Source: Candidatus Nomurabacteria bacterium (GTDB taxonomy: Bacteria > Patescibacteriota > Minisyncoccia > Phycocordibacterales > UBA918). Taken from it: 64,000 nt of DNA. Within the stretch, counting starts at the first letter, position 1. Every line of letters begins with the position of its first letter. Below are positions 1-64,000 of the stretch, one piece after another. Under the pieces are notes generated by a model. That model saw only the letters and a list, made by a program, of their open reading frames with translations, searched no databases and was not told where the DNA came from. Location of the stretch: assembly GCA_023898525.1 (NCBI GenBank), contig CP060227.1, positions 557,634 through 621,633 of the forward strand. Reading direction: 5' to 3'. Position numbers and translations under genes: made by a program.

Positions 1-332
1 AACTCCTTTAATAAATCGTAATCAAACTCACCACCCAGCTTGTTCGAACCGATGAGGTACTGGTCCGCTTCTTTTTTAGTAAATTGACGACTTGGTACTC
101 TGACATCAATCTGTTCATTACCTCGCCCCAATAGCTGTAACGCCCTCATTCTTTGATGACCGGCCAAAATAGTCCCGTCTTTGTTCAGGCAGGGTATCTC
201 AGCTAAACCAAATTTTTTGAGACTCTTTTTAAGTGCTGACATTTGTGTGTCAGTGATTTTTCTTGGGTTTACTTTTTGTGGAATGAGTTCATCCACGGTG
301 CGTACTTCGGTACGCCAGATAATCTTTTTCAT
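1..332 (-). CDS. ParB-like nuclease domain protein. The N-terminal part lies in the window; the gene runs off the window start.
   Basis: The reverse-strand translation begins with ATG at 330-332: MKKIIWRTEVRTVDELIPQKVNPRKITDTQMSALKKSLKKFGLAEIPCLNKDGTILAGHQRMRALQLLGRGNEQIDV... The ILAGHQRMRAL segment resembles the ParB/Sulfiredoxin GxxR motif. The gene is absent from the ORF track because it is truncated by the window edge. Confidence 0.6.
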   Translation of the reverse strand, partial: MKKIIWRTEVRTVDELIPQKVNPRKITDTQMSALKKSLKKFGLAEIPCLNKDGTILAGHQRMRALQLLGRGNEQIDVRVPSRQFTKKEADQYLIGSNKLGGEFDYDLLKE

Positions 333-400
333 AATTAAAATATGCTTACCAATAAAGTTGGTAAGCGTATTAGACACCGCAGTGTCACTTTCTCGGGGTA

Positions 401-1213
401 TTAGTTATCGATCGGTAACTCTGTATTAAGTCCAAGTCGTTTTCGCACAGTAGCAACGATACGTTTAATGTTGTCCATGTCCATCTTTTGGTCGTTGGTT
501 TCTTTCAGGTACAAAGAATAAGTTATTTCATCTAGGTGGCGCTCGTCACCAGACGCCTTCCTTTCTCTGGCCAGCTCATACAACTCATAAATACGATAGT
601 CACGATCAAAATTCTTCCACTCTTGGTTTCTGTCTAATTCCTTCCTGATAAACTCTTGCTCACTGCGTATAAAATTCCAACCTTGTACGATGTCATCCTT
701 AACAGTCCATGGAAATATTTTCACAAACATCTCTAATTTGCCGGTCTTGTCATTACGTTCGTGGACAACTGTAAAAGAAGGGTCGGTTATCTCATCTTTA
801 CCGAGAAAGACATGGTGAATGAGAAACTCATGAATTTCCTCGTCCTTAGAATCAAATCCATATTTCGCCGCAACATCTCTTAGATATTGTCCGTAGATAG
901 GTGGGACATGTTTTGCTTTCTCAGTTTCAAAATCGTCCATGGCTTCACTACCATAAATTTTATTATCATCAGGGTTGGCGTACTTCACCCATAACTCTTT
1001 GATGGTATCTGAATGCTCATACTTGCTCCAAACTTGCCAAAACTCTTCGTTCCACTTTAGGTATTCTCTGTATGAATCAAAACCGTCTGCAGGAACAGGA
1101 ACGTCATATTTAGCAAACTCACTTTTTAGCCGTGCAATATCGCTCTGAAAATCCTTGTTCTTGAGCAGAGCTTTGATTTTGTAGTAGCGCTCGTTGTATA
1201 CAGGCTTTTGCAT
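401..1213 (-). CDS. Hypothetical protein (270 aa) immediately upstream of the ParB-like gene on the same strand.
   Basis: Long uninterrupted ORF. I recognise no motif. It lies 68 nt upstream of the ParB-like gene, so the two are probably co-transcribed. Confidence 0.5.
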   Translation of the reverse strand: MQKPVYNERYYKIKALLKNKDFQSDIARLKSEFAKYDVPVPADGFDSYREYLKWNEEFWQVWSKYEHSDTIKELWVKYANPDDNKIYGSEAMDDFETEKAKHVPPIYGQYLRDVAAKYGFDSKDEEIHEFLIHHVFLGKDEITDPSFTVVHERNDKTGKLEMFVKIFPWTVKDDIVQGWNFIRSEQEFIRKELDRNQEWKNFDRDYRIYELYELARERKASGDERHLDEITYSLYLKETNDQKMDMDNIKRIVATVRKRLGLNTELPIDN

Positions 1214-1894
1214 AAACGTATTATAGACGATATGGACTTAAAGGGTGCGATTTTGCAAATCTCTATTGAACTAGAGAAACATCAACCAGAAACATTTAGT
1301 AGTACGTGGATATACACCTATGCACCACAGGCATATCGGTACGCTTTTAAAAACGTTCGCTTAGATACAGGCGGTATTGATTGGGATGTGATAACTGGAA
1401 AGTTAGATCGTACGTATCAAAAACGATGGACTAGATATCGGTATAAACAGGCTAAGCAATACGCGAGGCAGTCAGAAGTTGATTTAATTTTGAAGAGATA
1501 TCGAAATAGGTTGTATACCTTTATCGCCCAAGCAAGTGATGAAGATAAAAAGATTCAAGACCGGATGATTATTCTGCTCGTTCGTCTGAGTCAGAAAGGT
1601 AATGTATTAGCCCAAGCAGAACTTATTAAGTGGGTTACCTATATTACGAATGATTGGTTAGATCAGTACCCGCAAATGTATCGTTGGAAAGGATATGAAG
1701 ATGAAGTGCCAGATAAGATAAAAGCTTGTATACGTTGCTATCGGTATACAGGTTCATTCCTTGGATACTTATTTAAAACACTAGAATACTCAGCTCGTGG
1801 CAAGCCACCAAGAGTTTCACTTGATGACAAAATATTTGATGGCAATGCCACAAGAATAGAGTATGCAAAAGTAGATGATTTAGTTAAATACTAA
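1208..1894 (+). CDS. Hypothetical basic protein rich in Trp, Tyr and Arg, divergent from 401..1213.
   Basis: A 228-aa ORF. The listed start is a TTG that overlaps the ATG of the divergent gene. The likely true start is the ATG at 1232 (MDLKGAILQ...). I recognise no domain. Confidence 0.4.
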   Translation: MHKRIIDDMDLKGAILQISIELEKHQPETFSSTWIYTYAPQAYRYAFKNVRLDTGGIDWDVITGKLDRTYQKRWTRYRYKQAKQYARQSEVDLILKRYRNRLYTFIAQASDEDKKIQDRMIILLVRLSQKGNVLAQAELIKWVTYITNDWLDQYPQMYRWKGYEDEVPDKIKACIRCYRYTGSFLGYLFKTLEYSARGKPPRVSLDDKIFDGNATRIEYAKVDDLVKY

Positions 1895-1944
1895 ATTTGA
1901 TTTAAACTATTGATAATAATCAAATACTGTACACTTAAAAAAAT

Positions 1945-2130
1945 ATGGAACTAGCCGACCAAAAACAACTTGTAATCAATAAACTAATTGAAAAAGGGTA
2001 CACAAAGGAGCAAGCCGAAGGTTTTATAAATGCACTCCAAGATACCGACCTTGCACGACAAGTAAATGAACTTACAACCGCACTCATAACGGTAGTAGCG
2101 ACTGATATTGCGTCAGAGCTATTGCTATAA
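1945..2130 (+). CDS. Small hypothetical protein (61 aa).
   Basis: Short ORF in an accessory block. This is a weak call. Confidence 0.25.
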   Translation: MELADQKQLVINKLIEKGYTKEQAEGFINALQDTDLARQVNELTTALITVVATDIASELLL

Positions 2131-2347
2131 ACAGGTCCTGATGAAAACCTTTTTTAGAAACATTTTTACGATTGAAGCACCATTTGGCGAAATATGGTTA
2201 TCTCTAGCTATTGTAGTGATGCTGTTTTTGACACAGGTAATCGACATCAGTACCACACTCGGTTTGATTGCGAGTGGTTTGTTCTTGATCTGTATCTACT
2301 TGCTTGGTTATCTTATCCAAAAACTTTGGCATAGATACGTAAAATAA
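2108..2347 (+). CDS. Small two-TM membrane protein with a basic C-terminal tail (holin-like topology).
   Basis: There are two hydrophobic segments (LSLAIVVMLFLTQVI and LGLIASGLFLICIYLLGYLI) followed by KLWHRYVK. The probable start is the ATG near 2141 (MKTFF...). Confidence 0.3.
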   Translation: MRQSYCYKQVLMKTFFRNIFTIEAPFGEIWLSLAIVVMLFLTQVIDISTTLGLIASGLFLICIYLLGYLIQKLWHRYVK

Positions 2348-2356
2348 CTTTGTTTT

Positions 2357-2740
2357 GTGTTATATTCTCCTTCAATGGAAGCATACAAACCAGAGAAAGA
2401 ACAACAAATGAACGAGGGGCTACGTGAGTTTATTCACGAACTTTCTGAAACAACTGGTGAGTATCTACCAGTTGAATACGTTGATGGAACGTACGAGATA
2501 GAAGCTGACAACTTCACTCTGACGTTCACCAACGAAGACGAGGTCTTTGAAATCCGCAGTATTGATGTGCGTGGCAATGCTGGTCTTGGTCGCCAGATTG
2601 TCTCTGCTATTCACAACTATGCGGATGAACACGGTTTTGAGGTCATCGCCAGCAATGTGCTTGATACGGCACGAGGGTTCTGGGAGAAGATGGGCTACCA
2701 AGAGGGAGACGCTGAAGACGAGTATTTCCGAGCAGCTTAA
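2357..2740 (+). CDS. GNAT-family N-acetyltransferase-like small protein.
   Basis: VRGNAGLGRQIV resembles GNAT motif A (R/Q-x-x-G-x-G/A). The C-terminal GFWEKMGY is typical of the GNAT fold. A stem-loop plus T-run terminator follows at 2765-2785. Confidence 0.45.
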   Translation: MLYSPSMEAYKPEKEQQMNEGLREFIHELSETTGEYLPVEYVDGTYEIEADNFTLTFTNEDEVFEIRSIDVRGNAGLGRQIVSAIHNYADEHGFEVIASNVLDTARGFWEKMGYQEGDAEDEYFRAA

Positions 2741-2764
2741 CCATTCCAACAAGACACTGATGGT

Positions 2765-2793
2765 CGCCCTACGGGGCGGCTTTTTGCTATAAT
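2765..2793 (+). promoter_or_regulatory. Intrinsic terminator (cgccc-tacg-gggcg followed by TTTTT) overlapping a perfect -10 box TATAAT at 2788-2793, which sits 7 nt before the ATG at 2801.
   Basis: Seen directly in the sequence. The -10 box lies so close to the start codon that a leaderless or very short-leader mRNA for 2801..3190 is possible. Confidence 0.4.
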
Positions 2794-2800
2794 CAACTCA

Positions 2801-3190
2801 ATGAAGCTAACAGCCAGTCTTATTCTCACGTTTCTGCTCGGTGCGATGTTCGTGAGTCTGTTCCACATGTCGATGGGTATGGATATGCATGGTGGTATGT
2901 CTGACTGTCCGTTTATGGCACACGAGGAGGTAATCTGCCCAATGGATTTAGCTGACCATCTTGCAGCATGGAAGTCTGTCTTTCTGGCAGTCGCCCCAAC
3001 CATTGTTCTTTTGCTGGCAATAACTGGTGCGATGGTATTAGTAGCTACCGTTGCTCCGCATCTCTTCACTCCCAAACGTAGACCCGCACCGATACTACCC
3101 AGATTATTGCGTGAGCGTACATACAGTTTTTCATACCGACCACTCCAAGAATTATTTTCAAACGGCATCCTTCACCCCAAAGTTTTCTAG
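2801..3190 (+). CDS. Met/His/Cys-rich membrane protein, putative metal (copper) binding.
   Basis: The N-terminus has a signal/TM segment followed by HMSMGMDMHGGMSDCPFMAHEEVICPMD, which resembles MxxM/MxM copper-binding motifs. A second TM segment follows. The protein is paired with a DUF305 gene. Confidence 0.5.
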   Translation: MKLTASLILTFLLGAMFVSLFHMSMGMDMHGGMSDCPFMAHEEVICPMDLADHLAAWKSVFLAVAPTIVLLLAITGAMVLVATVAPHLFTPKRRPAPILPRLLRERTYSFSYRPLQELFSNGILHPKVF

Positions 3191-3227
3191 TGAGTAGCTT
3201 TCTACTTTATTCACTAATCTAAACAAA

Positions 3228-3887
3228 ATGAACAATCAAACTATTTTGGTAGCTATCATCGCACTTCTCATTGGTGGAATTGGTGGTTATGCTATTACAG
3301 ACAAAGATAAATCTTACGGAGACAGAGGGTACGACAAACAAATGTCAGATAATGTGCCAATGGGCATGCATCGTATGCCTGACGGTACACTAATGGGCAA
3401 TCCTACTGATGACGGTGTGGGTGGTATGAGCCAAATGGATCATATGATGGCCATGATGGTTTCAAGTGAACGTGAGTTTATCGAAGGTATGATTCCTCAT
3501 CACCAAGAAGCGGTAGATACCGCCAACGAAGTGATTGAACGTGGTGGCTCAAAACCTGAGATTAAACAATTGGTAGAAGATATCGTCGTTGCTCAAGAAG
3601 CGGAGATTGCTGAAATGAAGCAATGGTATGAAGACTGGTACGGTGAGCCATACACTGACAATGGTGAATATATGCCGATGATGCGTGAACTTGCCAATCT
3701 ATCAGGTGCTGAACTCGACCGAGTCTTCCTTGAAGATATGATTGGTCACCACATGGGAGCGATTATGATGGCTCGTAGCGTGCAGCCATATATCGAGCGT
3801 GATGAGATTGCCGAACTGACGCAGGCAATTGTTTCAACTCAATCAGCCGAAATTGCTCAGATGAGACAGATGTTGCAGGGACTATAG
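3228..3887 (+). CDS. DUF305 family protein (ferritin-like, associated with metal/copper resistance).
   Basis: It has an N-terminal TM anchor and a Met/His-rich linker (MGMHRMPDGTLMGNPTDDGVGGMSQMDHMMAMM). The two repeated motifs MIPHHQEAV and MIGHHMGAIMMA are typical of DUF305. Confidence 0.75.
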   Translation: MNNQTILVAIIALLIGGIGGYAITDKDKSYGDRGYDKQMSDNVPMGMHRMPDGTLMGNPTDDGVGGMSQMDHMMAMMVSSEREFIEGMIPHHQEAVDTANEVIERGGSKPEIKQLVEDIVVAQEAEIAEMKQWYEDWYGEPYTDNGEYMPMMRELANLSGAELDRVFLEDMIGHHMGAIMMARSVQPYIERDEIAELTQAIVSTQSAEIAQMRQMLQGL

Positions 3888-3904
3888 ACCAACAGCTGTA
3901 TTAA

Positions 3905-3939
3905 GAAAACAACCACTCTTTAAGAGAGTGGTTGTTTTC
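3905..3939. terminator. Bidirectional intrinsic terminator: a perfect 15-bp stem with loop ttaa, flanked by A/T runs.
   Basis: gaaaacaaccactct-ttaa-gagagtggttgttttc. Confidence 0.7.
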
Positions 3940-3947
3940 TTAAAAAA

Positions 3948-4001
3948 GTGACATTTGCGTGTCACATTGTGACACTGGTGTTTTTGTGTCACTTTTGTCA
4001 C
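3948..4001. promoter_or_regulatory. Operator-like cluster of GTGTCAC/GTGACAC half-sites.
   Basis: A perfect inverted repeat gtgtcaca-t-tgtgacac lies at 3959-3975. More copies of gtgacat/gtgtcac/gtcac occur at 3948-3954, 3986-3992 and 3997-4001. A GACGCGTC palindrome lies near 4013-4022. The cluster sits at the left edge of the R-M island. Confidence 0.3.
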
Positions 4002-4162
4002 TTTTTTTGCGCACGAGACGCGTCGAAATACAAAAGTTTGCAAATAGCTATTACGTCAAACCCTGCTTGACGGTTTGTGGGTTCTTGCCCGAGACCGCCC
4101 GCACAAAGCACCTGTTATCGGCAGACCCGAAGGCCTTTATTTTGAGCCAATCTGCCAAATAA

Positions 4163-4212
4163 GGTAAAACCAAAAAGTTCGAACCTAGAAGGGTCCGAAC
4201 TTTTTTGGTTTT
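4163..4212. terminator. Long hairpin terminator just downstream of the RloC-like gene.
   Basis: aaaaccaaaaagttcgaac-ctagaagg-gtccgaacttttttggtttt: arms of about 19 bp with one bulge. Confidence 0.65.
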
Positions 4213-4213
4213 A

Positions 4214-6439
4214 TTAGAGTATCTTCATTAGCTCAAAAGCATCTCTTATGTCTTTTTTGTAGTCTTCAATACCGAGTTGGGCAGTAGGATATTGACTTGT
4301 ACCGGAGTGATCGTGGTGCGCTTGATTAGTTAAGATTGCCTCAATATTTGTTCTTCGACTTGTCATTACATAGGAACCGCCTGGCTGTTCTAGTTTTGTG
4401 AGCATGTCACCTACAGTGTTAATCTCTTTGGTAATCTCAAGTGGATATTTAGTCTTGAGAATGTGTTCTATTACTTTACGTATGCTCGCATGAGCATTTT
4501 TTACGAAAGCTAAATCCTGTGAGGAATTAGCATTCTTCATATCTGCAATCCAACAATTGTAGTCACTCATAAACTCAGCATCGTCATGAGGACTACATGC
4601 TATAAAATCAGTTCCACTCGTTGTATCCATAGACAATCTTAGGAAAGTGGCGGTTGCATCACTAGAATTTTCAGCGTGTAGAAGCTGATAAAAACCCTTT
4701 TCATGAGTGAGGAGGACTAGTTGCTTACCGGTATCCTTTAAGATTCTCTTTATTTCAGTAAGAATAATTCTCTTTCGATCAGAGTCGAAGCTAGAAACAG
4801 GATCATCCATGACAACGACCTTGATTGCTGAATCGTTCTTTACAGTAGCAAGGAAGAACGCGAGAGCAAGTACCCATTTATCACTGTCGCTCAAAGCGTT
4901 CTTAATGGTCATTTCACCGTCGTCTCCATCATTAGATATCTCGCTTCCTGACATACTTAACACAAGTAAGTCTTGCCTTTGATTTCCCTTAAAATTAAAT
5001 TTTGTGACCGTGAAATCACAATTACAAGCACTAAGCACGTCATTGATATCCTGTAACATGGATGCTGACAAGCCATTTGCGTAGACTAAATACTCCTCCC
5101 AGAGTTTAGTCTTTTCAGCACTTAACGTTACGTTTTCCTTCTTTGCTTTTTGATAGCTTTCACATCTGTCTTTCCAAGAACTAAATCTTTCTTTGTTTGC
5201 TTCCAGTAATTTTAACGACGTCTCCAACTCCGCTTTTTTCTCAGTTGGATTGGTGAAATTAAGCAGTTCTTTATCAATTGTTGCTATATGCGCTACAGCT
5301 TTCGAGGAAATATCTGTAAAAGGTGTGGTATCAAAATCAGTTGCCAAATCATCCTTCTTATCAGCAACCGCCTTCTCACAAGAACCATATGGACCGTCAA
5401 CATCAGTAAAATCTATAGCTAAATCATAGCCTGCCTGCTTAAGGTCAGTTTTGATCCTACTAATCTCTGCCGTAAAGCTATCCTGTGGAAATAATGCTTC
5501 AGCATCTTTTATTGCTTGCTGTAAAGTTCTGTACTTATCGTTATAGATAAGATCGATAGTCTTCAAGAACTCTTTTACCGAAGGTTCAGTAATCTCTTGT
5601 GTACAAAATGGGCAGTATTCTTTCTCAGTTCGAGCACGTAACTTTGATCCTGTCTGTAAGAAGGAACTGTAGGACTGTTTACTTTCTTTCTGATTTACAT
5701 GACTATCGTAATGCTTAGTGACTAGCTCGCTATTTACTGAAAGTTTCTCTGAAATATTTGTACTATCAAAATCCCTGTATCGTTCAAGCAGACTTTTTAT
5801 ACTGCCGAGTTTACTCGATATCAACTCAGAATTTTTAATCTTATCGAGAGAGTTCTTTTCTTCCTCGATTTTGCGATCAATGTCAGCGACTTCTGTAAGT
5901 CCAAGAAAATCGTCAAATGATAGACCACCTAATAGGTTTTTGTTTCTGTTGTACTCTGAACTAACCGATGTCTGAGTTCGTGTATTTTCAGCAATCTGCT
6001 CAGTGAGTTTTGTAATATTCGCGTTATACTCAGCACCTTTAGCACCGAGCATAAAAGCTTCAATATTCTTTTGTTGTTCCTGTCCGATTTGCTGATTCTG
6101 TGTGTATACACTTTCTCTTACAAAGTGATTGTCAAAGACGATGATGTCCTTATATTCTGCACTCCACTTTGCCTCATCAGTAGTGTATCTGTATTCACCT
6201 GTTGGGGTGGTAACTTCAGGAATAATTTTAACTGTCTGTTTCTGAGTTCCAATCGTTTTCCTTCCAATAATATAATCTGTTCTGTTTTCCTTTAGTGCGC
6301 GAAAGATTGCAGTCAGAGTACTCTTCCCGTGAGTGTTTTTACCGTAGATAAAAGTATTCTTTTTAAAGAACTGTGCATCCCCATCAGTTTTTGCTGATTT
6401 GAAACGTCCTACGTTAGTAATCTCAATTTTCTTTATCAT
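4214..6439 (-). CDS. rloC: RloC/PrrC-like restriction-linked anticodon nuclease. It has an ABC/SMC-type ATPase head, a coiled coil with a CxxC zinc hook, and a C-terminal nuclease-like region.
   Basis: Walker A is GKNTHGKST at the N-terminus. The Walker B/D-loop is VVVMDDPVSSFD. A long Lys/Glu-rich coiled coil carries a central CPFC, a Rad50-like hook as in RloC. A His-rich C-terminus resembles the PrrC ACNase region. The gene lies directly downstream of hsdS in the same operon, the classic prr/rlo arrangement. Confidence 0.6.
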   Translation of the reverse strand: MIKKIEITNVGRFKSAKTDGDAQFFKKNTFIYGKNTHGKSTLTAIFRALKENRTDYIIGRKTIGTQKQTVKIIPEVTTPTGEYRYTTDEAKWSAEYKDIIVFDNHFVRESVYTQNQQIGQEQQKNIEAFMLGAKGAEYNANITKLTEQIAENTRTQTSVSSEYNRNKNLLGGLSFDDFLGLTEVADIDRKIEEEKNSLDKIKNSELISSKLGSIKSLLERYRDFDSTNISEKLSVNSELVTKHYDSHVNQKESKQSYSSFLQTGSKLRARTEKEYCPFCTQEITEPSVKEFLKTIDLIYNDKYRTLQQAIKDAEALFPQDSFTAEISRIKTDLKQAGYDLAIDFTDVDGPYGSCEKAVADKKDDLATDFDTTPFTDISSKAVAHIATIDKELLNFTNPTEKKAELETSLKLLEANKERFSSWKDRCESYQKAKKENVTLSAEKTKLWEEYLVYANGLSASMLQDINDVLSACNCDFTVTKFNFKGNQRQDLLVLSMSGSEISNDGDDGEMTIKNALSDSDKWVLALAFFLATVKNDSAIKVVVMDDPVSSFDSDRKRIILTEIKRILKDTGKQLVLLTHEKGFYQLLHAENSSDATATFLRLSMDTTSGTDFIACSPHDDAEFMSDYNCWIADMKNANSSQDLAFVKNAHASIRKVIEHILKTKYPLEITKEINTVGDMLTKLEQPGGSYVMTSRRTNIEAILTNQAHHDHSGTSQYPTAQLGIEDYKKDIRDAFELMKIL

Positions 6440-6440
6440 G

Positions 6441-8054
6441 TTAAATAACCGCCTTCAGTGTGCTTACCATCTCCATCAACTCTTCAACCTTTTTTACGAT
6501 GCGTTTTTGCTCAGCAAGGGGTGGGAGTGGCACTATACAAGATGACCATCTTGTAAGATTCACAAGAGGTGTTGCTCCACCAGAAGCTTTGCTCCAAACT
6601 AATTTCTGAAAGTATTCAGTCTGAAAGACAAAAGACAGATAGCGACCGTCAGTGTGAAATGGCGTGATTTTATTTATCTGCTGATTGAAAGTATAGGTTC
6701 CGTCAACGTATGCCGATTTCCCAATTGTGCCACCTATGCAAACCATTAGGACGTCGCCGGGGTGAAGATACTTTGACTCTGAAGCACCTTGAGTAGTAAC
6801 TAATTTTGAGTATGAATTAATCGTTCTGTTCTGAATGTCACCGGGACCAATAAATGGAATTTCTCCTCCATAATTTCCATTCACGCCAGTACGTGGAGTT
6901 TTGCCAGTATCCAGTTTACCAATCTCAATAAGACGTACCCAGCGCCACGATTCAGGTATTTCAAACGGCGTTTCGCCCTCTGCAACATCAAGAACTTTTG
7001 ACTTCTTACCTTTAACTTTATTATTTAGTTCTAATTGAATTTCTGTATACAAATCCTCAGCTGTGCCTTCACTTTTATCTTGAGAGACGAGTTTGCCAGA
7101 AACGGCGAGAGTAAGAATGGCGTTTTCTAGCTCCTTGATATCTTGTGGAGTTTTGATTAGTTCAGTAAGTTGTTCAAAGGCAACTTTCGAATCAGCAGAT
7201 CCGAGTGCTTGCATAGCACTTCGTGTAAGACGAACACGGATCAAATCACGTTCATTTTTTTGTGACTCTAATTCATCGAGCTGCTTCATTACCACTTCAA
7301 TTTTCTCAACGATACGTTCTTGTTCTTTGGGTGGGACAAGGACAAAGACTTCATTCGCAAATGCACTACCAGATATCTCTTTAAATGTGGTACCAGTAGC
7401 CCTTAGGTTTATATCATCAGCTCTAAGTGTTAAAAACCAATATAGAAATTTAGAGTTTATGCCCGAGTGTGGTACCAAAGATTTAAAACCTTGATTTGTT
7501 GTGAGAGGATTTTCAGCAATTCCCACATAACCAATTGGAGCGCGACTTGAAAAAATGACAGAGCCTTTAGGCATCAAGGTTGTTGATGATTTTTTATATG
7601 CCTCTTCAGTGATGTTCTTTTTACCCGACTTAATAAACACTCCACTCTGCTGGCGCATATCAGCTGGGGTAAGCCAAGGAATAGAATTTGGAGTATCAGG
7701 ATCAACGAAATAAGTTGATTTTGTAGTTGATGGCGTACCTCCTCCCACAACTTCGCCTATCTCTACCAATCGTACCCACTTCCAAGACTGTGGTACTTCA
7801 AAGGGTACCTCTTCTTGTGAAATAGGTAATATTTCTCTGGTCTTTTTTCTTCGACTTGAAGCTAATAACCCATCCTTTGTCTTGAGAATTTCATTGTAAA
7901 GATCCTGTGCTGTGCCTTCCTGTTCATCTTGAGCTAGTAGTTGACCAGACATAGCCAAAGTCAGTACCGCTTTTCGTAGACGATTTATTCCATCTGGTAC
8001 TTCTATGAAGTCATTGATATTCTCAGCAACAATTTTTACATCACTTGGTGTCAT
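6441..8054 (-). CDS. hsdS: Type I restriction-modification specificity subunit HsdS with two target-recognition domains.
   Basis: The protein has a duplicated TRD architecture with conserved central and C-terminal coiled-coil repeats (EQERIVEKIEVVMKQLDELE and LPPLAEQKRIVKKVEELMEMV). It overlaps hsdM by 14 nt. Confidence 0.9.
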   Translation of the reverse strand: MTPSDVKIVAENINDFIEVPDGINRLRKAVLTLAMSGQLLAQDEQEGTAQDLYNEILKTKDGLLASSRRKKTREILPISQEEVPFEVPQSWKWVRLVEIGEVVGGGTPSTTKSTYFVDPDTPNSIPWLTPADMRQQSGVFIKSGKKNITEEAYKKSSTTLMPKGSVIFSSRAPIGYVGIAENPLTTNQGFKSLVPHSGINSKFLYWFLTLRADDINLRATGTTFKEISGSAFANEVFVLVPPKEQERIVEKIEVVMKQLDELESQKNERDLIRVRLTRSAMQALGSADSKVAFEQLTELIKTPQDIKELENAILTLAVSGKLVSQDKSEGTAEDLYTEIQLELNNKVKGKKSKVLDVAEGETPFEIPESWRWVRLIEIGKLDTGKTPRTGVNGNYGGEIPFIGPGDIQNRTINSYSKLVTTQGASESKYLHPGDVLMVCIGGTIGKSAYVDGTYTFNQQINKITPFHTDGRYLSFVFQTEYFQKLVWSKASGGATPLVNLTRWSSCIVPLPPLAEQKRIVKKVEELMEMVSTLKAVI

Positions 8055-9486
8055 GGTGAGAAAGTGCTTCGGTAAGCACAGCGCGAATTTTTTCGAGAGT
8101 AACTTCTACTTCTTTTTTCTTAGTTCGGTAGACTTCAAGTAATTCTTCTGGAGACTCAAGCACATCAACTGGGGTACGTGGATTCTTGATATCGAGGTTG
8201 TAGTTTCGCTTTACAATCTCATCAATAGATACTTTCCATGCACGATCATTCTCTTCTCGGTTATTCCACCATTCTTTCACTGGCTCAAATTCTTCAACCC
8301 TGATTGGATTGGTCATTGAATATGCTTTCTGACCTTCTGGAAGTGAGTGTTCGTAATACCAGACCTCTTTTGTAGGTTCGCCTTTAGTAAAGAACAGGAG
8401 GTTTGTGGCAATACTTGTGTATGGAGCAAACACGCTCTTTGGAAGACGGACAATGGTGTGAAGGTTGCACTCCTCAAGCAGTTGCTTCTTTAGAGCAGTT
8501 TTCATCCCTTCACCAAAGAGAGTACCGTCTGGCAAAACGATACCTGAGCGACCATGTTTCTTGAGCAAGCGGAGAATAAGTACAAGGAAGAGGTCAGCGG
8601 TTTCTCTGGTTTGGAATTCCTTCGGAAAATTGGCTTCGATACCTGGCTCTTCAGTACCACCAAAAGGGGGATTTGTAACAACACAATCTACTTTGTCAGC
8701 ATCGGTGTAGTCTCGAATCGGTTTCTCGAGGGTATTGCCACGACGCATAGTAACCGGCTCTTCAATACCATGGAGCATCATATTGGTCAGAAGGAGCATA
8801 TACGGTAACGGTTTCTTCTCCACGCCGTGAATACTTTGCTGAATCTTCTGCTCGTCCTTTACCGACTTCACTTGCTTACGCATGTGTTCAAGCGAATGAA
8901 CCAAGAAGCCACCGGTACCCGATGCAGGGTCTAATACTGACTCGCCAACCTTTGGATCAACCATTTCAACAATGAACTGCGTCACAGCTCGTGGCGTATA
9001 CATCTCTCCAAAGTTTCCGGCACTTTGAAGACTCTTCAGAAGACGCTCGTATACATCATTGAAAACGTGACGATCTTTTGAGGCATTGAAGTCAATCTCG
9101 TTAATCTTGTTTATCACTTGCTTTAACAGTGTCCCTTTACGCATGAAGTTATAGACATCTTGAAACGCCATACGGGTAAGGTCGGTACGTTGGTTGCCAT
9201 TCTTTGGTAAATCGCGAAGCCCAGGAAGCAGATCATTGTTTACAAACTCAATGAGCTTGTCTCCCGTCATTCCATCCATAGGAGCAGCCCACGTGCGCCA
9301 TTGATACTTCACAGGAAGAGTCGGGACATATTTCTCCTTACGAATTTCCAGTGCTCGATCCTCATCATCGAGGATCTTTAGAAAGATCAGCCACACCATC
9401 TGCGATAGCCGAGTCGCATCACCGTCAACACCAATATCTTGGCGCATGATGTCCTGGATGGCTTTAATTGTTGCGGGAGTAAGCAT
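8041..9486 (-). CDS. hsdM: Type I R-M N6-adenine DNA methyltransferase HsdM.
   Basis: It has the HsdM N-terminal domain. The SAM-binding motif is VLDPASGTGGFL. The catalytic motif IV is VVTNPPFGG (NPPF). Confidence 0.95.
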   Translation of the reverse strand: MLTPATIKAIQDIMRQDIGVDGDATRLSQMVWLIFLKILDDEDRALEIRKEKYVPTLPVKYQWRTWAAPMDGMTGDKLIEFVNNDLLPGLRDLPKNGNQRTDLTRMAFQDVYNFMRKGTLLKQVINKINEIDFNASKDRHVFNDVYERLLKSLQSAGNFGEMYTPRAVTQFIVEMVDPKVGESVLDPASGTGGFLVHSLEHMRKQVKSVKDEQKIQQSIHGVEKKPLPYMLLLTNMMLHGIEEPVTMRRGNTLEKPIRDYTDADKVDCVVTNPPFGGTEEPGIEANFPKEFQTRETADLFLVLILRLLKKHGRSGIVLPDGTLFGEGMKTALKKQLLEECNLHTIVRLPKSVFAPYTSIATNLLFFTKGEPTKEVWYYEHSLPEGQKAYSMTNPIRVEEFEPVKEWWNNREENDRAWKVSIDEIVKRNYNLDIKNPRTPVDVLESPEELLEVYRTKKKEVEVTLEKIRAVLTEALSHHDTK

Positions 9487-9489
9487 AGA

Positions 9490-11856
9490 TTATTGTGCGT
9501 ACATTACATCGAGTAATTCATCGACCGTTTGGAAGTATCCTTCTTTTCCACCAAAGAGCGATACGAGTTCGTAATCAGTACCCATTGAACGAAGTGGTTC
9601 TAGAGTAAGAATTCGAACGCTCTCAATGTCTTTAAGAGTAACGTCAGCATATTTCTCAAGAAGTGCTTCAAGCACTTCTCGTGCCTTTCCGCTGTACTTA
9701 TCAAGATAGTTTGAGCGGCGTACCGCTTCAATACGCTCATTCTTCTTCATCATCTTCTTATCATAGGCAACGTGCATGATGAGATCAAACAAATCAAAAT
9801 CTGCTCCAACTTGCTTCTGAAGCTCCTCGAGCGGAATACCACTCGCATCAATTTTATCAATAATAGCTTGGCGACGTTCTGCTGATTGCCAGGCACTGAA
9901 GAAACTTTCGAGTGTTGGGTAGTGCGTGAGAATATTCTTTTTGGTGAAATCAGTAAGCGATTGTGTGAGGAGTTTGCCGTCGGGACCAAGGTATTGCACT
10001 TGTTCCTTTACCACTGCGTACGGCACGCCGCTGAGTTTGTAGACTGGTGGACGTTCTGCAACCTCTTCTGAACCTTGTGAAATAACAGCGTCTACAAGTT
10101 CGTCTTCTTCAAACTTTTCCTCGACTGACATGTCTTCTGGATCTTCCGCTTCTATAGTTTCAGCAATATCTTCATCTTCTCCAACTTCAAATACACGCTC
10201 AGCGACACCGTCAAAGGCAGGGTCAGCAAAAAGTTTTGTGGCACCTTGAAAGTCCATAATCGTGAACCACATCTTTCCTTTGTCTTCACGAACTCGGGTA
10301 CCTCGACCAATAATCTGCTTAAACTCAGTCATGCTCTCAATCGGCTTGTCGAGCACAATGAGTTTGCAGGTTTGAGCATCCACACCAGTTGAGAGAAGTT
10401 GCGAGGTAGTAACAATTGTTGGGAATCGCTCTTCTGGGTCAATGAAGCGGTCAAGTTGATTCTTTCCTTCTTCATCGTCACCTGTAATACGCATGACGTA
10501 ACGAATATCCTCTCGGGCTCGTTCACCAGCTACATTTACTAACGCACTACGCATACGTTCAGCGTGAGCAGTTGTACGGCAAAAAACAATTGTCTTTGCA
10601 TATGGGTCTTCTACTGCTTCAAGGTACTCAAATATCTTTTCTGCAATTACTTTCTCTCGCTGTGGGAAGATAACGGATTTATTAATATCGCGAAGTTCAT
10701 AGAGTCGATCTTCTACTGGATTCCCATTATCATCTACGGTACCTGGCACAGGGCGCCAGCCAGTCACATCGTTATCGAGTAATACCCGCATAACCTTGTA
10801 TGGTGCCAAGAATCCATCATCAATACCTTGCTTGAGTGAGTAGGTATAGATAGGGTCACCAAAATAGTGTGAGGTGCTGGTGTCAGCGGTTTCTTTTGGT
10901 GTAGCGGTAAGACCAAGGTGTGTTGCTCCAGTAAAGTGCTCAAGAATTTCTCGCCACTCGCTATTTTCTGAAGCGCTACCTCGGTGACACTCATCAATAA
11001 CAATAAGATCGAAGAAATCTGAAGGTAATCGTTTGAAGAGTTTCTCTTCCTCTTCCTTGCCACTCATTGCTTGGTAGAGACTAAGGAATATTTCATGAGA
11101 CATCAGTGACCCTAGATCATTGAAGTTCTGTCGTGAAATCTTAGTTAGTGCATCACCAAAGTGCTTGAGGTCATTAATGCGTGCTTGGTCAACAAGAATA
11201 TTTCTATCAGCTAAAAACAATACTCGCTTTGCGCTACCAGACTTCCAAAGACGCCAAATAATCTGTCCAGCAGTGTACGTCTTTCCAGTACCAGTAGCCA
11301 TAACGAGTAAAATGCGTTTCTGACCACGCGCTACAGCCTCAACTGCTCGATCAATAGCAATACGTTGGAAATATCGTGGCGATTTGTTTGGGTCGTCAGA
11401 ATATAGTGGGGTTTCAATTACATTCTTAACAGCTTCAGCTTCACCCTTCCATGTGAGGTATCGAGCATACAATTCATCTGGTGATGGAAATTGGTCAGGA
11501 GTGAGAGTAGTCTCAGTCTCTGGTGAGAGACCAGTTCGGTCATGAAAAAGGAAACCCTCACCATTTGCCGAGAAAACGAATGGGACATCGAGCGCTGATG
11601 CGTACCCAAGAGCCTGCTGCATTCCTGCACCAAGATCTTTGGCAGCCGACTTTGCCTCCACAAGAGCAATTGGAAGATTTGGTCGGTACTCAAGAAGAAA
11701 GTCTACTTTCTTCTTTTCTCCTCGTTTAGCAACACGTCCGCTAACGTGAATGCGGCCCATCGTGTATGGGTACTCCTCTCGTATCTGGTGATCATTCCAT
11801 CCAGCACCTACTATGGTAGGGCGAATGAGACGATTTCTTGTTTCTTCTTCATTCAT
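9490..11856 (-). CDS. hsdR: Type I restriction enzyme R subunit HsdR.
   Basis: The N-terminus is a PD-(D/E)xK nuclease (VDFLL...VEAK). The SF2 helicase region carries Walker A (LLVMATGTGKTYTA), a DEAH box (IVIDECHRG) and motif VI (GRGTR). An HsdR C-terminal helical domain follows. At 788 aa it is shorter than many HsdR proteins, but all core domains are present. Confidence 0.9.
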   Translation of the reverse strand: MNEEETRNRLIRPTIVGAGWNDHQIREEYPYTMGRIHVSGRVAKRGEKKKVDFLLEYRPNLPIALVEAKSAAKDLGAGMQQALGYASALDVPFVFSANGEGFLFHDRTGLSPETETTLTPDQFPSPDELYARYLTWKGEAEAVKNVIETPLYSDDPNKSPRYFQRIAIDRAVEAVARGQKRILLVMATGTGKTYTAGQIIWRLWKSGSAKRVLFLADRNILVDQARINDLKHFGDALTKISRQNFNDLGSLMSHEIFLSLYQAMSGKEEEEKLFKRLPSDFFDLIVIDECHRGSASENSEWREILEHFTGATHLGLTATPKETADTSTSHYFGDPIYTYSLKQGIDDGFLAPYKVMRVLLDNDVTGWRPVPGTVDDNGNPVEDRLYELRDINKSVIFPQREKVIAEKIFEYLEAVEDPYAKTIVFCRTTAHAERMRSALVNVAGERAREDIRYVMRITGDDEEGKNQLDRFIDPEERFPTIVTTSQLLSTGVDAQTCKLIVLDKPIESMTEFKQIIGRGTRVREDKGKMWFTIMDFQGATKLFADPAFDGVAERVFEVGEDEDIAETIEAEDPEDMSVEEKFEEDELVDAVISQGSEEVAERPPVYKLSGVPYAVVKEQVQYLGPDGKLLTQSLTDFTKKNILTHYPTLESFFSAWQSAERRQAIIDKIDASGIPLEELQKQVGADFDLFDLIMHVAYDKKMMKKNERIEAVRRSNYLDKYSGKAREVLEALLEKYADVTLKDIESVRILTLEPLRSMGTDYELVSLFGGKEGYFQTVDELLDVMYAQ

Positions 11857-11860
11857 AAAA

Positions 11861-12064
11861 TTAGTTGCTCTTGGTTAAAAAACTGATGATGTCCTCTTTA
11901 CGGTAGCGACGGTCTTTTCTTGTACCAAAGCGTAGTGCTTTTAATACACCGTTATTGTCCCACTTACGAAGCGTGTTGGGGTGGCAATTGAGAACATCAC
12001 AGGCCTGTTGCAAGGTCAGGATGTCTGGCAGCTCCAATAGCTTTTTTTCGTGGTTCGTTGGCAT
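11861..12064 (-). CDS. Small helix-turn-helix DNA-binding protein of the excisionase/AlpA/MerR-like HTH_17 type, immediately upstream of hsdR.
   Basis: LTLQQACDVLNCHPNTLRKWDNNGVLKALRFGTRKDRRYRKEDI matches the Xis/AlpA-like HTH signature. It could act as an excisionase or as a controller of the R-M operon. Confidence 0.65.
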   Translation of the reverse strand: MPTNHEKKLLELPDILTLQQACDVLNCHPNTLRKWDNNGVLKALRFGTRKDRRYRKEDIISFLTKSN

Positions 12065-12090
12065 AATTGCTAACTTAACACAAGTTTACA

Positions 12091-12510
12091 CTAATTTTCG
12101 AGGATGACCATTTTATTTTTAAGCTTGATTTCAGACTTGAAGCATCCCATCAACTCCCGCTTCTCTTCATTTGAACCCTCCTTTAGCACGTACTTGGCGT
12201 AGTCTCTGAGGTTTATATCTTGATGATCGCTAGCCCTCCCCTTGATGCCGAGCACCCCTTTATGGAATTTGTTGAATCGCTTCAACTCCTCCTCGAATTT
12301 AACCTGTACTCCTGTCTCATTGAGATTAATCTTGTCCATGAGCTTGCTGAACTGCTCAGTAAGCTCTTCTTCCCGCATGTATGGATTCTTGCAGTGGCGG
12401 TCTTTAGAGCGACCACACCCGTAATAGATGTACTTAGCAGTAGTGCCATCTTTTAATGCTTTATACTTTTCTTCCGCACTGATACCAGAACCACAGAGTC
12501 CACAAGTCAT
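12091..12510 (-). pseudogene. C-terminal remnant of a large serine recombinase (zinc beta-ribbon plus coiled-coil tail). The catalytic resolvase and recombinase domains are missing.
   Basis: CGLCGSGI...YIYYGCG is the recombinase zinc-ribbon signature (CxxCG...YYxC). The ORF is only 139 aa. Its reading frame stays open 10 codons upstream of the ATG (...KGKEFTFTKL-M) and then hits a stop. There is no room for the roughly 300-aa N-terminal catalytic part. Confidence 0.55.
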
Positions 12511-12622
12511 AAGCTTTGTAAAAGTAAATTCCTTGCCTTTTTATACAAACTTAGATACTGTTGCAAACGGAAATACGACACAGTGAGCAATATATACAAA
12601 CTACAACTTTAGGAGGTGTCCT

Positions 12623-13291
12623 ATGCACAGATGTGAAGGAAAATGGATTGAAGCATATCAAGATAAAAAAGCTTTTTGGATGCATAGTGGTGACAATACA
12701 AAACCACATGCCCTACTTACCAGCAGAAAACATTCAAACGGTTTCTTTAACAGTCGGTTAATAATAGCTGATGAACCACTACTGAATGAAGCGGCAGCTG
12801 ATTTGCTGGAAATGTATCTAAAACATTATGGAGGAGCGATAAATGATATCGATGGCGTAGTTGGCCCACAAACCGGTGCTACAAAATTAGCAAAATTGAT
12901 TTGTCAGCATGTAGTAAATGAGACTGGAAGCGACCGCTTTTATGCTTCACCGGCAAAATACACCGACGAAGATGGGGTTAAATCAATGGTTTTTACAGAC
13001 GAAGACTTGCTCCTATTAGCAGGAAACACAATCTTGCTCTGTGAGGACGTAGTAACCACCGGTGGAAGTATCGGGCTAACAGCAGAAGCTGCAGAAAAGG
13101 CTAACGCAACAGTAATGCCTTATATAGTTACCTTAGTGAATCGCTCTGGACAAAGTGAAATTGATAACCGAAAAATAATTTCCCTGATCAGCAAACACAT
13201 GCCCACCTGGGCAGAAGAAGAATGTCCTCTCTGCAAAACCGGCTCTCAAGCCTTACCGGCTAAAGATAACTGGAATGAGTTGAATAAGTAA
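12623..13291 (+). CDS. Phosphoribosyltransferase, orotate-PRTase-like.
   Basis: The PRPP-binding motif is ILLCEDVVTTGGS. The N-terminal region (SRKHSNGFFNSRL) resembles the OPRTase flexible loop. A strong SD sequence (aggagg) lies 7 nt upstream. Confidence 0.65.
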   Translation: MHRCEGKWIEAYQDKKAFWMHSGDNTKPHALLTSRKHSNGFFNSRLIIADEPLLNEAAADLLEMYLKHYGGAINDIDGVVGPQTGATKLAKLICQHVVNETGSDRFYASPAKYTDEDGVKSMVFTDEDLLLLAGNTILLCEDVVTTGGSIGLTAEAAEKANATVMPYIVTLVNRSGQSEIDNRKIISLISKHMPTWAEEECPLCKTGSQALPAKDNWNELNK

Positions 13292-13610
13292 AGTAATTTT
13301 TAACCTCTATGCTTTTAAAGCCCTCAATAAGTTGGGGGCTTCATCTTTATCTATTTGACATCAGACCAACCGATATTACTTTTGTTCTGTTTGATTCGTT
13401 ATTTTTACTCAACCAAGGCGTCCCTTACTTGTATATTTTCTGGGACAAAGTTTTAAAGCGGTACACACGCCCAAAACCGTTGCTGTAGATAGGTAAACAC
13501 TACTACCTATTTTTTTGGGAAATTGATTGACTCCAACCCGGATCTAAAAAAACTCTTATTTACTGTTAATGTTATACTGTCACGCACACTAGAAACTGTA
13601 GTTACTCAAC

Positions 13611-14177
13611 ATGAATAAACAAAAAAAGCGCTGTTGGAATATTTCTGAAGACGACACATTGATGGCTGATTATCACGATAACGAATGGGGTAAGCCGGTA
13701 CATGATGATCGACATTTATTTGAAATACTAATATTAGACGGCGCCCAAGCTGGTCTGTCGTGGCGGACAATTTTGAGTAAACGTGATAATTACCGCCAAG
13801 CCTTTGATAATTTTGATGTTCAAAAAGTAGCTCAATACAATGAAAAAAAGATTGAAGAACTAATGAATAACGAAGGGATAGTCCGCAACCGCCTAAAGAT
13901 TCAGTCAGCCATCAGAAACGCCAAGGTATTCATGGAAATACAAAAAGAGTTTGGGTCATTTGATAAATATATCTGGAGTTTTTCAGGCGGTAAAACCATC
14001 AAAAATAATTGGACGAAGCAAGAGGACGTACCCGCCACTTCCCCGCTCTCAGATGAGATTAGTAAGGATTTGAAAAAACGCGGTATGAATTTTGTCGGTT
14101 CCACTATTATTTATGCAGCGATTCAAAGCATTGGTATTGTCGACGACCATTTGGTCGGCTGTCATAAAAATTGGTAA
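13611..14177 (+). CDS. tag: DNA-3-methyladenine glycosylase I.
   Basis: RCWNISEDDTLMADYHDNEWGKPVHDDRHLFEILILDGAQAGLSWRTIL closely matches the Tag family signature, including the zinc-binding Cys/His. The length is typical (188 aa). Confidence 0.9.
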   Translation: MNKQKKRCWNISEDDTLMADYHDNEWGKPVHDDRHLFEILILDGAQAGLSWRTILSKRDNYRQAFDNFDVQKVAQYNEKKIEELMNNEGIVRNRLKIQSAIRNAKVFMEIQKEFGSFDKYIWSFSGGKTIKNNWTKQEDVPATSPLSDEISKDLKKRGMNFVGSTIIYAAIQSIGIVDDHLVGCHKNW

Positions 14178-14241
14178 ATATAAGAAAAGAAAAAACCAGC
14201 TGCACATGGCAACTGGCTCAATATTTTTGTTACTGCTGTTT

Positions 14242-14834
14242 TTACCCCTCAGAATAAAAGAGGTGGCTCCCCGCTCTGCAGACAAAGAATTCACGCTTTG
14301 CCCACTCTGGCGGAGTCTCCACAATGTCTGGGTTGTAGTACAAAACTGCACCCGGACAAGGATTTGCTATGCGATCAGTCAACACATCTACCACAACTTT
14401 TTCAATTTCAACATATCTGTTGAAATATTTTGGTTGCAATAACTCGCTGAACTGCACAGTACACACTCCATCGTACTGACATTTTATATCACCTGGGCGA
14501 TTTTCATTTCTTTGATAGATGACATTTATCATTCTATCTGGAAATTTTTCTGAGAACATTCTGGTCAATACAGTATACGTTACCGCAGGCCAACTGTTAG
14601 GATCCCATTTATCAACCCAGACTTCGCTGTAGACTAGCCGAGTAAGAGAATCTACAACAAACTCCCATTCTTTTTCAGAATGGATATTGTATGGATATTG
14701 TATGGATAGAATGAATAAGAAGTCACCTGAAGTGGGATTGTTAGACCGCCACTTTCATATTTGATACTAGACTTACCAGTAACCGCCCAAAACGTCAAAA
14801 TAACTACTATAAGAATTACAGAAATAATCCTCAT
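14242..14834 (-). pseudogene. Secreted protein gene (about 187 aa if repaired) disrupted by a frameshift caused by an 11-bp tandem duplication.
   Basis: ORF 14652..14834 carries a signal peptide (MRIISVILIVVILTFWAVTG) and ends ...FYPYNIHTISIL*. ORF 14242..14568 continues upstream in another frame as ...SIQYPYNIHSEKEWEFVVDSLTRLVYSEVWVDKWDPNSW... Removing one copy of atggatattgt gives one continuous ORF, ...SYSFYPYNIHSEKEWEF... Confidence 0.5.
14679..14707. repeat. Tandem repeat (atggatattgt)x2 plus a partial copy (atggata), located inside a coding sequence.
   Basis: Seen directly in the sequence. The 11-nt unit shifts the reading frame. Confidence 0.85.
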
Positions 14835-14880
14835 TTCATCCCCTTAAATAACAAAAATATATGACTCATAATAACACGAA

Positions 14881-15570
14881 TCACATTTTTGTCAATGTCT
14901 GCTGACCAACCTGTTCTGAATCGTTGTTATGATCTACAGAAAATTTTCTTAAAATTCTTGGTGCAAACGGGATTTTCTGTCTTCGCCTCATCCAGTAATA
15001 ACCAATCGTAGCAACAATGATAGCGCCTGCTCCATTAAAGATAAAATCCCACATAGTATCGGGCAAGCCATTTTCTTGCATTGTGTAACCAAACAGAGTA
15101 TCCCCTGCATATTCGTAAATTTCCCAAACCACAGATAAAGCTAAAGAAAAACAAACGGCAAACACTGAGATGAAACCGGGGCTCATAGTGAGTTTATCTG
15201 ATCGCCTGGCGTTCAAAATATAAACCATGACAAACCCTACCACCCCGAGCAATATGCCAGATTGAAAATGAAGCACCGTATCCCACCAATAGAATTTTTC
15301 ATAAAAATCATTTAGACTACCCAAAAACAAAGAGAGAAAAATAAAAACCACGATGGCAAAATCGAGTTCAAACGGCATGTAAAAACGATACTGCATCCGC
15401 AAGAAGGAAGGGGTTATCATAAGCAGCAATATAAATACCGCACTAACCGCTGACTCCCACTCACCATAGAAAAGAAAAACGAACACCGACAAAGCCACAA
15501 AGGCTCGCATTCCGAAATAAATATTTAAAGCCAGTTTATTTCGTTCACCATTATTATAGTCACGACTCAT
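14881..15570 (-). CDS. Polytopic membrane protein, hypothetical.
   Basis: It has six or more hydrophobic segments. I recognise no motif. Confidence 0.5.
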   Translation of the reverse strand: MSRDYNNGERNKLALNIYFGMRAFVALSVFVFLFYGEWESAVSAVFILLLMITPSFLRMQYRFYMPFELDFAIVVFIFLSLFLGSLNDFYEKFYWWDTVLHFQSGILLGVVGFVMVYILNARRSDKLTMSPGFISVFAVCFSLALSVVWEIYEYAGDTLFGYTMQENGLPDTMWDFIFNGAGAIIVATIGYYWMRRRQKIPFAPRILRKFSVDHNNDSEQVGQQTLTKM

Positions 15571-15644
15571 AAACTTTATTATACAAAGATTACACCTTTT
15601 TACTACACTATACGTACTTCTGAAAAATATGCTTTAATCAATGA

Positions 15645-16256
15645 GTGCATGATAAACATTCAGACCTTATAGGCTTAGGCATTGTAGTCATTTTGTTTGG
15701 TCTAGCTTTATATGTAAGCCAATCTTTTGGTGCTGAACTTGGAGCGTACTTGAACTTTGGCTTCAGTGGCATGTTCATCTATGTATTATTGGGAATAATC
15801 GCCACTGTAGCTGCCCCAATTACAACTGTCCCTTTGATACCGATTGCGACCAGCCTTTGGGGGGCTTTTATCACTGGGCTTTTAAGTGTAGTAGCATGGA
15901 CAATCGGAGCAATAATCGCCTTTATGTTAGCTCGTCGCTTTGGCAGACCAATATTAAGCAAGTACATTGACCTATCAAAAATCTCTAGGTACGAAAAGAT
16001 TTTTGGTGATGAACAAATATTTTGGCAAATTGTCATCTTGCGCATGATGATACCGGTGGATATTTTAAGTTATGCGATTGGATTATTTTCGACCGTGAAA
16101 TTAAGTACTTATACCGCCGCCACAATTATTGGTATCTCCCCTTTTGCTTTCATTCTAGCCTATATGCCCAATATGGACTTAACTATACAAATCTATGTCG
16201 GTATCTTTATCGCCATAGTAGCCTATCTTGGTTATAGAAAATTTAACCGCAAGTAG
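15645..16256 (+). CDS. DedA/TVP38/TMEM64-family membrane protein.
   Basis: VPLIPIATSLWG and the ARRFGR motif match the SNARE-associated (DedA) family. Confidence 0.7.
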   Translation: MHDKHSDLIGLGIVVILFGLALYVSQSFGAELGAYLNFGFSGMFIYVLLGIIATVAAPITTVPLIPIATSLWGAFITGLLSVVAWTIGAIIAFMLARRFGRPILSKYIDLSKISRYEKIFGDEQIFWQIVILRMMIPVDILSYAIGLFSTVKLSTYTAATIIGISPFAFILAYMPNMDLTIQIYVGIFIAIVAYLGYRKFNRK

Positions 16257-16274
16257 TCTATTTTTATTTGAGTC

Positions 16275-16973
16275 CTAGTCAGTATCTATATCTGTAAACA
16301 ACCATGTACTCTTCATTTTTCTCAAGATGCAAACTGGTGTCAAACCTTGGTTACAATCGGTATCGTTTTCCAACCTCTTTACAATAACCTGCTTTTCTTT
16401 ACCGGCTGCGTAGACGATAGCAAAATCAATTTGTTCAATCATGAAAGTTGGGGTGACGGTGATACGCTTAGTGTATTCATTTACCTCTTTTGGTACTTCA
16501 TATGACACCGCCCACTTACCCAAAGCAAAGCTATTAGCATAATCTCCCGGCATGATACCGGCCGTGTGGCCATCTAGACCAATCCCAACCGTAGCAATTA
16601 TAATTCCGGAAGGATTCTCTTGTCGCCATTCCCTCAACTCAGTCTCCCACTTTTCTGCAACCTCTTGGCAACCATTGTTATCATAAACTTTGGTGGAAAT
16701 AGTCTTTACCTTTTTACCTGACGCCCGTTTATAAAATTCTGTCTTTTCTATTTGAGCGAAGTTGTTTATATTTTCGTCAGAAGAACAGCGTTCATCCAGA
16801 ACTGTCAGTGTCAGGTTTTCACTTAAACTTTCTGCAGCTATTTGATCCAGTAATGTCAAAGCCGAGCCACCAGAAAGCATGAGTAGAACAGACTGATCTT
16901 TATATTTAATTAACAATTGTTGCAACGCTTTGCCGGCTTCTTCGGCTGGATTTTTTGATCGGATAACCTCCAT
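16275..16973 (-). CDS. pgl: 6-phosphogluconolactonase (DevB/Pgl family).
   Basis: The motifs LMLSGGS and GIGLDGHTAG fit the GlcN6P-deaminase/6PGL fold. The gene lies directly downstream of zwf-gnd. Confidence 0.7.
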   Translation of the reverse strand: MEVIRSKNPAEEAGKALQQLLIKYKDQSVLLMLSGGSALTLLDQIAAESLSENLTLTVLDERCSSDENINNFAQIEKTEFYKRASGKKVKTISTKVYDNNGCQEVAEKWETELREWRQENPSGIIIATVGIGLDGHTAGIMPGDYANSFALGKWAVSYEVPKEVNEYTKRITVTPTFMIEQIDFAIVYAAGKEKQVIVKRLENDTDCNQGLTPVCILRKMKSTWLFTDIDTD

Positions 16974-16974
16974 A

Positions 16975-17874
16975 TTAATCCTTGTTTACCACCTTATGTC
17001 CACCAAATTGATTACGCATAGAAGCTACCAACTTACCTAAATAAGACTCTTTTTCGCGAGTAACTTTTCTTTGCTCTAGGGCCGCCTTGAGGACTTTTGT
17101 CTCTCCTATAGTCAGGATATGTTCCATTTCAAATTCTGTCTCACCGGTTGGTACCACCCCAGCCACCACATCTATCTGTCCTTCTTCATAAGCCTGTCTA
17201 AGCCAGGTCACTAACTTACTCGTTATAATACTTTCGTGTTCATAGGGTTTAAACACCTCTTTTAGATCAATACCAAACTCTTCTTCATGTTCATGTAACA
17301 CAGTCACACCTTCTGCAATCGCCCCCATCATGCCATACTCAATGCCGTTATGCACCATCTTTACAAAATGTCCCGCTCCTTCATTACCTACTCGCGCATA
17401 CCCATTTGGTGCTGCCAGTGTCTCAAAAATATGTTCATGTTCAGCGAATATTTCCGGCTTTCCACCAACCATAATCGAAGCTCCATACCGAGCTCCCTCC
17501 ATACCGCCAGACATACCACAATCTAAGAAATTCAACTCCTTCTCCACTAAAGCTTTATGTCGTCTGAGTGAATCTTGATAAAAACTATTCCCACCATCAA
17601 TCACTGTGTCACCCTTAGCCAAAAGTGGTATTAGTTCATCAAGGACACTGTCGACCAGTTTGCTCGGCACCATTAGCCACACCACCCTGTCTTCGGGCAA
17701 AGCGGCCGTCATCTCAGAATAATTCTCAACCACTTCCACTCCAGCTGCTTTGGCGGCCTTTTGCGCTTCTTCGTTTGGATCAAACCCTACTACTCTATAA
17801 CCTTTTTCTACCAACAGAGCTGTCATATTTAAACCCATGCGACCAAGTCCGATAAAACCAATTTCTTTTTTCAT
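16975..17874 (-). CDS. gnd: 6-phosphogluconate dehydrogenase (decarboxylating), short YqeC-type form.
   Basis: The N-terminal Rossmann motif is IGFIGLGRMGLNM. It also has GGNS...GTSGG-like motifs (DCGMSGG). The length is about 300 aa. Confidence 0.85.
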   Translation of the reverse strand: MKKEIGFIGLGRMGLNMTALLVEKGYRVVGFDPNEEAQKAAKAAGVEVVENYSEMTAALPEDRVVWLMVPSKLVDSVLDELIPLLAKGDTVIDGGNSFYQDSLRRHKALVEKELNFLDCGMSGGMEGARYGASIMVGGKPEIFAEHEHIFETLAAPNGYARVGNEGAGHFVKMVHNGIEYGMMGAIAEGVTVLHEHEEEFGIDLKEVFKPYEHESIITSKLVTWLRQAYEEGQIDVVAGVVPTGETEFEMEHILTIGETKVLKAALEQRKVTREKESYLGKLVASMRNQFGGHKVVNKD

Positions 17875-17902
17875 AAAAAATAAATATATTAGCTAACAAA
17901 TA

Positions 17903-19384
17903 CTATTTGGCATCAGTTGGGCCACTGCTTCCTTTCGGATATTTGAGTAGCGGCAGATTTTTAAATGACTCAATAATCGGAGTCACAAAACGCCAAGCTG
18001 CCTCCACTTCATCGCTACTTACAAACCGAGTTTGGTTACCAGAAATACAGTCATACAAGACTCGCTCGTAAGCTTCGGGTGAATAGCTATCTGTAGTCTT
18101 CTCGTGCAACAGCACCAACTTTTGTTCTTTAAGAGAAAATTCGAAACCCGGCTCTTTCATCCACATTGAGAGACAGATGTGTTGTTCGAGAGCAAATTGT
18201 ATCTTGAGTACATTTTTGTGCTGATGCACTTCCTCCGTATACGCACAGTTACAATTATCAGCTGAGCGAAAAGTAATGACTGCCTCGTTAATAGTTTTGT
18301 CCAAAGCTTTTCCAGCCTCAAGCGAAAAATGTACTCCTGACCACTCAGAATCTTTAGCCACAAAAGAGATCTTAAAATATGTCTCAGTCTCCGAATCCTC
18401 TTCCACACCCAACGTTTCAGTGAACCCTTCATATTGCCCTCGCACTACCCGATCCGGGCCCTGACTCAAGAGTGAAGACAAGGCTTCGGCTCTGGCTTTC
18501 CTTACTGAAGCTGCATCATGCACGTCGACTTTAGACATGGTAAGCAAAGCCAACATTTGTAGCAAATGATTTTGCCCAACGTCTCGTAAAGTTCCTATGT
18601 TGTCATAAAATGATCCACGATTAGAAACATCCTTTTCTTCCAAAAGACGAATGTCAATTGATTCTATATTGTCTTTATTCCAAGAATCAGTCAAAATACT
18701 GTTAGCAAAACGTAAGGAGATGATATTTTCAATAGCATCTTTTTCCAAGTAGTGATCAATTCGGTACACCTGTTCATCAGTAAACAAATTGCAAAGTTTG
18801 TCTTCAAGAACCTGAGCTGTCTCCAGGTCTCGACCAAATGGTTTTTCAACCAAAAGTCGTGACCAAGAATCATGATTGTCACAAAGCGCCATGGCCTGAC
18901 TATCGTTTAATTGTTCAAAAATTATATTGTAATACTGTGGCGGCACCGCTAAATAAAACAACTTATTGGTGCATTGCTTTATTTCAGTATCATAATTTAG
19001 CAAAGCTGTTTTGATCTTGGTGTAGGCTTCGTCGTCGTCAAAGCTACCGTCGAGGTAGCGCAGGTGACTACAAAATTCAGACACAGCCTCACTGTCATGT
19101 TGATGTCCTTTTTTGTTGATACTTTCTTTTACAAAATCTCGATATTCTTGATCTGACAGAATTTTACGCGACAAGCCTATGATTACAAATTTATCTGGTA
19201 AAGCTCCTGTCACATATAAATCAAGTAAAGCTGGAAAAAGCTTAGTCTGAGCTAGATCGCCGGTTCCACCAAAAACTACTATAGCGGTCGGTAGGTTGTA
19301 CTTTTTGTTATCTATCATCATTCTCAATAATACACCCACCTCTTGAAGACTTACACCCTTCCATGTTAATATTTTAGTAATCAC
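17903..19384 (-). CDS. zwf: Glucose-6-phosphate 1-dehydrogenase.
   Basis: The NADP-binding motif is VVFGGTGDLA. The catalytic signature is RIDHYLEKD (compare RIDHYLGKE). The true start is probably an internal Met (MMIDNKK...). Confidence 0.9.
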   Translation of the reverse strand: MITKILTWKGVSLQEVGVLLRMMIDNKKYNLPTAIVVFGGTGDLAQTKLFPALLDLYVTGALPDKFVIIGLSRKILSDQEYRDFVKESINKKGHQHDSEAVSEFCSHLRYLDGSFDDDEAYTKIKTALLNYDTEIKQCTNKLFYLAVPPQYYNIIFEQLNDSQAMALCDNHDSWSRLLVEKPFGRDLETAQVLEDKLCNLFTDEQVYRIDHYLEKDAIENIISLRFANSILTDSWNKDNIESIDIRLLEEKDVSNRGSFYDNIGTLRDVGQNHLLQMLALLTMSKVDVHDAASVRKARAEALSSLLSQGPDRVVRGQYEGFTETLGVEEDSETETYFKISFVAKDSEWSGVHFSLEAGKALDKTINEAVITFRSADNCNCAYTEEVHQHKNVLKIQFALEQHICLSMWMKEPGFEFSLKEQKLVLLHEKTTDSYSPEAYERVLYDCISGNQTRFVSSDEVEAAWRFVTPIIESFKNLPLLKYPKGSSGPTDAK

Positions 19385-19402
19385 GCAAGTAATTAAATCA
19401 CT

Positions 19403-19723
19403 ATGTTAGAAAAAGAAAAAATTGAAGCCTTACGAAAAAAACTCAGCACATCAGTCGATGATGTTATATTGATTGAAACCTTCAAGCTTTTAGGCGACAA
19501 AAATCGTTTTCGGATTATCAAAATGCTAACTGAAGAAAAGGAATTATGTGTTAGCGAACTGGCTGCCATTCTTGATACCTCAATGTCAGCTGTATCGCAA
19601 CATCTTCGCATCTTAGAAATGTCGGGCTTAGTCGAAGGTAAGCGCTGTGGCCAGATGATGTGCTACACACCTTTAATAGATCATCCAAAAGTAAAGGCTA
19701 TTATCAAACTAATGGATTCTTAA
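19403..19723 (+). CDS. ArsR/SmtB-family metalloregulatory transcriptional repressor.
   Basis: It has a winged HTH (ELCVSELAAILDTSMSAVSQHLRILEMSGLV) and a size typical of the family. Confidence 0.85.
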   Translation: MLEKEKIEALRKKLSTSVDDVILIETFKLLGDKNRFRIIKMLTEEKELCVSELAAILDTSMSAVSQHLRILEMSGLVEGKRCGQMMCYTPLIDHPKVKAIIKLMDS

Positions 19724-19734
19724 TCTAGAGCAAA

Positions 19735-20373
19735 ATGCCCATTAATTTAAACATAAAAAATATTCTTGGTGCGCTTTGGATTTTAATAATACTTGCCGCC
19801 ATTTACTACTATCTAAGCCATGGCATATCGATTGAAACCATTCAAAGCAACCTAGCCGGTCTAGGTTGGTGGTCTGGACTAGTATTTATACTCGCATATA
19901 CCATTAGACCTTTAGTATTTTTTCCAGCCTCAATTATGACCCCTTTGTCGGCGGTTCTATTTGGACCCGTCATGGGTTGGGTATATACATATATAGGTGA
20001 AAATTTATCTGCTACTGTCGCCTTCTTTACCGCCCGCTACTTTGGTCGTAACTTTGTCAAAGAGAACCAAAACGCCTTTATCAAAAAATACGATGAGAAA
20101 CTGCGCTGCTGTGGCTTTGAAACAGTTTTAACCTTGCGCCTGATTCCTCTTTTCCCTTTTGATTTTGTTAACTATGCTTCTGGACTCTCCGCCATCCGTT
20201 ACAGTAGCTATATCGGCGCAACCTTGCTCGGTGTAATTCCTGGTTTAACCGCCTACATCTTTCTCGGTGGATCATTAATGAATCCTTATTTGATCATTCC
20301 AACCGTTATTCTCTTTGGTTTGATTGCTTGGTTTGTCCACCGTCATCATAAAAAGACAAAGGATCAGGCATAA
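19735..20373 (+). CDS. TVP38/TMEM64 (DedA) family membrane protein.
   Basis: The motifs FFTARYFGR and RLIPLFPFDFVNYASGL are typical of this family. Confidence 0.8.
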   Translation: MPINLNIKNILGALWILIILAAIYYYLSHGISIETIQSNLAGLGWWSGLVFILAYTIRPLVFFPASIMTPLSAVLFGPVMGWVYTYIGENLSATVAFFTARYFGRNFVKENQNAFIKKYDEKLRCCGFETVLTLRLIPLFPFDFVNYASGLSAIRYSSYIGATLLGVIPGLTAYIFLGGSLMNPYLIIPTVILFGLIAWFVHRHHKKTKDQA

Positions 20374-20377
20374 AAAA

Positions 20378-20432
20378 ATAAAAGGCCGCCCAGCCCGTCA
20401 TAAATGACGGGCTGGGCGGCCTTTTATTTTTT
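20378..20432. terminator. Bidirectional terminator formed by a perfect 22-bp-arm palindrome.
   Basis: aaaaggccgcccagcccgtcat-aaa-tgacgggctgggcggcctttt, flanked by A/T runs. Confidence 0.8.
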
Positions 20433-21865
20433 TATGCCTGCAAACGATACAACCACCGCATTATGCTTTTAACTCTCGGTGTCAGGCGTTGTCTTTGACC
20501 TTCTGCCACCAAGCGCTTATTTATTCTTGCTGCGGTTGGGTAAGGATAGGTTTTATTAAAAATAGCATTCACGGTCAAATCGTTTTGGGTTGCTAAGATT
20601 AATTCCTGGATCAGCTCTCCGGCATTAGGAGCCACCATTGTGCCACCCAATATTTTCTTAGAACTGGTCTCAACAAACATTTTGGCATGACCATACCTAG
20701 CATCATCGGTAATAGCCCGATCATCTTCAGCAAATGAAGATTCGAGCACCGCGTATTTAATCCCCCGCTTTTGTAGTTCTGTTTCTGACAAACCATAAGT
20801 CGCTAACTCAGGAGAAGTATAAGTAACCCAAGAAATCGCGTCGGTTGATAATTTATTCTTAAACAAAGGAGTTAAGAAGTTTCTGATGATAACTCCAGCG
20901 TGTATTTCCGCCGCGTGGGTAAACTGATGCTGACCAACCACGTCTCCGCAAACAAGAATATTTTTGTTGGTAGTCCGCAAATAATCGTCAACCACAATTT
21001 TGCCGCGCTCATTTACTGCTACCCCGGCTTTTTGTAAAGCTAGAGATTCAGTATTTAGCACCCGTCCAATTGATACCAAAACCGCATCGAAAGTTATCGT
21101 ATCATTAGTTTTGTTATCCCTATCTTCGATCACCAAAGTGTCTCCATTTTCAAAACGCAATGAGTTTTTATTGAAGTGAAAATTAACTCCATCCTTGATT
21201 AAACGATCAAATAAAATAGAAGAAATATCACCATCTTCTCGCGGCAGTATTCTGTCATCAATCGTCACCATATCGACCGCAGAACCAAAATGACGAAAAG
21301 CTTGACCAAGCTCAATCCCGATTGGACCAGCTCCAATCACCAGCAATCTTTTCGGTAAAGACGTTAAAGAAAAAATATTTTCGTTGGTAAACAATCTTCC
21401 TGCTTCCTGCACCACCTCTATACCGGGGATTGAAAGTGTTCGCGGTCGAGAGCCGGTGGCAATTATTATCTTCTTTCCTTTATACACTTGATCGCCTACC
21501 TTAACCGAATTTTTTGATTCAAAGTTCGCCTCACCAAGGACCACATCCATACCCTTAGAACGAAAGTGGTCAGCACTTTCGTGGGTTCGAATAATATCTT
21601 GCGTACTTTTTACATACGCCATAACCTCATCAAGATTAACTTCACCCTCTGTTTTTAGACCAAACCTGGATGCGTCTTTGGCTTCTTTAAATTTTCTAGC
21701 CACATGTATCAAAGCCTTTGAAGGTACACAACCAGTATTCAAACAGTCGCCACCAATATGATCAGCACTCTTATCAATTAAGAGCACCTTAAGGCCGATA
21801 CTGTTCATAAAAGAAGCAACATTGAGTCCTCCCGATCCGGCACCAATGATTATAATGTCGTACAT
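20432..21865 (-). CDS. FAD/NAD(P)-dependent pyridine nucleotide-disulfide oxidoreductase (dihydrolipoyl dehydrogenase / mercuric reductase family).
   Basis: The FAD motif is IIIGAGSGG. The redox-active disulfide is GGDCLNTGCVPSK. A second Rossmann motif (VIGAGPIGIELG) and a C-terminal dimerisation domain are present. I see no C-terminal vicinal Cys pair, so this is not a classical MerA. Confidence 0.85.
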   Translation of the reverse strand: MYDIIIIGAGSGGLNVASFMNSIGLKVLLIDKSADHIGGDCLNTGCVPSKALIHVARKFKEAKDASRFGLKTEGEVNLDEVMAYVKSTQDIIRTHESADHFRSKGMDVVLGEANFESKNSVKVGDQVYKGKKIIIATGSRPRTLSIPGIEVVQEAGRLFTNENIFSLTSLPKRLLVIGAGPIGIELGQAFRHFGSAVDMVTIDDRILPREDGDISSILFDRLIKDGVNFHFNKNSLRFENGDTLVIEDRDNKTNDTITFDAVLVSIGRVLNTESLALQKAGVAVNERGKIVVDDYLRTTNKNILVCGDVVGQHQFTHAAEIHAGVIIRNFLTPLFKNKLSTDAISWVTYTSPELATYGLSETELQKRGIKYAVLESSFAEDDRAITDDARYGHAKMFVETSSKKILGGTMVAPNAGELIQELILATQNDLTVNAIFNKTYPYPTAARINKRLVAEGQRQRLTPRVKSIMRWLYRLQA

Positions 21866-21948
21866 AAAAAGATATTAGCAATACTTTAGCATGTGCGCAA
21901 TTATTTAATTCACACTTATGCTAGTGTGAGGAGTCTATAAATAAAAGA

Positions 21949-21975
21949 AAAAACCAGCATCAGCTGGTTTTTTCT
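21949..21975. terminator. Bidirectional terminator hairpin aaaaaaccagc-atca-gctggtttttt.
   Basis: Seen directly in the sequence, downstream of rpsT. Confidence 0.7.
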
Positions 21976-21980
21976 TTTAT

Positions 21981-22244
21981 TTATTTTACAGTCTTTACTT
22001 TTGCTGTTAGTCGTGACTTTTTGCGAGCGGCGGTATTATCTTTGATAACTCCTCTTTTCGCAGCCTTGTCAATCGCCTTGTAAGCTTTTGGTAATAGCTC
22101 CTTAGCTTTCTTGGCGTCACCGGCAGTAACAGCTTTTGTGACATCTTTCACCACATCGTTCATGGCACCCTTACGACGAATATTAAATACTCGCTTTTTT
22201 AGTGACTGAACATGGGCTTTTTTTGCTCCTTTTGTTATCGGCAT
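21981..22244 (-). CDS. rpsT: 30S ribosomal protein S20.
   Basis: It is an 87-aa basic protein. The N-terminal MPITKGAKKAHVQSLKKRVFNIRRK and the C-terminal KRGVIKDNTAARKKSRL match the S20 pattern (AKKR...N...RKS). Confidence 0.9.
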   Translation of the reverse strand: MPITKGAKKAHVQSLKKRVFNIRRKGAMNDVVKDVTKAVTAGDAKKAKELLPKAYKAIDKAAKRGVIKDNTAARKKSRLTAKVKTVK

Positions 22245-22369
22245 ATAATTTATTTAAGTGACAGCACTATACGGCATTAACAGCAAAAAAGCAACCTTTT
22301 TACTGACCCAAACCCTGCCCGCAGACCAGTATTCTCAAGCACTCAAAGAAATGCTACTCTTTAAGTAAT

Positions 22370-23290
22370 ATGGCTAAACTTTATCCAAAATCTTTCTTTA
22401 AAGACCAGATTGTAGACACCGGGAACGCAAACTTGAACATCGCCAGCTCTGCCGTACTTTACGGTCTTAGTGTTTATACTGTCTTTCCGATATCCTTAAC
22501 ACCAGAAGGCTTAGCTGCCTTTCGTCTACCTGATCATTACAGACGCTTAATTAATTCCGCTCGCATCATCGGGATAGACACCTTTGAATTAAACTGGACT
22601 TACGAGAAATTCTTGCAAACAGTAATAGAATTGGCTAAAGCTAACAATCTGCAAGACAATGTTTTTGTTCGTGCCACGGTTCACGTTGATGAGTTGGTAC
22701 CAGGCACTAAATCACGCGGGCTAAACACCAGCCTGAGCATGTTTATCTATGAAGCAACACCCATCGTACCCCAAGACGGCATGCGGCTAAAGACCAGTGT
22801 CTGGCGCAGAATTCCTGATTATGTTATTCCCTCTCGCGCCAAGGTGAACGGAGCTTACGTAAACTCAGTCCTAGCCAAACAAGACGCCTTAGACAGCGGT
22901 TACGATGATTGTATTTTTCTCGATACTCACGGTCATGTTTGTGAACTAAGTGCGGCCAATATTTTTATTGTAAACAACGACACTCTCATTACCCCAGACA
23001 GCGCCTCTGACTTACTAGAAGGAATCAACCGACGCACTATTCTTGAATTTGCTAAAGAGCTTAATATACCAACCCAAACCAGAACCGTTGACCTCACCGA
23101 GCTCTACACCGCAGACGAAATCTTTGTTTGTGGCACCTCTTCATATATTGCACCAGTCAAAGAAATCGATGCCAGACCAATCGGTAATGGTGAATCGGGT
23201 ACTATAACCAAAACCTTTAGAGAAAAACATGAAAAAGTTTTGACCGGAAAAGATGAAAGTTATCGAAAGTATCTTACAAAACTGGACTAG
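22370..23290 (+). CDS. Class IV PLP-dependent aminotransferase (branched-chain amino acid or D-amino acid aminotransferase).
   Basis: The signatures EGINRRTI and ADEIFVCGTS are class IV aminotransferase motifs. The length is 306 aa. Confidence 0.8.
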   Translation: MAKLYPKSFFKDQIVDTGNANLNIASSAVLYGLSVYTVFPISLTPEGLAAFRLPDHYRRLINSARIIGIDTFELNWTYEKFLQTVIELAKANNLQDNVFVRATVHVDELVPGTKSRGLNTSLSMFIYEATPIVPQDGMRLKTSVWRRIPDYVIPSRAKVNGAYVNSVLAKQDALDSGYDDCIFLDTHGHVCELSAANIFIVNNDTLITPDSASDLLEGINRRTILEFAKELNIPTQTRTVDLTELYTADEIFVCGTSSYIAPVKEIDARPIGNGESGTITKTFREKHEKVLTGKDESYRKYLTKLD

Positions 23291-23340
23291 AGGCCCTTGG
23301 TTAGACAGCATTATATAACATTCCCTTCCTTTTAAGACTT

Positions 23341-23946
23341 GTGTACAATACACTTAATATGATTAGACAACTAGAAGGTAAAATCACGGCAATTTCAGAA
23401 AGTAGCATAGTAGTAATGGTAAATGGTATTGGCTACCAAGTTTTTACCAATACCAGCCGGCGCGAGTTTATCCCTGACGAGACTGTCTTTATGTACACTC
23501 ACCTCGCCGTACGCGAGACCGCCCTTGACCTCTACGGTTTTACCGACCGCGACGAACTTACCTACTTTGAACTCTTACTAAATATTCCCAAAGTCGGTCC
23601 CAAGTCTGCGCTAGCTATACTAAACCAAGCCGACATCAACCTTCTTTATAGCACCGCCGCCGAACAAGACGCTGACCAACTACACAAACTCTCTGGCATA
23701 GGGAAAAAGACTGCTATCAATATAGTTAATTATTTATCAAGTAAGCTAGACCAATTACCCAACACCGCTTCGGCCACAGCCGTTTCCAGCTCTCAGTTAT
23801 CGACCGCCCAAATTGATGCTATCGACGCTTTAATCACGCTTGGTTATGACCCAAAAGAAGCCCGCTCCTATGTAATTAAAATGAATGGATCCGATGACAC
23901 AAAAACTTTAGTGCAAGAAGTCTTAAAACAAATCCCGATTCCGTAG
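23341..23946 (+). CDS. ruvA: Holliday junction DNA helicase RuvA.
   Basis: MIRQLEGKI...VNGIGYQV...LDLYGF and the HhH motif PKVGPKSALAIL / LSGIGKKTA match RuvA. The probable start is the internal Met at 23359. Confidence 0.85.
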   Translation: MYNTLNMIRQLEGKITAISESSIVVMVNGIGYQVFTNTSRREFIPDETVFMYTHLAVRETALDLYGFTDRDELTYFELLLNIPKVGPKSALAILNQADINLLYSTAAEQDADQLHKLSGIGKKTAINIVNYLSSKLDQLPNTASATAVSSSQLSTAQIDAIDALITLGYDPKEARSYVIKMNGSDDTKTLVQEVLKQIPIP

Positions 23947-23972
23947 AAATACAGAGGATTTTTCAAAAAACC

Positions 23973-23999
23973 ACTAGACACTTGTGTCTAGTGGAGAAA
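23973..23999. terminator. Bidirectional terminator ccactagacac-ttg-tgtctagtgg.
   Basis: A perfect 11-bp stem. Confidence 0.7.
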
Positions 24000-24023
24000 T
24001 AACCACAAAAAAGAACAAAATAA

Positions 24024-24893
24024 CTATAATAAAGTCATAGCATCAACCGCATACCACTGACCAGTAACACCGGTCTGTTGTGGATTGAGCCATACACCTT
24101 CTATATCGTTGTATGTTTCAGTCTTGTATTTATCAAACTCTTCCTCCGGTTCTATCAACTCAACCGTCTTAAGGATTTTGGTGAAGAGAGCTTCGGTTTC
24201 TTCGACGTCAGCGGTTTGGGGAGGCAATAGTGAGATAAAAATATTTCGATAATTCTTAGGTTCTGCAACATAAGAATATTGAGCCTCTTGTTCAAAAAAA
24301 CCCCGATTCTCTCTATATGTAGACCAACCCTCCAAGAGATTTGTTTCCAAACATCCTGGTCTACTAGCTGGATTGTCACACCGAGACTTAAATCCAGTGT
24401 TGGGAAAGATATCGGCTTTATACACTACAGATAAGCGATAGCCAGATTTAACAATATATCCGCCATCCATAAACAAGGGTTCTTGCCTAGTTTTAAAATC
24501 ACTAGTTTCATAAACATCTTGAGTACTAAATAAATATTTACTCTGATATGGATGTGAGTACTTGTGTGTACTTGAACTGACATGAATAAACTCCATATCT
24601 CTCGGCACCCCAAATCTCACTGTGCCCGAAGAAATAATAAACTCCTCAAAGTCTTCAGGCAGTGGTGTGAGTTCACTGTATTTCTTTGGTGACACCTTAG
24701 GTATCATGTATTCTTCCTTTTCAGGATCTGTAGTGTAGGATTTATATTGAGTGGTGGTTGCTTGGTTTTGTGTACTATTGTTTGTTTGTTGGTTTTTAGT
24801 ATTGTCTGTTGTTTTTTCTTGGTCAAACAGCATAAATGCCAAGCTGGCTATAACCGCCAATGATATAAGGAAGATGATGTGGTTTTTGTTCAC
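24024..24893 (-). CDS. Membrane-anchored secreted protein, paralog A of a local family.
   Basis: It has an N-terminal TM segment (MNKNHIIFLISLAVIASLAFMLFDQEKT). The shared block is KSYTTDPEKEEYMIPKV.PKKYSELTPLPEDFEEFII.SGTVRFG.P.D. The shared C-terminus is PPQTAD.EETEALFT.ILKTVELIE, matching 25534..26274. The central region has diverged. Confidence 0.6.
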   Translation of the reverse strand: MNKNHIIFLISLAVIASLAFMLFDQEKTTDNTKNQQTNNSTQNQATTTQYKSYTTDPEKEEYMIPKVSPKKYSELTPLPEDFEEFIISSGTVRFGVPRDMEFIHVSSSTHKYSHPYQSKYLFSTQDVYETSDFKTRQEPLFMDGGYIVKSGYRLSVVYKADIFPNTGFKSRCDNPASRPGCLETNLLEGWSTYRENRGFFEQEAQYSYVAEPKNYRNIFISLLPPQTADVEETEALFTKILKTVELIEPEEEFDKYKTETYNDIEGVWLNPQQTGVTGQWYAVDAMTLL

Positions 24894-24932
24894 AAAAACA
24901 AAATATTATTTACAATCTTATGAGTAAAATTA

Positions 24933-25463
24933 TTACTCAATAATACCTATATACTCGTAAGAACTATAACAAGCACCTACACCATGTCCACCCACCGGCT
25001 TTTTCTGAAACTGTAGAGATATAGGATCAACAACAGATGACTGTATTACCGCCTTATCTTTCTCCGGTATCTCATGCCAAGGAAGATTTAATAATACTCC
25101 ACCGGTCTCACTCAAGGAATACACTCCATTACCACGCTTAATACGATCAACAATTGACAGAACTTCTTCACCAAACGGTTCTTTAATTTCAATCATGTGA
25201 CATATGCCATTTTCATCAATACTTTTACTATATTCAAAATCTCTGTCTGGAACATTATAGTCAATTATCGTGTATGTTCCCGTAAACACAACTAGTCCAG
25301 AAATTGGTTTAGACTTCTCATCATCAATATTTATAAAGTCACTATCATGGGTATTTGTTGTATGTTCTTCAACTTCATTTAAAGTTATGTGATTAAAAAT
25401 AACAACAAATAATCCCATAATAATCACGATCACTATAATATAAGCTATATATACTTTATTCAT
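24933..25463 (-). CDS. Membrane-anchored hypothetical protein (176 aa).
   Basis: It has an N-terminal TM segment (YIAYIIVIVIIMGLFVVIF) and sits between the two paralogs. Confidence 0.45.
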   Translation of the reverse strand: MNKVYIAYIIVIVIIMGLFVVIFNHITLNEVEEHTTNTHDSDFINIDDEKSKPISGLVVFTGTYTIIDYNVPDRDFEYSKSIDENGICHMIEIKEPFGEEVLSIVDRIKRGNGVYSLSETGGVLLNLPWHEIPEKDKAVIQSSVVDPISLQFQKKPVGGHGVGACYSSYEYIGIIE

Positions 25464-25533
25464 AGTGAAAACCGTACCACAACAGTGTATAAAAAGAAAT
25501 CTCTAGATCGATTTTTTAAAAGAGAAGTTGGAC

Positions 25534-26274
25534 TTATTCTTTCACTACTTCTATCAGCTCCACTGTTTTAAGAATCTCGGTAAAGAGAGCTTCTGTTTCT
25601 TCAATGTCGGCGGTTTGGGGGGGATAGAGTGTCATCTCTAAACTACCGAATATTTTAGACTGTGCAATATATATATATTGTAGATTTTCTTCAAAATAAT
25701 TATCGTTTAGTCTGTAAGTGTACCAGTTATCTAGAAGATCGGTCTCATAACAAGTTTTACGATTTATAGCTAATAAACATCTAGAACCGTACCCTTTGTC
25801 TCCGTAACTTAAATTAAGTTGGACGAATAGCTGATATCCAGATGTAACCACGTAATCGTCTTCACCTTGAAGATCAGCGGCTATTATCTGGTTATAATCT
25901 TTGGTTTGATAATGATAAGTATTGTCACTAGAGCCAGTATTTACCAAACCTAAGTCTTTAGGTAACCCAAACCGCACGGTACCACTAGCAATAATAAACT
26001 CCTCAAAGTCTTCCGGTAGTGGAGTTAGTTCACTATACTTCTTTGGTTCTACCTTAGGTATCATGTATTCTTCCTTTTCAGGATCTGTAGTGTAGGATTT
26101 GTATTGAGTGGTGGTTGATATAGCTGTTTTATCATTAAGAATGTTGTTGGTTTTTTCTTGATCAAACAGTATAAAGGCCAGACCGGCGGTCACTGCCAAC
26201 ATAACGAGAAAGATGATGTGGTTTTTATTCATGATGGAAACCGTATCACAACAGTGTATAAAAAGAAACCCCAT
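25534..26274 (-). CDS. Membrane-anchored secreted protein, paralog B.
   Basis: It is conserved at the N- and C-termini with 24024..24893. The true start is probably MNKNHIIFLVMLAV (ATG near 26232). The upstream region (26224-26270) is near-identical to 25461-25504. Confidence 0.6.
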   Translation of the reverse strand: MGFLFIHCCDTVSIMNKNHIIFLVMLAVTAGLAFILFDQEKTNNILNDKTAISTTTQYKSYTTDPEKEEYMIPKVEPKKYSELTPLPEDFEEFIIASGTVRFGLPKDLGLVNTGSSDNTYHYQTKDYNQIIAADLQGEDDYVVTSGYQLFVQLNLSYGDKGYGSRCLLAINRKTCYETDLLDNWYTYRLNDNYFEENLQYIYIAQSKIFGSLEMTLYPPQTADIEETEALFTEILKTVELIEVVKE

Positions 26275-26325
26275 AATCAGTTACCTGATTATGGGGTTTT
26301 TAAAGAACTACTTACCTGCGAAGAA

Positions 26326-29160
26326 CTATATCAGCTGGTCCATGTTATACCAAACTTGCTCATCCTGAAACCAAACACCAACAATACCGATGTAGGTTTC
26401 GTGACCATAAGGACTATCAACCGAAACACTGGCATCAGCATTTTCAGTGAAAGTAAAGTTACTGCGATGAGAGTTTGGCCCATGATAATCCACCTGATCA
26501 GGTCCACCTCCACCCACATAAATATCATCACCTAAGCTACCAAAAAAAGTATCGTGACCATCTCCACCGGCAAAAAGATCATTGCTGTCAGTACCGGTCA
26601 AGACCTCGTCGGAATTGGTACCCGGTACGATGTTATACAAACCATCACTGAAGACAATCCTTTCCACACCCTCCAAGATATCAACTCCGTAATCAATGTT
26701 GTATACGGAAATAACACCGTCAGTATGTAGCTGAGTATTAAACTCGGTTACAGGTTTGTTATAAGTGATGGTGTCAACTCCGTCGTCACCAAAGTAGTGA
26801 TTGTCACCGCTTTCACCGATGAAGTTATCGTCACCTTTGGTGCCGATAATTGGATAGACCGATATAGGTAACGGACCGATAAAATCAATGTTGCCTAGAC
26901 TGGTAGGTTGCAGATTGAGACCGTCGCCGACCGGCACATCACCCAGTCCGATTAAGTACACCGCCGGTATAGCAATACCACCTTCTTCAGGATCGTGGAT
27001 GTTGGTGGTGATTTCGTGCGGAACATCTTCAGCACCACTTTTGGTAACACTCTTGCTTCCTTCCCACTCAAAACCAGCACCACGATATGTATCCGTTCCA
27101 AAAGAAACATGGATATGCTTACCTTCCACAAATCCAGTAGCTCCCACAATCCCTAGAGGAGTACCTGCTTCCACATGAGCATCCTTCCAGTTGTCTGGAA
27201 ACTGAGCCGCAATAGAGCCGGTCTTGGCGTGAGCGTAGGTCATGTACACATCATGCTTTTCTCCGTTTATGGTAGCTTTTTGGTCAAGCAAGATGGTAAT
27301 TGAGTTACCCAGTTCTCCTGGCCCATTACCGGTAGTGTTGTCTATATAAGATACCACTTTACCGGAAGCTTGGGCGTAGAAGTACGGATCTACTCCAGGA
27401 GTTTGTAAATAGCCTCCCGTTAGATTGTAATCTAAGGAAACTTCTTGGTGACCAAAAGACGGTAATCCGGACGGAGTACTTTTCCCTTCAGTAATATGAC
27501 TAGTCATACCGTTTCCCCCATCACTCATACCTTGTACCACTTGCCAACGATGCCCATCAATAGCTAGTGAGTCAAATGGTTGCCCTATGACCACCTTACC
27601 ATCAACAGTATCGTTGATCCGAAGAGCAAGATCAGAAAAACCAGGTCTTTCAAGATCCTCCCTTGTCCACTCTACCGGCGGGGTATAAACGCCAAACTCC
27701 TGCTTATTAATTCTGATGCCTTTATTTACTTCGTTTTGCACAGAATCTAAAGCCGGCAATTCACCAACACTGGCATAAGCAGTACTAGCAGAAAACCAGC
27801 TAACCGCACTCAAAAAACTCTGCGAAAGCAAACCTCCCACCGCTTCCATAGTTTTACCCAAAGAGGAAAGTAGGTGGTTGTCACCCACAAAGTCAGCGGC
27901 AGAAGTAGTTCCCACATCTGCCTCCAGCTTATTAAAAGCCTCTGCATGCGTAGCTAAATCAGCTTTAGTGATAGCCGGTGTTATCTCCCACGTTGCGACA
28001 TCAATTATTTTTAACATCACCTTATCGTTAGCAAGATTGGCTCCTTGCACGTTACTGACTCCGAGTTCAAACAATTCCTCCGCCCAATCTTCAGAATCAG
28101 GGTTTTGGATGGTCTTTACCGGAATCGCTACTTTGGTTTGACCAGCCGGTATAGTGAAGCTTATGTCGATAAAGCCTTCATAGTCTCCACCAGCACCTAA
28201 TACATTAGCTTGATTGTACGTGCCTTTGTAGGTGGTGGCGGTAAAGGTCACATCATGACCGACCGCTTTATCCAACTCCGCGTAAGAGGTGGTAAAGTCA
28301 CCTTCATTGGTATCACCTCCGGCGTAGAGAGAAAGCGTAGGTAAGGTCTCCGCTACCAGTGTAGTGTTATACACCGTACCATAGGCTGTTCCGTCGGTAA
28401 TGACAAAATTATCATCATAAGAAAATAGTTTAACATCAATCCGTCGGTTATCGGTCTGACCATCATCAACTGTCTTAATATTGATTGTGACCGAAGTCTC
28501 ACCAGCCCTAATAACACCACTAACCCACCACGAACCATCAGCAATACTGGCGGTGGTGGTATATGGATTTACTTGCAAATAGACAAGCGTGTCATAGGGT
28601 ACCGGCTTTTCTGCCCCTACCACAAAACCAACACTACCACCTTCATTACCGGTGGTGTTATTTACCCACAAGCCAATCTGAGTCCGATCATCATCAACGA
28701 TACCAATACTAGTAATCGGAGAAAGAGTCTCGTGCTGTGAGCTAGCCACCACATGTGAATCTAGAGACAATTCTTGTACATCAGTTATTTCAACTGTAAG
28801 ACCTTCAAGTAAAGTACTTTCATCGATGGAGTCGTTTACGAGTTCGATTTTTATATCGAACTCAGTTTGACCACTAGCAAAATAATAGTACCCATCGACC
28901 AATGAGTCTGATTGTGGCTTTGTAACTATCCTGTAGTCACTACTAGTCAGCCCGTTCCAGTGGTACCAATCCAATTTAAACCAAGTGATTTGGTAAGGAT
29001 TTGTCGCCTCACCCACCGGTTCACGCTTGATGGTAAAAGTAATGGTTCCATCACTCTCATTATATAGAGCAAAGGTATTGTCACCATTTACCGGATTGTT
29101 GTTACGTTTAAAACCATACACAACAGGCATAATTGCCTCCTTATTTTTGGTTAATTTCAA
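26326..29160 (-). CDS. Large (944 aa) multidomain protein: N-terminal beta-rich repeat domains, a central M23 (LytM-type) metallopeptidase domain, and C-terminal RTX-type Ca-binding repeats. It has no N-terminal signal peptide.
   Basis: The M23 signature is HDVYMTYAH...GTPLGIVGATGFVEGKHIHVSF (HxxxD ... G-x-T-G-x-x-x-G-x-H-L/I-H-F). The C-terminal repeats (GDDNFIGESGDNHYFGDDGVDTI and LTGTDSNDLFAGGDGHDTFFGSLGDDIYVGGGGPDQV) are of the GGxGxDxL type. The N-terminus is hydrophilic. Confidence 0.7.
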   Translation of the reverse strand: MKLTKNKEAIMPVVYGFKRNNNPVNGDNTFALYNESDGTITFTIKREPVGEATNPYQITWFKLDWYHWNGLTSSDYRIVTKPQSDSLVDGYYYFASGQTEFDIKIELVNDSIDESTLLEGLTVEITDVQELSLDSHVVASSQHETLSPITSIGIVDDDRTQIGLWVNNTTGNEGGSVGFVVGAEKPVPYDTLVYLQVNPYTTTASIADGSWWVSGVIRAGETSVTINIKTVDDGQTDNRRIDVKLFSYDDNFVITDGTAYGTVYNTTLVAETLPTLSLYAGGDTNEGDFTTSYAELDKAVGHDVTFTATTYKGTYNQANVLGAGGDYEGFIDISFTIPAGQTKVAIPVKTIQNPDSEDWAEELFELGVSNVQGANLANDKVMLKIIDVATWEITPAITKADLATHAEAFNKLEADVGTTSAADFVGDNHLLSSLGKTMEAVGGLLSQSFLSAVSWFSASTAYASVGELPALDSVQNEVNKGIRINKQEFGVYTPPVEWTREDLERPGFSDLALRINDTVDGKVVIGQPFDSLAIDGHRWQVVQGMSDGGNGMTSHITEGKSTPSGLPSFGHQEVSLDYNLTGGYLQTPGVDPYFYAQASGKVVSYIDNTTGNGPGELGNSITILLDQKATINGEKHDVYMTYAHAKTGSIAAQFPDNWKDAHVEAGTPLGIVGATGFVEGKHIHVSFGTDTYRGAGFEWEGSKSVTKSGAEDVPHEITTNIHDPEEGGIAIPAVYLIGLGDVPVGDGLNLQPTSLGNIDFIGPLPISVYPIIGTKGDDNFIGESGDNHYFGDDGVDTITYNKPVTEFNTQLHTDGVISVYNIDYGVDILEGVERIVFSDGLYNIVPGTNSDEVLTGTDSNDLFAGGDGHDTFFGSLGDDIYVGGGGPDQVDYHGPNSHRSNFTFTENADASVSVDSPYGHETYIGIVGVWFQDEQVWYNMDQLI

Positions 29161-29339
29161 AGAACATGACGAATTTTTTATTCGTCGTCGTTTAGTATAC
29201 TGGTCTATACTGTAAATACAATTGACTATTAATTACCGACCAACTGAACGACAAATTTACATATTAAAAAAAGACAAAGCTTCTAGATACAGCCTCATCA
29301 GGTTATAAACCACTCTAAAACAAATCACGATACCACAAT

Positions 29340-29368
29340 ATAAAAGTACTCGTGGTAAATTCACGAGT
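29340..29368. terminator. Hairpin aagtactcgtg-gtaaatt-cacgagtactt.
   Basis: A perfect 11-bp stem downstream of the 29388..29654 gene on the minus strand. Confidence 0.55.
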
Positions 29369-29387
29369 ACTTTATTTAACATTTTTA

Positions 29388-29654
29388 TCAAATTAGTCCA
29401 AAAAAAACCGCTCCTTTTAGCCAAGTCATAGATTCTAAAACAACATAGGACATGAACCACAAGACTGCACCGATTATGTAGAATACAATATAAACAAACA
29501 ATACACAGAAAATTAATAGAAAGGTAGCGGCAAAATACCGGACTGATACCTCCTTACTCGGTATTTTGTCAAATAAATTTCTATTAGCAAATCTATAGGC
29601 AGCAAAAGAGACTAGCGCTAAAACAACAACACCGACCGTTATCTGAATATCCAT
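29388..29654 (-). CDS. Small membrane protein (3 TM), hypothetical.
   Basis: An 88-aa hydrophobic ORF. Confidence 0.4.
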   Translation of the reverse strand: MDIQITVGVVVLALVSFAAYRFANRNLFDKIPSKEVSVRYFAATFLLIFCVLFVYIVFYIIGAVLWFMSYVVLESMTWLKGAVFFGLI

Positions 29655-29674
29655 CTATTTTCCTTTCTTTTTGA

Positions 29675-31045
29675 TTGAAAAACCTGAGCTGTACAGGACT
29701 GGGAGTATTTATACATACAAATTATCTTTTGGCAAATACACCAATTACTCGTATACTATATAGTATGTCACGTATCATACTGTTATTGAAAAAGTTAATC
29801 CCGAAACCCTTATTAGACTTTATTTTACCGTACTATCACTACAGCCTCGCCTACCTAGCTGACCGTTGGTACAAACATCCATCTAAAGAAATTTTTGTAA
29901 TCGGAGTCACTGGCACCAAAGGAAAGTCCAGTGTAACCGAGCTTATGGCCCGCATCTTAGAAGCTAATGGTCACAAAGTTGCTTCGCTTTCAACTATTCA
30001 GTTTAAAATTGGTGACGACGTTGAGCGCAACCTTTTTAAAATGACGATGCCTGGTCGCTTTTTTGTCCAACGTTTCTTGCGACAGGCAGTAGAGGCTGGT
30101 TGTTCGCATGCAGTAATTGAAATTACCTCTGAGGGAGCTCGGCAGTTTCGTCATAACTTTTTAGAATTAAACGCACTTATTTTTACCAACCTCAGTCCTG
30201 AACATATTGAATCACACGGTTCGTTTGAAAAATACAAACAAGCCAAGTTATCAATTGCCAAACGAGTAGAAGATTCAATTAAACGACCTCGCTACATAGT
30301 CGCCAACATTGATGACGAACACGGTCAGGATTTTCTTAACTTTGATGTTGAGCAAAAACTTCCGTATAGCTTAGGTGATCTTTCCTTATACTCCCTACAC
30401 CGCGATAGTGTCAGTCTGGTTTTTGGCGACACCACCATTCGCGTGCCAATGATTGGTCTCTTTAATGTATACAATATATTAGCCGCTATTACTTTAGCCA
30501 AAAGTTTTGGTATATCTTATATGACCATCGACAAAGCCCTTCGCAATATTCCCAAGATTGCCGGACGAGTAGAAAAATTCACCAGTCCCAAAAATGCTAC
30601 AAAAAATGTCACTGCGATTGTCGACTACGCACACACCACCGACTCGCTGGAAAAGCTCTACCAAGCCTTTCCTGATACCACCAGAATCTGTGTTTTGGGC
30701 AATACCGGCGGCGGACGCGATACCTGGAAACGACCGGAGATGGGAGCAATTGCTGATAAGTATTGTGACCAGATTATCCTGACCAATGAAGACCCTTATG
30801 ACGAAAACCCACGCAGTATAGTAGACCAAATGGCTAAAGGTATCGAAAACAAAGATAAACTAGAAATAATTATGGATCGCCGAGAAGCGATTAGAGTGGC
30901 AATTGACAAGACTCCTAGCGGTGGTTATGTCATAGTGTCCGGCAAAGGCACCGACCCGTACATCATGGGACCAAATGGCACCAAGACGGTTTGGAGTGAC
31001 GCTGAAGTGGTACAAGAAGAGTTAGCTGAACTGGCTATAAATTAA
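29675..31045 (+). CDS. murE: Mur ligase: UDP-N-acetylmuramoyl-L-alanyl-D-glutamate--2,6-diaminopimelate (or L-Lys) ligase.
   Basis: The motifs GVTGTKGKSS (P-loop), TMPG and the catalytic domain match the MurE pattern. The true start is probably MSRIILLLKK (ATG near 29765). Confidence 0.8.
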   Translation: MKNLSCTGLGVFIHTNYLLANTPITRILYSMSRIILLLKKLIPKPLLDFILPYYHYSLAYLADRWYKHPSKEIFVIGVTGTKGKSSVTELMARILEANGHKVASLSTIQFKIGDDVERNLFKMTMPGRFFVQRFLRQAVEAGCSHAVIEITSEGARQFRHNFLELNALIFTNLSPEHIESHGSFEKYKQAKLSIAKRVEDSIKRPRYIVANIDDEHGQDFLNFDVEQKLPYSLGDLSLYSLHRDSVSLVFGDTTIRVPMIGLFNVYNILAAITLAKSFGISYMTIDKALRNIPKIAGRVEKFTSPKNATKNVTAIVDYAHTTDSLEKLYQAFPDTTRICVLGNTGGGRDTWKRPEMGAIADKYCDQIILTNEDPYDENPRSIVDQMAKGIENKDKLEIIMDRREAIRVAIDKTPSGGYVIVSGKGTDPYIMGPNGTKTVWSDAEVVQEELAELAIN

Positions 31046-32606
31046 GCGCTCCGATTTGCCAATCTTTATCTTCTTTAATTATTTCTGGAATAACTTTCTT
31101 GCCCCCTGCAGTATACAGTGCCCCTTCCCCCATATTGCCAGCACTAATAATTGACACTCGACTCCAGACCGCCTGGATCTTGAGCATATTATCTATTTCA
31201 GAACGAAGAATTTTTGAGTCATGAAACCAAGCATGAGAAAACGGATGAGCAACAAAGGGGACATTTTCTCTCCCTTGTACCGCCTGTCTTACCCGCACCG
31301 GATCCACGACACCGTAACAAAATAATATTCCCGGAATATCAGCTGAAAAATCTACCTGAGAAGCTTGTGGACCGGGTTTGAAATACGACCGCTTATCAAT
31401 TCGAGCCAGAACGTCAGTCTGCCCAAATAGTCGCAAAAAACCGGTATAGAGATAGGGTAAGAATTCACCTTGTGGAGTTAGGTACTGCTTGTCAGCATAC
31501 CAACTGGTTTTATTTTTACCGTCATAAATAATAGATCTGACCGTAGTAAGCTTTTCGCTACTCAATTTGGCTGTACTAGTGAAGACCACAACCGTTTCTG
31601 GGTCAGAATAGTTAAAACGAAATAAATTATAAGCTGCTTTAGGGGTAAGGTTATGAGGATTTAGTCCAACCCCTTCTGGTAAAACCAAATAATCAGGCTT
31701 GGTTTCCAAAGCCGCCGCCACTGCTTTAGAGACAGCAGCAAACTCATATTCTTGCTGCTCTAAAGAGTCACGATACCCGCCACCAAACTTAGTATTTATA
31801 ATAGCTACTGTTTTATCTTCAGCTGACTCAACTTTTAACCAATTAAGGTGAGCCGTTGCCCCGAAACCAATCACTGTAAAAGCCAAGGTGTAGTAGAAAA
31901 ACATCTTTGACTGTGAGTGATAAATAAACCAAACCAGTCCCCCGACCGTCGCCGCCAGTAGTGACAGAACATAAACACCACCAAACTGCGCAAGCAAGAT
32001 AAGACCACTATGCTCGCCCAAAAGATAGCCGATATGACCTAAGCTGTAGCCTGCGTTGATCGAGCCCCCCGGACCATAAGTAAGAATTGAAAACATAAAG
32101 GCTCCGAGCCATTCACTTAAAACCAAGATAAACGGTAGGCCAATCAAAAAAACTTTGATTGGATGTTTATTTTTCAAATACCACAAGCCGGCTCCAGCCA
32201 ATAAACCACCAAAGCCAATGACCAAAGAAACAATCATCCAATACAAACCAATAATAATTAATTCAATTCTTCCCAAACTGATTTCACTAATCAACAAAGG
32301 GTAAGCGCTCCAATACATGGAAGTAGCAAACAAAGCCTTGATGGTAAAAGTTATCAAGCTACCAAGTAAGGCCGACTTTAAAGTTTCTGTCCGACTGACC
32401 GCTACCAAAAAAACGAGAACACCTATAAATACCGTTACCCAAAGCGTCGGTACAACAAACCCGATTCCCAACAAAACCCCACTAACTATGTATAAAAATA
32501 ATGGTGAACCTGGACTCATCCTATACATGATACAACACAATACCGGCTGTAACAGAAACATTAAGAGATTCCTTCCGGCCAAGCATCGGTAATTCCAAAA
32601 CCACAT
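31035..32606 (-). CDS. lnt: Apolipoprotein N-acyltransferase-like protein (polytopic membrane domain plus C-terminal CN-hydrolase domain).
   Basis: It has eight or more TM segments followed by a nitrilase-superfamily domain with DYLVLPEG (catalytic Glu) and GILFCYGVV (catalytic Cys). The true start is probably an internal Met (MYRMSPG...), which avoids overlap with the SpoU gene. Confidence 0.55.
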   Translation of the reverse strand: MWFWNYRCLAGRNLLMFLLQPVLCCIMYRMSPGSPLFLYIVSGVLLGIGFVVPTLWVTVFIGVLVFLVAVSRTETLKSALLGSLITFTIKALFATSMYWSAYPLLISEISLGRIELIIIGLYWMIVSLVIGFGGLLAGAGLWYLKNKHPIKVFLIGLPFILVLSEWLGAFMFSILTYGPGGSINAGYSLGHIGYLLGEHSGLILLAQFGGVYVLSLLAATVGGLVWFIYHSQSKMFFYYTLAFTVIGFGATAHLNWLKVESAEDKTVAIINTKFGGGYRDSLEQQEYEFAAVSKAVAAALETKPDYLVLPEGVGLNPHNLTPKAAYNLFRFNYSDPETVVVFTSTAKLSSEKLTTVRSIIYDGKNKTSWYADKQYLTPQGEFLPYLYTGFLRLFGQTDVLARIDKRSYFKPGPQASQVDFSADIPGILFCYGVVDPVRVRQAVQGRENVPFVAHPFSHAWFHDSKILRSEIDNMLKIQAVWSRVSIISAGNMGEGALYTAGGKKVIPEIIKEDKDWQIGALNL

Positions 32607-33024
32607 CTACCATATTGAGTATTTCCTCCGGCAAACCTTCTGTTTCAGAACCAAATATATAAACCACTTTTTCAGGAACCTTAAAGTCGTGAAGTGAAAC
32701 CGAATTCTCCGCCTGTTCTACTGCTACAGTTTTTACCCCTTTACTCTTTAGTCTCTCAATTAAACCAATCACGTCTTCAACCTTTTCCCAAGATATAAAG
32801 TCCTCGGCTCCCAATGCTGTCTTACTAATCTCCGGCACCTTCCGGCCAAACCGGTCTTCTGGAGCTGGGGTAAATCCAGTCAAATAAATTTTACTTACCC
32901 CTGCCCCGTCGCTGGTTCGAAAAATAGCCCCAACATTGTAGTGACTACGTATATCACACAACACAACTTGTTTCATACATGCTACACTACCAAATAATCT
33001 ATGCTGAATCCATTCCCAATTCAA
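32521..33024 (-). CDS. SpoU/TrmH-family RNA 2'-O-methyltransferase.
   Basis: The SPOUT motifs are VVLCDIRSHYNVGAIFRTSDGAGV, IFGSETEGL and ESLNVSVTAGIVLY. The start is probably MKQVVLCD... Confidence 0.8.
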   Translation of the reverse strand: MNWEWIQHRLFGSVACMKQVVLCDIRSHYNVGAIFRTSDGAGVSKIYLTGFTPAPEDRFGRKVPEISKTALGAEDFISWEKVEDVIGLIERLKSKGVKTVAVEQAENSVSLHDFKVPEKVVYIFGSETEGLPEEILNMVDVVLELPMLGRKESLNVSVTAGIVLYHV

Positions 33025-33399
33025 TTTTTAGCTCTCTTTGCCTATTTCTTACTTCGAGTCATAACCGGACTGGTACTTTTAACCTTAGGTTACAAACACT
33101 GGAAAAGTAGAAAAGAACTTTTTTATACTTTGGCATTACCAATTTTTCCGCACGGAAAATTTATTACTGCGATGCTAATATTTACCGAGATTCTTATTGG
33201 TGTAATGCTGATAATTGGATGGTATACGCAAATAGCCGCTCTTATCTTAATCCTCCTGTCCATCAAAACTTTAATCTTCCACAAACACATAAAACACGGA
33301 ACTATCCCTGGCCGATTGGCCTACATTTTACTTTTTGGAATCGGTTTATCTCTATTTATTACTGGAGCCGGCGTATTTGCATTTGATTTACCGATATAA
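33001..33399 (+). CDS. DoxX-family membrane protein.
   Basis: It has four TM segments and the DoxX-like pattern (LRV.TGLVLL..G..HW...; TQIAALILILLS). Confidence 0.65.
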   Translation: MLNPFPIQFLALFAYFLLRVITGLVLLTLGYKHWKSRKELFYTLALPIFPHGKFITAMLIFTEILIGVMLIIGWYTQIAALILILLSIKTLIFHKHIKHGTIPGRLAYILLFGIGLSLFITGAGVFAFDLPI

Positions 33400-33432
33400 T
33401 ATGGTAAAGTGTCCCCACAAAAAGATAAATAT

Positions 33433-33505
33433 GCGCCTTTAGCTCAGTTGGTAGAGCAGCTCCCTTTTAAGGAGACGGTCCAAGGTTCGAGCCCTTGAAG
33501 GCGCA
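33433..33505 (+). tRNA. tRNA-Lys (anticodon UUU).
   Basis: The cloverleaf was folded by hand. The acceptor stem is gcgcctt/aaggcgc. The D arm is gctc-agttggta-gagc. The anticodon arm is gctcc-CTTTTAA-ggaga (27:43 is a G.A mismatch; the loop equals the E. coli tRNA-Lys loop). The T arm is caagg-TTCGAGC-ccttg. The discriminator is A, and no CCA is encoded. Confidence 0.85.
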
Positions 33506-33558
33506 CAAATATTAAAACCCTCCGAACGGAGGGTTTTAATATTTGTGCGCCTTCAAGG
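33494..33558. repeat. A perfect inverted repeat with 31-bp arms whose left arm starts inside the tRNA-Lys 3' end (T-stem and acceptor strand).
   Basis: cttgaaggcgcacaaatattaaaaccctccg-aac-cggagggttttaatatttgtgcgccttcaag. Confidence 0.85.
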
Positions 33559-33635
33559 CGCAGCCTAGCCCTACTTTTTGAACTAACTACCCTAGACTTA
33601 CAACAACATAGGGCACCTATGGCAGCTTTGCTGTC

Positions 33636-33668
33636 ATAAAAAAACCACCTACTGAAGGCGGTTTTTCA
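33636..33668. terminator. Hairpin aaaaaccacc-tactgaa-ggcggttttt downstream of the minus-strand gene 33679..33900.
   Basis: A 10-bp stem with one mismatch. Confidence 0.5.
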
Positions 33669-33678
33669 AGGCCGAGAG

Positions 33679-33900
33679 TCAGCATTTTAGACTCCTCATT
33701 TCAAAACCATCAGAATTTGGATTATTTGAATAAATATCAAGACATAGTTCTCGTGTAACAACTTCACCTAAACCAGCTTCTACTTTAAACTTTCCTTTTT
33801 CCAATTTTCTTTTAATTCTTAACATCTTCCTCTTCAGGTTAGATTCTTTACACTGAACCCTATCCAAAAGCTGACCGGCACTATATATTTTTATTAGCAT
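33679..33900 (-). CDS. Small basic hypothetical protein (73 aa).
   Basis: ORF only. Confidence 0.3.
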   Translation of the reverse strand: MLIKIYSAGQLLDRVQCKESNLKRKMLRIKRKLEKGKFKVEAGLGEVVTRELCLDIYSNNPNSDGFEMRSLKC

Positions 33901-33957
33901 TTTATTGTCCTCAAAAGAAAGTGGCTGCCGAGACTATAGTATAAAATAACAATAAAT

Positions 33958-34374
33958 TCAACAACAGACACCTATATAGTCCCGAAACCTCTCTTTCAAA
34001 GCAAGTATCACATCCTCTCTTTCAAAAAATTCTTCTTGAGTAAATAATCTCCACTTCTGCCCTTCGGTTAAATTAATTTCACCCACATCCACTTTTTCTA
34101 GTTTAGCCACCATAAATACCGCTTTTTGATTGGGATCTTTTTGTGCAGGATATATTTTTTCCCAAACAATGGCTTCTTCTGCTAGAGACAAACCTATCTC
34201 TTCTTTTACCTCTCTAATCACACACCCGATCGGTGTTTCATCACCCTCTCTGCCTCCACCCAAAAAATCCCATTTGTTAGCATTAAAAAGACCCGGCTTG
34301 TTATCACGCAAATACATCAATATTTTGTCATCCATCAATATCGCTATTTTCGCTCCATGAAAGTCCATAAACAA
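33958..34374 (-). CDS. NUDIX hydrolase.
   Basis: The Nudix box is GGGREGDETPIGCVIREVKEEIGL (Gx5Ex7REUxEExGU). Confidence 0.85.
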   Translation of the reverse strand: MFMDFHGAKIAILMDDKILMYLRDNKPGLFNANKWDFLGGGREGDETPIGCVIREVKEEIGLSLAEEAIVWEKIYPAQKDPNQKAVFMVAKLEKVDVGEINLTEGQKWRLFTQEEFFEREDVILALKERFRDYIGVCC

Positions 34375-34377
34375 TAA

Positions 34378-35082
34378 TTACCTCCCCTTAAGCAAAAGCA
34401 ACCTAAAAACATTCCCGACCACACCAACCAACAATCCAAACAATAGCAACCCCACAAACCTCGTCGCTACATACACCACTTCCCCAAACTGAGTGTCAGG
34501 CACAGTCACTGCCATACCTCCCATAAAAACTTTTAAAGACCACCACATACCAGCCGGTATACTTGCAAACGATTCTGTATCTGATTCTGCCAAATAAATT
34601 AAAGTCCCCATTACAAGCAAACTCAGCAAGAGCGTTGCTCCGTATATCAAAATATTAAACCCGTAAACACCAAAAGACTCTTCAATATCTTGACCTTTCG
34701 GATTACGAGTTATTTTCGCCAGACGTAATATACGCAACAATCTAATTATACGAATCGCTCTAGCTGATTTGAGAAAAGTTAAATTACCTAAACCAAGAAG
34801 GGTTGGCAAAATCGCCACCAAATCAATTATTCCAAAGAAACTAAATACATACCTGTACCTAGGTTTAGTTACCAAAAGACGTCCTAAATACTCTAGAGAA
34901 AAGATAATTACCGCCACCCACTCAATCAATAAAAACCATTTTTCATACACACTAAGAGACGGGACTGTTTCGAGTACAACCGCCAAAATGGAAACGATCG
35001 TTACAACCGCCAAAAAGTTACCGGTCCTAGAAAATGTTTTTGACTCCGTATCAAGAAACGCTCGCCTTAGTATTTCACACAT
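34378..35082 (-). CDS. Voltage-gated ion-channel-family membrane protein (Ion_trans-like).
   Basis: It has an S4-like voltage-sensor helix with Arg at every third position (RAIRIIRLLRILRLAK), then a pore helix and TM segments. There is no canonical TVGYG K+ filter. Confidence 0.6.
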   Translation of the reverse strand: MCEILRRAFLDTESKTFSRTGNFLAVVTIVSILAVVLETVPSLSVYEKWFLLIEWVAVIIFSLEYLGRLLVTKPRYRYVFSFFGIIDLVAILPTLLGLGNLTFLKSARAIRIIRLLRILRLAKITRNPKGQDIEESFGVYGFNILIYGATLLLSLLVMGTLIYLAESDTESFASIPAGMWWSLKVFMGGMAVTVPDTQFGEVVYVATRFVGLLLFGLLVGVVGNVFRLLLLKGR

Positions 35083-35128
35083 ACTTCAATGATATCATGT
35101 ACTGTATCGCTACTTGTTTCTAGCCATA

Positions 35129-35836
35129 TCATATCCCCAAAACCCACTCCTCCAAAGCCATATCTATATCTCGCCTGCCAGCATGCGACTCGTGGTACAG
35201 CTTTAATAATTTGGCGGAAATTTTTTCTATCTCACCTAGCTTAAAATTACGTAGCGCCTGCTTGGCTTTATTGTACGGATAATCTTTTACTCCCGCCTCT
35301 TGTGCAGATGAGGTTAACGCCGCAAGTCTTAATGTTTTTAGTTGCCACCAGAGCGTGCCGATTATTTCTTCAGCTACCAAGTTATTTTGCCTAGCTTCTT
35401 GGAGCAACACCCAGAGCAGGCGTTTATCTTTACGAGCCAGGGCATCCGCCATCACAAACGGATTAAACCTGGCATCACTAGTCTTTTTATACTCATTTAT
35501 TTTTTCGGCGTGCTTAGCGAATTTCTTTTTTTCGGCAGCTAGTAACTCCTTTTCTACCACTACAAAAGTAGAGGGTGCAGAAGCCAAGTTATCCAGCAGC
35601 CCCAAAAGTTCATCGTAGAAATCTTTGTGCAAAGAAGCGGTATCTATCAAATAAAGCGGGGTTAAGCCAAAAAGTACATTAGCCTGAGTAAAGTTGGTTA
35701 ATTGTCCCGGTTCGTAGTTATCGGCCTCCAGTTTTATCACTAATTGATCATCGTGAATTGATTCATCAATATACCGATGCGCCTGTTTGCGCACTTCAAT
35801 TTGATCATTACCACAAAACACTACAAACATACACAA
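35129..35836 (-). CDS. holA: DNA polymerase III delta subunit-like protein.
   Basis: Size and an N-terminal pattern (FVVFCGNDQIEV...) weakly resemble HolA. It lies immediately downstream of polA. Confidence 0.4.
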   Translation of the reverse strand: MCMFVVFCGNDQIEVRKQAHRYIDESIHDDQLVIKLEADNYEPGQLTNFTQANVLFGLTPLYLIDTASLHKDFYDELLGLLDNLASAPSTFVVVEKELLAAEKKKFAKHAEKINEYKKTSDARFNPFVMADALARKDKRLLWVLLQEARQNNLVAEEIIGTLWWQLKTLRLAALTSSAQEAGVKDYPYNKAKQALRNFKLGEIEKISAKLLKLYHESHAGRRDIDMALEEWVLGI

Positions 35837-35842
35837 AGAATA

Positions 35843-38269
35843 TTAAACATCCTTTAAATCAGCCCAATTAGGACCAACTGCTACATCTACTGCGATTGGT
35901 ACCCCAAGCGTCTCTTTTTCCGCCAAGGCTCCCTCCATTATTTCTGCCAATTTCGGTACTATTGTATCAACTAATTCAGTTTTAATTTCGAAGACCAATT
36001 CATCATGTACCTGAAGCAAAATCCGCACGTCATCTAATTTATTTTCAGATTCCAGATATTGGTAGACATTATTCATTGCTAGTCGCATTACATCGGCCGC
36101 TGTACCTTGAATCGGCGCGTTGATCGCCATACGCTCCGCCCGCGCCCGAATAAAGGGAGCCGATGACTTTATACCAGGAAAATGTCGACGCCGACCAAAC
36201 AAGGTCTCGGTATATCCATGGTTTCTAGCAAATTCTTTGGTTTCCTCTAAATACTCGGCTAGGCGCGTAAAAGTATGAAAATAAGCATTCAAGAAACTCT
36301 GCGCTTCTTCCCTGGAAGTTTCCTCGCCCAGATTTGTCCGCAAAGCGTTTACGCCCATACCATAAAGGATACCGAAGTTAATCACCTTGGCCTTGCGACG
36401 CATTTCACTGGTAACCTCATCCGCATTAACTCCAAACACCCTGACCGCAACTCCGGTATGAACGTCTTCGCCCCGTCTAAAAATATCTACCAACTTAGCA
36501 TCATGCGACATAATCGCCGCAATCCTAAGCTCAATCTGCGAGTAATCTATTCCGACCATGGTAAACCCTTCATCCGCTACAAACGCTCGTCTGATTGCCC
36601 GACTCTCCTCGGTGCGGATTGGAATGTTCTGCAAATTTGGATCCTTCGACGAAATTCTCCCCGTGGTAGTACCGGTCTGCAAAAAAGTAGTGTGCACTCG
36701 CCCGTCATCCGCCACCTGATTTGGTAAAGTGTCGATGTAGGTGGAGACTAGTTTTTGTAGTTCTCGATATCTAAGTAATTTAGGAATAATTATGTGTTCA
36801 TCCTTCAATTTCTCTAACTCAGATTCCTTAGTAGACCGTTGTCCACCAGCGGTCTTTTTTTGATTTTTTGGTTTGAGACCCAGTTTATCAAACAACACTT
36901 CCCCCAGCTGCTTCGGTGAATTGATATTAAATTCAACTCCGGCATCTTCATAGATTCCAGTCTGTAACGACCCCAACTCAGTATGCATTTCTTTAGATAG
37001 CTGTGCTAAATAGTTAGAGTCCAACTTAATCCCCACCGCATTCATGTTGGCAATTACTGTTTGAAGTGGTAACTCAATTTTTTCATAAACAGAATACAAC
37101 TGTCCAGTCTCTTTCACATTCTTTAGCAATTGTTTTTTTATTTTATGGAAATCACTAGTCTCAAAACGAGCACGTCCATAATCAATAATGTCATTTAAAC
37201 CAGAATTAGTTCTTTCACTCTCAAGAAGCCACAGTAAAACTCCCGCTTCTACCACTTCTTTTTGATCGATATTTTGAATTTGGTTTTCCAAAGACACATC
37301 GGCCTCAAGACCCAGTACATTCTTCAAACGAATCATTAAGGTCTTGAAACCAAGCTCACTAAAGAGTGTTGCGATTTTCTCCACCCGAATAGATTCTCGC
37401 CATGACTCAGTCGGTAGAGTAAACTCGACCGGTACATCAGTACGAATAGTCGCCAGCATTTTTGAAAACTGCGCTTCTTCCTCACCTTCTTTGAGCAGCT
37501 TTATAATTCTCGGTTTTATTCCCGCCTCAAGAAAAGCTGGTTCGTCTTTTTTTAACTTTTTATAAATAGAATCAATGTCGCCAAACTTTGTTATAAGCTC
37601 GGTCGCTGTTTTCTCACCAATCCCGACAATTCCTGGGATATTATCAGACGTATCACCACGCAATCCCTTGTAGTCAGGAATCAGCTTTGGTGGAAAACCA
37701 AACCGTTCCTTTACCGCTTTTTCATCATATATAATTGTATCTTTGATACCTTTCTTGAGGGTATAAACCTGGACTCGCTTACCTTCAATACACTGCATCG
37801 TATCCATATCACCCGAGGCGATAATTACTTCCAAATTGGACCTATCTTTTGTCTGGTGTGCTATCGTTCCCAACAAGTCATCAGCCTCAAAACCAGCCTG
37901 CTCATAAAGCGGAATACCGAAGGCGGTAAATATATCCCTAGAACGAATGATTTGTGTCACCAGAGTATCATCAGTTTTTTCTCGCTTACCCTTGTAGTCA
38001 GCAAAAGCGTCGTGACGATAGGTTGGTTCTGGTAGATCAAAACAAGCCACAATGTAGTGTGGGTCAAATTCCTCCACAATTTTAAGTAGCATAGCTACCA
38101 CTCCATATAAGGCACCGGTTGGTTCGCCATTAGGGGCAGTGAAGTCAGGTAGAGCATGGAAGGCGCGGTGCAAAATCGCGTGAGCATCTAAAATTACTAA
38201 CCGTTCTTTTTGTTTAGAGTCTTTCACTCTACCAGTATACTGATTTTTTATGCATCCCGCACTAGACAA
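35843..38269 (-). CDS. polA: DNA polymerase I (5'-3' exonuclease plus polymerase domains; no obvious 3'-5' exonuclease domain).
   Basis: The N-terminal 5' nuclease is LVILDAHAILHRAFHA...GIPGIVGIGEKTA. Pol motif A is VGIDYSQIELRI. Motif B is RRKAKVINFGILYGMG. Motif C is LQVHDELVFE. Confidence 0.95.
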   Translation of the reverse strand: MSSAGCIKNQYTGRVKDSKQKERLVILDAHAILHRAFHALPDFTAPNGEPTGALYGVVAMLLKIVEEFDPHYIVACFDLPEPTYRHDAFADYKGKREKTDDTLVTQIIRSRDIFTAFGIPLYEQAGFEADDLLGTIAHQTKDRSNLEVIIASGDMDTMQCIEGKRVQVYTLKKGIKDTIIYDEKAVKERFGFPPKLIPDYKGLRGDTSDNIPGIVGIGEKTATELITKFGDIDSIYKKLKKDEPAFLEAGIKPRIIKLLKEGEEEAQFSKMLATIRTDVPVEFTLPTESWRESIRVEKIATLFSELGFKTLMIRLKNVLGLEADVSLENQIQNIDQKEVVEAGVLLWLLESERTNSGLNDIIDYGRARFETSDFHKIKKQLLKNVKETGQLYSVYEKIELPLQTVIANMNAVGIKLDSNYLAQLSKEMHTELGSLQTGIYEDAGVEFNINSPKQLGEVLFDKLGLKPKNQKKTAGGQRSTKESELEKLKDEHIIIPKLLRYRELQKLVSTYIDTLPNQVADDGRVHTTFLQTGTTTGRISSKDPNLQNIPIRTEESRAIRRAFVADEGFTMVGIDYSQIELRIAAIMSHDAKLVDIFRRGEDVHTGVAVRVFGVNADEVTSEMRRKAKVINFGILYGMGVNALRTNLGEETSREEAQSFLNAYFHTFTRLAEYLEETKEFARNHGYTETLFGRRRHFPGIKSSAPFIRARAERMAINAPIQGTAADVMRLAMNNVYQYLESENKLDDVRILLQVHDELVFEIKTELVDTIVPKLAEIMEGALAEKETLGVPIAVDVAVGPNWADLKDV

Positions 38270-38283
38270 ACACTGGATCTAAT

Positions 38284-38733
38284 CTAGCTATAGGTAATTT
38301 CTCTCTCGTTTTCACCGATCACCTTAATATCAATACTAAACATATCGTCCGGTAAGACCGCCATGATTTTTTCCGACCACTCAATACAGACCAGATTATT
38401 ATTATCAGACATAAGTTCTCCCAATCTAAGTGGTGCTACTTCAGATAAATCGTCTATACGATAAGCATCAATATGGACTAGCTGCTTAAACTTTTGATCA
38501 CCATTTATTTGGTAAATTTTCATAATAGTGAAAGTTGGACTGGTGACAGTTTCAGTTATTCCAAGTTCCTTTGCTACAAGTTGGACAAAAGTGGTCTTAC
38601 CCGCTCCGAGTTCACCAGAAAAAGCCACAACAATGGCCTGAGTAGTAGCTTTGTCTTTGATTAGAGTAATATAGTTTTTGGCAAATTTTTCGAGATCCGA
38701 CTGATCTTTGATAGTAATTTGTTTTAGTGACAT
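38284..38733 (-). CDS. tsaE: tRNA threonylcarbamoyladenosine biosynthesis ATPase TsaE.
   Basis: FSGELGAGKTTFVQ (P-loop), SPTFTI and HIDAYR are the TsaE/YjeE signatures. Confidence 0.85.
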   Translation of the reverse strand: MSLKQITIKDQSDLEKFAKNYITLIKDKATTQAIVVAFSGELGAGKTTFVQLVAKELGITETVTSPTFTIMKIYQINGDQKFKQLVHIDAYRIDDLSEVAPLRLGELMSDNNNLVCIEWSEKIMAVLPDDMFSIDIKVIGENEREITYS

Positions 38734-38796
38734 AAATATTCAAATAGCGTAGAAGGTAATAGCCAATACAATGATTGGCTATTATTTGTTGGTGTA

Positions 38797-39102
38797 TTAT
38801 AAACATCTGTTTTCTTCTAACAGCTTGATCGACTCAGGATCGTTGGCAGAAGTTCCGTTCTCGTGCATAGTTGTTAAAATTCTTTCACATGCTTCATTTA
38901 CACTGAAAAAACTTAACACTGTTTCTCCCAACCTGAACTTATCATCTGACCACCCTCTCGATTCCATAGTATCGAATCCGGCACAACCGATAAAACCCCA
39001 GCTGATTAAAAGAATTATAAATACTTTAAAAAATTTAACCTTCATTCCTACCCCTCCTACAGAGTAAATAAATAAAGTAAATACGTAAGTGTATTGGTAC
39101 AA
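38797..39102 (-). CDS. Small putative lipoprotein.
   Basis: There is a probable start at MKVKFFKVFIILLISWGFIGCAG (lipobox FIGC). The ORF as listed has extra N-terminal residues. Confidence 0.4.
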   Translation of the reverse strand: MYQYTYVFTLFIYSVGGVGMKVKFFKVFIILLISWGFIGCAGFDTMESRGWSDDKFRLGETVLSFFSVNEACERILTTMHENGTSANDPESIKLLEENRCL

Positions 39103-39226
39103 AAGTTACCATTTCACTTATACCACACCAGTACAAAAGTCGCAAGGGCGATAACCATTCTAACAACAAATTTATTTAGACACGATACTATCACCTGTCA
39201 CAATCAAGCATGGTACAATTTATTAC

Positions 39227-40960
39227 ATGATTAAGTTTAACGATCAGTCCTCCAACACTCGCATTGCTGACCTAAGAAAAAGTGAAGAAGAGAAATTAGT
39301 GCAAATTTTGGCACCCCAACGGGGCTACGATTATATAAACCTGCACGGCTACACCATAAACCCGGAAGCGGTAGCTTTATACCCTGAAAAAAAAGCGCGC
39401 GCTGCCAATTTAGTTATTTTTGACTCAACTCACGACCTACTTTCAGTAGCAGTCAAAAACCCAAGCGATCCAGTTACTGAACAAGCTTTAGCAGAAATTC
39501 AAAACAACCGCCAAAACATCCAAGTATTTATGTGTTCCACTGGAAGCCTAGAACACGCCTGGGAACGTTACGCTGATCTAGTAAAAACCTCAGCTCGTAA
39601 AAAGGGAGTGTTCGATATTGATACCAATGACATTGCCGCCTATATGAGTCATATAAAAAATAAAGAAGATGCAGCGACAGAGCTCAAGAACATTTCCACC
39701 ATCAATAACTCAAAACGAGTAACCGAAACAATTGAAATGATGTTTGCCGGAGCCATTAGTCTTTACGCTTCAGATATTCACATTGAGCCGGAAGAAAATG
39801 TAATTAGAGTTCGCTACCGCCTTGACGGTGTACTTCACGACATCTTTGATATTGACCGCTACATCTATGAAAGACTGATGTCTAGATTAAAGTTACTAGC
39901 CGGTATGACCCTGAACAAACGGCAAGAAGCGCAAGATGGGCGCTTCACTTTCGTGGTAATAGACCGCGAACTAGAAATTCGTGTCTCGGTCATTCCTGGT
40001 GCCTCCGGCGAATCGATGGTTATGCGTCTTCTTGACCCAAGTGTGGCGACTTTTAGAATTGAAAATATTGACCTCAATCCAATCATCCGAAAAGTTGTAG
40101 ATGACGAATTAAAAAAACCAAATGGATTAATTATCACTACCGGTCCAACCGGCTCTGGAAAAACCACCGCTCTTTATACTTTTCTTAAAGAAACCCACAA
40201 GGAAGGCGTAAAGATTATCACTATTGAAAATCCGGTGGAATATAAACTTGAAGGAATTGTCCAAACGCAAATCGGTGATGAATACACCTTTGCTTCCGGA
40301 CTACGAGCAATCTTACGTCAAGACCCCGACATCATCATGATTGGTGAGATTCGCGATCATGAAGTAGCCGAAACCGCAATACATGCCGCCCAGACCGGTC
40401 ACCTGGTTTTCTCCACCCTTCACACCAACAGTGCTGTGGGGGGCTTCCCTCGCCTACTAGACTTAGGAATTGATGCCCGAATTATCAGCAGCTCAGTTAG
40501 TCTCATGATGGGACAAAGATTGATGCGAAAACTTTGTAACGACTGCAAGCAACAGTACGAGGCCCCACCAGAGGAAATTAGGGTTGTAAAAGATATACTA
40601 AGTCAGCACCCAGGTAAACCGACCGTTCCAGAGCCATTAATACTATTTAAAGCGGTAGGTTGTACTGCTTGTGGTGGCACCGGTTTTAAAGGACGAATGG
40701 GTATTTTTGAAGCCATCCGAATGGATGAGAAAGTGGAAGAAGTGATAATTCGCGACCCGCGTGAACACGCTATTTTAGAAGCAGCTGCCCCGCAAGGAAT
40801 ACCAACCATGGTGGAAGACGGGGTGGAAAAAGTAGTACGAGGAATTACCTCACTAGCTGAACTAGAAAGAGTTGTGGTAATGCCTAAACCAAAATCTGAC
40901 CTAGTACCAGAAACAGAAATGGGTAGCGATGACTTATTTTTAGCTCACACTATAGCCTAA
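39227..40960 (+). CDS. pilB: Type IV pilus / type II secretion assembly ATPase (PilB/GspE family).
   Basis: It has a T2SSE N-terminal domain. Walker A is TGPTGSGKTT. The Asp and His boxes are IMIGEIRD and LVFSTLHTNSA. The C-terminal tetracysteine zinc motif is CNDC...CTACGGTG. Confidence 0.9.
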   Translation: MIKFNDQSSNTRIADLRKSEEEKLVQILAPQRGYDYINLHGYTINPEAVALYPEKKARAANLVIFDSTHDLLSVAVKNPSDPVTEQALAEIQNNRQNIQVFMCSTGSLEHAWERYADLVKTSARKKGVFDIDTNDIAAYMSHIKNKEDAATELKNISTINNSKRVTETIEMMFAGAISLYASDIHIEPEENVIRVRYRLDGVLHDIFDIDRYIYERLMSRLKLLAGMTLNKRQEAQDGRFTFVVIDRELEIRVSVIPGASGESMVMRLLDPSVATFRIENIDLNPIIRKVVDDELKKPNGLIITTGPTGSGKTTALYTFLKETHKEGVKIITIENPVEYKLEGIVQTQIGDEYTFASGLRAILRQDPDIIMIGEIRDHEVAETAIHAAQTGHLVFSTLHTNSAVGGFPRLLDLGIDARIISSSVSLMMGQRLMRKLCNDCKQQYEAPPEEIRVVKDILSQHPGKPTVPEPLILFKAVGCTACGGTGFKGRMGIFEAIRMDEKVEEVIIRDPREHAILEAAAPQGIPTMVEDGVEKVVRGITSLAELERVVVMPKPKSDLVPETEMGSDDLFLAHTIA

Positions 40961-40980
40961 AAATGCCTCTGAAAAATAAA

Positions 40981-41008
40981 AAACAGCTACGGTCAAGCTG
41001 TTTTTTAT
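40981..41008 (+). terminator. Intrinsic terminator aaaaaacagct-acggtca-agctgtttttt after pilB.
   Basis: A 10-bp stem followed by a T-run. Confidence 0.75.
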
Positions 41009-41019
41009 TTTGAGTATGA

Positions 41020-41200
41020 TATAGTCTGAACAACAACCTTGTTCATCACCATTTCGAGAGGATAACTCTCTAAGCAAAGCTTCCGCATTGAAAGTGGATA
41101 CCGCGCTAAGAGAATTTTCAGCAGCCTCACTCTAAAGGTGAGAGCCAAAAAAACCTCGCAACGTACCCGAGTTGCTTAGAGAGTTATCATCTAGAAAAAG
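41020..41200. ncRNA. Candidate structured non-coding RNA of unknown class, in a 410-bp convergent intergenic region.
   Basis: A long closing helix pairs gagaggataactctctaagcaa (41055-41076) with ttgcttagagagttatcatc (41172-41193), enclosing about 95 nt that contain local hairpins. There is no ORF. A sigma70-like promoter (TTGACA, 17 nt, TAAGAT) on the minus strand near 41270-41300 points into the region. Confidence 0.25.
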
Positions 41201-41373
41201 CCAGTTTAATTAAAAAAACATCCCTAAACAACCCGCTCTGAGTAATTTAGCTTGAGAACACTAAGTTGCAGACTATCTTAGCATATATATTTTTTTTGTC
41301 AACACCAAAACATAATCTTGGCTTAATTCCATTACTAAACACAGTTTTGAGCTTCTTAAAAATTTTCAAATAT

Positions 41374-41883
41374 TTAACTTTCAGGTGTAATATACGGCTC
41401 TAATTCACGTTCATTTAGAAAAGTCCTGCCCGACAAACCATCCTTAACCATAATAAAAGGCAGGTGTGTCACCCTAACTGACAAACCATTAACGTCTTCA
41501 CCAGCAGGTACTTTCAAAATAGTCGCTAGAGTAAAATCAGCCACCTTACCCTCTGGTAAATAATACTGATTTTGACTAATCTTGGCTGTACTCAACACCA
41601 AAGCACTGATCCCACTCTTAAAATCAATTGGTTTTCCATCTCTCAATACCTCATAACCAACATAAGGTGAATCACTTATGTTTTCCAACCCCCAAGCAGC
41701 ACCAATCGGCATATACACTTCTCGACTCGAAAAACCAAACCTGTAAGTGATAGTAAAAAGTAATGTGTTATCGCTAACTTTATATACATTTTGATCAGTG
41801 GTTTTATAGGCTGACACAGTATTTGGTAGTGAAATAATCACTACAAATAAACCCGTAAATAAATATAAGCTAATTTTTTTCAT
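41374..41883 (-). CDS. Secreted hypothetical protein (Sec signal peptide).
   Basis: The signal peptide is MKKISLYLFTGLFVVIISLPNTVSA-YK. Confidence 0.5.
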   Translation of the reverse strand: MKKISLYLFTGLFVVIISLPNTVSAYKTTDQNVYKVSDNTLLFTITYRFGFSSREVYMPIGAAWGLENISDSPYVGYEVLRDGKPIDFKSGISALVLSTAKISQNQYYLPEGKVADFTLATILKVPAGEDVNGLSVRVTHLPFIMVKDGLSGRTFLNERELEPYITPES

Positions 41884-41934
41884 GACAGCTATTTTAACAT
41901 TTATTTTGACAAATCACGAACTACCAAATTTAAG

Positions 41935-41994
41935 AAAAACGGTAAAGGGCAACCCTAGGCAGACTTGCCTAGGGTTGCCCTTTACCGTTTTTCT
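41935..41994. terminator. A perfect inverted repeat with 27-bp arms.
   Basis: aaaaacggtaaagggcaaccctaggca-gac-ttgcctagggttgccctttaccgttttt. Confidence 0.7.
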
Positions 41995-42048
41995 TCTTGA
42001 ACGAAACCAATACTAACCGACACCCAAAAAATTTGCTAATATAGCTTA

Positions 42049-43044
42049 ATGTCAAGCAATGCAAGAAAACAGACTATAACCAGAGACGACAACAGCAACC
42101 TCGACCAAACCCTTAGACCACAAACTTGGGATGATTATATCGGTCAAACAAAAATCAAAGAAAATCTTCGTATTCTTTTAACCGCCGCTAAAGAACGTGG
42201 TCACGCAGCCGAGCATATCCTACTTTATGGACCACCAGGCCTTGGCAAAACCACCCTAGCCCACCTAATAGCCAAAACCCTTGGCACCAACATGCGTACC
42301 ACTTCCGGACCAGCCATTGAAAGAGTTGGTGATCTAGCCGCCATCTTAACCAACCTATCACCAGGTGACGTTCTATTTATAGATGAAATTCACCGCCTCT
42401 CTAAAAGTATTGAGGAAGTACTTTATCCGGCTATGGAATCTGGGGTACTGGACATCATTATCGGTAAAGGTCCATCAGCTCGCACAGTCCAACTAGACCT
42501 TCCCCCCTTCACTTTAGTAGCTGCTACCACCCGCATTTCAATGTTATCGGCACCGCTGCGCTCACGTTTTTCTGGTGGAACCTTTCGCTTAGAATTTTAT
42601 AGTCCAGAAGATATCTCTTCTATCCTTACCCACTCAGCTAAGATATTGGCTATTGATTCCAATCCAGAAACCATGATGAAAATTGCCACCCGTTGTCGTG
42701 CCACCCCCCGAACCGCCAATTATTTACTAAAACGTTGTCGTGATATGGCCCAGCTAGACGGCGGAGAACTTACTAATGATATTATTGACCGCACTTTTTC
42801 GCTTCTGGAAATAGATAATCTTGGTTTAGGAACCCCAGATCGCGCTGTACTGGAAGTGATAATTAGTAAATTTAAAGGTGGACCAGTCGGACTAAACACC
42901 ATCGCCGCCGCTACTGGCGAGGAGCAGTCCACTATCGAAGACGTGATTGAACCTTACCTGATTAGACAAGGTCTCTTGGAACGCACCCCCCGCGGTCGCA
43001 TGACCACCATAGAAGCTGATAGACATATGGGATTTTCAGATTAA
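42049..43044 (+). CDS. ruvB: Holliday junction branch-migration ATPase RuvB.
   Basis: It is an AAA+ protein. Walker A is LLYGPPGLGKTTLA. Walker B is VLFIDEIHRL. Sensor 2 is present, and there is a C-terminal winged helix. Confidence 0.95.
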   Translation: MSSNARKQTITRDDNSNLDQTLRPQTWDDYIGQTKIKENLRILLTAAKERGHAAEHILLYGPPGLGKTTLAHLIAKTLGTNMRTTSGPAIERVGDLAAILTNLSPGDVLFIDEIHRLSKSIEEVLYPAMESGVLDIIIGKGPSARTVQLDLPPFTLVAATTRISMLSAPLRSRFSGGTFRLEFYSPEDISSILTHSAKILAIDSNPETMMKIATRCRATPRTANYLLKRCRDMAQLDGGELTNDIIDRTFSLLEIDNLGLGTPDRAVLEVIISKFKGGPVGLNTIAAATGEEQSTIEDVIEPYLIRQGLLERTPRGRMTTIEADRHMGFSD

Positions 43045-43090
43045 ACTAATGTCAGTATTTTATTAATTTAACTTAAATAAAAATAATAGT

Positions 43091-43630
43091 ATGTCAGGAC
43101 ACAATAAATGGTCTAAGATCAAACACAAAAAAGCTGCTACCGATGCCCAGAAAAGTAAAATCTTTTCTAAGCACTCAAGTTTAATCACAATGGAATCAAA
43201 GAAAGCCGGTGGTGATATTAACTCACCCGGGTTAGCCGCTGCGATTGAACGCGCCAAGAAAGATTCAATGCCTAAAGAAAATATTGATCGCGCAGTAGCT
43301 AAAGGAAGTGGGGCTGGCGGAGAATCAATGCAAGAAGTTATGTTTGAAGCCTACGGCCCTGGTGGGGTAGCTATCTTAATAACCGCCGTAACTGACAACA
43401 ACAACCGTACCAACCAAGAAATAAAGCATATTTTTTCTAAAACCGGCTACCAACTTGGAACACCCGGCTCGGCTGCTTGGGCCTTCACAAAAAAAGATGG
43501 TGATTATATACCAAACTCTCCGCTGGAACTATCAGATGACGATGGTGAAAAACTAGCCAGCCTTATTGAACAGATTGAGGAGCAAGATGATGTACAAGAT
43601 ATCTACACCACCGCTGATGATGTAGAATAA
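43091..43630 (+). CDS. yebC: YebC/PmpR (TACO1) family transcriptional regulator-like protein, shorter than usual.
   Basis: The N-terminus MSGHNKWSKIKHKKAATDAQKSKIFSK...AIERAKKDSMPKENIDRAVAKG is a clear YebC signature. At 179 aa it is shorter than the usual ~240 aa. Confidence 0.8.
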   Translation: MSGHNKWSKIKHKKAATDAQKSKIFSKHSSLITMESKKAGGDINSPGLAAAIERAKKDSMPKENIDRAVAKGSGAGGESMQEVMFEAYGPGGVAILITAVTDNNNRTNQEIKHIFSKTGYQLGTPGSAAWAFTKKDGDYIPNSPLELSDDDGEKLASLIEQIEEQDDVQDIYTTADDVE

Positions 43631-43635
43631 GTAAC

Positions 43636-44115
43636 ATGAAAGTGTTAGCTGTCGATCCTGGCTACGACCGTATCGGTGTAGCTATCCTGGAAAAGAACCA
43701 AGGTGGCGAATTTTTGCATTACTCTACCTGTATAGAAACCAGTAAAAATAACTCTTTAACTGAACGTATTTTTTACGCCGGAGAAACTATTGCAAAGTTA
43801 CTAAACGAACATCAGCCACAAGCCGTGGCTATTGAAACTCTGTTCTTTAATAAAAACATCAAAACCGCCATTGGTGTAGCCCAGGCGAGAGGAATGATAA
43901 TTTATTTAGCAAAAAAACACGACTGCCAGGTATTTGAATATGGACCACAGGAAATAAAAATCGCCACTACTGGCTACGGGAAGAGTGATAAACAGGCTGT
44001 TATCCAAATGGTTAAGCGATTGGTTAAAAACGTACCACAAGAGGCTCTGGACGATGAATACGATGCGATTGCGGTTGGGATTACCTGTCTTGCACACAAC
44101 GCTAATGACAGGTAA
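43636..44115 (+). CDS. ruvC: Crossover junction endodeoxyribonuclease RuvC.
   Basis: MKVLAVDPGYDRIGVAIL (catalytic Asp), EYGPQEIK and DAIAVGI are RuvC motifs. Confidence 0.9.
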   Translation: MKVLAVDPGYDRIGVAILEKNQGGEFLHYSTCIETSKNNSLTERIFYAGETIAKLLNEHQPQAVAIETLFFNKNIKTAIGVAQARGMIIYLAKKHDCQVFEYGPQEIKIATTGYGKSDKQAVIQMVKRLVKNVPQEALDDEYDAIAVGITCLAHNANDR

Positions 44116-44187
44116 AATCCTCCAAACATATTGAAATATGTGTAAAGTTTTGTTACAACAACTGTAATAAATAATTAAAATATAAAT

Positions 44188-44460
44188 ATGATATTTTTAC
44201 ATAGCGATGAAGAAGAAGAGTTGGAAGATGATAGTGAAAACCCGGACGATGATAACGGTTTAGATGATGATTTACTGGATGAAGTAACCGACGAAGACGG
44301 AGAAGAAGATAGTGGCATGGAAGGTTTTGGGTTAGTTGATGACGAAAATGATGACGGTGAAGATAATGAAGAGGAAGACGAACTGGACGAAGAAGAGTCG
44401 CTCGAGGACGACGCTGAAGATGTAGACTTTGATACTTTTGATGACATTGATGAGATGTAA
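44188..44460 (+). CDS. Extremely acidic small protein (about 60% Asp/Glu).
   Basis: A 90-aa ORF on the plus strand. It is followed by a perfect palindrome terminator (aacagggttt-aaac-aaaccctgtt at 44489-44514) with a T-run on the plus strand. The antisense frames encode only poly-Ser/Leu low-complexity sequence. Confidence 0.4.
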   Translation: MIFLHSDEEEELEDDSENPDDDNGLDDDLLDEVTDEDGEEDSGMEGFGLVDDENDDGEDNEEEDELDEEESLEDDAEDVDFDTFDDIDEM

Positions 44461-44550
44461 GACATAATTCAAACCTAAAAATATGTAAAACAGGGTTAAA
44501 CAAACCCTGTTTTTTATTAGCCTAAAAAACACCTATTTACAAATAACTTT

Positions 44551-46812
44551 TTGACTGTAAAGTGTCTGACAATCTGTGCTACTATTGGTTTTATATTGAA
44601 TAAATTAAATATGAGAATAAAAAAATTAATAAAATTTCCGCTTAGTATAAAGAATCTTTTTATAGATTTATTTATTGTACTAATAGCCCTAGGAATCATA
44701 CTGTCAGCAGTGTTCTTAATCTGGATTTCAACCTTAAAAATACCAGATTTATCCTCTTTTGAAGAAAGACGTGTGTTACAGTCCACAAAAATTTATGATC
44801 GTACCGGCGAAATTCTTCTTTATGACCTCCACCAAGATGTTAGGCGGACCGTAGTTCCATTTGAAGATATTAATCGTCATATTAAAAATGCCACCATAGC
44901 CATTGAAGATGATGAATTCTATAAACATCACGGAATTGAACCCAAAGCCATTATTAGAGCAGTGGTAACAAACCTAACCCAAGGTGACCTACTAGGTGGA
45001 CAAGGTGGCTCAACCATAACCCAACAAGTGGTTAAAAACTCGCTTCTTCAAAACGAAAAAACTTTAACTCGAAAAGTTAAAGAGTGGATACTTGCTATTA
45101 AGTTAGAGAAAAACTTGTCCAAAGATGAGATTTTAGCCATCTATTTAAACGAGTCACCTTATGGTGGAACCATTTATGGTGTAGAAGAAGCAGCTCAATC
45201 ATTCTTTGGCAAACATGCTAGCGAGTTAACCTTAGCCGAATCAGCTTACATTGCCTCACTACCACAAGCCCCAACCTTTCTTTCACCTTATGGAAACCAT
45301 CGTGACGAATTAGATAAGCGACAAAAATTAGTACTAGAAAGAATGTTGGTAAATAATTTCATCAACCAAGAAGAGTATAGCGAGGCTGTTGCTGAAATAG
45401 TTACTTTCCAACCACAGGCTGTTGGTAGTATCCGGGCTCCGCACTTTGTAATGTACATTAGAGAGCAATTAGTTCAAAAGTATGGCGAAGAAGCTTTGTC
45501 AGAAAGAGGACTTCGAGTAATCACAACCTTAGACTGGGACTTACAAAAGGAAGCAGAAAGAATTGTCTACGAACGCGGACTAACTAATGTCGATAAATTC
45601 AAAGCTACTAACGCTGGACTAGTGGCTGTTGACCCAAAGACTGGTGATCTACTAACAATGGTTGGTTCCCGTGACTATTTCAGTGAAGATATAGATGGTA
45701 ACTTCAATGTTGCTTTAGCTACTCGTCAACCAGGTTCGTCAATCAAACCTTTTATCTATGCCAAAGCTTTTGAGAAAGGTTACCTACCAGATACGGTTGT
45801 GTTTGATGTAAAAACACAATTTTCACCACTTTGCGCCGCTGACAGTTTTAGTTCTGAGTCACCATGTTATTCTCCAAACAACTACAACCATAAGACGATT
45901 GGTCCAATAAACCTTCGTAACGCCTTAGCTCAATCACTAAACATACCGGCAGTTAAAACACTGTACTTAGCTGGTATTAAAGATTCCTTAAAACTTGCTT
46001 CAGATATGGGTCTAACCACCCTAAACGACCCAGACCGTTATGGACTAACCTTGGTACTAGGTGGTGGAGAAGTTAGATTGATTGACATGGCCTATGCTTA
46101 TGGAGTATTTGCCAATGAAGGTATCAAAGCTGAACCAAGATCTATTCTAAGAATTGAAGACACACGCGGCAACATCATTGAAGAGAGTCAAATCTCCACT
46201 AAACGAGTATTAGATAAAAACGCTGCTTTAATGATTAGCGATGTACTATCAGACAACATAGCTAGAACCCCACTCTGGGGAACCAACTCACCAATAAACT
46301 TCCCTAATCGCGATGTGGCCGCTAAATCAGGTAGTACCAACAACTTACGGGATGCTTGGATTATGGGTTACGCTCCAAACATAGCTGTTGGTGCCTGGGT
46401 AGGAAATAACGACAATTCTCCAATGGGAGGAGGTTTATCAGGACTTATTACAACACCAATGTGGCGAGAGTTTATGGATGTTGCTCTAGAAAAATTACCC
46501 GAAGAAAACTTCACCGAACCAACCATAAACCGGGTTGGTGTTAAACCAATAATTCGCGGAGAATATATAGACACTAGTAAATTATTTGAAATAATGGCTA
46601 GTGGAGACGAAATAAACGCAGACTCCTTAAATCAAATCTATAACGACATTCATAACATTCTTCATTACGTAAACAAAAACGATCCTCAAGGACCAACTCC
46701 AAGCAATCCACGCCAAGACGACCAATATGACAATTGGGAATACGCAGTCCAACTCTGGAAAAATGAAACCTATAACCTAAATAAAACAGAAGAAACTACT
46801 AACCAAAACTAA
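44551..46812 (+). CDS. Class A penicillin-binding protein (bifunctional glycosyltransferase/transpeptidase, PBP1A-type).
   Basis: The GT51 motifs are IAIEDDEFYKHHGIEPKA and GGSTITQQ. The TPase motifs are SGSSIKPF (SxxK), SxN and KSGST (KTG). The start is probably MRIKKLIKFP (ATG near 44611). Confidence 0.9.
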   Translation: MTVKCLTICATIGFILNKLNMRIKKLIKFPLSIKNLFIDLFIVLIALGIILSAVFLIWISTLKIPDLSSFEERRVLQSTKIYDRTGEILLYDLHQDVRRTVVPFEDINRHIKNATIAIEDDEFYKHHGIEPKAIIRAVVTNLTQGDLLGGQGGSTITQQVVKNSLLQNEKTLTRKVKEWILAIKLEKNLSKDEILAIYLNESPYGGTIYGVEEAAQSFFGKHASELTLAESAYIASLPQAPTFLSPYGNHRDELDKRQKLVLERMLVNNFINQEEYSEAVAEIVTFQPQAVGSIRAPHFVMYIREQLVQKYGEEALSERGLRVITTLDWDLQKEAERIVYERGLTNVDKFKATNAGLVAVDPKTGDLLTMVGSRDYFSEDIDGNFNVALATRQPGSSIKPFIYAKAFEKGYLPDTVVFDVKTQFSPLCAADSFSSESPCYSPNNYNHKTIGPINLRNALAQSLNIPAVKTLYLAGIKDSLKLASDMGLTTLNDPDRYGLTLVLGGGEVRLIDMAYAYGVFANEGIKAEPRSILRIEDTRGNIIEESQISTKRVLDKNAALMISDVLSDNIARTPLWGTNSPINFPNRDVAAKSGSTNNLRDAWIMGYAPNIAVGAWVGNNDNSPMGGGLSGLITTPMWREFMDVALEKLPEENFTEPTINRVGVKPIIRGEYIDTSKLFEIMASGDEINADSLNQIYNDIHNILHYVNKNDPQGPTPSNPRQDDQYDNWEYAVQLWKNETYNLNKTEETTNQN

Positions 46813-46814
46813 AA

Positions 46815-46866
46815 TAAGTCTATTTTATAAAAACCAGCCTTAAGGCTGGTTTTTATAAAATAGACT
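46815..46866. terminator. A perfect 23-bp-arm palindrome between convergent genes, overlapping the stop of 46853..47146.
   Basis: agtctattttataaaaaccagcc-ttaa-ggctggtttttataaaatagact. Confidence 0.7.
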
Positions 46867-47146
46867 GCGGCGCATTCTTTGTTCCTAATCTTTTTTTCAA
46901 TTCTTCAAGAATAGCCTGACAATGGAACCTAAGCTCCTGTTTTATAAGACTGGAAGCAGTAATAGCTAAAGTTCTGCTCGCAGGAGTGTATTTAACCTGT
47001 TTTTCGGTTAATTTTAACCCAGAAATTTCACCAATCACCCTTACTGCCTCTAGCTCTACAGTTTTTTGCGGCGCTTGTAATGTACGACGATACTTCTCAA
47101 ACAAATCCTTAACAGCAACAATTTCACCTCTTCGTTTAGCTGCCAT
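46853..47146 (-). CDS. Small DUF721-like protein, as often found near dnaN/recF.
   Basis: It is 97 aa and lies immediately downstream of dnaN. The assignment rests on position and size only. Confidence 0.35.
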   Translation of the reverse strand: MAAKRRGEIVAVKDLFEKYRRTLQAPQKTVELEAVRVIGEISGLKLTEKQVKYTPASRTLAITASSLIKQELRFHCQAILEELKKRLGTKNAPQSIL

Positions 47147-47155
47147 ATAAATTAA

Positions 47156-48253
47156 CTAACGATTCATCGGCATCACCAAATACCTTAAGGTATTGTCTGA
47201 CACACCATTTATCACGAGTGGTCGACCAATACCAGCAAAATGCATAACAATACTGTCATCAGAGATATGAGACAATGGCTCTATTAAATATTGCTGATTG
47301 AAGTTTAAGGATAGTTCTTCACCTTCAATTACAGCCTTAACAGTATCAGTAATATGCCCTACCTCGTTATTTTGTGAAGAAACAACAATATTACCATCAG
47401 TTAAAGACAGCGAAACTTGATGGAATTTATTTAAAAACACAGAAGTTTTCTTAAAAGCATTTAGGAGTTCACTTTTTAGCACCGTAACATGTGTAATGTA
47501 CTCTTTCGGTATTATCTGTTCATAATCTGGAAAAGACCCTGACACCAACCGAGAGGTTACGTATACCCCCTCAGAAACAAAATCCAAAGCACACTGGTTA
47601 TCGGTCACTGTTAAAACCGGATCATCTTCCAATAAATCACAAATACGAGCCAATTCAATCGCATTCTTTTGTGGCACCAAAAACGAGTGATCAAGCACCA
47701 CCCCTTTTTGCGGCACTCGCTTTTCCATTAAGCGAAAAGAATCGGTGGATACAAAAGTTAAAGAGTGTTCCCTTTTTTGCTGAACATAAACACTACCTAA
47801 CTCAGGCTTTATAGAAGACTGTGAAGCAGCAAAGGCGGTAGTTTTTATACCCGAAGCAAAAAGAGGTCTATTAACCTTCACTCCTCCACCCTCAAGGTGT
47901 CTTATAGTTGGAAATTCCTCGAAAGGAATTGACTTAATAGAAGTATTAGTTTGCTTTGATTCAATCAATAATACACCATCTTCGTCACGAAGGGTTATTT
48001 CTGATTGATTAATATACTGAATACTTTGCAGTAGAGTTGTCATCGGTACCGCTATTGTCCCAATTTCATTTATTTTACCTGGAATAGTAACTTCGATACT
48101 CAACTCCAGATTAGTAGCCTTGATGGATATGGTATCTGCCGTTGCATTAATTAAAGCACACTGCAAAACAGGTAGAGTCACATGCTTAGTGCTGATACGA
48201 CTGATGAGTTCCAGAGTTTTAATTAGTTGTGGATGAGGGGTTATTATTTCCAT
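47156..48253 (-). CDS. dnaN: DNA polymerase III beta subunit (sliding clamp).
   Basis: It is 365 aa with a three-domain clamp pattern. It lies downstream of dnaA. Confidence 0.9.
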   Translation of the reverse strand: MEIITPHPQLIKTLELISRISTKHVTLPVLQCALINATADTISIKATNLELSIEVTIPGKINEIGTIAVPMTTLLQSIQYINQSEITLRDEDGVLLIESKQTNTSIKSIPFEEFPTIRHLEGGGVKVNRPLFASGIKTTAFAASQSSIKPELGSVYVQQKREHSLTFVSTDSFRLMEKRVPQKGVVLDHSFLVPQKNAIELARICDLLEDDPVLTVTDNQCALDFVSEGVYVTSRLVSGSFPDYEQIIPKEYITHVTVLKSELLNAFKKTSVFLNKFHQVSLSLTDGNIVVSSQNNEVGHITDTVKAVIEGEELSLNFNQQYLIEPLSHISDDSIVMHFAGIGRPLVINGVSDNTLRYLVMPMNR

Positions 48254-48627
48254 ATTTAAATCATATTCTACTCTTTATTATTAGGGTTGTGGAAGTGTGC
48301 ATATCTCAAAAATATGTTGTATTTATAATCGTTTTTTATCAACAATACCTATTGGTGATAGTTGGTATCGTGTTTGAGAGTTTGGGATAAGGTGTGAATA
48401 TTAAGCTGGTGACTAAAAAGGCTAAAAATAATGTTGATAAGATGGTAGGCAAACCAACACTTTTTCCTAGTATAACACTGTCTTACTAACAGGTTTTCCG
48501 AGTCATAACCCAAAACATTTTTAAAGTTATTAACAAGGTAATTAACATGTGGTTGGTTAAGTTTTTATAAACAAATAACCCCAAGCACTAGTGGGGTTAT
48601 TTGTTTATATTAATTACTTTACTTCAT

Positions 48628-50034
48628 CTACTTAAGAAGCATCCTTATTTGGGTTATTTCTTCCTCCAGTTCGGAATTGGACTTTAGTTCTAGTTTTATT
48701 TTTTCACAAGAGTGGATCACGGTGGTGTGGTCGCGACCGCCAAGTTTTTTACCAATGGCTGGATAAGAGACTTGAAAATCCTCTCTTAGAATATACATGA
48801 TAATTTGTCTAGGTTTAACAATTTCTTTTCGTCTGGTTTTTTCATAAATACTAGATTGGTCTATATCAAAATATCGAGCCACTTTATCCACCACATCAGA
48901 AACTGCGAGAGTTTTTCTTGGTTTTGAACTGTTTTTAATTATCGACTTTACTTCATCTAATGATAGGGTTTTACCTAATAGTTGTGATTGGCACATGATG
49001 GTGTTTAATGCACCTTCCAGTTCCCGTATATTACCTTCGATTGTATAGGCTAGATGGTCTACTACATCGTCTGATAGTGTAATACTGTTTTGGGCTGCTT
49101 TAGCTTTCAAAATAGCGGCTCTTGACTCAAGGTCTGGGGCTGGTATGTCCACAATCATCCCTTGAGAAAAACGAGACAGTAATCTCTCTTCTAAACCAGA
49201 CAATAAAGCGGGGTGAACATCACTTGAAAACACTATTTGTTTATTGGTGTCGTGTAAAGCGTTAAACAAATGGAACAGCTCCTCTTGCGTTTTTTCTTTA
49301 TTGGCCAAGAATTGTACATCGTCCATTATTAAAACATCATACTGACGATATTTATCCTTAAAGCTATTAGCGGTGCCGCTTTGAAGTGAGTTGAAGTAGT
49401 CAACTGCAAAACGTTCGCTGGTAACATAGTATACTTTTTTACCAGTTTTTTTAACCTGATTACCTACTGCTTGGATAAGGTGAGTCTTACCGTGGCCGGT
49501 CTTACCGTAAATAAAAAGCGGATTATAAGCTATCCCTGGTCGTTCACTAACAGCTTTAGCGGCGGTATGGGCCAAGGCGTTGTAGGGGCCAATAACAAAG
49601 GTGTCAAAAGAATATTTTGGATTAAGGTTATCGCTTTTGTTTATATAATATTCTTCCAGCGGTAGGGCTGCGTTAACAGTCTGAGTTTTATTACTATCAG
49701 CTCTACGGTCAGTGCGCTGCACTACTTCATATTCAACACTGCGAACATAAGGAGTTAAATCCCTAAGAGTTTTAAGAATCATTGATTGAAATTTGTCTTG
49801 TAGCCAATCGCGAACAAAAACACTAGGTACCGCCAGACTAATCGTACCATCCTCTAGAGATAGAATGTATGTATCTCTAAACCAAGTCTTAAAATTGGCT
49901 GGAGTAATAGAGAGTTCAATTTTAACCAAAGCATCGTCCCACAACTTTTTTACATCTATATGTTCAGTGCGAACTATACTATTGGTTGGTTGTGGGTGTG
50001 AGATTTGGTTCATAATCAGAAGTGTATAACACAC
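48628..50034 (-). CDS. dnaA: Chromosomal replication initiator DnaA.
   Basis: The AAA+ Walker A is GKTGHGKTHL. Walker B is LIMDDVQFL. The sensors are present. The C-terminal DNA-binding domain is IGKKLGGRDHTTVIHSCEKI. The start is probably MNQISHP... Confidence 0.95.
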   Translation of the reverse strand: MCYTLLIMNQISHPQPTNSIVRTEHIDVKKLWDDALVKIELSITPANFKTWFRDTYILSLEDGTISLAVPSVFVRDWLQDKFQSMILKTLRDLTPYVRSVEYEVVQRTDRRADSNKTQTVNAALPLEEYYINKSDNLNPKYSFDTFVIGPYNALAHTAAKAVSERPGIAYNPLFIYGKTGHGKTHLIQAVGNQVKKTGKKVYYVTSERFAVDYFNSLQSGTANSFKDKYRQYDVLIMDDVQFLANKEKTQEELFHLFNALHDTNKQIVFSSDVHPALLSGLEERLLSRFSQGMIVDIPAPDLESRAAILKAKAAQNSITLSDDVVDHLAYTIEGNIRELEGALNTIMCQSQLLGKTLSLDEVKSIIKNSSKPRKTLAVSDVVDKVARYFDIDQSSIYEKTRRKEIVKPRQIIMYILREDFQVSYPAIGKKLGGRDHTTVIHSCEKIKLELKSNSELEEEITQIRMLLK

Positions 50035-50267
50035 TGCATTATACCCTCATTCTCAAAGCTGTAAAACCCATACGTACTTTTGAAGTAAAACCAATAACTT
50101 TTTTTAAAAATAAAAATGCAACTGTGTATAACCTGTGTATAAAATGTAATTAAAAATATACCACCCTACCCTCTTTTTTGTGACCTATACAACAAATCTA
50201 ACTAAGCTATTGAATTATTTATTTAATCATGTATAGTGTGACGGTAAATTACATTAGCTGAAATCAT
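50035..50267. promoter_or_regulatory. Candidate oriC / DnaA-box region between divergent dnaA and rpmH.
   Basis: The region is AT-rich. Two direct TGTGTATAA boxes (matching TGTGNAWAA) lie at 50123-50131 and 50134-50142, one helical turn apart. Degenerate boxes (TTATCAACA, TGTTGATAA) also occur in the dnaA-dnaN spacer at 48254-48627. Confidence 0.4.
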
Positions 50268-50417
50268 ATGAGTAAAAGAACTTATCAACCAAGCAAAAGA
50301 AAAAGGGCTACTACCCATGGTTTTTTGGTACGCAGCGCCACCCCTTCTGGAGCTAAGGTTTTACAAGCAAGACGTCGTAAAGGACGGGCACAACTAACGG
50401 TCAAAAAAGCTCGCTAA
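50268..50417 (+). CDS. rpmH: 50S ribosomal protein L34.
   Basis: It is not in the ORF track because it is shorter than 60 aa. My translation is [49 protein letters not shown], a classic L34. It lies upstream of rnpA. Confidence 0.85.
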
Positions 50418-50465
50418 GAGCTTTTTTGTTATATGAAATAACGTTATTATAATAATAGTTATTTT

Positions 50466-50792
50466 ATGTTAAAAAAAACCAGTCGCCTAAACTCTGCTTC
50501 CTTTAATACACTTTTAGCTCAAGGTAGAAGATTACATAATATGTATTCTACCGTCATTTACGCACCAGCCACCAGTTTTGCTTGTGTGGTGGTGGTTGGT
50601 AAGAAGATTTTTAAAAAGGCTCATGACCGCAATCGGTTGCGGCGACGTGTTTATGCAGTTATTAGTCGATTGGTTGCTGATAAAAAACCAACCGGTGCTT
50701 ATATTGTGTTGATAAAACCGAATATTAAGGAGTTGACGAAAAACGAAGTTATAGAGGTTATTAAAAAAGAAGTTGGACGAGTAATAAAATAA
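50466..50792 (+). CDS. rnpA: Ribonuclease P protein component.
   Basis: It is a 108-aa basic protein with KKAHDRNRLRRRVYA (the RNR motif). The rpmH-rnpA-yidC synteny supports the call. Confidence 0.85.
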   Translation: MLKKTSRLNSASFNTLLAQGRRLHNMYSTVIYAPATSFACVVVVGKKIFKKAHDRNRLRRRVYAVISRLVADKKPTGAYIVLIKPNIKELTKNEVIEVIKKEVGRVIK

Positions 50793-50808
50793 AGGTAGAA
50801 TAGTCACC

Positions 50809-51537
50809 ATGAGTTATATTTGGCATACATTTTTTTTCGACCCTGTTTACAACGGGTTAATATTTTTTATTGACATTATTCCTGGAGGTGATGTTGGGGT
50901 GGCGATTATCGCTACGGTGGCGGTAGTTAAGTTTATTTTGTTACCACTTTCTATCAAAGCGGCTAAAACGCAAAAAATAATGCGGGAAATTGAACCTAAG
51001 TTGCGAGAAATAAAAGAGAAGCACAAAGACAATAAAGAAGAACAAGCTAGGGCGATGATGGAAATTTATCGCGATGCTGGTATGAATCCATTTGCTAGTT
51101 TGTTTTTGGTTTTTCTGCAAATTCCGATCATTATTGCCCTTTACTTTTCGGTTTATAGTGGCGGCGGGGTAGCTTTACCGGAAATTAACACCGCTCTACT
51201 CTACTCTTTTGTGTCTACTCCCAGTTTGGTTGATATGAATTTCCTAGGCATGATTGATATATCTGGTAAGAGTGTACTATTGGCTGCTTTAGCGGGTGTT
51301 ACCCAATACTATCAGGTTAAACTGGCGATGCCTCAAATGGCCCCACGAGATCCTAATAAGGCTCCTGACATGAAAGAGGATATTATGCGCAATATGCAGC
51401 TACAAATGCGCTATGTTATGCCGGTCATTATTTTTGTAGTATCTTACGTTATATCAGCAGCGATTGCTCTTTACTTCTTTGTTAGCAATGTGGCAGCTAT
51501 CTTACAAGAATTACATATAAAAAAGCATCATCGGTAA
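50809..51537 (+). CDS. yidC: Membrane protein insertase YidC (short Gram-positive/Oxa1-like form).
   Basis: LLPLSIKAAKTQKIMREIEPKLREIKEKHKDNKEEQARAMMEIYRDAGMNP is the hallmark YidC C1-loop region. It has five TM segments. Confidence 0.85.
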   Translation: MSYIWHTFFFDPVYNGLIFFIDIIPGGDVGVAIIATVAVVKFILLPLSIKAAKTQKIMREIEPKLREIKEKHKDNKEEQARAMMEIYRDAGMNPFASLFLVFLQIPIIIALYFSVYSGGGVALPEINTALLYSFVSTPSLVDMNFLGMIDISGKSVLLAALAGVTQYYQVKLAMPQMAPRDPNKAPDMKEDIMRNMQLQMRYVMPVIIFVVSYVISAAIALYFFVSNVAAILQELHIKKHHR

Positions 51538-51597
51538 AAAGTATTGATAGTAAAATAAAAAAACCACCACAATCGTGGTGATTTTTTTATTATGTTT

Positions 51598-52347
51598 TTA
51601 CTGATTGTATGGATCGTAAGTACAGGCAATTTTAGTATTATCGGTGATATCGCCCCAGGTGTTGGTTGGGTGGAAAGCGGTACCTTTTAAATCTGCACAG
51701 GCGGCTTCTTGAGCGCTACAGTCGTAATTAGGCACCATATAAGTTACACCGGATTTAGGGTCTGTAAAAGGAACGTTACCGTCCCCTGGAACACATCCAA
51801 ATACTTTAGTGGTCAAAGACACATCGCTGGATTTGCGGATACACCACCAACTACCAGCTTCGCTGGTTGGTTGTGCTGTGCCACCTATATCTTCACAAGC
51901 AGCTTTACTGCTAACAACAGATAAGGTTTCTCCAGCACCTGCATTGTAAGCCGGTTCTGCTCCCAGTCTTTCAGCTTGAGTTGGGCCGTTGAGTTCGTTT
52001 GGTGGTGCTAGAAATATCTGTGTATTAGCTAGTTGTGGGTTAATGGTAGTGAGGACTAGAACGGCCGAGATAACAATTAATAAACCAAGGGTGGCGCCCC
52101 AAATATCACTCTTAGCTTCTTGTTTGGAGGTAACAATATCAGACAGCATCCACCTAAGCCCGGCGATGATGATCTTTATAACCGCCAGTAAAGCAGCGAC
52201 AGCGATTGAAAGGGCGTATAATCTATTTATATAAGTGCCGAAGTCGGTGTTTGGATCAACTCCAATACCGACCAGTTGTTGGTATTGAGCTAAGGTTATG
52301 GAAGGTAGCAATATAATTGCCAGTATAAATAGTGTTTTATAATTCAT
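51598..52347 (-). CDS. Secreted protein with a VirB2/TrbC-pilin-like N-terminal half (signal peptide plus two TM helices) and a Cys-rich C-terminal extension. It is the last gene of the T4SS-like operon.
   Basis: The signal peptide is MNYKTLFILAIILLPSITLA. Two hydrophobic helices (LYALSIAVAALLAVIKIIIAGL and IWGATLGLLIVISAVLVLTTI) are separated by a charged loop. The last 140 aa contain 8 Cys. Confidence 0.3.
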   Translation of the reverse strand: MNYKTLFILAIILLPSITLAQYQQLVGIGVDPNTDFGTYINRLYALSIAVAALLAVIKIIIAGLRWMLSDIVTSKQEAKSDIWGATLGLLIVISAVLVLTTINPQLANTQIFLAPPNELNGPTQAERLGAEPAYNAGAGETLSVVSSKAACEDIGGTAQPTSEAGSWWCIRKSSDVSLTTKVFGCVPGDGNVPFTDPKSGVTYMVPNYDCSAQEAACADLKGTAFHPTNTWGDITDNTKIACTYDPYNQ

Positions 52348-53530
52348 ACATCCAAAGAGTGTTATCGTTCTTGTTTATAAAGTATACTGCTTTTTCGCTG
52401 CTTCCGATACCTAGGTTTGTCACATCAATCTCTCTTTGACTTTCGGTAAAAGTATCAACCAATAAGTTGGCAGTTAAATCGGTGCTGGAAATTAACCAAA
52501 GAGAATCCTTGAAATTGGTCTCCCCTTGGTACCAGCTGTCCGGAAGGTTGATTGATTGATTGGTGCTACTGTCATAAGCACAGATAAAATTAGAAGTGTT
52601 TTCGGCGGTAATACATTTTTCCGGCAAGAAACTTACTGGAAGAGGAAAGTTTGCTTCGGTGTTAGATTCTCTGTTATAGATAAAAGCTCTATATTCAGTA
52701 CCAGTGTTTTTACTATAAGCAATAATTTTATTATTAGCTAAGGCGGTAAAACCGGCCCCATCGGCTGGTAAACGATTTATTTTTCCAGCCTTTATTTCCG
52801 CTAAGTAACCTTCCAAGATCGAAGCTGGCTTTGGGTACATGTAATGGGTGGCTGAGCTGTCACTTCCCCATTCAATAATCGCTTCACTTATTGGTAAGTC
52901 AAAGATGGTTTTATCGGTCTCGGTTTTTAAATTATAACTATGCCCTGTTAAACCAGTACTTTCCTTCACTGAATATAAAAGTTCTTGCCCATCATTACTA
53001 AGAGTAAAACTGTCGGCTGAAGTTGTGATTTGCTCCGTTGTAAGATCACTACTGGTGCTTATTTCACCAACAGTTAAGGTCGTGTTTTTGGAATTTCCCG
53101 GTGTACCCATCACCACATAGTCACCAGCTGGAGACACCATCGCGGTAGTAGCTCCTACTATAGTGGTACCAGAGACCCTAGCTTCCTCACCAGTTTCTAA
53201 ATTTAAGCTATAGATGTGACCAGTTCCCATTTCTACATAATAAATCGTTGGTAGCTCAGTAGTAGTAGTTCCTTGGTCGATTTCTCCCCAACCAGCAACC
53301 ATTTTAGTGGTTAGTTGGCGTAATTTTGGACGATTAGTGTTTACAATTGGGGTTTCTTCTTCTAGATTTTGACCTTGGTTGTTATCAATCACTTCTTCAC
53401 TACCTAGTCCAAAATTAGCATATATGTCATCAGCTGACTTGGGTGTACCGAAGAATAATAAATATGCCCAGATAATGATTAATATAAAAATAATGATGGC
53501 GCCGACAATAATGAAGATTGGTTTATTCAT
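52337..53530 (-). CDS. Membrane-anchored extracytoplasmic protein (Thr/Ser-rich, beta-rich), T4SS-operon component.
   Basis: It has an N-terminal TM segment (IFIIVGAIIIFILIIIWAYLLFF) and sits within the operon. Confidence 0.45.
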   Translation of the reverse strand: MNKPIFIIVGAIIIFILIIIWAYLLFFGTPKSADDIYANFGLGSEEVIDNNQGQNLEEETPIVNTNRPKLRQLTTKMVAGWGEIDQGTTTTELPTIYYVEMGTGHIYSLNLETGEEARVSGTTIVGATTAMVSPAGDYVVMGTPGNSKNTTLTVGEISTSSDLTTEQITTSADSFTLSNDGQELLYSVKESTGLTGHSYNLKTETDKTIFDLPISEAIIEWGSDSSATHYMYPKPASILEGYLAEIKAGKINRLPADGAGFTALANNKIIAYSKNTGTEYRAFIYNRESNTEANFPLPVSFLPEKCITAENTSNFICAYDSSTNQSINLPDSWYQGETNFKDSLWLISSTDLTANLLVDTFTESQREIDVTNLGIGSSEKAVYFINKNDNTLWMYEL

Positions 53531-53539
53531 ACACTATAC

Positions 53540-54499
53540 TTAGAAATTTACCTTAAAGCTACCTTTGGCTCCTTGTAAAAAGTTGGTTGTGCTGTTGATT
53601 CGGAAACTAACATTCGAAACGCCAGATGATCCTTGTCTAGCCAAGGTTACTTCATAAGGGTTGTTGCCGGCACTCGGACTTCTTTGTCCATCAATCTTCC
53701 ATTCCAGAACATCGGGACGGTTATAAGTGTTTATGTCTACAAAGTAAGGTTCGGCTTGAACGCTAACGCTGTTACCAATCAAATTTAAGGTCCTATCAAT
53801 TGGTATATGCTTTACACCGTATAAAGTATTGGTTTCGTAGAATAGCATTTTTGGATCACCGTAAACGAGTGGAATAGTGCGTTTGGCAACTAGTTCACCG
53901 GCTAGGTTGGTGATGGTGACAGTCACAACATTTTGGTAGCCTGGTGGAACCTTGAGGGCTACTTTATAATTTCCACGAAGTGATCCTCCAGCCAATACAG
54001 TGTCGTTTAAAGACCAGTTGTAAATATAATTTTCAGAGTCACTCAAACTACTGTTGATAAGAGCGGTTAGGTTAATAGTGCTTTCTAGTGTGGGAATGGC
54101 ACGGCCTTGGTAAAAGCTTGGTGTTTTAGTTTGTGGTTCTATAACAATATCTAGGTAGAATGGTCTAATCACTCTTTTAGCTGAAAAAATAATCCCCTCA
54201 AAGGTTTTGGCAGATACTTCTATGGTGGTAGGTTGGCCAATATCTTTGGTGGTAAAATCAACAGTTTTTTGATTATTGGCTTCGGGTACAGCTTCACCAT
54301 CTATTTTCCAGCTGATACCAGTAATGTTTAGTGGTACAGAGTAATCATCTACTGTAGCGGTGTTTTTAGAGAACGGCTTTGTATATTCATCTTTTAGAGT
54401 GATACTTAAATTAGTTTGTTGATTAACACTGAAATTGCTTTGGGCGTAGGTAAAACTTATGGGCAGAAAAATAGTGAAAATAAATATTAGGTATCTCAT
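53540..54499 (-). CDS. Secreted protein (Sec signal peptide), T4SS-operon component.
   Basis: The signal peptide is MRYLIFIFTIFLPISFTYA-QS. Confidence 0.45.
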   Translation of the reverse strand: MRYLIFIFTIFLPISFTYAQSNFSVNQQTNLSITLKDEYTKPFSKNTATVDDYSVPLNITGISWKIDGEAVPEANNQKTVDFTTKDIGQPTTIEVSAKTFEGIIFSAKRVIRPFYLDIVIEPQTKTPSFYQGRAIPTLESTINLTALINSSLSDSENYIYNWSLNDTVLAGGSLRGNYKVALKVPPGYQNVVTVTITNLAGELVAKRTIPLVYGDPKMLFYETNTLYGVKHIPIDRTLNLIGNSVSVQAEPYFVDINTYNRPDVLEWKIDGQRSPSAGNNPYEVTLARQGSSGVSNVSFRINSTTNFLQGAKGSFKVNF

Positions 54500-54546
54500 G
54501 GTTATTATAATAACAAACTATAGGCAAAAAAAAGCATCTTTAGACA

Positions 54547-55329
54547 CTATCTTGGGTATTTCCAAATAGCAGCAATCCAAAAGCCGATCCATGGAAAAAG
54601 ATTTAGTAGCGGTACAGCATAACCAACCATAGCCAGCAAAAGCGTACCGTATTTCAGGCTAGAGTGACTACCTGCTAATGGTCTGACTCGAGCTAAGGTG
54701 TATTGTATATAAATAGTTGATATAGTTCCTGCTCCAATGGCTAGTACTATAAAATAACCAGCTAAGAAAAGGCTGGCGGCAATATCACTGGCTCCGAACA
54801 TGTTGGCTATCCCTGCTATGCTGCTAATAACAAAATTTTTAGTTTTTTCCCATAGACCCTGATCTTCATTGTTTTGGCCAGCAAAATCACCTGATAAGCC
54901 GGCGGCAGCAGCTAGGCCAACCAAAGACACAAAGGCAAAGAAAAGTTGTGCCATATAAACCCAGCCCACCCAAGAAGCAATGGCAGCGGTAGCTCTATTG
55001 GCACGTAGGCGACGGGCCGGAGATATATCTTTAGGTTGTTCAACTTTTATTTTAGATATATAGTTATCGTCATTAACGGGTGCTATTGTATTAACTTGAG
55101 ACCGATAGCTTGTTACCAATGTGTCCCCCACTTGCTGTGTACCGATTTTTTTTGGTTGTCTGATGGTGGTGGAGTTTAAACCCTGGCTTTTATGAGTCAG
55201 GTTAAATTTCTGGTCGGTAGTTGGATGGTTTGGTTCAGTTGCTTGATCCAAATATTCCCAATCATTATTAATACGCTGCTTATCAATTCGGCGCGCGTTT
55301 CTGATTGGTTGTGCGTTTGCTTCAGCCAT
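54547..55329 (-). CDS. Membrane protein (hydrophilic N-terminus, 4-5 C-terminal TM segments), T4SS-operon component.
   Basis: Hydrophobicity pattern only. It lies immediately downstream of the VirB4 gene. Confidence 0.45.
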   Translation of the reverse strand: MAEANAQPIRNARRIDKQRINNDWEYLDQATEPNHPTTDQKFNLTHKSQGLNSTTIRQPKKIGTQQVGDTLVTSYRSQVNTIAPVNDDNYISKIKVEQPKDISPARRLRANRATAAIASWVGWVYMAQLFFAFVSLVGLAAAAGLSGDFAGQNNEDQGLWEKTKNFVISSIAGIANMFGASDIAASLFLAGYFIVLAIGAGTISTIYIQYTLARVRPLAGSHSSLKYGTLLLAMVGYAVPLLNLFPWIGFWIAAIWKYPR

Positions 55330-55347
55330 AGCTTTATTCTAACAGGT

Positions 55348-57141
55348 TTACTGTCTAGATAACTGTAGTTCTTCCCGTGCCTTTTTGATTTGGAGAAGTT
55401 GAGAAGGGTCTGAAGTAATGATCTGGTCTTCGGTGTATGAAGCAATAACCTTGATGGCGACATGCTTTAAACCGGCGAAAAATATCCCCTCCCCTACATT
55501 CGATTCAAGAAGTAAGAATTTTTCTTCATCAGTTAAGTTGAAGGTTTTTTGAATATTATCAATCGCGGTGGCTGATTGTTTCATTAGGAACTGAATAGAA
55601 GAGTTGGTGATCATTGGTACTCCATAAGGTGACCGCAAAAAGTCATCAACATCCTGAGTAATGGTGGCAATACCTAAGTAATATTTACGTCCTCGCTTGG
55701 CTAGGCTAAATAGAAAGGAAGCGGTGTCTTCAGATTTCATCATCCACCAAGCCTCGTCAATAACCAATAGTCGCTTAACCATCCTTCGTCTAACGGAGCT
55801 CCAAATGAAGTTGGTAATAATGTACATGGCAATGGTTTTAAGCTCGTCTTCCATGTCACGTAGTGAAAAGACGACAAATTTTTGGTTGATGTCGACGTTG
55901 GTAGGTTTGTTCATAAAACCTGACCAAGTACCAGAGGTGTATTTTTGGAGGCGGGTAATCAGTGAAGCACTACCATCCATACCAGCTAGTACCATCTCAA
56001 AATCAGACAAAAGCGGCGGTTCTTGTTCGGAAAAGTCTGTATCACCGGTGATATCTTTAAGGGCATAGGTTTCCTGAATAGCTAAGTCCAAGATAGTCTC
56101 TTCCTCTGGTGCGAGGCCGCCAAGCATTAGTCGGAAAAGACCGATCAGTTCAATGATGTGAGCCCTGAGTACGTCTCTAGGATCTTCGTCTGCTTGGGGT
56201 GGTGGTAAGTCAAAAGGATTGATGTGGTGGTCAGATGAAAGAGAAATGTTAAAAAAGCGACCGCCGGTAGCTTCGGCTAAGTATTCATATTCTCGCTCTG
56301 GATCCAGTACAATAACTTCGGTACCAAACATTAAAGAGCGCAAAATTTCCAGCTTTAAACCGTATGATTTACCAGCACCCGAAGTGGCAAAGGTAACTGA
56401 ATTATAGTTAGTGAGAGAAAAACGATCAAAAAGGACCAGTGATGAGTTGTGGCGATTTATACCGTAAAGGATTCCGGTGTCTGAGGTGAGGTCAAAAGAA
56501 GTGAAGGGAAAGAAGCTGGATAGAGGAGATGAATTAAATTTGCTGTGAACCAAGAGTTTGTCACTGGCGGTAGGAAAGATACTTTGAATACCCTGTTCTT
56601 GTTGAAAGAGGGCGGGTTTTAGATAGATTAATCTAGAGTCAAGAATACCCTTTACATCATTTTCGGTTTTGTTTAAAGTTGCTTCATCTTTTCCATAAAT
56701 AGTAACGTAAAAACCAACATTAAAGAGTTTTTCTTCAGCTTGCTGTAAGCGGTCTCTTAGTTCTTCAAGGTTTCGGTAAGCAGCCTCGAGTTGCGGGTCA
56801 CGCACCTCCCCTTTTTCGGCCTTAATATTAATCTGACTTTGTACCTCCGCTACCTTTTTTTGAAACTTTTTTAGACTGTCAGCAGTATCAATGGGGTGAA
56901 TGAAAATAGAAACATCAAGTTCTTTATCCATATTTAATACTGGTTCCATCCATCCGGCGTTGAGATAGTGAGGATAAGCCACTGCGTACAAGACCCTAAC
57001 ATCCACTCCGCTTAAGTTTATGCCACGTGGGGTGATATTGACAGCCGAAGGAGCTACAACATCAACCAGGGTTAGCAACTGGTCACTAACAGAAGGCTCG
57101 TTGGATTTTTTTTGTGGTTTAAATTGATCAAAGATACCCAT
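55348..57141 (-). CDS. virB4: VirB4/TrbE/CagE-family type IV secretion ATPase, C-terminal ATPase portion.
   Basis: Walker A is FATSGAGKSYGLK. Walker B is LLVIDEAWWMM. The conserved IATITQ region of VirB4/TraC ATPases is present. It lies in frame with, and 6 nt downstream of, 57148..57789. Confidence 0.8.
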   Translation of the reverse strand: MGIFDQFKPQKKSNEPSVSDQLLTLVDVVAPSAVNITPRGINLSGVDVRVLYAVAYPHYLNAGWMEPVLNMDKELDVSIFIHPIDTADSLKKFQKKVAEVQSQINIKAEKGEVRDPQLEAAYRNLEELRDRLQQAEEKLFNVGFYVTIYGKDEATLNKTENDVKGILDSRLIYLKPALFQQEQGIQSIFPTASDKLLVHSKFNSSPLSSFFPFTSFDLTSDTGILYGINRHNSSLVLFDRFSLTNYNSVTFATSGAGKSYGLKLEILRSLMFGTEVIVLDPEREYEYLAEATGGRFFNISLSSDHHINPFDLPPPQADEDPRDVLRAHIIELIGLFRLMLGGLAPEEETILDLAIQETYALKDITGDTDFSEQEPPLLSDFEMVLAGMDGSASLITRLQKYTSGTWSGFMNKPTNVDINQKFVVFSLRDMEDELKTIAMYIITNFIWSSVRRRMVKRLLVIDEAWWMMKSEDTASFLFSLAKRGRKYYLGIATITQDVDDFLRSPYGVPMITNSSIQFLMKQSATAIDNIQKTFNLTDEEKFLLLESNVGEGIFFAGLKHVAIKVIASYTEDQIITSDPSQLLQIKKAREELQLSRQ

Positions 57142-57147
57142 AGTGTT

Positions 57148-57789
57148 TTATTTGTTAAAAGTCGGAGCTGATCCGGTGGCGTCAATTGGATTATAAATGT
57201 GATAAAAAAGTTCAACCAAATCATCACTGCCTAAAGCAGTGGTTCTAACTCCAATTCTGCCTAATCCCTGTTCTACTACAGCCACTCTTTGCTCAAGCTG
57301 AACTCTCTGTTCCTCAAAACGCATCTCAGTGGAGTTATTGCTAGAGGTTTTTGGTTTAGTCGAGAAAAGTGAGGTAATGCCTTTGGTTATATTGGTCGGA
57401 GTTGGTGAGTAAGGTATAACCACAAAGAAGTTTTTACTCATGATGTCAACCTCGGTGGTAAAGGTGTTTATGAATTCTATGTATTCACGCAACTGAATTC
57501 GCATCAGATCATTATCTTGCTTTGATTCTCTGGTTTTAAGTAGTTCCAGATAGGGTTCGATATTTAGACGTCTGGATTGCACGTAGATTTGCAGAGAAAA
57601 ATCAAGGGTGTTAAGGAAGGTTTGGAATTGTTGTAGTATCGCCTGTTGTTCATCGTTTGACTTCAAAGCAAAGTTAATTGATGTGGCAAGTAGAATGGTA
57701 CATAATTGACCAGATTTTAATACTAAAATCCCGTCTTTTACATCTTTAATAGCAACGAATTGTTGGGTGGCGGCTGTAGTTTTAGGCAT
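57148..57789 (-). CDS. VirB4 N-terminal domain, encoded as a separate ORF.
   Basis: FVAIKDVKDGILVLKSGQLCTILLATSINFALKSNDEQQAILQQFQTFLNTLDFSLQI resembles the conserved N-terminus of Gram-positive VirB4 homologs (Tn916 Orf16/PrgJ/TcpF type). It ends ...PTFNK-TAA-AAC-ACT-ATG-GGT... so a single stop separates it from the ATPase ORF in the same frame. Confidence 0.5.
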   Translation of the reverse strand: MPKTTAATQQFVAIKDVKDGILVLKSGQLCTILLATSINFALKSNDEQQAILQQFQTFLNTLDFSLQIYVQSRRLNIEPYLELLKTRESKQDNDLMRIQLREYIEFINTFTTEVDIMSKNFFVVIPYSPTPTNITKGITSLFSTKPKTSSNNSTEMRFEEQRVQLEQRVAVVEQGLGRIGVRTTALGSDDLVELFYHIYNPIDATGSAPTFNK

Positions 57790-57790
57790 A

Positions 57791-58243
57791 TTATTCTTTC
57801 TTTTGGATAGCTTCTAATTCTAAGCGACGGGCTAATGAGGTAGTGCTTTGACGGTTGGTTGGTTGTCCGAGATTTTGACTTTGACGTGGATCCGGATAGT
57901 TAACTGTATTAGGTGTAAACATGTCTTTGTGGATCACGTCTTCTTTTTGTCTCCACAAATATAGTTTTGTACTAGATAGATAGGTAAATATAGCTTCAAG
58001 AAAAAAGGAAAATGGACGGTTGTTAACCGGGTAAAAGGCTAAGGCTATAGCTAAAAGAGCTAATGGTAGTCCAAGAATAAGAAATAGTATTTTATTTATA
58101 AAAAATAAAACTACACCCATTCCGACTCCTCCACCAAGATAGAGAAACTGTCGCCAAGTTAACGGCCCGAAGATTTTGTCTTCAATATCAATAAATTGTG
58201 GTACTTCAAATCGCATAACACACGTACAAAATACATTATACAC
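57791..58243 (-). CDS. PrgI/TcpE-like small membrane protein (the VirB3 analogue of Gram-positive-type T4SS).
   Basis: MRFEVPQFIDIEDKIFGPLTWRQFLYLGGGVGMGVVLFFI matches the PrgI-family consensus (F..P.F.D.EDKI.G.LT.RQ) followed by two TM helices. The true start is probably MRFEV... Confidence 0.55.
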   Translation of the reverse strand: MYNVFCTCVMRFEVPQFIDIEDKIFGPLTWRQFLYLGGGVGMGVVLFFINKILFLILGLPLALLAIALAFYPVNNRPFSFFLEAIFTYLSSTKLYLWRQKEDVIHKDMFTPNTVNYPDPRQSQNLGQPTNRQSTTSLARRLELEAIQKKE

Positions 58244-58286
58244 TTTATATGAAAAAAGCAGTGTTGGTTTTGTGTATAGATGTTAA

Positions 58287-58325
58287 GACAAACACTCTGC
58301 GCCTACGGCGCAGAGTGTTTGTTGT
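58287..58325. terminator. A perfect 16-bp hairpin inside the T4SS operon, between the 166-aa gene and the PrgI-like gene.
   Basis: gacaaacactctgcgcc-tacg-gcgcagagtgtttgttg. On the transcribed (minus) strand the T-run is weak. It could be an attenuator, a partial terminator or an RNA-processing site. Confidence 0.4.
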
Positions 58326-58826
58326 CTATTGATTGGCGTACCCGATAGGTGGATTTGGTGGGCTGGGCGGCGGAGGTGGTGTTGTGTTATTTACAGATCC
58401 GGAAGCGACAAATTGGGTGGCGGCGGTACTTTGGTGGTTGGACTGTAGTGTTTTAGTGGGGTCGTTGTGTGTCTCTGTTTTTTCCATATTTGATGGATAT
58501 GGTTTTGGGTAACTACCCTCCTCAGCTTGATAAGCCACATTGTCTGTCAATTTCTTTATAAAATCCAATATTTTTATAGACATAACCTGAGTAGTATCAC
58601 TATCTACATCTAATTTTGTTAACTCATCAGGTATATCCTTGTCGGAAAAAATTCCTAACAGCTTATTTGAAGTTATAACAATCAACTTCATTTTCAAATT
58701 ACTATACTGTGTATTGCTTATTAGACTATCTATAAATAATCCTATTTTATCAGAATCAATTATATCTCGTAAACCTTGATCTGCATTACTGTAAGCTTCT
58801 ATAAATTTTTCAAAAGTATTTTCCAT
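58326..58826 (-). CDS. Hypothetical protein with a Pro-rich C-terminus (PPPPPSPPNPP), T4SS-operon component.
   Basis: ORF and operon position only. Confidence 0.4.
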   Translation of the reverse strand: MENTFEKFIEAYSNADQGLRDIIDSDKIGLFIDSLISNTQYSNLKMKLIVITSNKLLGIFSDKDIPDELTKLDVDSDTTQVMSIKILDFIKKLTDNVAYQAEEGSYPKPYPSNMEKTETHNDPTKTLQSNHQSTAATQFVASGSVNNTTPPPPPSPPNPPIGYANQ

Positions 58827-58829
58827 ATT

Positions 58830-60833
58830 TTATGCGAAGAATTGTGCGGCGTAGGTTGAATTTCCGTTTGCCCATTTAACCCATGGATTATTTGGTCCTA
58901 ACGCGACAGTTGGTACAGTTGTACTTGCAATACCTAAGTTTGCCGACAAGGCATTTCTAATTTCGGTTCTATCAGTGGTTGATATACCATTCTTAATTCT
59001 TTCTTCGAGCATAGCGGGAGTTATATGATCAAACATACTCTGTTGCTTGAAGACATCCACCGGCATCTTTCCGATATCCTTAACATTTTTGCTAAACATT
59101 GAAGATTTTTGATCAACCGTGCTAGCGTTTGGGTGTGAATATAGTAGTGCTCCTGTAGAATTCTTTCCTGCACCAAGGACATTACCGTGAGTTGCAATAT
59201 TAGTATAAGCTTCATTTCTGGTGTTTTTAATATCTTGAATTTGCTGTGATGAGAATTTACCTGTTTTTTCTAGATTGCTTATATCGTCATCTGATAGGTG
59301 CATGGCCACTTTCTGATTGTTTAGTTTTTCAAATCCGAGCTTTTCTTTTTCAATTCCAGTCATTTTCCTAATAGTCTTTCCTAACTCATCAAAAGCATCT
59401 GATAGGTCTGTGGCCAACTTGGTTTTATCGTCAAGGGTTTTGTTATATGTTTCAAATTGTCTTTTACGTTCAAGCTCTCCTTCTGTTTGGTTTGCTCTAG
59501 CTTGTGTTGATTGCCTGTATTCTTTTTCCTTCAGGTTTGTGGTTCCTGTACCAAGTTCAGCGTTTTTTAGTTTCTCTGCGCCGCCTCTAGCTGCTCTATC
59601 AACCCAGTTCCATCTTGATATAGTTCCAGCTAAACCACTTCGTGTCTGTAGTTCGTTCAATCTTCTTTCTCTATTTGCACCATAAGCATTTGCTGCCATA
59701 CGTGCTCCTGCTCTAGCTGGATAAGTTATGCCAAAAGTCACACTACCAGCTGCGCGACGAGCACGACCACTTAAGTGTTTTCCAAAAGTGACCATGGCAT
59801 TACCACCGGTCATACCAATCTTTTGTCCTACAACAATAGCTGCCATTAGGAAAGCAATCATAATTAGGAAGTAAGGTACAGTGGTGGCAAATGCTTCAGT
59901 GGCAGTGGCGACATTGTTGCTGGCAAAAGCGGTAGCAAAAGAGTTTGACTTGGCCAGAACTGAAAATTCATTAAAGACCACATAAGCAAAATAAAGCATT
60001 AAAATATAGGCGGGAGCATAAAAAGCTCGGGCCAAAAAATTCTGCCAATACTCAGTTGAGTATCTCTGCAGATTTGGAAAAACCCAACCCAGAAACATAA
60101 TCGGAGAAAGAATCATGTATAGATTTAATACCACAAATCTTATGATTAATAATATGGCACCAGCAAAGAAAGCAAAAGCTGTCACCATGAATAGAAAGAG
60201 GGTTCCGAAGATATAAGTGTAACCATTACCATTACTGGATGAAAAAGCGGTAAGGTCACCGTCAAATATGCTAGTAAGACCTAATCTCTCTACAAATTTT
60301 CCAGCCGCTTCGTATTCACCTGCCCCGTTTGAAAATGCACCAGCCACCTGCATAGCAGCAATGTTGGAGAAATCAACAATAAATTTGGTGATAAATAAGC
60401 TAAAGTTCACCAACAGCGCCGCTAGAATGATGTGGACCAACATTTTTTTGGCGCTACTGTCACCTACGTTTAATATCATTTTAAAACCGATATAAACTAG
60501 ACCGAAGATAAAGGTTAGGTTAAAAATGTCGCGAACGGTTTGCCAGAGATTATCAACGGCAAAGCCAAGTCCAGTATTAATAAATAGGTCACCAAATCCT
60601 ATAACAAAGGTGGTAATGGCAGTATCGAGAAGTTTTCCAGCCATCCATACTAGAAAGCCAAATACTCCATTAACTACTCCCCACAGTAGGTCTTGAAACC
60701 AACTAGACCCCAATTTTTCATCTGCCCCACCATCGCCAACTGCGAAAGCCAAAGTAGGAAGAATCAATAGCAAAAAAGCTCCAATTCCTATTAAGAGTCC
60801 TGTGTACTTTTTATTCGCTATGAAGTTTGTCAT
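58830..60833 (-). CDS. Large polytopic membrane protein, VirB6/TrbL-like candidate (first gene of the T4SS-like operon).
   Basis: It has about 8-9 TM helices over 350 aa, followed by a hydrophilic coiled-coil-like tail. Its position is as expected for a VirB6 analogue. Confidence 0.45.
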   Translation of the reverse strand: MTNFIANKKYTGLLIGIGAFLLLILPTLAFAVGDGGADEKLGSSWFQDLLWGVVNGVFGFLVWMAGKLLDTAITTFVIGFGDLFINTGLGFAVDNLWQTVRDIFNLTFIFGLVYIGFKMILNVGDSSAKKMLVHIILAALLVNFSLFITKFIVDFSNIAAMQVAGAFSNGAGEYEAAGKFVERLGLTSIFDGDLTAFSSSNGNGYTYIFGTLFLFMVTAFAFFAGAILLIIRFVVLNLYMILSPIMFLGWVFPNLQRYSTEYWQNFLARAFYAPAYILMLYFAYVVFNEFSVLAKSNSFATAFASNNVATATEAFATTVPYFLIMIAFLMAAIVVGQKIGMTGGNAMVTFGKHLSGRARRAAGSVTFGITYPARAGARMAANAYGANRERRLNELQTRSGLAGTISRWNWVDRAARGGAEKLKNAELGTGTTNLKEKEYRQSTQARANQTEGELERKRQFETYNKTLDDKTKLATDLSDAFDELGKTIRKMTGIEKEKLGFEKLNNQKVAMHLSDDDISNLEKTGKFSSQQIQDIKNTRNEAYTNIATHGNVLGAGKNSTGALLYSHPNASTVDQKSSMFSKNVKDIGKMPVDVFKQQSMFDHITPAMLEERIKNGISTTDRTEIRNALSANLGIASTTVPTVALGPNNPWVKWANGNSTYAAQFFA

Positions 60834-61188
60834 GTTGGATATTGTGGTGGTTTACCGGAAAGTCAGGCTACTGCTAACGGTTCTTCTTGTGTAGTTGATC
60901 TTATCTATTATATAACTACCGGTTGCAAAAAGAAGTCTAAATATCACCACCGGTAATAAGTCAGGATTGTTATAGTGTTTTGAATTCAAAGCGGCTCCCA
61001 TGAGTTTATAAAAGATGAATAACCTTACTGTAACGTTATCATATTGATAATTAGCATTTATTTCCTTATACACACTCTTACGTGCCCAGTTAAGGTAAAC
61101 AGATAGTATGTAAAGCTGACTTGACATTAAAAAGTTTGGTATATTATCATGATACTGCAAGTTAATTAATATTAAATCTTACCTAATC

Positions 61189-61683
61189 ATGAATCCAAAT
61201 AACCAAAAAACAGGACATTATGTTTCTATTACCCTAATAATATTTATACTAATTATTATTGTTGGTTTTGCTGCTTCAAAGCCGGCGGCAACCACGGAAT
61301 TGGTTCAACAAGATAATTTTGAAAAAGCTGCGACTCAAACTAATAAGGTGGAGAATAAACCAGCTACAGATTCTGAGGCGGGTGTGTATAAGGCATACTC
61401 AGCTTCAGCGGTGGCTAATAGTAATGCAGAAAACATCGTTCTGTTTTTTTATGCCACTTGGTGCCCAAGTTGTCGGGCTTTAGATGCTGAAATTAGTAGT
61501 CATTTAAGTAGCATTCCGGTTGGAACAGAAATCTATAAAGTAGATTACGATACAGCAACTGAGCTCAAGAAAAGGTATGGCGTTACCACTCAACATACCT
61601 TGGTTCAGATTAAGAATGATGGCACTATGGTTAATAAGTGGAGTGGTGGTGACTTAAAACACCTCTTAACTTCATTAAAATAA
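61189..61683 (+). CDS. Membrane-anchored thioredoxin-fold protein (TlpA/ResA-like).
   Basis: It has an N-terminal TM anchor and a WCPSC active site. It lies upstream of a CcdA-like gene. Confidence 0.8.
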   Translation: MNPNNQKTGHYVSITLIIFILIIIVGFAASKPAATTELVQQDNFEKAATQTNKVENKPATDSEAGVYKAYSASAVANSNAENIVLFFYATWCPSCRALDAEISSHLSSIPVGTEIYKVDYDTATELKKRYGVTTQHTLVQIKNDGTMVNKWSGGDLKHLLTSLK

Positions 61684-61684
61684 A

Positions 61685-63367
61685 ATGACACTACTTATTA
61701 TTTCTTTTTTAGCTGGTGTTTTAACGGTTTTAGCGCCGTGTGTTTTGCCGCTGTTGCCGGTCGTGATCGGTAGTAGTGTCGGTGCCAGAAGTCGGGCTAC
61801 TCCTTATATAGTGATTGGTTCGCTAGCTTTATCAATCTTGCTTTTCACCTATCTGCTTAAAGCCTCTACAGCACTCATCAGTATACCGGCTGTTTTTTGG
61901 TCGTATTTATCGGGTGGTATTTTGGCTGGTTTTGGTTTGATCCTACTCTTCCCTGTTCTTTGGGAGTCTCTACCTTTTGTAGCTAAAGCTAGTCGTGATG
62001 CCAATCAGCTTATGAGTACCGGCTATCAAAAAAAGAGTGTGTGGGGTGATGTGCTTATTGGTGCTTCTCTCGGTCCGGTCTTTTCTACCTGTAGTCCAAC
62101 TTATTTTGTAATTCTCGGTACTGTTTTGCCAGCCAGTTTTTGGCTTGGTACAGTCTATTTAATTACTTATCTTATTGGTCTTATTTTAGTTTTGGCTTTA
62201 ATTGCTCTATTGGGGCAACGTTTGACCGGTAGACTTAACCTACTCGCTGACAACCACGGCAAGTTTAAACGAGGACTGGGAGTAATTTTTCTTATCGTTG
62301 GTTTAGCTATCATTTCTGGTTTGGATAAAAAAATAGAAGCAGCCATTCTTGATACTGGCTATTTAGATATTTCTAAATTTGAACAAAAAATCTTAGATTC
62401 AGCCACCGAGACATCGATTGTTCCAGCTGGTAATAGTTTGTCTGTAATAGATGAACAGACCACGAAACCAGCAACTGCTGTCGAAAATATTCCCAAACAT
62501 CTGCAAAAAGCTTTTCCTAAAACAGACTGGTCAAAAAATAACCCCAACATAGCTAATGCAATTTCTGGTGGGCCTGGAAAAGACGGTATTCCTGCGATTG
62601 ATAATCCGACCTTTGTTCCAATCTTTGAATTTTCCCACAGTGATGAAACGCAGGCGATTGTGGTGTTTGGTGAAAATGATATCAAAGTCTATCCCTACAA
62701 CATCCTTAATTGGCACGAAATCGTAAATGATGAAATTGATGGTAAGCCTATATTAATTGCCTTTTGTCCGCTGTGTTGGAGTGCGATTGTTTATGACCGT
62801 ACTTTACCGGATGGAAAGACACCAACTTTCGGTGTTAGTGGCAGTTTGCTTGAAAGTAATATGATAATGTACGACCGTTTAACTGAGAGTCTTTGGCAAC
62901 AAAGTACTGGTAAAGTTTTGGCGGGTACGTATTATCCGGCTGAGCTTACAGCTCTTCCCTTTCAGCTCTTAACAATTGGTGAGATCAAAAAACTTTATCC
63001 ATACTCTATGCTGCTTAGTGAAGATACTGGCTACTCGCGTGACTATTCCAGGGACCCATACGTGGGTTACGAAACTAACAGCCAATTTGTTTTCGATCCA
63101 AGTTCTCTGGATAATAAGTTTCCACCCAAAACTATCATGGTTGTCTTTAGGGCGGGTGATGTTACGGTGTCAGTACCTTGGTTAAAACTGCGCGAAGTGA
63201 GCTCGGTTGTTGAAATTATTAACAATATTAAGTACACTCTGACAGTCACCGATACTGGTGAATTGATTATTGTTGACGAGTCGGGAGCTGTTCAACCTTT
63301 CTATTTTGAAATGTGGTTTAGCTTTGCCGTTCAGCACAGTGATCAGATTCACGTTATTGAATTATAA
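61685..63367 (+). CDS. ccdA: CcdA/DsbD-type thiol:disulfide transmembrane electron transporter fused to a C-terminal DUF3179-like soluble domain.
   Basis: LAPCVLPLLPVVIG and the second Cys helix (VFSTCSPTYF) match the CcdA topology. The C-terminal domain of about 300 aa shows a DUF3179-like pattern (ILNWHEIVND...FGVSGSLLESNMIMYDRLTESLWQQ). Confidence 0.65.
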   Translation: MTLLIISFLAGVLTVLAPCVLPLLPVVIGSSVGARSRATPYIVIGSLALSILLFTYLLKASTALISIPAVFWSYLSGGILAGFGLILLFPVLWESLPFVAKASRDANQLMSTGYQKKSVWGDVLIGASLGPVFSTCSPTYFVILGTVLPASFWLGTVYLITYLIGLILVLALIALLGQRLTGRLNLLADNHGKFKRGLGVIFLIVGLAIISGLDKKIEAAILDTGYLDISKFEQKILDSATETSIVPAGNSLSVIDEQTTKPATAVENIPKHLQKAFPKTDWSKNNPNIANAISGGPGKDGIPAIDNPTFVPIFEFSHSDETQAIVVFGENDIKVYPYNILNWHEIVNDEIDGKPILIAFCPLCWSAIVYDRTLPDGKTPTFGVSGSLLESNMIMYDRLTESLWQQSTGKVLAGTYYPAELTALPFQLLTIGEIKKLYPYSMLLSEDTGYSRDYSRDPYVGYETNSQFVFDPSSLDNKFPPKTIMVVFRAGDVTVSVPWLKLREVSSVVEIINNIKYTLTVTDTGELIIVDESGAVQPFYFEMWFSFAVQHSDQIHVIEL

Positions 63368-63381
63368 AATCACATAAGACC

Positions 63382-63591
63382 ATGAATACAGAGCTAATAA
63401 ATAAAGTTCTGGATTACCGTTTAGAAGCCGGCTTAACACAAGTTGAACTGGCTGAAAGAGTTGGGGTAACCAGGCAGACCATTATTTCGATTGAAAAAGG
63501 AAACTATATCCCATCGGTCGTTTTGGCTCTACGTTTGGCGAAGGTTTTTAGATGCCCATTAGAAAAACTTTTTATTGAAAATAAAAAATAA
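63382..63591 (+). CDS. XRE-family (Cro/CI-type) HTH transcriptional regulator.
   Basis: LTQVELAERVGVTRQTIISIEKGNYIPSVVLALRLAKVF is a textbook HTH_3. Confidence 0.85.
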   Translation: MNTELINKVLDYRLEAGLTQVELAERVGVTRQTIISIEKGNYIPSVVLALRLAKVFRCPLEKLFIENKK

Positions 63592-63597
63592 CCAACC

Positions 63598-63954
63598 ATG
63601 AAACAGCAAACTCTATTACCAATTCTTGTTTCCGTCTTAGCGCTACTATTTCTTGATCCGTTTCATATCTTGATGCCGGATGGGATGGAGATGGTGCTGC
63701 TTGGCGTGCTCATGTTGTCTACTATTTCTTATGGATTGTTTATTTACAACGAGCGTCCACAAGATGAACGTGAGGTGTCGATCAGAGCTTTTGTTGACCA
63801 CACTACTTACCTAGTTGGAATGGTTCTCTTGGTGGTGGCTATTGCCTATCGTTTGATTGTTGATGGGCACGTTTACCCAGAAATTATTTTGATACTGGTT
63901 ATAATGATAATTTCAAAAACTATCGCTCATTCCTACGCTTGTAAAAACCGGTAG
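63598..63954 (+). CDS. Small three-TM membrane protein partnered with the XRE regulator.
   Basis: Hydrophobic profile. It starts 7 nt after the XRE gene, a common two-gene module. Confidence 0.5.
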   Translation: MKQQTLLPILVSVLALLFLDPFHILMPDGMEMVLLGVLMLSTISYGLFIYNERPQDEREVSIRAFVDHTTYLVGMVLLVVAIAYRLIVDGHVYPEIILILVIMIISKTIAHSYACKNR

Positions 63955-64000
63955 AAGTAGAAGATTAAATCATTACAATTTTTCTTTTAATTCTCGGATG

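Follow-up and report, generated by a model that had tools for sequence, protein, structure and literature searches.

A type IB restriction-modification operon ending in a predicted RloC-type anticodon nuclease gene in Candidatus Nomurabacteria

Described anticodon nucleases and related ATPases

The anticodon nuclease PrrC, known from the EcoprrI type IC system of E. coli, combines an ABC-ATPase with a C-terminal anticodon nuclease (ACNase) domain, in which an Arg, a Glu and a His form the triad. PrrC proteins comprise 341-416 aa and possess neither a coiled coil nor a zinc hook. Their gene is invariably part of a type I hsd locus, where it lies between hsdS and hsdR (order M-S-PrrC-R), and together with restriction it provides a two-layer defence: PrrC is silenced by the external Hsd complex, and its activation depends on the Stp peptide and dTTP.

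RloC (COG4694; Davidov & Kaufmann 2008; Klaiman et al. 2012, 2014) was defined as a protein of 658-897 aa, roughly twice the size of PrrC, with ABC motifs, an insert carrying a CX2C hook and the triad Arg-X3-Glu-X36-52-His (PMC2610378). Within the HEPN superfamily, the domains of PrrC and RloC are distinct in sequence (Anantharaman et al. 2013). Wobble nucleotide-excising tRNase activity is known only for the proteins of Geobacillus kaustophilus (GkaRloC) and Acinetobacter baylyi (AbaRloC); Zn2+ inhibits this activity, and DNA together with ATP hydrolysis activates it. An internal switch, formed by the zinc hook together with a DNA-dependent ATPase, controls RloC, and inducers of DNA breaks activate the protein even in a host deficient in restriction-modification (R-M; PMC3458546, PMC3874168). 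Mutations of the zinc hook likewise activate the nuclease (Davidov & Kaufmann 2008, PMC2610378; PMC3458546; PMC3874168). An R-M system adjacent to rloC was rare in the survey of 2008, with 8 of 72 cases (PMC2610378).

The Rad50/SbcC/SMC proteins, including LmuB and JetC, resemble the 741-aa protein described below in the head fold, in a coiled coil that separates Walker A from the signature motif, and in the CxxC zinc hook. They differ from it in the lack of a C-terminal HEPN/ACNase domain, and their nuclease partners are separate proteins (Mre11/SbcD, LmuA, JetD).

The operon and its restriction-modification genes

The window, i.e. the whole stretch of 64,000 nt analysed here, belongs to the chromosome of a Candidatus Nomurabacteria bacterium (contig of 1,087,875 bp), which agrees with the CPR-type host proposed in the preliminary description of this DNA. 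It contains a five-gene operon with the order HTH_17-hsdR-hsdM-hsdS-rloC; its genes with their motifs, its terminator and the recombinase remnant described below lie on the minus strand. The intergenic gaps measure 4 nt (HTH_17/hsdR), 3 nt (hsdR/hsdM) and 1 nt (hsdS/rloC), and hsdM and hsdS overlap by 14 nt. A hairpin resembling an intrinsic terminator, with a 14-bp stem and a T-run (4172-4205), begins 9 nt past the stop codon of rloC and marks the predicted end of the operon. It is this spacing of 1-4 nt or overlap, together with the terminator past rloC, from which the genes were assigned to a single operon. In the spacer at 3888-4213, the search for a structured RNA yielded only sub-threshold Rfam hairpin matches and a fold z-score of -1.6.

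The preliminary description had listed four genes in the order R-M-S-RloC. This order as well as the positions and lengths of the four open reading frames (788, 481, 537 and 741 aa) were recovered exactly; a further gene, for a 67-aa HTH_17 protein, had been missed and opens the operon ahead of these four. The four Hsd and RloC products are 100% identical to the NCBI entries MCB9810693-96 / USN87278-81 of a Candidatus Nomurabacteria bacterium, where they are named 'AAA family ATPase', 'DEAD/DEAH box helicase', 'N-6 DNA methylase' and 'restriction endonuclease subunit S'.

The HTH_17 gene (11861-12064) encodes a protein of the excisionase/MerR-like DNA-binding type (Pfam HTH_17, E = 1.6e-10; PADLOC mad1, E = 2e-6). 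Its product is 89% identical to the HTH_17 protein whose gene directly precedes rloC in another locus (L085), and the same HTH_17 gene also heads the hsdRMS genes in locus L091.

The hsdR gene (9490-11856) codes for a full-length restriction subunit of 788 aa, which reached 1044.8 bits with the NCBIfam equivalog model NF046051 for EcoAI/FtnUII type I R proteins (cut-off 550 bits; residues 1-786 aligned with profile positions 1-767 of 768). It also matched ResIII, EcoEI_R_C, HSDR_N_2 and Helicase_C of Pfam, and REase_I of PADLOC (E = 1.1e-297). The product of hsdM (8041-9486, 481 aa) is the N6-adenine DNA methyltransferase subunit, with matches to Pfam N6_Mtase (E = 8e-77) and HsdM_N and to PADLOC MTase_I (E = 6e-207 over 5-472 of 491); the motifs DPASGTGGF and NPPF are present in its translation. 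The specificity subunit encoded by hsdS (6441-8054, 537 aa) possesses two target-recognition domains (TRDs). It matched Pfam Methylase_S in two stretches (E = 2.5e-46) and, with residues 22-536, positions 36-568 of 589 of PADLOC Specificity_I (E = 1.3e-97). These end-to-end or nearly full-length matches bear out the completeness of hsdR, hsdM and hsdS claimed before, and the three subunits of the type IB (EcoAI) family lie in one operon. Judged by these profile matches, the first four genes clearly encode a small predicted regulator that binds DNA and all subunits of a type I R-M system of the EcoAI family. Assignment to the MADS system was rejected: HsdM and HsdS matched mad2 and mad5, and the HTH protein matched mad1, but the type I models scored far higher and HsdR falls under the EcoAI equivalog. 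A search for inverted hsdS repeats, as expected for a phase-variable hsdS or a recombinase-driven shufflon, found none.

Just upstream of the operon lies a truncated serine recombinase gene, which the preliminary description had not reported. Of this pseudogene (12091-12549), the 5' part is missing and the C-terminal third is left; it comprises an open reading frame at 12091-12510 (139 aa), with homology extending to 12549, and matched Pfam Zn_ribbon_recom (E = 3.1e-7). In tblastn comparisons the remnant was 77% identical to residues 290-439 of a 444-aa serine recombinase preceding the R-M/rloC module of locus L081, and 40-78% identical to recombinases in eight other orthologue loci. The operon lies on a decayed integrative island. 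A two-layer defence had been called costly for such a tiny genome. This argument is weakened, since the operon belongs to the cargo of a mobile island, decayed by now, and not to the core genome.

Features and modelled structure of the 741-aa protein

The last gene of the operon (4214-6439) begins with an ATG 1 nt past the hsdS stop codon and encodes a protein of 741 aa, which falls within the size range of RloC. Residues 18-710 matched Pfam AAA_13 (PF13166; profile positions 8-688 of 713, E = 7.8e-32). Conservation was assessed in an alignment of 30 homologues (down to 21% identity). The Walker A motif GKNTHGKST (residues 33-41; 6317-6343), in which G38, K39 and T41 are invariant, is followed by Leu and lacks the Arg typical of PrrC at this place, as described for RloC. 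A helical, coiled-coil insert comprises residues 120-471 (5027-6082) and contains the zinc-hook motif CPFC (residues 276-279; 5603-5614), of which both C276 and C279 are invariant. The ABC signature LSDSDK (516-521), the Walker B/D-loop region VVVMDDPVSSFD (541-552; Walker B, VVVMDDP, at 541-547) and the switch His579 are encoded at 4703-4894; here S517, D520, D545, D546, P547, S550, D552 and H579 are invariant.

The putative ACNase/HEPN-like domain occupies about residues 615-741 (4217-4597). The sole invariant columns in its alignment are R654 (4478-4480), E658 (4466-4468) and H708 (4316-4318), which form the pattern R654-x3-E658-x49-H708 and thus provide the Arg/Glu/His triad for which an alignment with PrrC had been suggested. 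The C-terminus had been described as rich in His; in fact there is one invariant His, H708, within an HHDH cluster at 708-711. In some distant homologues Ser precedes the triad His, which matches the description of RloC (PMC2610378). A point against the assignment presented here is that the canonical HEPN motif Rx4-6H is, by the alignment, not conserved in the family: R654-x4-H659 is present in the protein of the window, but homologues have E, Y, N or G at the position of H659, and the invariant H708 has no Arg 4-6 residues before it.

More than 50 orthologues measure 738-742 aa, and close homologues are named 'wobble nucleotide-excising tRNase' in IMG. The identity to relatives from other phyla is only about 20-28%, a difference from the described RloC proteins; among 30 such relatives the central C-x-x-C hook was found in 29 and the strict Rx3E...H pattern in 18. 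A protein of Campylobacter concisus (L051) is one relative from another phylum that fits the strict pattern. A profile search with the C-terminal domain yielded 781 cluster representatives; among the 150 best of these, the majority comprise about 730-785 aa and carry the domain at the C-terminus. Four carriers of PrrC size (350-404 aa) were rejected as PrrC-like proteins: three of them, beginning with V or L, are RloC fragments truncated at the N-terminus, and the remaining one begins with M but has no Walker A. The protein of the window likewise differs from PrrC in its length and in possessing the 350-aa insert with CPFC; the two share the combination of an ABC-ATPase with a C-terminal ACNase and the logic of the R/E/H triad.

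The AlphaFold2 (AF2) model of the full-length protein (pLDDT 85.8) consists of an ABC head and a long helical insert, with long helices at 120-165 and 423-471 and CPFC in the loop of the hook. The confidence is about 70 around the hook (residues 230-300) and below 50 for the loop at 710-714 just past H708. The top matches in Foldseek were the heads of SMC, Rad50, LmuB and JetC, and a profile of the protein matched the Rad50 ATPase (E = 1.8e-8), with an alignment to Rad50 over residues 514-582; over the insert, weak profile matches to zinc-hook fragments of Rad50 were obtained (6zff, E = 0.0026; 1l8d, E = 0.019). The sequence and profile searches of the PDB detected no solved structure of RloC or PrrC, only Rad50, SMC and ABC heads. 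Rad50/SbcC/SMC-family ATPases are the best structural and PDB-sequence matches of this protein, but its insert of about 350 aa is much shorter than theirs. HEPN proteins, including several RNases, predominated among the top fold matches of the C-terminal domain, and the model of this domain has the all-alpha HEPN fold. According to the model, the head is Rad50/SMC-like, in line with the ABC/SMC-type head proposed earlier, and the C-terminal domain is HEPN-like.

Ten PDC-S06 models of PADLOC matched the protein (best E = 7.4e-44), more strongly than any other PADLOC family. PDC-S06, a label given computationally to a candidate system of single-gene AAA_13 proteins, carries no information on mechanism; judged from the motifs, it appears to overlap with RloC.

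It is highly improbable that the protein is an accessory ATPase, i.e. a non-nucleolytic, SMC/Rad50-like helper of R-M on the DNA that would, for example, sense DNA as LmuB of Lamassu or JetC of Wadjet does and would use the C-terminal domain as a mere adaptor. Such a role would be compatible with the matches of Foldseek and PADLOC, which include LmuB, JetC and the retron Ec83 ATPase, and with the NCBI name, which refers only to an AAA family ATPase. But the only invariant residues of the C-terminal domain are those of the published catalytic triad, its closest folds are HEPN proteins including RNases, the AAA_13 match continues through this domain, and the operon has no separate gene for an effector nuclease of the LmuA or JetD kind. 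An unrelated SMC/AAA protein ending without an ACNase-like domain, which would have spoken against the original proposal, was thus not what the searches found. With Walker A, Walker B and CPFC at the positions given above, all published defining sequence features of RloC are present and invariant in the homologues. These observations, together with the model, clearly identify the last gene as encoding a genuine RloC-family protein whose predicted catalytic and regulatory motifs are intact.

Neighbouring R-M systems and the coupling of RloC to restriction

The genomic context was compared in 13 loci of close orthologues, including the window. Linkage was examined on Pfam-annotated contigs and by tblastn, for which proteins of another type I family, of type III and ISP-like systems, methyltransferases and recombinases served as queries. 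A seeming absence of R-M systems beside the closest relatives in the genome collection was an artefact of tblastn with the Hsd proteins of the window, which represent one R-M family. In 7 of the 13 loci the immediate neighbour of rloC is an R-M system, which is type I (three gene orders, two families), ISP-like or type III; in one locus a type II system is nearby (L090), and the remaining loci contain DNA methyltransferases only. R-M adjacency is therefore common in this CPR clade, in contrast to the 8 of 72 in the 2008 survey. Besides the window, the arrangements comprise a recombinase followed by type I genes of another family and rloC (L081), M-S-R of type IB followed by rloC (L084), hsdS followed by rloC (L089), an ISP-like gene followed by rloC (L086), rloC followed by type III genes (L087, L003) and HTH_17 followed by rloC (L085). 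L089 is the closest orthologue locus; its HsdS shares the framework of the HsdS of the window but has different TRDs. The R-M partner thus differs among rloC orthologues that are 55-88% identical. Conversely, locus L091 contains the HTH_17-hsdRMS cassette of the window (HsdR at least 90% identical) without rloC, and genes for proteins of 838, 349 and 189 aa follow hsdRMS in its place. The linkage to hsd genes that had been expected for this architecture is accordingly not conserved as such, but in this clade rloC is frequently linked to an R-M system of one kind or another.

The preliminary description had regarded the protein as a suicidal backup that becomes active when phage anti-restriction disables the R-M system, which is the PrrC paradigm. 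Under this explanation RloC would be held inactive by binding directly to the Hsd complex encoded upstream and freed as a suicidal tRNase by a phage anti-restriction protein. The rloC gene of the window shares with prrC the position in a type I hsd operon, the gap of 1 nt suggests translational coupling of rloC to hsdS, and R-M genes adjoin rloC in the 7 of 13 close loci, a tight linkage that is equally expected from a PrrC-like physical partnership. In addition, the more distant relatives of loci L010, L021, L055 and L056 lie between hsdS and hsdR, exactly in the place of prrC, and a contribution of R-M in cis or in trans was left open by Davidov & Kaufmann and Klaiman et al. Nevertheless, this explanation is unlikely. 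PrrC is confined to type I hsd loci, whereas the RloC orthologues are found beside type IB, another type I family, ISP-like, type III or type II systems or no R-M system, and since the type of neighbour differs, docking of a conserved 741-aa protein on all of these is improbable. The variation of the partner argues against a dedicated Hsd silencer as in PrrC, as do the existence of the same hsdRMS cassette without rloC, the absence of the Arg that typically closes Walker A in PrrC and the activation of AbaRloC in an R-M-deficient host. The order in the window (HTH-R-M-S-RloC, type IB) also differs from that of PrrC, and the position at the 3' end of the operon past hsdS, with translational coupling, distinguishes it from the described RloC genes too.

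The varying partner fits the published internal switch of RloC, formed by DNA ends, ATPase and zinc hook. Our explanation, which we hold with good confidence, is that the operon joins an HTH_17 regulator and a complete EcoAI-family R-M system to a genuine RloC-family protein with intact motifs, on a decayed island, and that this protein probably uses the internal switch and is coupled to restriction in a generic way. By analogy to the biochemistry of the Geobacillus and Acinetobacter proteins, RloC would dimerise via its ABC head and be kept silent by the zinc hook. The Rad50-like head would bind DNA ends and hydrolyse ATP, and the C-terminal HEPN-type nuclease would thereby be unleashed. It would then cut tRNA anticodon loops and excise the wobble nucleotide, so that translation would stop in the infected cell. 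The tRNAs of this genome include a tRNA-Lys(UUU), at 33433. It counts against this explanation that cleavage of tRNA, the substrate and the trigger are extrapolated from proteins that probably share only about 20-25% identity with that of the window. The genomic context further suggests that rloC is conserved cargo of a serine recombinase element in this clade and is transcribed jointly with the R-M cassette, of whatever kind, that fills the neighbouring slot and at whose edge it lies. Because of this, the coupling of RloC to restriction is probably generic, either through co-expression or through DNA ends or restriction failure as signal, and a specific PrrC-type contact between Hsd proteins and RloC is less likely. 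A further point against the explanation is that the sensor of double-strand breaks in the published model would seem to fire whenever restriction succeeds, which is awkward for an abortive system.

The mobile context itself, a trait shared with described RloC genes, which are also cargo of mobile elements and sometimes linked to R-M, raises the question of the beneficiary. Counting the remnant of the window, a serine recombinase gene lies within 10 kb of rloC in 9 of the 13 close loci; other genes of the same loci encode terminase-like proteins, fusions of ParB with a methyltransferase and a repressor resembling LexA, and ABC-HEPN proteins have been noted in prophages (Anantharaman et al. 2013). 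It is conceivable, if doubtful, that RloC serves as a superinfection-exclusion or addiction module of a prophage-like island with a serine recombinase and would fire on DNA breaks when the balance of R-M and methyltransferase of the island is lost or a competing element enters. The window has a truncated recombinase gene and no terminase, yet rloC and hsdRMS are fully intact, and selection therefore acts at the level of the host now. Moreover, this possibility would alter the beneficiary and not the molecular mechanism, so that it is only partly a rival of the generic coupling preferred here.

A more far-reaching and rather speculative extension of the generic coupling, which we consider improbable on the whole, is that rloC represents a 'universal plug-in' second layer of defence in this clade of Patescibacteria. 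A conserved HTH_17-headed slot on the serine recombinase element would take up interchangeable R-M cassettes (types I, ISP-like, III and II), and RloC would read a common signal, namely DNA ends made or left unresolved by restriction, and not a specific partner protein. If this were true, the three genes that follow hsdRMS in L091 would constitute an undescribed, functionally equivalent backup module linked to R-M.

No paper linking RloC to Patescibacteria was found in the literature searched. The protein is a sound, ordinary addition to the known RloC family, and the value of the findings is incremental, as they leave the known concept unchanged. They correct the public annotation of the locus to a complete type IB R-M system with a predicted RloC-type anticodon nuclease. 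Ultra-small CPR bacteria thus carry, by way of mobile islands, a predicted tRNase of the abortive-infection type in addition to R-M alone. Furthermore, the occurrence of the same rloC beside four kinds of R-M systems, and of one R-M cassette that is elsewhere followed by another gene, offers a natural experiment on the old question whether RloC needs an R-M partner.

The 741-aa protein and its predicted architecture

The last gene of the operon, rloC (4214-6439, minus strand), encodes a 741-aa protein that matches Pfam family PF13166 (AAA_13; residues 18-710 on profile positions 8-688 of 713, E=7.8e-32) and the PADLOC candidate family PDC-S06 (best E=7.4e-44); no NCBIfam model matched it above its cut-off. 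Every motif quoted for this protein in the preliminary description was located: the Walker A motif GKNTHGKST (residues 33-41), CPFC (276-279), VVVMDDPVSSFD (541-552) and HHDH (708-711). RloC proteins are defined by a length of 658-897 aa, ABC-ATPase motifs resembling those of PrrC, a mostly helical insert with a CX2C 'zinc hook' at its centre, and a C-proximal triad Arg-X3-Glu-X36-52-His (PMC2610378). This triad is R692/E696/H737 in GkaRloC of Geobacillus kaustophilus and R320/E324/H356 in PrrC, the E. coli anticodon nuclease (ACNase); in GkaRloC, mutation of any one of the three residues abolishes activity (PMC2610378).

A database search yielded 71 homologues, more than 50 of which comprise 738-742 aa with identities of 49-88%, the others ranging down to about 21%. 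Several carry the IMG product name 'wobble nucleotide-excising tRNase'. In a full-length alignment of 30 homologues covering the entire identity range, the invariant columns were almost exactly the defining features of RloC: G38/K39/T41 (Walker A), C276 and C279 (hook), S517/D520 (signature LSDSD), D545/D546/P547 and S550/D552 (Walker B/D-loop), H579 (switch His), and the triad R654, E658 and H708 (R-x3-E-x49-H). The triad residues were the sole invariant columns when the C-domain was aligned alone. The assignment to the RloC family thus stands, with the triad invariant in the aligned C-terminus and the other defining motifs present, and we are highly confident that the protein is an RloC-family ACNase. 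A role as a non-nucleolytic, SMC-like accessory is contradicted by the invariant triad and is most improbable. In contrast to PrrC, in which Arg typically follows Walker A, this position is occupied by Leu. Among 30 scanned relatives from other phyla, the hook was present in 29 and the strict triad pattern fitted 18, including one protein of Campylobacter concisus. The rlo genes received their name in the genus Campylobacter.

The full-length AlphaFold2 model, calculated from the 30-homologue alignment (mean pLDDT 85.8), predicts an ABC head (residues 1-119 and 472-614), long helices (120-165 and 423-471) running into a helical insert, CPFC on a loop at the midpoint of this insert, and a helical C-domain after the head. 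Foldseek searches against the PDB returned ATPase heads of SMC, Rad50, condensin, cohesin, LmuB, JetC and retron Ec83 (best E=1.3e-10). The alignment profile matched the Rad50 ATPase (E=1.8e-8). It also gave weak matches to two structures of the Rad50 hook and coiled coil alone, 6zff (query 206-341, E=0.0026) and 1l8d (query 224-310, E=0.019). The predicted CPFC loop and these weak matches fit the Rad50-like hook proposed before. Searching the PDB copy by sequence, by profile and by fold brought up no solved structure of RloC or PrrC. Modelled alone, the C-domain (606-741) formed five helices (pLDDT 82.1), a prediction that agrees with the placement of RloC/PrrC nuclease domains in the HEPN superfamily (PMC3710099). 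When 1.84 billion proteins were searched with a profile of this domain, 781 cluster representatives were retrieved; the best 150 were mostly about 730-785 aa long, with the domain at the extreme C-terminus. Matches of PrrC size (350-404 aa) also occurred, and those read were truncated RloC fragments, not PrrC.

The operon and its chromosomal surroundings

Four abutting minus-strand genes were present as described: hsdR (9490-11856, 788 aa), hsdM (8041-9486, 481 aa), hsdS (6441-8054, 537 aa) and rloC. Profile searches upheld the completeness of the hsd genes. HsdR scored 1044.8 bits, at equivalog level, against NCBIfam NF046051 ('EcoAI/FtnUII family type I restriction enzyme subunit R'; cut-off 550 bits), aligning with residues 1-786 on profile positions 1-767 of 768, and possesses the Pfam domains ResIII, Helicase_C, HSDR_N_2 and EcoEI_R_C. 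HsdM carries HsdM_N and N6_Mtase, and HsdS two Methylase_S domains and a PADLOC Specificity_I match over nearly its full length. Judged by these profiles, the three subunits constitute a complete type I R-M enzyme.

The four genes had been recognised correctly, but the first gene of the operon, a recombinase remnant and a terminator had been overlooked. The first gene (11861-12064, minus strand, 67 aa; Pfam HTH_17 E=1.6e-10; PADLOC mad1 E=2e-6) stops 4 nt ahead of the hsdR ATG, and the further spacings are 3 nt, a 14-nt overlap and 1 nt (hsdS/rloC). A terminator with a 14-bp stem (4172-4205) follows 9 nt past the rloC stop codon. Directly upstream of the HTH_17 gene lies what is left of a large serine recombinase, its C-terminal third (12091-12549, minus strand; Zn_ribbon_recom), 77% identical to residues 290-439 of the 444-aa recombinase of a related locus, L081. 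The unit is therefore HTH_17-hsdR-hsdM-hsdS-rloC-terminator, adjoining a dead recombinase gene. Only residues ~290-439 of the recombinase are kept; it is a pseudogene because its catalytic N-terminal part is gone. The remnant abuts a housekeeping phosphoribosyltransferase gene, and the island is probably immobilised. The HTH_17 protein, which is excisionase/MerR-like, may be an operon regulator or a recombination directionality factor.

The left edge of the window cuts through a gene for an N6_N4 DNA methyltransferase, of which the N-terminal part lies inside (3-329, minus strand). Its product is 53% identical to the rloC-island methyltransferase of three related loci (L085, L088, L002), and more of the island may lie further left, whether as its continuation or as a second part. 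A DUF305 gene (3228-3887, plus strand) belongs to the copper/metal-resistance genes flanking the island; such genes (DUF305/DUF4142, HMA P-type ATPase, cupredoxin) also flank it at L083, L085, L086 and L088, which suggests that the integration neighbourhood is conserved or that a larger, composite island is involved. The spacer between DUF305 and rloC contains a cluster of GTGACA/TGTCAC half-sites (3950-4015; 'gtgacaaaagtgacacaaaaacaccagtgtcacaatgtgacacgcaaatgtcac') that looks like a repeated operator for a DNA-binding protein; an Rfam search of this region gave nothing above threshold.

Elsewhere the window carries genes of an ordinary chromosome, including G6PD, PolA, a PBP and the ATPases of a type IV pilus and of TraG-like type. 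The attribution to a CPR host was right, because the R-M/rloC proteins are identical to the NCBI entries MCB9810693-96 / USN87278-81 of 'Candidatus Nomurabacteria bacterium', encoded on a contig of 1,087,875 bp. The sole tRNA of the window is a tRNA-Lys(UUU) (33433-33506, plus strand), the classical PrrC substrate type, which is probably a coincidence. A 944-aa protein bearing calcium-binding RTX repeats (26326-29160, minus strand) and a TraG/VirB4-like P-loop ATPase (55348-57141, minus strand) may act at the surface of the episymbiont and in its type IV secretion, and are unrelated to rloC.

Different restriction systems beside rloC

The context of close orthologues (55-88% identity) was compared for 13 loci, including the window with its arrangement recombinase remnant-HTH_17-R-M-S(IB)-rloC, IB being the EcoAI family. 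At L089 (88%), an HsdS with the window's framework and different target-recognition domains precedes rloC. L084 (87%) has M-S-R(IB)-rloC with Hsd proteins only 30-36% identical, and L081 (77%) recombinase-HsdM (812 aa)-HsdR (1007 aa, another type I family)-rloC. An AbiEii-Type_ISP_C methyltransferase fusion and a DinG-like helicase enclose rloC at L086 (74%). Type III Mod-Res follows recombinase-rloC at L087 (71%) and precedes rloC at L003 (71%); L090 (55%) has rloC-recombinase-methyltransferase+DpnII. The remaining loci (L083, L085, L088, L002, L001) contain N6_N4 methyltransferases only, often with recombinase and terminase-like genes. A complete R-M system directly adjoins rloC in 7 of the 13 loci, with four kinds of system, and 9 of 13 have a serine recombinase no more than 10 kb away. 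The gap to a same-strand gene directly 5' of rloC is 1-5 nt at five loci, 14 nt at L089 and ~70 nt at L003.

Further features were seen at three of these loci. The L003 orthologue (10001-12216) is split around codon 200 by a frameshift, tblastn aligning it as two segments in different frames; it is a pseudogene unless the assembly is at fault. On the CPR contig L087, an RVT_1 reverse transcriptase and bAvd, the pair of a diversity-generating retroelement, come right after the rloC-type III module (14570-15970). At L084, the second gene 3' of rloC (8761-9273, plus strand) matches PADLOC PD-Lambda-3_A (E=8.5e-16) and is a putative further defence gene on the island.

The HTH_17 gene heads the cargo operon in the window and at two other loci. 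At L085 it is 89% identical to that of the window and lies directly 5' of rloC; at L091 it precedes hsdR-M-S as in the window, with an HsdR at least 90% identical, and rloC is replaced by 838-, 349- and 189-aa genes (13420-17550, plus strand). These three had no significant match in Pfam or PADLOC and are a candidate undescribed R-M-linked module. Comparison of L085 and L091 thus points to a mosaic, in which an R-M cassette would have been inserted between HTH_17 and rloC in a serine-recombinase element. This insertion would account for the unusual order R-M-S-RloC, which was upheld and is preceded by HTH_17 in the window.

In the broader family, 249 relatives were confirmed when one genome per species was scanned, and 80 loci with flanks of up to 10 kb were kept. 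Using tblastn queries for type I systems of two families, for type III and for others, R-M components were found near only ~10-13 of the 80, similar to the 8/72 of a 2008 survey (PMC2610378) and unlike the close orthologues. Several R-M-linked loci (L010, L021, L055 and L056) showed the prrC-like order M-(S)-X-R.

Probable coupling of RloC to restriction

GkaRloC and AbaRloC, the latter from Acinetobacter baylyi, excise the wobble nucleotide via two successive cuts, and their nuclease is switched on by zinc-hook mutations and inhibited by Zn2+ (PMC2610378, PMC3458546, PMC3874168). The ATPase is DNA-dependent, prefers DNA termini and turns the nuclease on, and inducers of double-strand breaks activate RloC in vivo, R-M not being required (PMC3458546, PMC3874168). 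By analogy, this internal-switch mechanism may hold unchanged for the RloC of the window, and we lean towards this assumption.

RloC had been described as a suicidal backup to the R-M system. Its family was right, but a dedicated PrrC-style silencing by protein-protein contact with Hsd is unlikely, because the conserved RloC adjoins very different restriction enzymes or sometimes none, and the window's R-M cassette also exists without rloC (L091). The coupling is more likely generic: rloC would be co-expressed with R-M from the cargo operon, and the Rad50-like head would read a DNA-end or restriction-failure signal. A selfish role for the mobile element, in exclusion or addiction, would change the beneficiary and leave the chemistry as it is; we regard it as rather doubtful, if less so than Hsd silencing. 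This analysis shows directly what the parts are and that they are intact, how the operon is built, and that its context is mobile and modular. We have good confidence in the combined statement of RloC identity, operon/island reading and internal-switch coupling.

RloC, its homology with PrrC, its HEPN nature and its occasional location within R-M operons or mobile elements have been published (PMC2610378, PMC3710099), and close homologues are already labelled by IMG. No paper connecting RloC with Patescibacteria was found in the literature searched. New are the correct reading of a mis-annotated R-M/rloC locus, the presence of the RloC family in Patescibacteria, and the picture of R-M cassettes being swapped beside rloC.

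Follow-up and report, generated by a model that had tools for sequence, protein, structure and literature searches.

A probable recent loss-of-function frameshift in a chromosomal SleB-like hydrolase gene of Candidatus Nomurabacteria

Introduction

An 11-bp sequence repeated in tandem interrupts a minus-strand coding region of the window, this being the whole 64-kb stretch of DNA that was analysed, and two short open reading frames (ORFs) in different frames are found there. The question raised by this locus is whether these represent the remains of a single gene that has recently been lost, a gene that can be turned on and off, or two genes in their own right, and whether the duplication is genuine at all. 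A preliminary description of this DNA spoke of a secreted-protein gene inactivated by an 11-bp tandem duplication, and offered pseudogenisation or an on/off switch as the explanation. The inactivation is upheld by the present analysis, the repaired ORF encoding a full-length Hydrolase_2/SleB-like protein with homologues that are single-copy. Fresh pseudogenisation also fits the evidence, while the switch finds no support in it, there being only two full copies of the unit and no copy-number difference in three assemblies. The locus probably represents a recent loss-of-function frameshift in a chromosomal SleB-like hydrolase gene of Candidatus Nomurabacteria.

The tandem duplication

The repeat and its full units are located as follows:

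14680..14708, strand not assigned: perfect 11-bp tandem duplication, reading TATCCAT-ACAA-TATCCAT-ACAA-TATCCAT on the minus strand
14695-14705 and 14684-14694: the full units CCATACAATAT of the 11-bp repeat

TRF analysis identified a single array at 14680-14708 with a period of 11, 2.6 copies, 100% matches and a score of 58, which is the top-scoring tandem repeat of the 64-kb window. This agrees with the 2.6 occurrences described beforehand, the position given then (14679-14707) being 1 nt off. Among lags of 4 to 60, the longest identity run in the window is one of 18 at lag 11, a length reached in none of 100 first-order Markov simulations (mean 10.9, maximum 15). No further copies of the 11-bp unit were found elsewhere in the 64-kb window.

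In the single-copy sequence, TATCCATACAATATCCAT, a 7-bp motif already occurs twice in direct orientation at an 11-bp period (TATCCAT-ACAA-TATCCAT), an arrangement typical of the substrates of replication slippage. If slipped strands mispaired at these 7-bp copies, exactly the duplication observed would result; during replication the nascent strand may have slipped back by one 11-bp period, recopying ACAATATCCAT. A DNA hairpin abutting the repeat (CCATTC..GAATGG) was also considered as a promoter of slippage and was rejected, being no stronger than those of shuffled sequences (z = -0.75). The locus shares with frameshift pseudogenes made by slippage a perfect head-to-tail duplication, a 7-bp direct repeat at the 11-bp period and a single lesion. 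There is no difference in kind from such pseudogenes, it only being of mention that the public annotation is unflagged and calls the 105-aa remnant alone. The duplication is an ordinary type of mutation, found here in a rare clade of SleB-like hydrolases.

Fragments of the divided gene

The duplication divides one minus-strand gene into a 60-aa fragment and a C-terminal remainder. The parts concerned are:

14652..14834, minus strand: 5′ fragment ORF of 60 aa, ending at TAG 14652-14654
14242..14679, minus strand: remainder of the ancestral ORF (residues 49-193 and stop) with the SleB-like catalytic domain, in the -1 frame relative to the ATG
14623..14625, minus strand: GAA codon of Glu67 (repaired numbering), the putative catalytic glutamate, invariant in the alignment
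14559..14568, minus strand: first canonical starts in the downstream frame, TTG 14566-14568 (Leu86) and ATG 14559-14561 (Met89)

Both ORFs named in the preliminary description exist, one of 60 aa at 14652..14834(-) and one of 108 aa with a TTG start at 14242..14568(-). Codons 1-48 of the former (14691-14834) correspond to the ancestral N-terminus, with Arg2, a hydrophobic helix at residues 3-17 and the conserved F-Y-P-Y-x-I motif, while codons 49-60 are out of frame and read TISILKKNGSLL. The extra 11 bp shift the reading frame by +11 (i.e. +2), and translation from ATG 14834 stops after 48 native and 12 frameshifted codons. The frame of the catalytic domain stays open from 14754 downwards on the minus strand. 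The peptide YPYNIH is indeed encoded twice, once by copies 1-2 in frame 0 and a second time by copies 2-3 in the -1 frame. Deletion of one unit does restore a single ORF, as had been proposed; its computed size is 193 aa in place of the earlier estimate of about 187 aa, a figure that matches the length of the homologues (187 aa) by coincidence. In this repaired reading no second lesion was found in the hydrolase gene.

In the downstream frame the first ATG, GTG or TTG is encountered at 14568 (residue 86), and the public annotation begins its 105-aa CDS at ATG 14559 (residue 89). Both TTG 14566-14568 and ATG 14559-14561 lie 3′ of the Glu67 codon, and neither is preceded by a Shine-Dalgarno-like sequence. 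The downstream ORF is also devoid of an export signal, with the export signal and the catalytic domain now residing on separate fragments. Because Glu67 is encoded after the break but ahead of any start codon available further downstream, and because of this missing export signal, neither fragment would be an exported, catalytically competent hydrolase. Ribosomes starting at the ATG would terminate after 60 codons, and the catalytic domain would be left in the other frame with no start codon before Glu67 and no signal for export. Neither product would then be able to act as an exported wall hydrolase, which points to a loss of function.

The repaired protein and its family

The ancestral gene would have encoded a protein of approximately 193 aa comprising a Sec-type signal or anchor helix, an F-Y-P-Y-x-I-x-S-x-x-E-W segment and a SleB-like domain. 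Residues 80-190 of the repaired 193-aa protein match the Pfam family PF07486 (Hydrolase_2) with 42.6 bits (cut-off 27, E-value 9.8e-11), and PF07486 is also precomputed in the database for its homologues P0001 and P0002. With the SleB equivalog TIGR02869 the repaired protein scores 21.9 bits, the C-terminal domain alone being aligned; as this is far under the cut-off of 236.5, it is considered a member of the family and not a SleB orthologue. A profile built from 22 family members matches the SleB catalytic domains 4FET and 4F55 with E-values of about 2e-21.

In the AF2 model of the repaired protein (pLDDT 86.2), residues 3-17 form an N-terminal helix, and a confident domain, the first long helix of which (residues 50-68) bears Glu67, extends from approximately residue 41. 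The top three matches of a Foldseek search of the PDB were 4fet_A, 4fet_B and 4f55, with a probability of 1.00 and target-normalised TM-scores of 0.65-0.77, the next match beyond the SleB structures having an E-value above 1. Glu67 is the sole invariant acidic residue of the 22-sequence family alignment. When aligned with SleB (4FET/4F55), it falls on the E of the sequence Y-G-E-S-R-G-E, and the catalytic Glu of SleB is reported to be essential (PMC12331253, PMC11148199). This conserved glutamate is retained by the repaired reading alone, as the translatable downstream ORF (from residue 86 or 89 on) lacks it.

The N-terminus possesses Arg2 and a 16-residue hydrophobic stretch followed by A-V-T-G-K, residues 1-19 having a mean hydropathy of 2.4. 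From its sequence this N-terminal helix resembles either a Sec signal peptide or a signal anchor. The product of the intact gene is therefore put forward as a putative exported, SleB-like peptidoglycan-cleaving enzyme, both export and activity being predicted.

With the SleB/CwlJ-type hydrolases (PF07486; 4FET, 4F55) it has in common the Pfam match, the invariant glutamate and the predicted fold of the catalytic domain. However, there are differences. SleB has an N-terminal peptidoglycan-binding domain, which the repaired protein lacks, and is a spore enzyme, whereas the host here is a non-sporulating Patescibacterium. The usual E-A-R-G-E motif of the SleB type is replaced by S-E-V-W-V-D in this small clade. 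In addition, the gene described here is frameshifted, and has only about four close relatives in public data.

Relatives and the single-copy state

A word-indexed search of 5.8 billion clusters returned two homologues, P0001 and P0002, both of 187 aa with identities of 57% and 54% respectively, and both originating from the ENA assembly ERZ27295583. An exhaustive HMMER search of 1.84 billion representatives gave 180 matches at E ≤ 0.001 and three at E ≤ 1e-30, these being P0001, the window's own 105-aa remnant (P0003) and P0004. Each of the intact relatives is one protein of 183-187 aa with one F-(Y/H)-P-Y-G-I-x-S-x-x-E-W segment. P0004 has a single FYPYGISSKEEW, while P0001 and P0002 are colinear with the single-copy form. 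The single-copy, intact gene anticipated in orthologues is also apparent at the DNA level, where both homologues show an 11-nt alignment gap exactly at the extra unit. Neither the TATCCAT microhomology nor the repeat is present in the homologous loci L001 and L002, and so the slippage-prone sequence is specific to the lineage of the window.

BLAST comparison shows L001 and L002 (89.8% identity) to be one locus in two strains of one metagenome, and the initial possibility of their being paralogues in different contexts was discarded. Comparison of the two (L001:2232-3189, L002:1-958) reveals a recombination mosaic in the hydrolase gene: its ends and the flanks are near-identical with a dS of about 0.06, while the central nt 84-444 are highly diverged, with a dS of about 0.9 and a dN/dS of about 0.2. 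This central dN/dS led to diversifying selection on these homologues being rejected in favour of such a mosaic. The dN/dS of about 0.2 between P0001 and P0002 reflects purifying selection, which indicates that the family is functional where it is intact.

Other collections gave no further relatives. A search of the GTDB species-representative contigs with the repaired hydrolase and the neighbouring zwf gave no match, nor did a search of JGI metagenomes with the family alignment and with the exact DNA pattern containing 1 to 3 units. No relatives were found on viral contigs, and there is no sign of a phage-borne clade.

Expression signals

The ancestral gene would also have had its own promoter, ribosome-binding site and terminator, candidates for which can be recognised on either side of the coding region:

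14868..14895, minus strand: promoter-like site, TTGACA and a TG-extended TATTAT with a 16-nt spacer, 11/12 matches
14839..14843, minus strand: Shine-Dalgarno-like GGGGA, 4 nt before ATG 14834-14832, as read from the sequence
14193..14219, minus strand: intrinsic-terminator-like hairpin followed by a T-run, with the core CCAGTTGCCATGTGCAGCTGG at 14196-14216

The DUF2238 gene upstream runs with its 3′ end into the promoter-like site, and the arrangement of this site (TTGACA...TTCGTGTTA..TAT) also occurs upstream of the L001 homologue. The sequence GGGGGA is kept in both L001 and L002. The terminator-like hairpin is unique within the 64-kb window, and 19 of the 21 positions of its core are kept downstream of the homologues. 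Promoter and terminator are shared with L001 (at about 2205-2240 and 2868-2888) and L002 although the proteins are just 57% identical. The neighbouring genes differ, being DUF2238 and Tag here as opposed to glutamate dehydrogenase, glyoxalase and MscS at L001/L002. It would seem that the hydrolase gene moves together with the signals for its expression. Promoter, ribosome-binding site and terminator are intact, and since the single lesion can be reversed precisely via 18 bp of tandem homology, the inactivation is not irreversible.

The duplication as a switch

This reversibility raises the alternative that the duplication is an on/off switch, in which a unit gained or precisely lost by slippage or short-homology recombination, often enough to be of biological use, would toggle the exported wall hydrolase. 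The repeat is perfect, with 18 bp of tandem homology, the precise removal of one unit puts the frame back, and the expression signals are intact. A change in unit number does toggle the frame, as in contingency loci, with the loss of one unit or the gain of two restoring it; however, the gain of one further unit leaves the gene still out of frame. Classical contingency loci have long tracts, whereas there are just two full copies here (2.6 copies in all) and no hypermutable tract of many units. Moreover, the unit is unique, no comparable repeat being present in another gene of the 64-kb window, and the homologues have neither the repeat nor the 7-bp microhomology. The same OFF state is present on all three public contigs and no intact allele is recorded; the identical truncated product on these contigs (two units in the Logan contig, which is read-based, 14 kb in length and crosses the site unbroken) gives a copy number for three contigs only. 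On this evidence a switch is quite unlikely.

Spontaneous reversible duplications in capsule genes of S. pneumoniae are a documented form of phase variation (Waite et al., 2001, 2003, as cited in PMC4243769). The pneumococcal cases (cap3A, cap8E and tts) resemble the present locus in being intragenic, perfect tandem duplications in which loss of one copy can restore the frame. In contrast to the capsule switch, one fixed duplication is found here in all available assemblies, with no revertant or mixed population observed.

There is also a slim chance that the duplicated allele is throttled as opposed to dead, with occasional unit loss or leaky -1 frameshifting allowing a Patescibacterium to keep a potentially harmful exported lytic transglycosylase at a very low or stochastic level. 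Should the repeat prove unstable, or be circumvented through frameshifting, the locus would offer a rare case of stochastic gene control in candidate-phyla bacteria; nothing here points in that direction.

Leaky -1 frameshifting

Low-level expression through adventitious -1 ribosomal frameshifting at CTG_AAA_AAG with a hairpin was considered in its own right, on account of two features:

14670..14676, minus strand: G_AAA_AAG, in frame with the 5′ fragment and, speculatively, an adventitious site of -1 slippage
14619..14665, minus strand: predicted RNA hairpin with a 13-bp main stem and 3 outer pairs, the main stem beginning 8 nt after AAG

The G_AAA_AAG sequence lies five sense codons before the stop of the 60-aa ORF. 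Its AAA and AAG are read as codons in the 0 frame, and ribosomes slipping by -1 at this point would enter the frame of the catalytic domain; the result would be a 197-aa product reading ...YPYNIHTISILKKEWEF..., with TISILKK in place of SEK. This would however place a 4-aa insertion within residues 41-50, a segment that is conserved and modelled with confidence (pLDDT 87). The spacing of the hairpin resembles that of dnaX-type signals and the window contains a gene for tRNA-Lys(UUU). Nevertheless, the hairpin has a modest z-score: the 80-nt segment has a minimum free energy of -22.6 kcal/mol (z = -2.0), and 10 of 200 shuffles fold equally well. The first 55 nt fold at -19.7 here, compared with -8.9 in L001 and -8.5 in L002. 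Neither L001 nor L002 has the duplication, an in-frame AAA_AAG or the hairpin, and the signal is thus not conserved. Transcriptional slippage on the A5 run was also looked at and rejected, such slippage needing a longer run.

Given a stimulator, A_AAG is the most shift-prone tetramer in E. coli, while tetramers without a strong stimulator are barely above background, at about 0.15% against 0.11% (PMC4066793). By the rules given in the same source, the site supplies the A-site tetramer A_AAG but departs from the canonical X_XXY_YYZ heptamer in that the P-site codon would have to re-pair as GAA (PMC4066793). The likeness to the -1 signals of dnaX and IS elements (A_AAA_AAG and a stem-loop) lies in the 0-frame AAA_AAG and the predicted hairpin 8 nt downstream; the differences are the G as first base, the lack of an upstream SD-like stimulator and the lack of conservation in relatives. 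Productive frameshifting is thus very unlikely, and the arrangement at the slip site is a mere by-product of the duplication.

Authenticity of the lesion

The exact truncated 105-aa product is present on three contigs, namely those of MCB9810701.1 (a MAG) and USN87286.1, and one from Logan (SRR12358675), which may share a sample or project. The contig of USN87286.1 is the longest of these at 1,087,875 bp. A literature search for SRR12358675 gave no match, and an activated-sludge hybrid-assembly study (PMC8518188, PRJNA648801) is no more than a plausible origin of that run. The product is named "cell wall hydrolase [Candidatus Nomurabacteria bacterium]" at NCBI (MCB9810701.1, USN87286.1), where the organism is placed in the Patescibacteria/Parcubacteria group. 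The exact intact 193-aa protein was absent from approximately 15 billion sequences. Likewise, no record matched the 108-aa TTG form, the 60-aa fragment or the DUF2238 neighbour exactly, only the 105-aa ATG form being recorded.

Small duplications can be introduced where consensus or polishing windows meet, and the source is an assembly from an uncultivated organism; the extra 11 bp could in principle be an artefact of sequencing, assembly or polishing, with the real genome being intact. However, the read-based Logan contig is 100% identical to positions 6273-20394 of the window over 14,122 bp with both units present, and the occurrence of the same allele there and in two NCBI records makes an artefact unlikely. 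The window is also 92% covered by ORFs, its other genes appear intact, including the neighbouring ones, and there is no other obviously split gene near the locus. Furthermore, the 7-bp direct repeat of the inferred single-copy sequence provides a natural biological route to this very duplication. Taken with these points, an artefact is highly improbable.

That the two ORFs are separate functional genes, for a small secreted peptide and a cytoplasmic protein of 105-108 aa, is scarcely credible even though NCBI annotates the 105-aa ORF as a CDS and it still matches Hydrolase_2, as this ORF (105/108 aa) lacks the first ~30 residues of the domain including the invariant Glu67, has neither a signal peptide nor an SD-like sequence, the homologues are all single proteins of 183-187 aa, and the final 12 residues of the 60-aa ORF are frameshift read-through.

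Significance of the frameshift

With the loss-of-function frameshift, as a recent allele that is fixed or in the majority, as the preferred reading, the main value of the finding lies in a correction to the annotation: the 105-aa "cell wall hydrolase" of the public records is the stranded C-terminus of a frameshifted, 193-aa, predicted exported enzyme. Its loss in this lineage would also be a small data point on reduced-genome bacteria shedding cell-wall enzymes.

Other features of the window

Upstream in the numbering of the window, positions 4214-12510 contain a type I restriction-modification system with hsdR (EcoAI family, 9490-11856), hsdM (8041-9486) and hsdS (6441-8054), beside which is found an AAA_13 protein (4214-6439). 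Flanking the system are two ORFs, one HTH_17 excisionase-like (11861-12064) and the other of 139 aa (12091-12510), the latter corresponding to the zinc-ribbon part alone of a large serine recombinase. This region (4214-12510) may be the remnant of an integrated element, with a second decayed gene near the hydrolase.

At 26326-29160 on the minus strand is a gene for a 944-aa protein with no NCBIfam match, which possesses an RTX calcium-binding repeat near its C-terminus and a sub-threshold match to M23 peptidase; this could be a further exported protein, active on the wall or located at the surface. The window has a single tRNA gene, for tRNA-Lys(UUU), at 33433-33506 on the plus strand, and this tRNA would decode the AAA_AAG of the putative slip site. 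A PilB/GspE-type ATPase is encoded at 39227-40960, and a cluster of conjugation or type IV secretion-like genes lies at 51598-60833 on the minus strand, among them a VirB4-like ATPase of the CD1110 family (55348-57141) and a weakly TrbL/VirB6-like protein of 667 aa (58830-60833).

On its two sides the dnaA gene (48628-50034, minus strand) has non-coding gaps of unusual length, 374 and 431 bp, and at 50122-50142 there is a perfect repeat with an 11-bp unit and 1.9 copies (CTGTGTATAAC). Positions 48254-50808 are probably the replication origin region. Finally, the DNA polymerase I encoded at 35843-38269 on the minus strand has only 808 aa and its NCBIfam alignment falls into two stretches, 5′-3′ exonuclease and polymerase, which suggests that its 3′-5′ exonuclease domain is reduced or missing.

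Follow-up and report, generated by a model that had tools for sequence, protein, structure and literature searches.

The locus described here raises the question of how an enzyme that joins a cell wall peptidase domain to calcium-binding RTX repeats, and that begins without a signal peptide, could leave a patescibacterial cell with an ultra-small genome, and on whose wall it would act. We examined the gene in a window of 64,000 nucleotides (the whole stretch of DNA analysed) and compared it with homologous loci (L numbers) and proteins (P numbers). The reading that we favour, with a probability of about one half, is that the protein is an extracellular, calcium-dependent M23 peptidoglycan endopeptidase, exported by way of its RTX modules and serving, together with dedicated anchored partners, as an accessory tool or weapon against cell walls.

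The enzyme gene and its modular product

The list of open reading frames contains a 944-aa frame starting from a TTG at 29160 (26326..29160, minus strand), and the initial annotation had taken this as the length of the protein. The frame is real; the protein, however, most likely has 934 residues, since the ATG at 29130 is preceded by AAGGAGG with a 5-nt spacer and is also the start called by NCBI (Table 1). An in-frame stop lies 24 codons 5' of the TTG, so the frame cannot be extended upstream. Of the terminator-like hairpins found around the gene, the one 3' of an upstream gene for an 88-aa membrane protein would mark the upstream limit of the transcription unit, and another separates the enzyme stop codon from the first partner start, where alignment of the intergenic regions showed it to be identical in the sister locus L003.

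Table 1. Features of the enzyme locus, with window coordinates
Feature	Position	Strand	Details
Enzyme CDS including stop, 934 aa	26326..29130	-	NCBI H6779_02710
Shine-Dalgarno-like AAGGAGG	29136..29142	-	5 nt 5' of ATG 29130
Calx-beta-like module 1	28687..29130	-	residues 1-148, ends IVDDD; beta strands in model
Calx-beta-like module 2	28363..28683	-	residues 150-256; present in all homologs
Calx-beta-like module 3	27997..28347	-	residues 262-378; from alignment and model strands
Family-specific linker	27646..27978	-	residues 385-495; holds LSSLGKTM..GLL....V.WF.GS.AYAS..ELP
M23/LytM-fold metallopeptidase domain	26926..27639	-	residues 498-735
H545, candidate active-site codon	27496-27498	-
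H561 (lineage-specific), alternative to H545, codon	27448-27450	-
D567, candidate active-site codon	27430-27432	-
H634, candidate active-site codon	27229-27231	-
H672, candidate active-site codon	27115-27117	-
H674, candidate active-site codon	27109-27111	-
RTX module 1	26632..26862	-	residues 757-833; three nonapeptides and beta-strand cap ending VERIVFSDGLYN
RTX module 2	26329..26631	-	residues 834-934; five nonapeptides and cap ending GVWFQDEQVWYNMDQLI, C-terminus
Terminator-like hairpin, enzyme to d1	26266..26299	-	15-bp stem, then T-run
Terminator-like hairpin, upstream	29343..29373	-	3' of 88-aa membrane-protein gene
Terminator-like hairpin, end of d1-d3 unit	23971..23994	-
Partner d1 (family A)	25534..26232	-	232 aa, MNKNH start; NCBI H6779_02705
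Partner d2 (family C)	24933..25463	-	176 aa, N-terminally anchored; conserved in L003
Partner d3 (family A paralog plus enzyme tail)	24024..24893	-	289 aa; NCBI H6779_02695
PilB-type ATPase	39227..40960		Pfam scan
VirB4/TraG-type ATPase	55348..57141		Pfam scan

Three Calx-beta-like modules make up the N-terminal part of the protein; a linker predicted to be helical leads from them to an M23/LytM-fold domain, and two RTX modules form the C-terminus. The N-terminal part, initially described as beta-rich repeats, appears to be Calx-beta-like: the Pfam Calx-beta profile (PF03160, cut-off 27 bits) gives the window protein a weak match of 12.3 bits, over residues 90-126 in the numbering of the 944-aa form, and scores the corresponding regions of P0005 and P0007 at 35.2 and 25.5 bits, and the best fold matches, obtained with a low-confidence model (mean pLDDT 44), are the CBD12 regions of NCX1 and CALX/CALX1. 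The full-length model has its highest confidence in module 2 (pLDDT about 67-84), and module 3 is present in two copies in P0003 and in none in P0004 according to the alignment. The linker, confined to the enzyme family in a search of 1.84 billion representatives, contains columns that are invariant among homologs (the segment given in Table 1) and helices predicted by the model at residues 389-405 and 425-443; it is too weakly hydrophobic for a transmembrane helix, the highest KD-19 value falling elsewhere.

The C-terminal RTX repeats, defined as in Linhartova et al. 2010 (PMC3034196), were confirmed. Pfam HemolysinCabind (PF00353, cut-off 23 bits) scores 33.6 bits over residues 855-889, and the nonapeptides of module 1 read GTKGDDNFI, GESGDNHYF and GDDGVDTIT; module 2 was modelled at pLDDT 64-79. 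PDB matches of the region included lipase and CyaA chains, and a profile of 16 C-terminal modules of the family matched the CyaA RTX domain with E=1.4e-12, a chain named 'large adhesion protein' also being among the matches of this profile. These modules are short (3-5 repeats), are present in 2-4 copies per protein, each with its own cap, and in most homologs score under the Pfam cut-off. At the extreme C-terminus all members have an acidic residue followed by hydrophobic ones (DQLI, DALTLL, EDLLV, ENLV), and the same motif also closes internal RTX modules. From its sequence, RTX module 2 is a candidate determinant of both Sec-independent export and calcium-dependent folding.

The M23 domain and its active site

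Taken alone, the window protein matches PF01551 at 20.4 bits (E=6e-4), under the Pfam cut-off of 28.7; among the homologs, P0007 passes at 36.4 bits and the others score 16.8-24. With an M23 profile of the family, 120 of 120 proteins among the matches listed carry PF01551, and a PDB profile search returned 31 matches, every one an M23 chain, with TagE as the best at 1e-10. The domain model (pTM 0.71, core pLDDT 85-92) was used for a Foldseek search of the PDB, in which the best 50 matches were all M23/LytM folds with E values down to 4.5e-6, including phi29 gp13, ShyA, Csd1/2, DipM, lysostaphin, LytM, LasA and EnvC. By profile and by modelled fold, the assignment of the enzyme to M23 holds.

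In M23 enzymes, the first histidine of the HxH motif is catalytic and the second is a zinc ligand. Both (H672-I-H674) are invariant in 39 aligned sequences, as is the histidine of the catalytic strand (H634, in TYAHAK, the 'YAHL' strand), and D567 is nearly invariant in the same set and invariant among the first four family members. A zinc-ligand motif of canonical HxxxD spacing was absent from the domain in the motif alignment. The first zinc motif is instead a non-canonical, long-spaced SH(545)...D(567), that is H-x21-D ('MTSH'), and in relatives the family-wide SH histidine lies 8-16 residues ahead of the aspartate. Such a long-spaced motif is also found in the PF01551 proteins P0013-17, P0032, P0034 and P0039, and a genuine M23 subgroup has the motif 'QG..G.[ST]H...[FV]DF', to whose histidine the SH histidine of the family aligns. 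The alternative, H561, would give H-x5-D, and isoleucine occupies its position in P0003 and L008. We therefore regard H545 and H561 as alternative candidates for the first zinc-ligand histidine, because the loop of this ligand is modelled poorly (pLDDT <50). The site had at first been called canonical; its YAH and HIH parts stood up to the alignment, but its HxxxD spacing did not. Nor does the 'HD' within 'KHDVY' represent an HxxxD motif; the alignment puts the first motif at SH(545)...D(567).

Probable extracytoplasmic location and export

The absence of a signal peptide, claimed in the initial annotation, persists after correction of the start: KD-19 hydropathy stays below zero along the whole N-terminus (-0.16 to -1.51, against a protein maximum of 1.44), and the upstream in-frame stop leaves no room for a signal peptide. 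The pI of the protein is 4.23 (4.05-4.26 in the family), which lies under those of all 39 other window ORFs compared. It has no cysteine, and neither do the mature proteins of nine out of nine relatives; a chain of 934 aa should contain about 5.8 cysteines, so that the window protein taken by itself gives P~0.003. One complete homolog gene, that of P0007, encodes a Sec signal peptide, MKSFIRFVCKIILVVTIPIGNAMA followed by A, and no RTX modules, and the mature N-terminus of P0007 aligns with residue 1 of its signal-less relatives. Considering the RTX and Calx-beta modules, the pI of 4.2, the lack of cysteine and the Sec signal of P0007, an extracytoplasmic location is very likely, in agreement with the earlier claim of export. 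The Sec-signal variant is a single case in the family.

Neither of the two export routes put forward earlier fared as well. Type I secretion had been deduced from diderm proteobacteria. Pfam scans of 40 of the window ORFs of at least 150 aa, among them every ORF of 275 aa or more, gave no ABC, MFP or TolC genes, as had been noticed, and no ABC/MFP exporter was found within ~10 kb of the gene in six loci (window, L002, L003/L004, L005, L008 and L009/L011). Type I systems (ABC and MFP, with or without an outer-membrane protein) are usually linked to RTX genes, and a monoderm precedent is known in S. sanguinis, where an RTX protein occurs with genes resembling those of HlyB and HlyD but without TolC (PMC3034196). 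The second route was a nearby T4SS-like system, which lies 26 kb from the enzyme gene; its VirB4/TraG-type ATPase region, with unannotated neighbours, spans 51598..60833. The chromosomal T4SS of Patescibacteria, located beside replication genes, is near-universal, with a presence in about 80% of genomes (PMC12102498), and the enzyme family is extremely rare, so the proximity is uninformative.

Partner genes downstream of the enzyme gene

The conserved downstream genes are the most informative context of the enzyme. Each of the six loci has a gene of family A or B along with the enzyme gene, and in five of them it is located directly 3' on the same strand; in L008 it is the second gene downstream, after an unclassified 345-aa ORF, and in L009 A and B are fused into one gene. 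Only six A/B proteins were present among 5.8 billion clusters, five of them from contigs that also carry the enzyme and the sixth from L010, in which the enzyme is deleted. The A/B proteins are predicted to be anchored at the N-terminus, with two cysteines in the domain that lies outside. In the window, d1 shows this layout, its N-terminal membrane anchor being followed by an extracytoplasmic domain that contains two cysteines, and it gave no Pfam or PDB match; d2 has a GC3 of 0.237, atypical for the window. We found no sequence or fold relation of the partner families to known immunity families, and partner family shows no correspondence with M23 sequence type, A and B each occurring with both types. 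The third partner, d3, runs in frame into the last ~35 codons of an enzyme gene of P0004 type; at the junction in the DNA, nt 1-84 match the 3' end of the L003 A gene with 89% identity and nt 100-212 match the 3' end of the L005 enzyme gene with 79% identity (E=1e-22), which identifies d3 as a recombination or deletion chimera. The downstream genes had not been mentioned in the initial annotation.

Rarity of the family and loss in a near-identical strain

Enzyme homologs numbered only four among 5.8 billion clusters, and only five proteins at E<=1e-10 were obtained among 1.84 billion representatives. The family was found only in Patescibacteria, with no homolog in either search outside a few Parcubacteria-type MAGs. 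L010 and L009 are 99.6% identical in their flanks, and a deletion of ~3.8 kb in L010 removed the Calx-beta and M23 parts of the enzyme; L010 still has an intact A+B partner gene, 98.5% identical to that of L009. This extreme rarity and the deletion in a near-identical strain indicate that the enzyme gene is accessory rather than housekeeping. Retention of the partner after loss of the enzyme was seen in one case, L010.

Proposed function and alternative explanations

We consider it probable that the enzyme is exported and serves as an accessory weapon or tool, for which we infer the following route, substrate, target and partner function. It would be synthesised as a very acidic, cysteine-free chain without a signal peptide and, most likely, be held unfolded in the low-calcium cytoplasm by its two RTX modules, each a short beta-roll with a cap. 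These modules would drive Sec-independent export, plausibly through an ABC/MFP pair with genes at another site, which in a cell of monoderm type would need no outer-membrane component, and would fold outside on binding Ca2+. The three Calx-beta-like modules may give calcium-dependent binding or reach, and the M23 domain, as a catalytically competent zinc endopeptidase, would cut peptidoglycan peptides outside the cell, the presumed target being the wall of another cell, either host or competitor. The anchored A/B proteins would be dedicated partners that most likely protect the producer's own wall in an immunity-like manner, or alternatively dock the enzyme at the surface. The conserved hairpin that splits the enzyme gene from the partner genes counts against this explanation, and the lack of the co-variation with M23 type that is typical of toxin-immunity pairs counts against immunity. 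The explanation is also weakened by the lack of a linked exporter in the six loci, by the single occurrence of the Sec-signal variant, by the sub-threshold RTX scores of most homologs and by the poorly modelled first zinc-ligand loop. More speculatively, and with a low probability, the RTX-like modules could be the signal for a Sec-independent pathway of Patescibacteria not yet described, either a two-component ABC/MFP 'monoderm T1SS' or the essential chromosomal T4SS; if so, the enzyme would be its first identifiable cargo and A/B a new immunity family, with a contact-zone wall-cutting effector acting in episymbiosis.

An unlikely alternative to the exported tool or weapon is a surface-displayed adhesin-enzyme for which the partners serve as membrane docks, so that peptidoglycan would be remodelled at cell-cell contact with no released toxin and no immunity. 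Large RTX adhesins typically carry several Calx-beta and RTX modules, the 'large adhesion protein' match is consistent with this, the partners are membrane-anchored with outward-facing domains and show no co-variation with the M23 type, and one of them, d3, bears an enzyme-type C-terminal tail. However, the recombination junction accounts for the d3 tail, the resemblance of the partner B N-terminus to the enzyme tail was rejected as a chance likeness (hhalign probability 0.3%), and the partner retained in L010 fits immunity better than docking.

The bacteria-killing T4SS of Xanthomonas uses pairs of effector (X-Tfe) and immunity (X-Tfi) proteins, and the enzyme might similarly be a substrate of the chromosomal Patescibacteria T4SS, its C-terminal modules being read by the coupling ATPase for contact delivery to a host or prey wall, with immunity encoded downstream. 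We consider this quite improbable. It would agree with the ATPase region in the window, with an enzyme whose C-terminal module is conserved and which carries no Sec signal, with the immunity-like genes 3' of it, and with the observation that this T4SS seems specialised for a role other than conjugation, some components being essential in epibiotic growth (PMC12102498). Yet co-occurrence with so common a system says nothing about so rare a family, the enzyme gene has neighbourhoods in other loci that are unrelated to that of the window, the Sec-signal variant P0007 would be freed outside rather than injected, and calcium-dependent folding, absence of cysteine and acidity are the signature of ABC-type export and not of T4SS cargo.

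A housekeeping role in autolysis or division, with the cell's own wall as the substrate, as for LytM, ShyA or MepM, is very unlikely. The M23 fold and the intact catalytic residues would suit such a role, a Mur ligase gene adjoins the enzyme gene in the window and in L003/L004, and a class A PBP is also encoded in the window; but the Mur-ligase neighbourhood is not shared by L002, L005, L008 and L009, the family is confined to a handful of genomes after searches of billions of proteins, L010 has dispensed with the enzyme, and the ordinary CPR M23 proteins among the matches listed (P0093, P0110) have LysM-type architectures, while the enzyme has no signal peptide. Least probable of all is that the enzyme has lost catalysis and acts purely as an adhesin or, in the manner of EnvC, NlpD or DipM, as a LytM-type scaffold or regulator: the sub-threshold Pfam M23 score, the non-canonical HxxxD, the poorly modelled first-ligand loop and the structural matches to DipM and EnvC would allow it, but degenerate LytM factors (EnvC, NlpD) lack the catalytic residues that are all in place here, with H634, H672 and H674 invariant in outgroups as well as in the family, D567 conserved nearly as strictly, and the SH histidine matching the motif of an active-type M23 subgroup.

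Comparison with known systems

The enzyme is built of known parts, and it is their host and combination that are unusual. It has the catalytic fold, the HxH motif and the catalytic histidine in common with the M23 bacteriolysins (lysostaphin, zoocin A, LasA/beta-lytic protease) and with LytM, ShyA and Csd3. These enzymes are extracellular and cut the peptide bridges of peptidoglycan, as we predict for the window enzyme; lysostaphin and zoocin A are antagonistic, and their producers have self-protection. Whereas the known enzymes carry Sec signal peptides and target the wall through SH3b, LysM or other domains, the window enzyme has no signal peptide and has Calx-beta and RTX modules, and its first zinc motif is H-x21-D (or H-x5-D via H561) rather than HxxxD. 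LasA ranks only about 42nd among the fold matches, so the enzyme is not specifically LasA-like.

A wall hydrolase gene followed by genes for small envelope proteins is also the arrangement of peptidoglycan effector-immunity pairs such as the Bdellovibrio DD-endopeptidases with Bd3460, Xanthomonas X-Tfe/X-Tfi and T6SS Tae/Tai, and the partner without an enzyme in L010 resembles an orphan immunity gene; the partners differ from such pairs in that no sequence or fold relation to known immunity families was found for them and in not co-varying with the M23 type. For Vampirococcus lugosii, a CPR epibiont and predator, the effector-immunity analogy has already been proposed, and its hydrolases and DD-endopeptidases, described as predicted secreted, were suggested to degrade the host wall, the same role as that proposed here; unlike the enzyme, they come with no RTX/Calx-beta architecture and no conserved partner genes in the parts of that description considered here (PMC8080830).

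The type I secreted RTX enzymes (serralysin proteases, Pseudomonas and Serratia lipases, and AlgE mannuronan epimerases with their R-modules) likewise combine an N-terminal enzyme with a C-terminal nonapeptide beta-roll, and like the window enzyme they are acidic, cysteine-free and without an N-terminal signal (PMC3034196). They belong to diderm bacteria with linked ABC/MFP/TolC genes, whereas the window enzyme belongs to a monoderm-type Patescibacterium and has no linked exporter in the six loci; its RTX modules differ from theirs in being short, repeated and individually capped. The closest precedent for the window enzyme is the uncharacterised RTX/HlyB/HlyD operon of S. sanguinis (PMC3034196).

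A probable extracytoplasmic wall peptidase and its gene

What the initial annotation observed is confirmed once the start codon and the first zinc motif are corrected, and its interpretation is supported in part. The core reading, that the minus-strand enzyme is a wall peptidase which is exported, accessory in function and probably active, has good support, with a probability that we put at roughly 0.75. The open reading frame of the initial annotation exists, but its TTG start is probably not the true one; judging by the sequence context, the likelier start is the ATG at 29130, which follows AAGGAGG after 5 nt and yields 934 aa. The 934-aa product is identical to NCBI H6779_02710 from a Candidatus Nomurabacteria MAG (1,087,875-bp contig; Patescibacteria group, Parcubacteria group), and residues are numbered here on the 934-aa form, 10 lower than in the initial annotation. 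Hydropathy stays below zero throughout residues 1-60, and the whole-protein maximum over 19-residue windows (KD-19) is 1.44, at 727-745 (GGIAIPAVYLIGLGDVPVG, a conserved beta segment); since this value is never exceeded, a transmembrane helix in the linker or elsewhere is unlikely. The TTG is preceded, 24 codons before it, by a stop in frame, and the intervening stretch is non-hydrophobic. No signal peptide can therefore be obtained by re-annotating the start, an outcome that the initial annotation had named as refuting its view, and the claim that the protein has none holds.

Features of the enzyme, its partner genes and the surrounding window (window positions unless residues are stated)
Feature	Position	Strand	Description
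Enzyme ORF, from TTG	26326..29160	-	
Calx-beta-like region	N-terminal 380 residues		Three beta-sandwich modules; Pfam (weak) and fold matches
Linker	residues 385-495		Conserved, partly helical, confined to the enzyme family
M23 domain	residues 498-735		
Two RTX modules	residues 757-934		Three and five nonapeptides
Terminator-like hairpin	26266..26299	-	15-bp stem between enzyme gene and d1; identical in sister locus L003
d1	25534..26232	-	Partner gene, family A
d2	24933..25463	-	Partner gene, family C
d3	24024..24893	-	Family A gene joined in frame to the 3' end (~35 codons and downstream flank) of a P0004-type enzyme gene
LNT_N-like protein	31035..32606	-	523-aa polytopic membrane protein; LNT_N (apolipoprotein N-acyltransferase N-terminal domain) only, 28.5 bits
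PilB/GspE-type ATPase	39227..40960	+	
VirB4/TraG P-loop ATPase run	51598..60833	-	ATPase at 55348..57141; same-strand ORFs without Pfam match
yidC	50809..51537		Beside VirB4/TraG run
dnaA	48628..50034		Beside VirB4/TraG run
dnaN	47156..48253		Beside VirB4/TraG run
Type I restriction-modification operon	4214..11856	-	HsdR 788 aa, HsdM 481 aa, HsdS 537 aa, then 741-aa AAA_13 ATPase

The beta-rich repeats first noticed at the N-terminus are Calx-beta-like. The Pfam Calx-beta match is weak in the window enzyme itself (12.3 bits), and it is significant in the homologous region of its relatives (P0005, 35.2 bits; P0007, 25.5 bits). A full-length AlphaFold model had its best fold matches in NCX1 and the CBD12 tandem of CALX1, although this model, built from a 4-sequence alignment, is poor (mean pLDDT 44, central region below 50), so that its N- and C-terminal modules only were used. 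The C-terminal RTX repeats were confirmed: HemolysinCabind scored 33.6 bits against a cut-off of 23, and a profile of 16 RTX modules of the family matched the RTX domain of CyaA (E=1.4e-12) with the block-ending 'GGxGxDxVxY' among the matched parts. Each module consists of a short run of nonapeptides followed by a beta-strand cap that ends in W-Y-x-x-[DE]-x-L.

The M23 domain probably retains its active site

Searched alone, the window enzyme scored 20.4 bits with Pfam M23 (PF01551), under the gathering score of 28.7, whereas its homolog P0007 exceeded it with 36.4 bits. With a profile of the family's catalytic region, all 120 protein matches listed were PF01551 and all 31 PDB matches were M23 chains, including TagE, Csd3, zoocin A, DipM, ShyA, lysostaphin and LytM. 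A model of the domain from a 39-sequence alignment had a pTM of 0.71 and a core pLDDT of 85-92, and its top 50 Foldseek matches were all M23/LytM folds.

The active site, called canonical in the initial annotation, is so in two of its three motifs, YAH and HxH. Conservation of the M23 residues was borne out on alignment: H634 (YAH) and H672 and H674 (HxH) are invariant in 39/39 sequences, while D567, nearly invariant in this set, does not vary among the first four family members. The first zinc motif, in contrast, departs from the canonical HxxxD. Its family-wide conserved histidine is that of 'SH', H545, which aligns with 'QG..G.[ST]H.G...Y.[FV]DF' of a PF01551 subgroup (P0013-17, P0032, P0034, P0039), and the P0010 sequence 'GMASHH-FGSTIETSLDW' bridges the two forms. 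The spacing from H545 to D567 is H-x21-D in the window enzyme and x8 to x16 in relatives. The 'HD' inside KHDVY is excluded as a zinc motif by alignment, and H561 (H-x5-D) is excluded as a family-wide first ligand by the isoleucine in P0003 and at locus L008. Since the first-ligand loop is modelled at a pLDDT below 50, H545 and H561 both stand as candidate first ligands of the enzyme. Every catalytic position is nevertheless filled. This speaks against a degenerate regulator of the LytM type, and the M23 domain is probably active.

Four of the metagenome proteins in the M23 subgroup with long-spaced 'FSH-x8-D', P0013-P0016, carry a conserved Cys-rich tail at the C-terminal end, 'C(R/H)..G..C(R/L)..(E/Q)(L/F)P...........(D/E)DG.CRC.NG..I.T.LPCR.VCP', which matches no domain known to us.

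Probable export of the enzyme

Composition speaks for a place outside the cytoplasm. In nine of nine full-length relatives the mature chain is free of cysteine and has a pI of 4.05-4.26; about 5.8 cysteines would be expected in 934 aa at the window background frequency of 0.62%, and the enzyme is more acidic than every one of the 39 other window ORFs compared. The homolog P0007, whose gene is complete with its own stop followed by another gene, has a textbook Sec signal peptide (predicted cleavage MKSFIRFVCKIILVVTIPIGNAMA-A) and no RTX modules; in the alignment its mature chain begins at residue 1 of the signal-less relatives. By this one case, Sec signal and RTX tail appear to alternate within one family, as would be expected if the RTX tail were the export determinant.

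Consistent with the earlier remark that no type I secretion (T1SS) genes were visible, Pfam scans of 40 of the window ORFs of at least 150 aa found no ABC, MFP or TolC genes, nor were any found within ~10 kb of the enzyme gene in five other independent loci. Classical RTX genes usually adjoin their T1SS, and a few monoderms also have RTX genes; that of S. sanguinis is accompanied by HlyB- and HlyD-like genes without TolC (PMC3034196). A literature search on T1SS or RTX in CPR found nothing specific. The most economical idea is that the enzyme would leave the cell by an unlinked ABC/MFP exporter.

Delivery through the Patescibacteria T4SS would be the other route, and for it the initial annotation had pointed to a nearby T4SS-like system, which is the VirB4/TraG-type ATPase with its unannotated neighbours. 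Since its placement by replication genes matches the published one, this run is taken as the chromosomal Patescibacteria T4SS, a monoderm-type system found with the same arrangement in 2,417 of 3,035 Patescibacteria genomes (PMC12102498). Because this system is near-universal and the enzyme gene very rare, the distance of 26 kb between them is uninformative, and the hint from proximity falls away. We regard T4SS delivery as improbable. Among the run's ORFs scanned, those without a Pfam match (249, 397, 319, 260, 213 and 667 aa) are candidate VirB3/6/8-like components. The window's PilB/GspE-type ATPase (T2SSE with a MshEN N-terminal domain) belongs to type IV pilus machinery and not to a T4SS.

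Conserved partner genes downstream of the enzyme

Every locus has, downstream of the enzyme gene, two to four small same-strand ORFs whose products have a membrane anchor at the N-terminus and, outside the membrane, a domain containing two cysteines, conserved partners that were missing from the initial annotation. Besides d1 and d3 in the window, family A comprises genes in L003 and L002, while family B comprises genes in L002, L005 and L008 and also occurs as P0136; families C and D also exist, and in L009 A and B are fused, in two tandem genes. The whole database contains just six members of families A and B combined, five from enzyme-carrying contigs and the sixth from L010, an enzyme-deleted strain. 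Nothing in Pfam, NCBIfam or PDB matched the partner proteins. A likeness between the family B N-terminus and the enzyme's C-terminal tail, hinted at by MAFFT, was due to chance (hhalign probability 0.3%, E=0.2, 7 columns).

L010 (9186..11185) was compared with L009 (8909..15738), a near-identical strain whose flanks match at 99.6% identity. Through a deletion of ~3.8 kb, L010 has lost a B gene in divergent orientation and, from its 5' end, 80% of the enzyme gene with its Calx-beta and M23 parts. What is left is a decaying 242-aa RTX-module ORF (92% identity to L009) and a single A+B fusion gene that is still intact (98.5% identity). Thus, the enzyme is dispensable while the partner is kept, which in this single case is the pattern of an orphan immunity gene. 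Against a simple toxin-immunity reading count the failure of families A and B to track the two M23 sequence types and the terminator-like hairpin that separates the enzyme gene from d1, although immunity genes are often transcribed from promoters of their own. The main alternative is that the partners may serve in docking, not immunity. For the full account, in which an exported wall peptidase, a Sec-independent route and immunity-type partners are combined, we consider the odds about even.

The ~110-nt region between the enzyme gene and d1 is ~95% identical to that of L003, compared with 76% overall for the two enzymes, and its hairpin may act in termination, in attenuation or in mRNA stabilisation. 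The 3' region of d3 is 89% identical to the L003 A gene over nt 1-84 and 79% identical to the 3' end of the L005 enzyme gene over nt 100-212 (E=1e-22), and its tail is unlike that of the window enzyme. By these alignments d3 is a recombination or deletion scar, and such a chimera means that the locus has held, or recombined with, more than one enzyme allele. By composition only d2 is atypical, its GC3 (0.237) falling about 3 sd short of the window mean. It has a nearly identical counterpart in L003 and none in the other loci, and may have entered the partner array recently as a cassette.

Relation to known systems

By mechanism the enzyme resembles secreted M23 bacteriolysins such as lysostaphin or zoocin A, and by its chassis RTX exo-enzymes such as serralysins, RTX lipases and AlgE epimerases with R-modules; the arrangement with its partners is effector-immunity-like, as in the Bdellovibrio DD-endopeptidase and Bd3460. 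Combination and setting set the enzyme apart from these systems: it is signal-less and RTX-tailed, belongs to a monoderm-type CPR cell with no exporter linked in the loci examined, and has Calx-beta modules where SH3b or LysM would otherwise stand. Its first zinc motif is long-spaced, and its partner families are new.

To our knowledge, the means by which CPR/Patescibacteria attack, attach to and feed on other cells are largely unknown, and we know of no secreted effector of theirs with a defined export route. The family offers a testable candidate, a wall-cutting enzyme predicted to be active, with a Sec-independent-type tail in a cell without an outer membrane, for which a homolog with a Sec signal in place of the tail is a natural control and a natural deletion strain is available. 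The dedicated partner genes may represent a new immunity or docking family, and the enzyme could be a handle on RTX-driven ABC export in monoderm-type bacteria or on Patescibacteria T4SS cargo. Should it prove only an ordinary secreted lysin, it would still bring to M23 a zinc motif with long spacing and a domain combination that is unusual. The published account of the CPR predator Vampirococcus already proposes host-attacking secreted wall hydrolases (PMC8080830).

Distribution and origin

Homologs of the enzyme numbered only four among 5.8 billion protein clusters, only five proteins among 1.84 billion representatives matched its central region at E<=1e-10, and all genome matches were Patescibacteria MAGs. 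No further family members were found in JGI metagenome contigs. A phage or virus origin was rejected, with no match in INPHARED (tblastn) or IMG/VR, and composition gave no signal of recent horizontal transfer (GC3 of 0.395, the window mean being 0.368 +/- 0.041), codon-position GC being ordinary.

Close relatives of the enzyme also occur in the L007 and L009 MAGs, labelled 'uncultured Candidatus Saccharibacteria'. One of these is 76% identical and shares Mur-ligase/SpoU synteny with the Nomurabacteria window, and this synteny suggests that the labels are imprecise.

Other features of the window

An Rfam search over 23000-34000 returned tRNA-Lys alone. The LNT_N-like protein lies two genes from the enzyme and is odd for a monoderm-type CPR genome. 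The Hsd operon together with its AAA_13 ATPase looks like a defence island.
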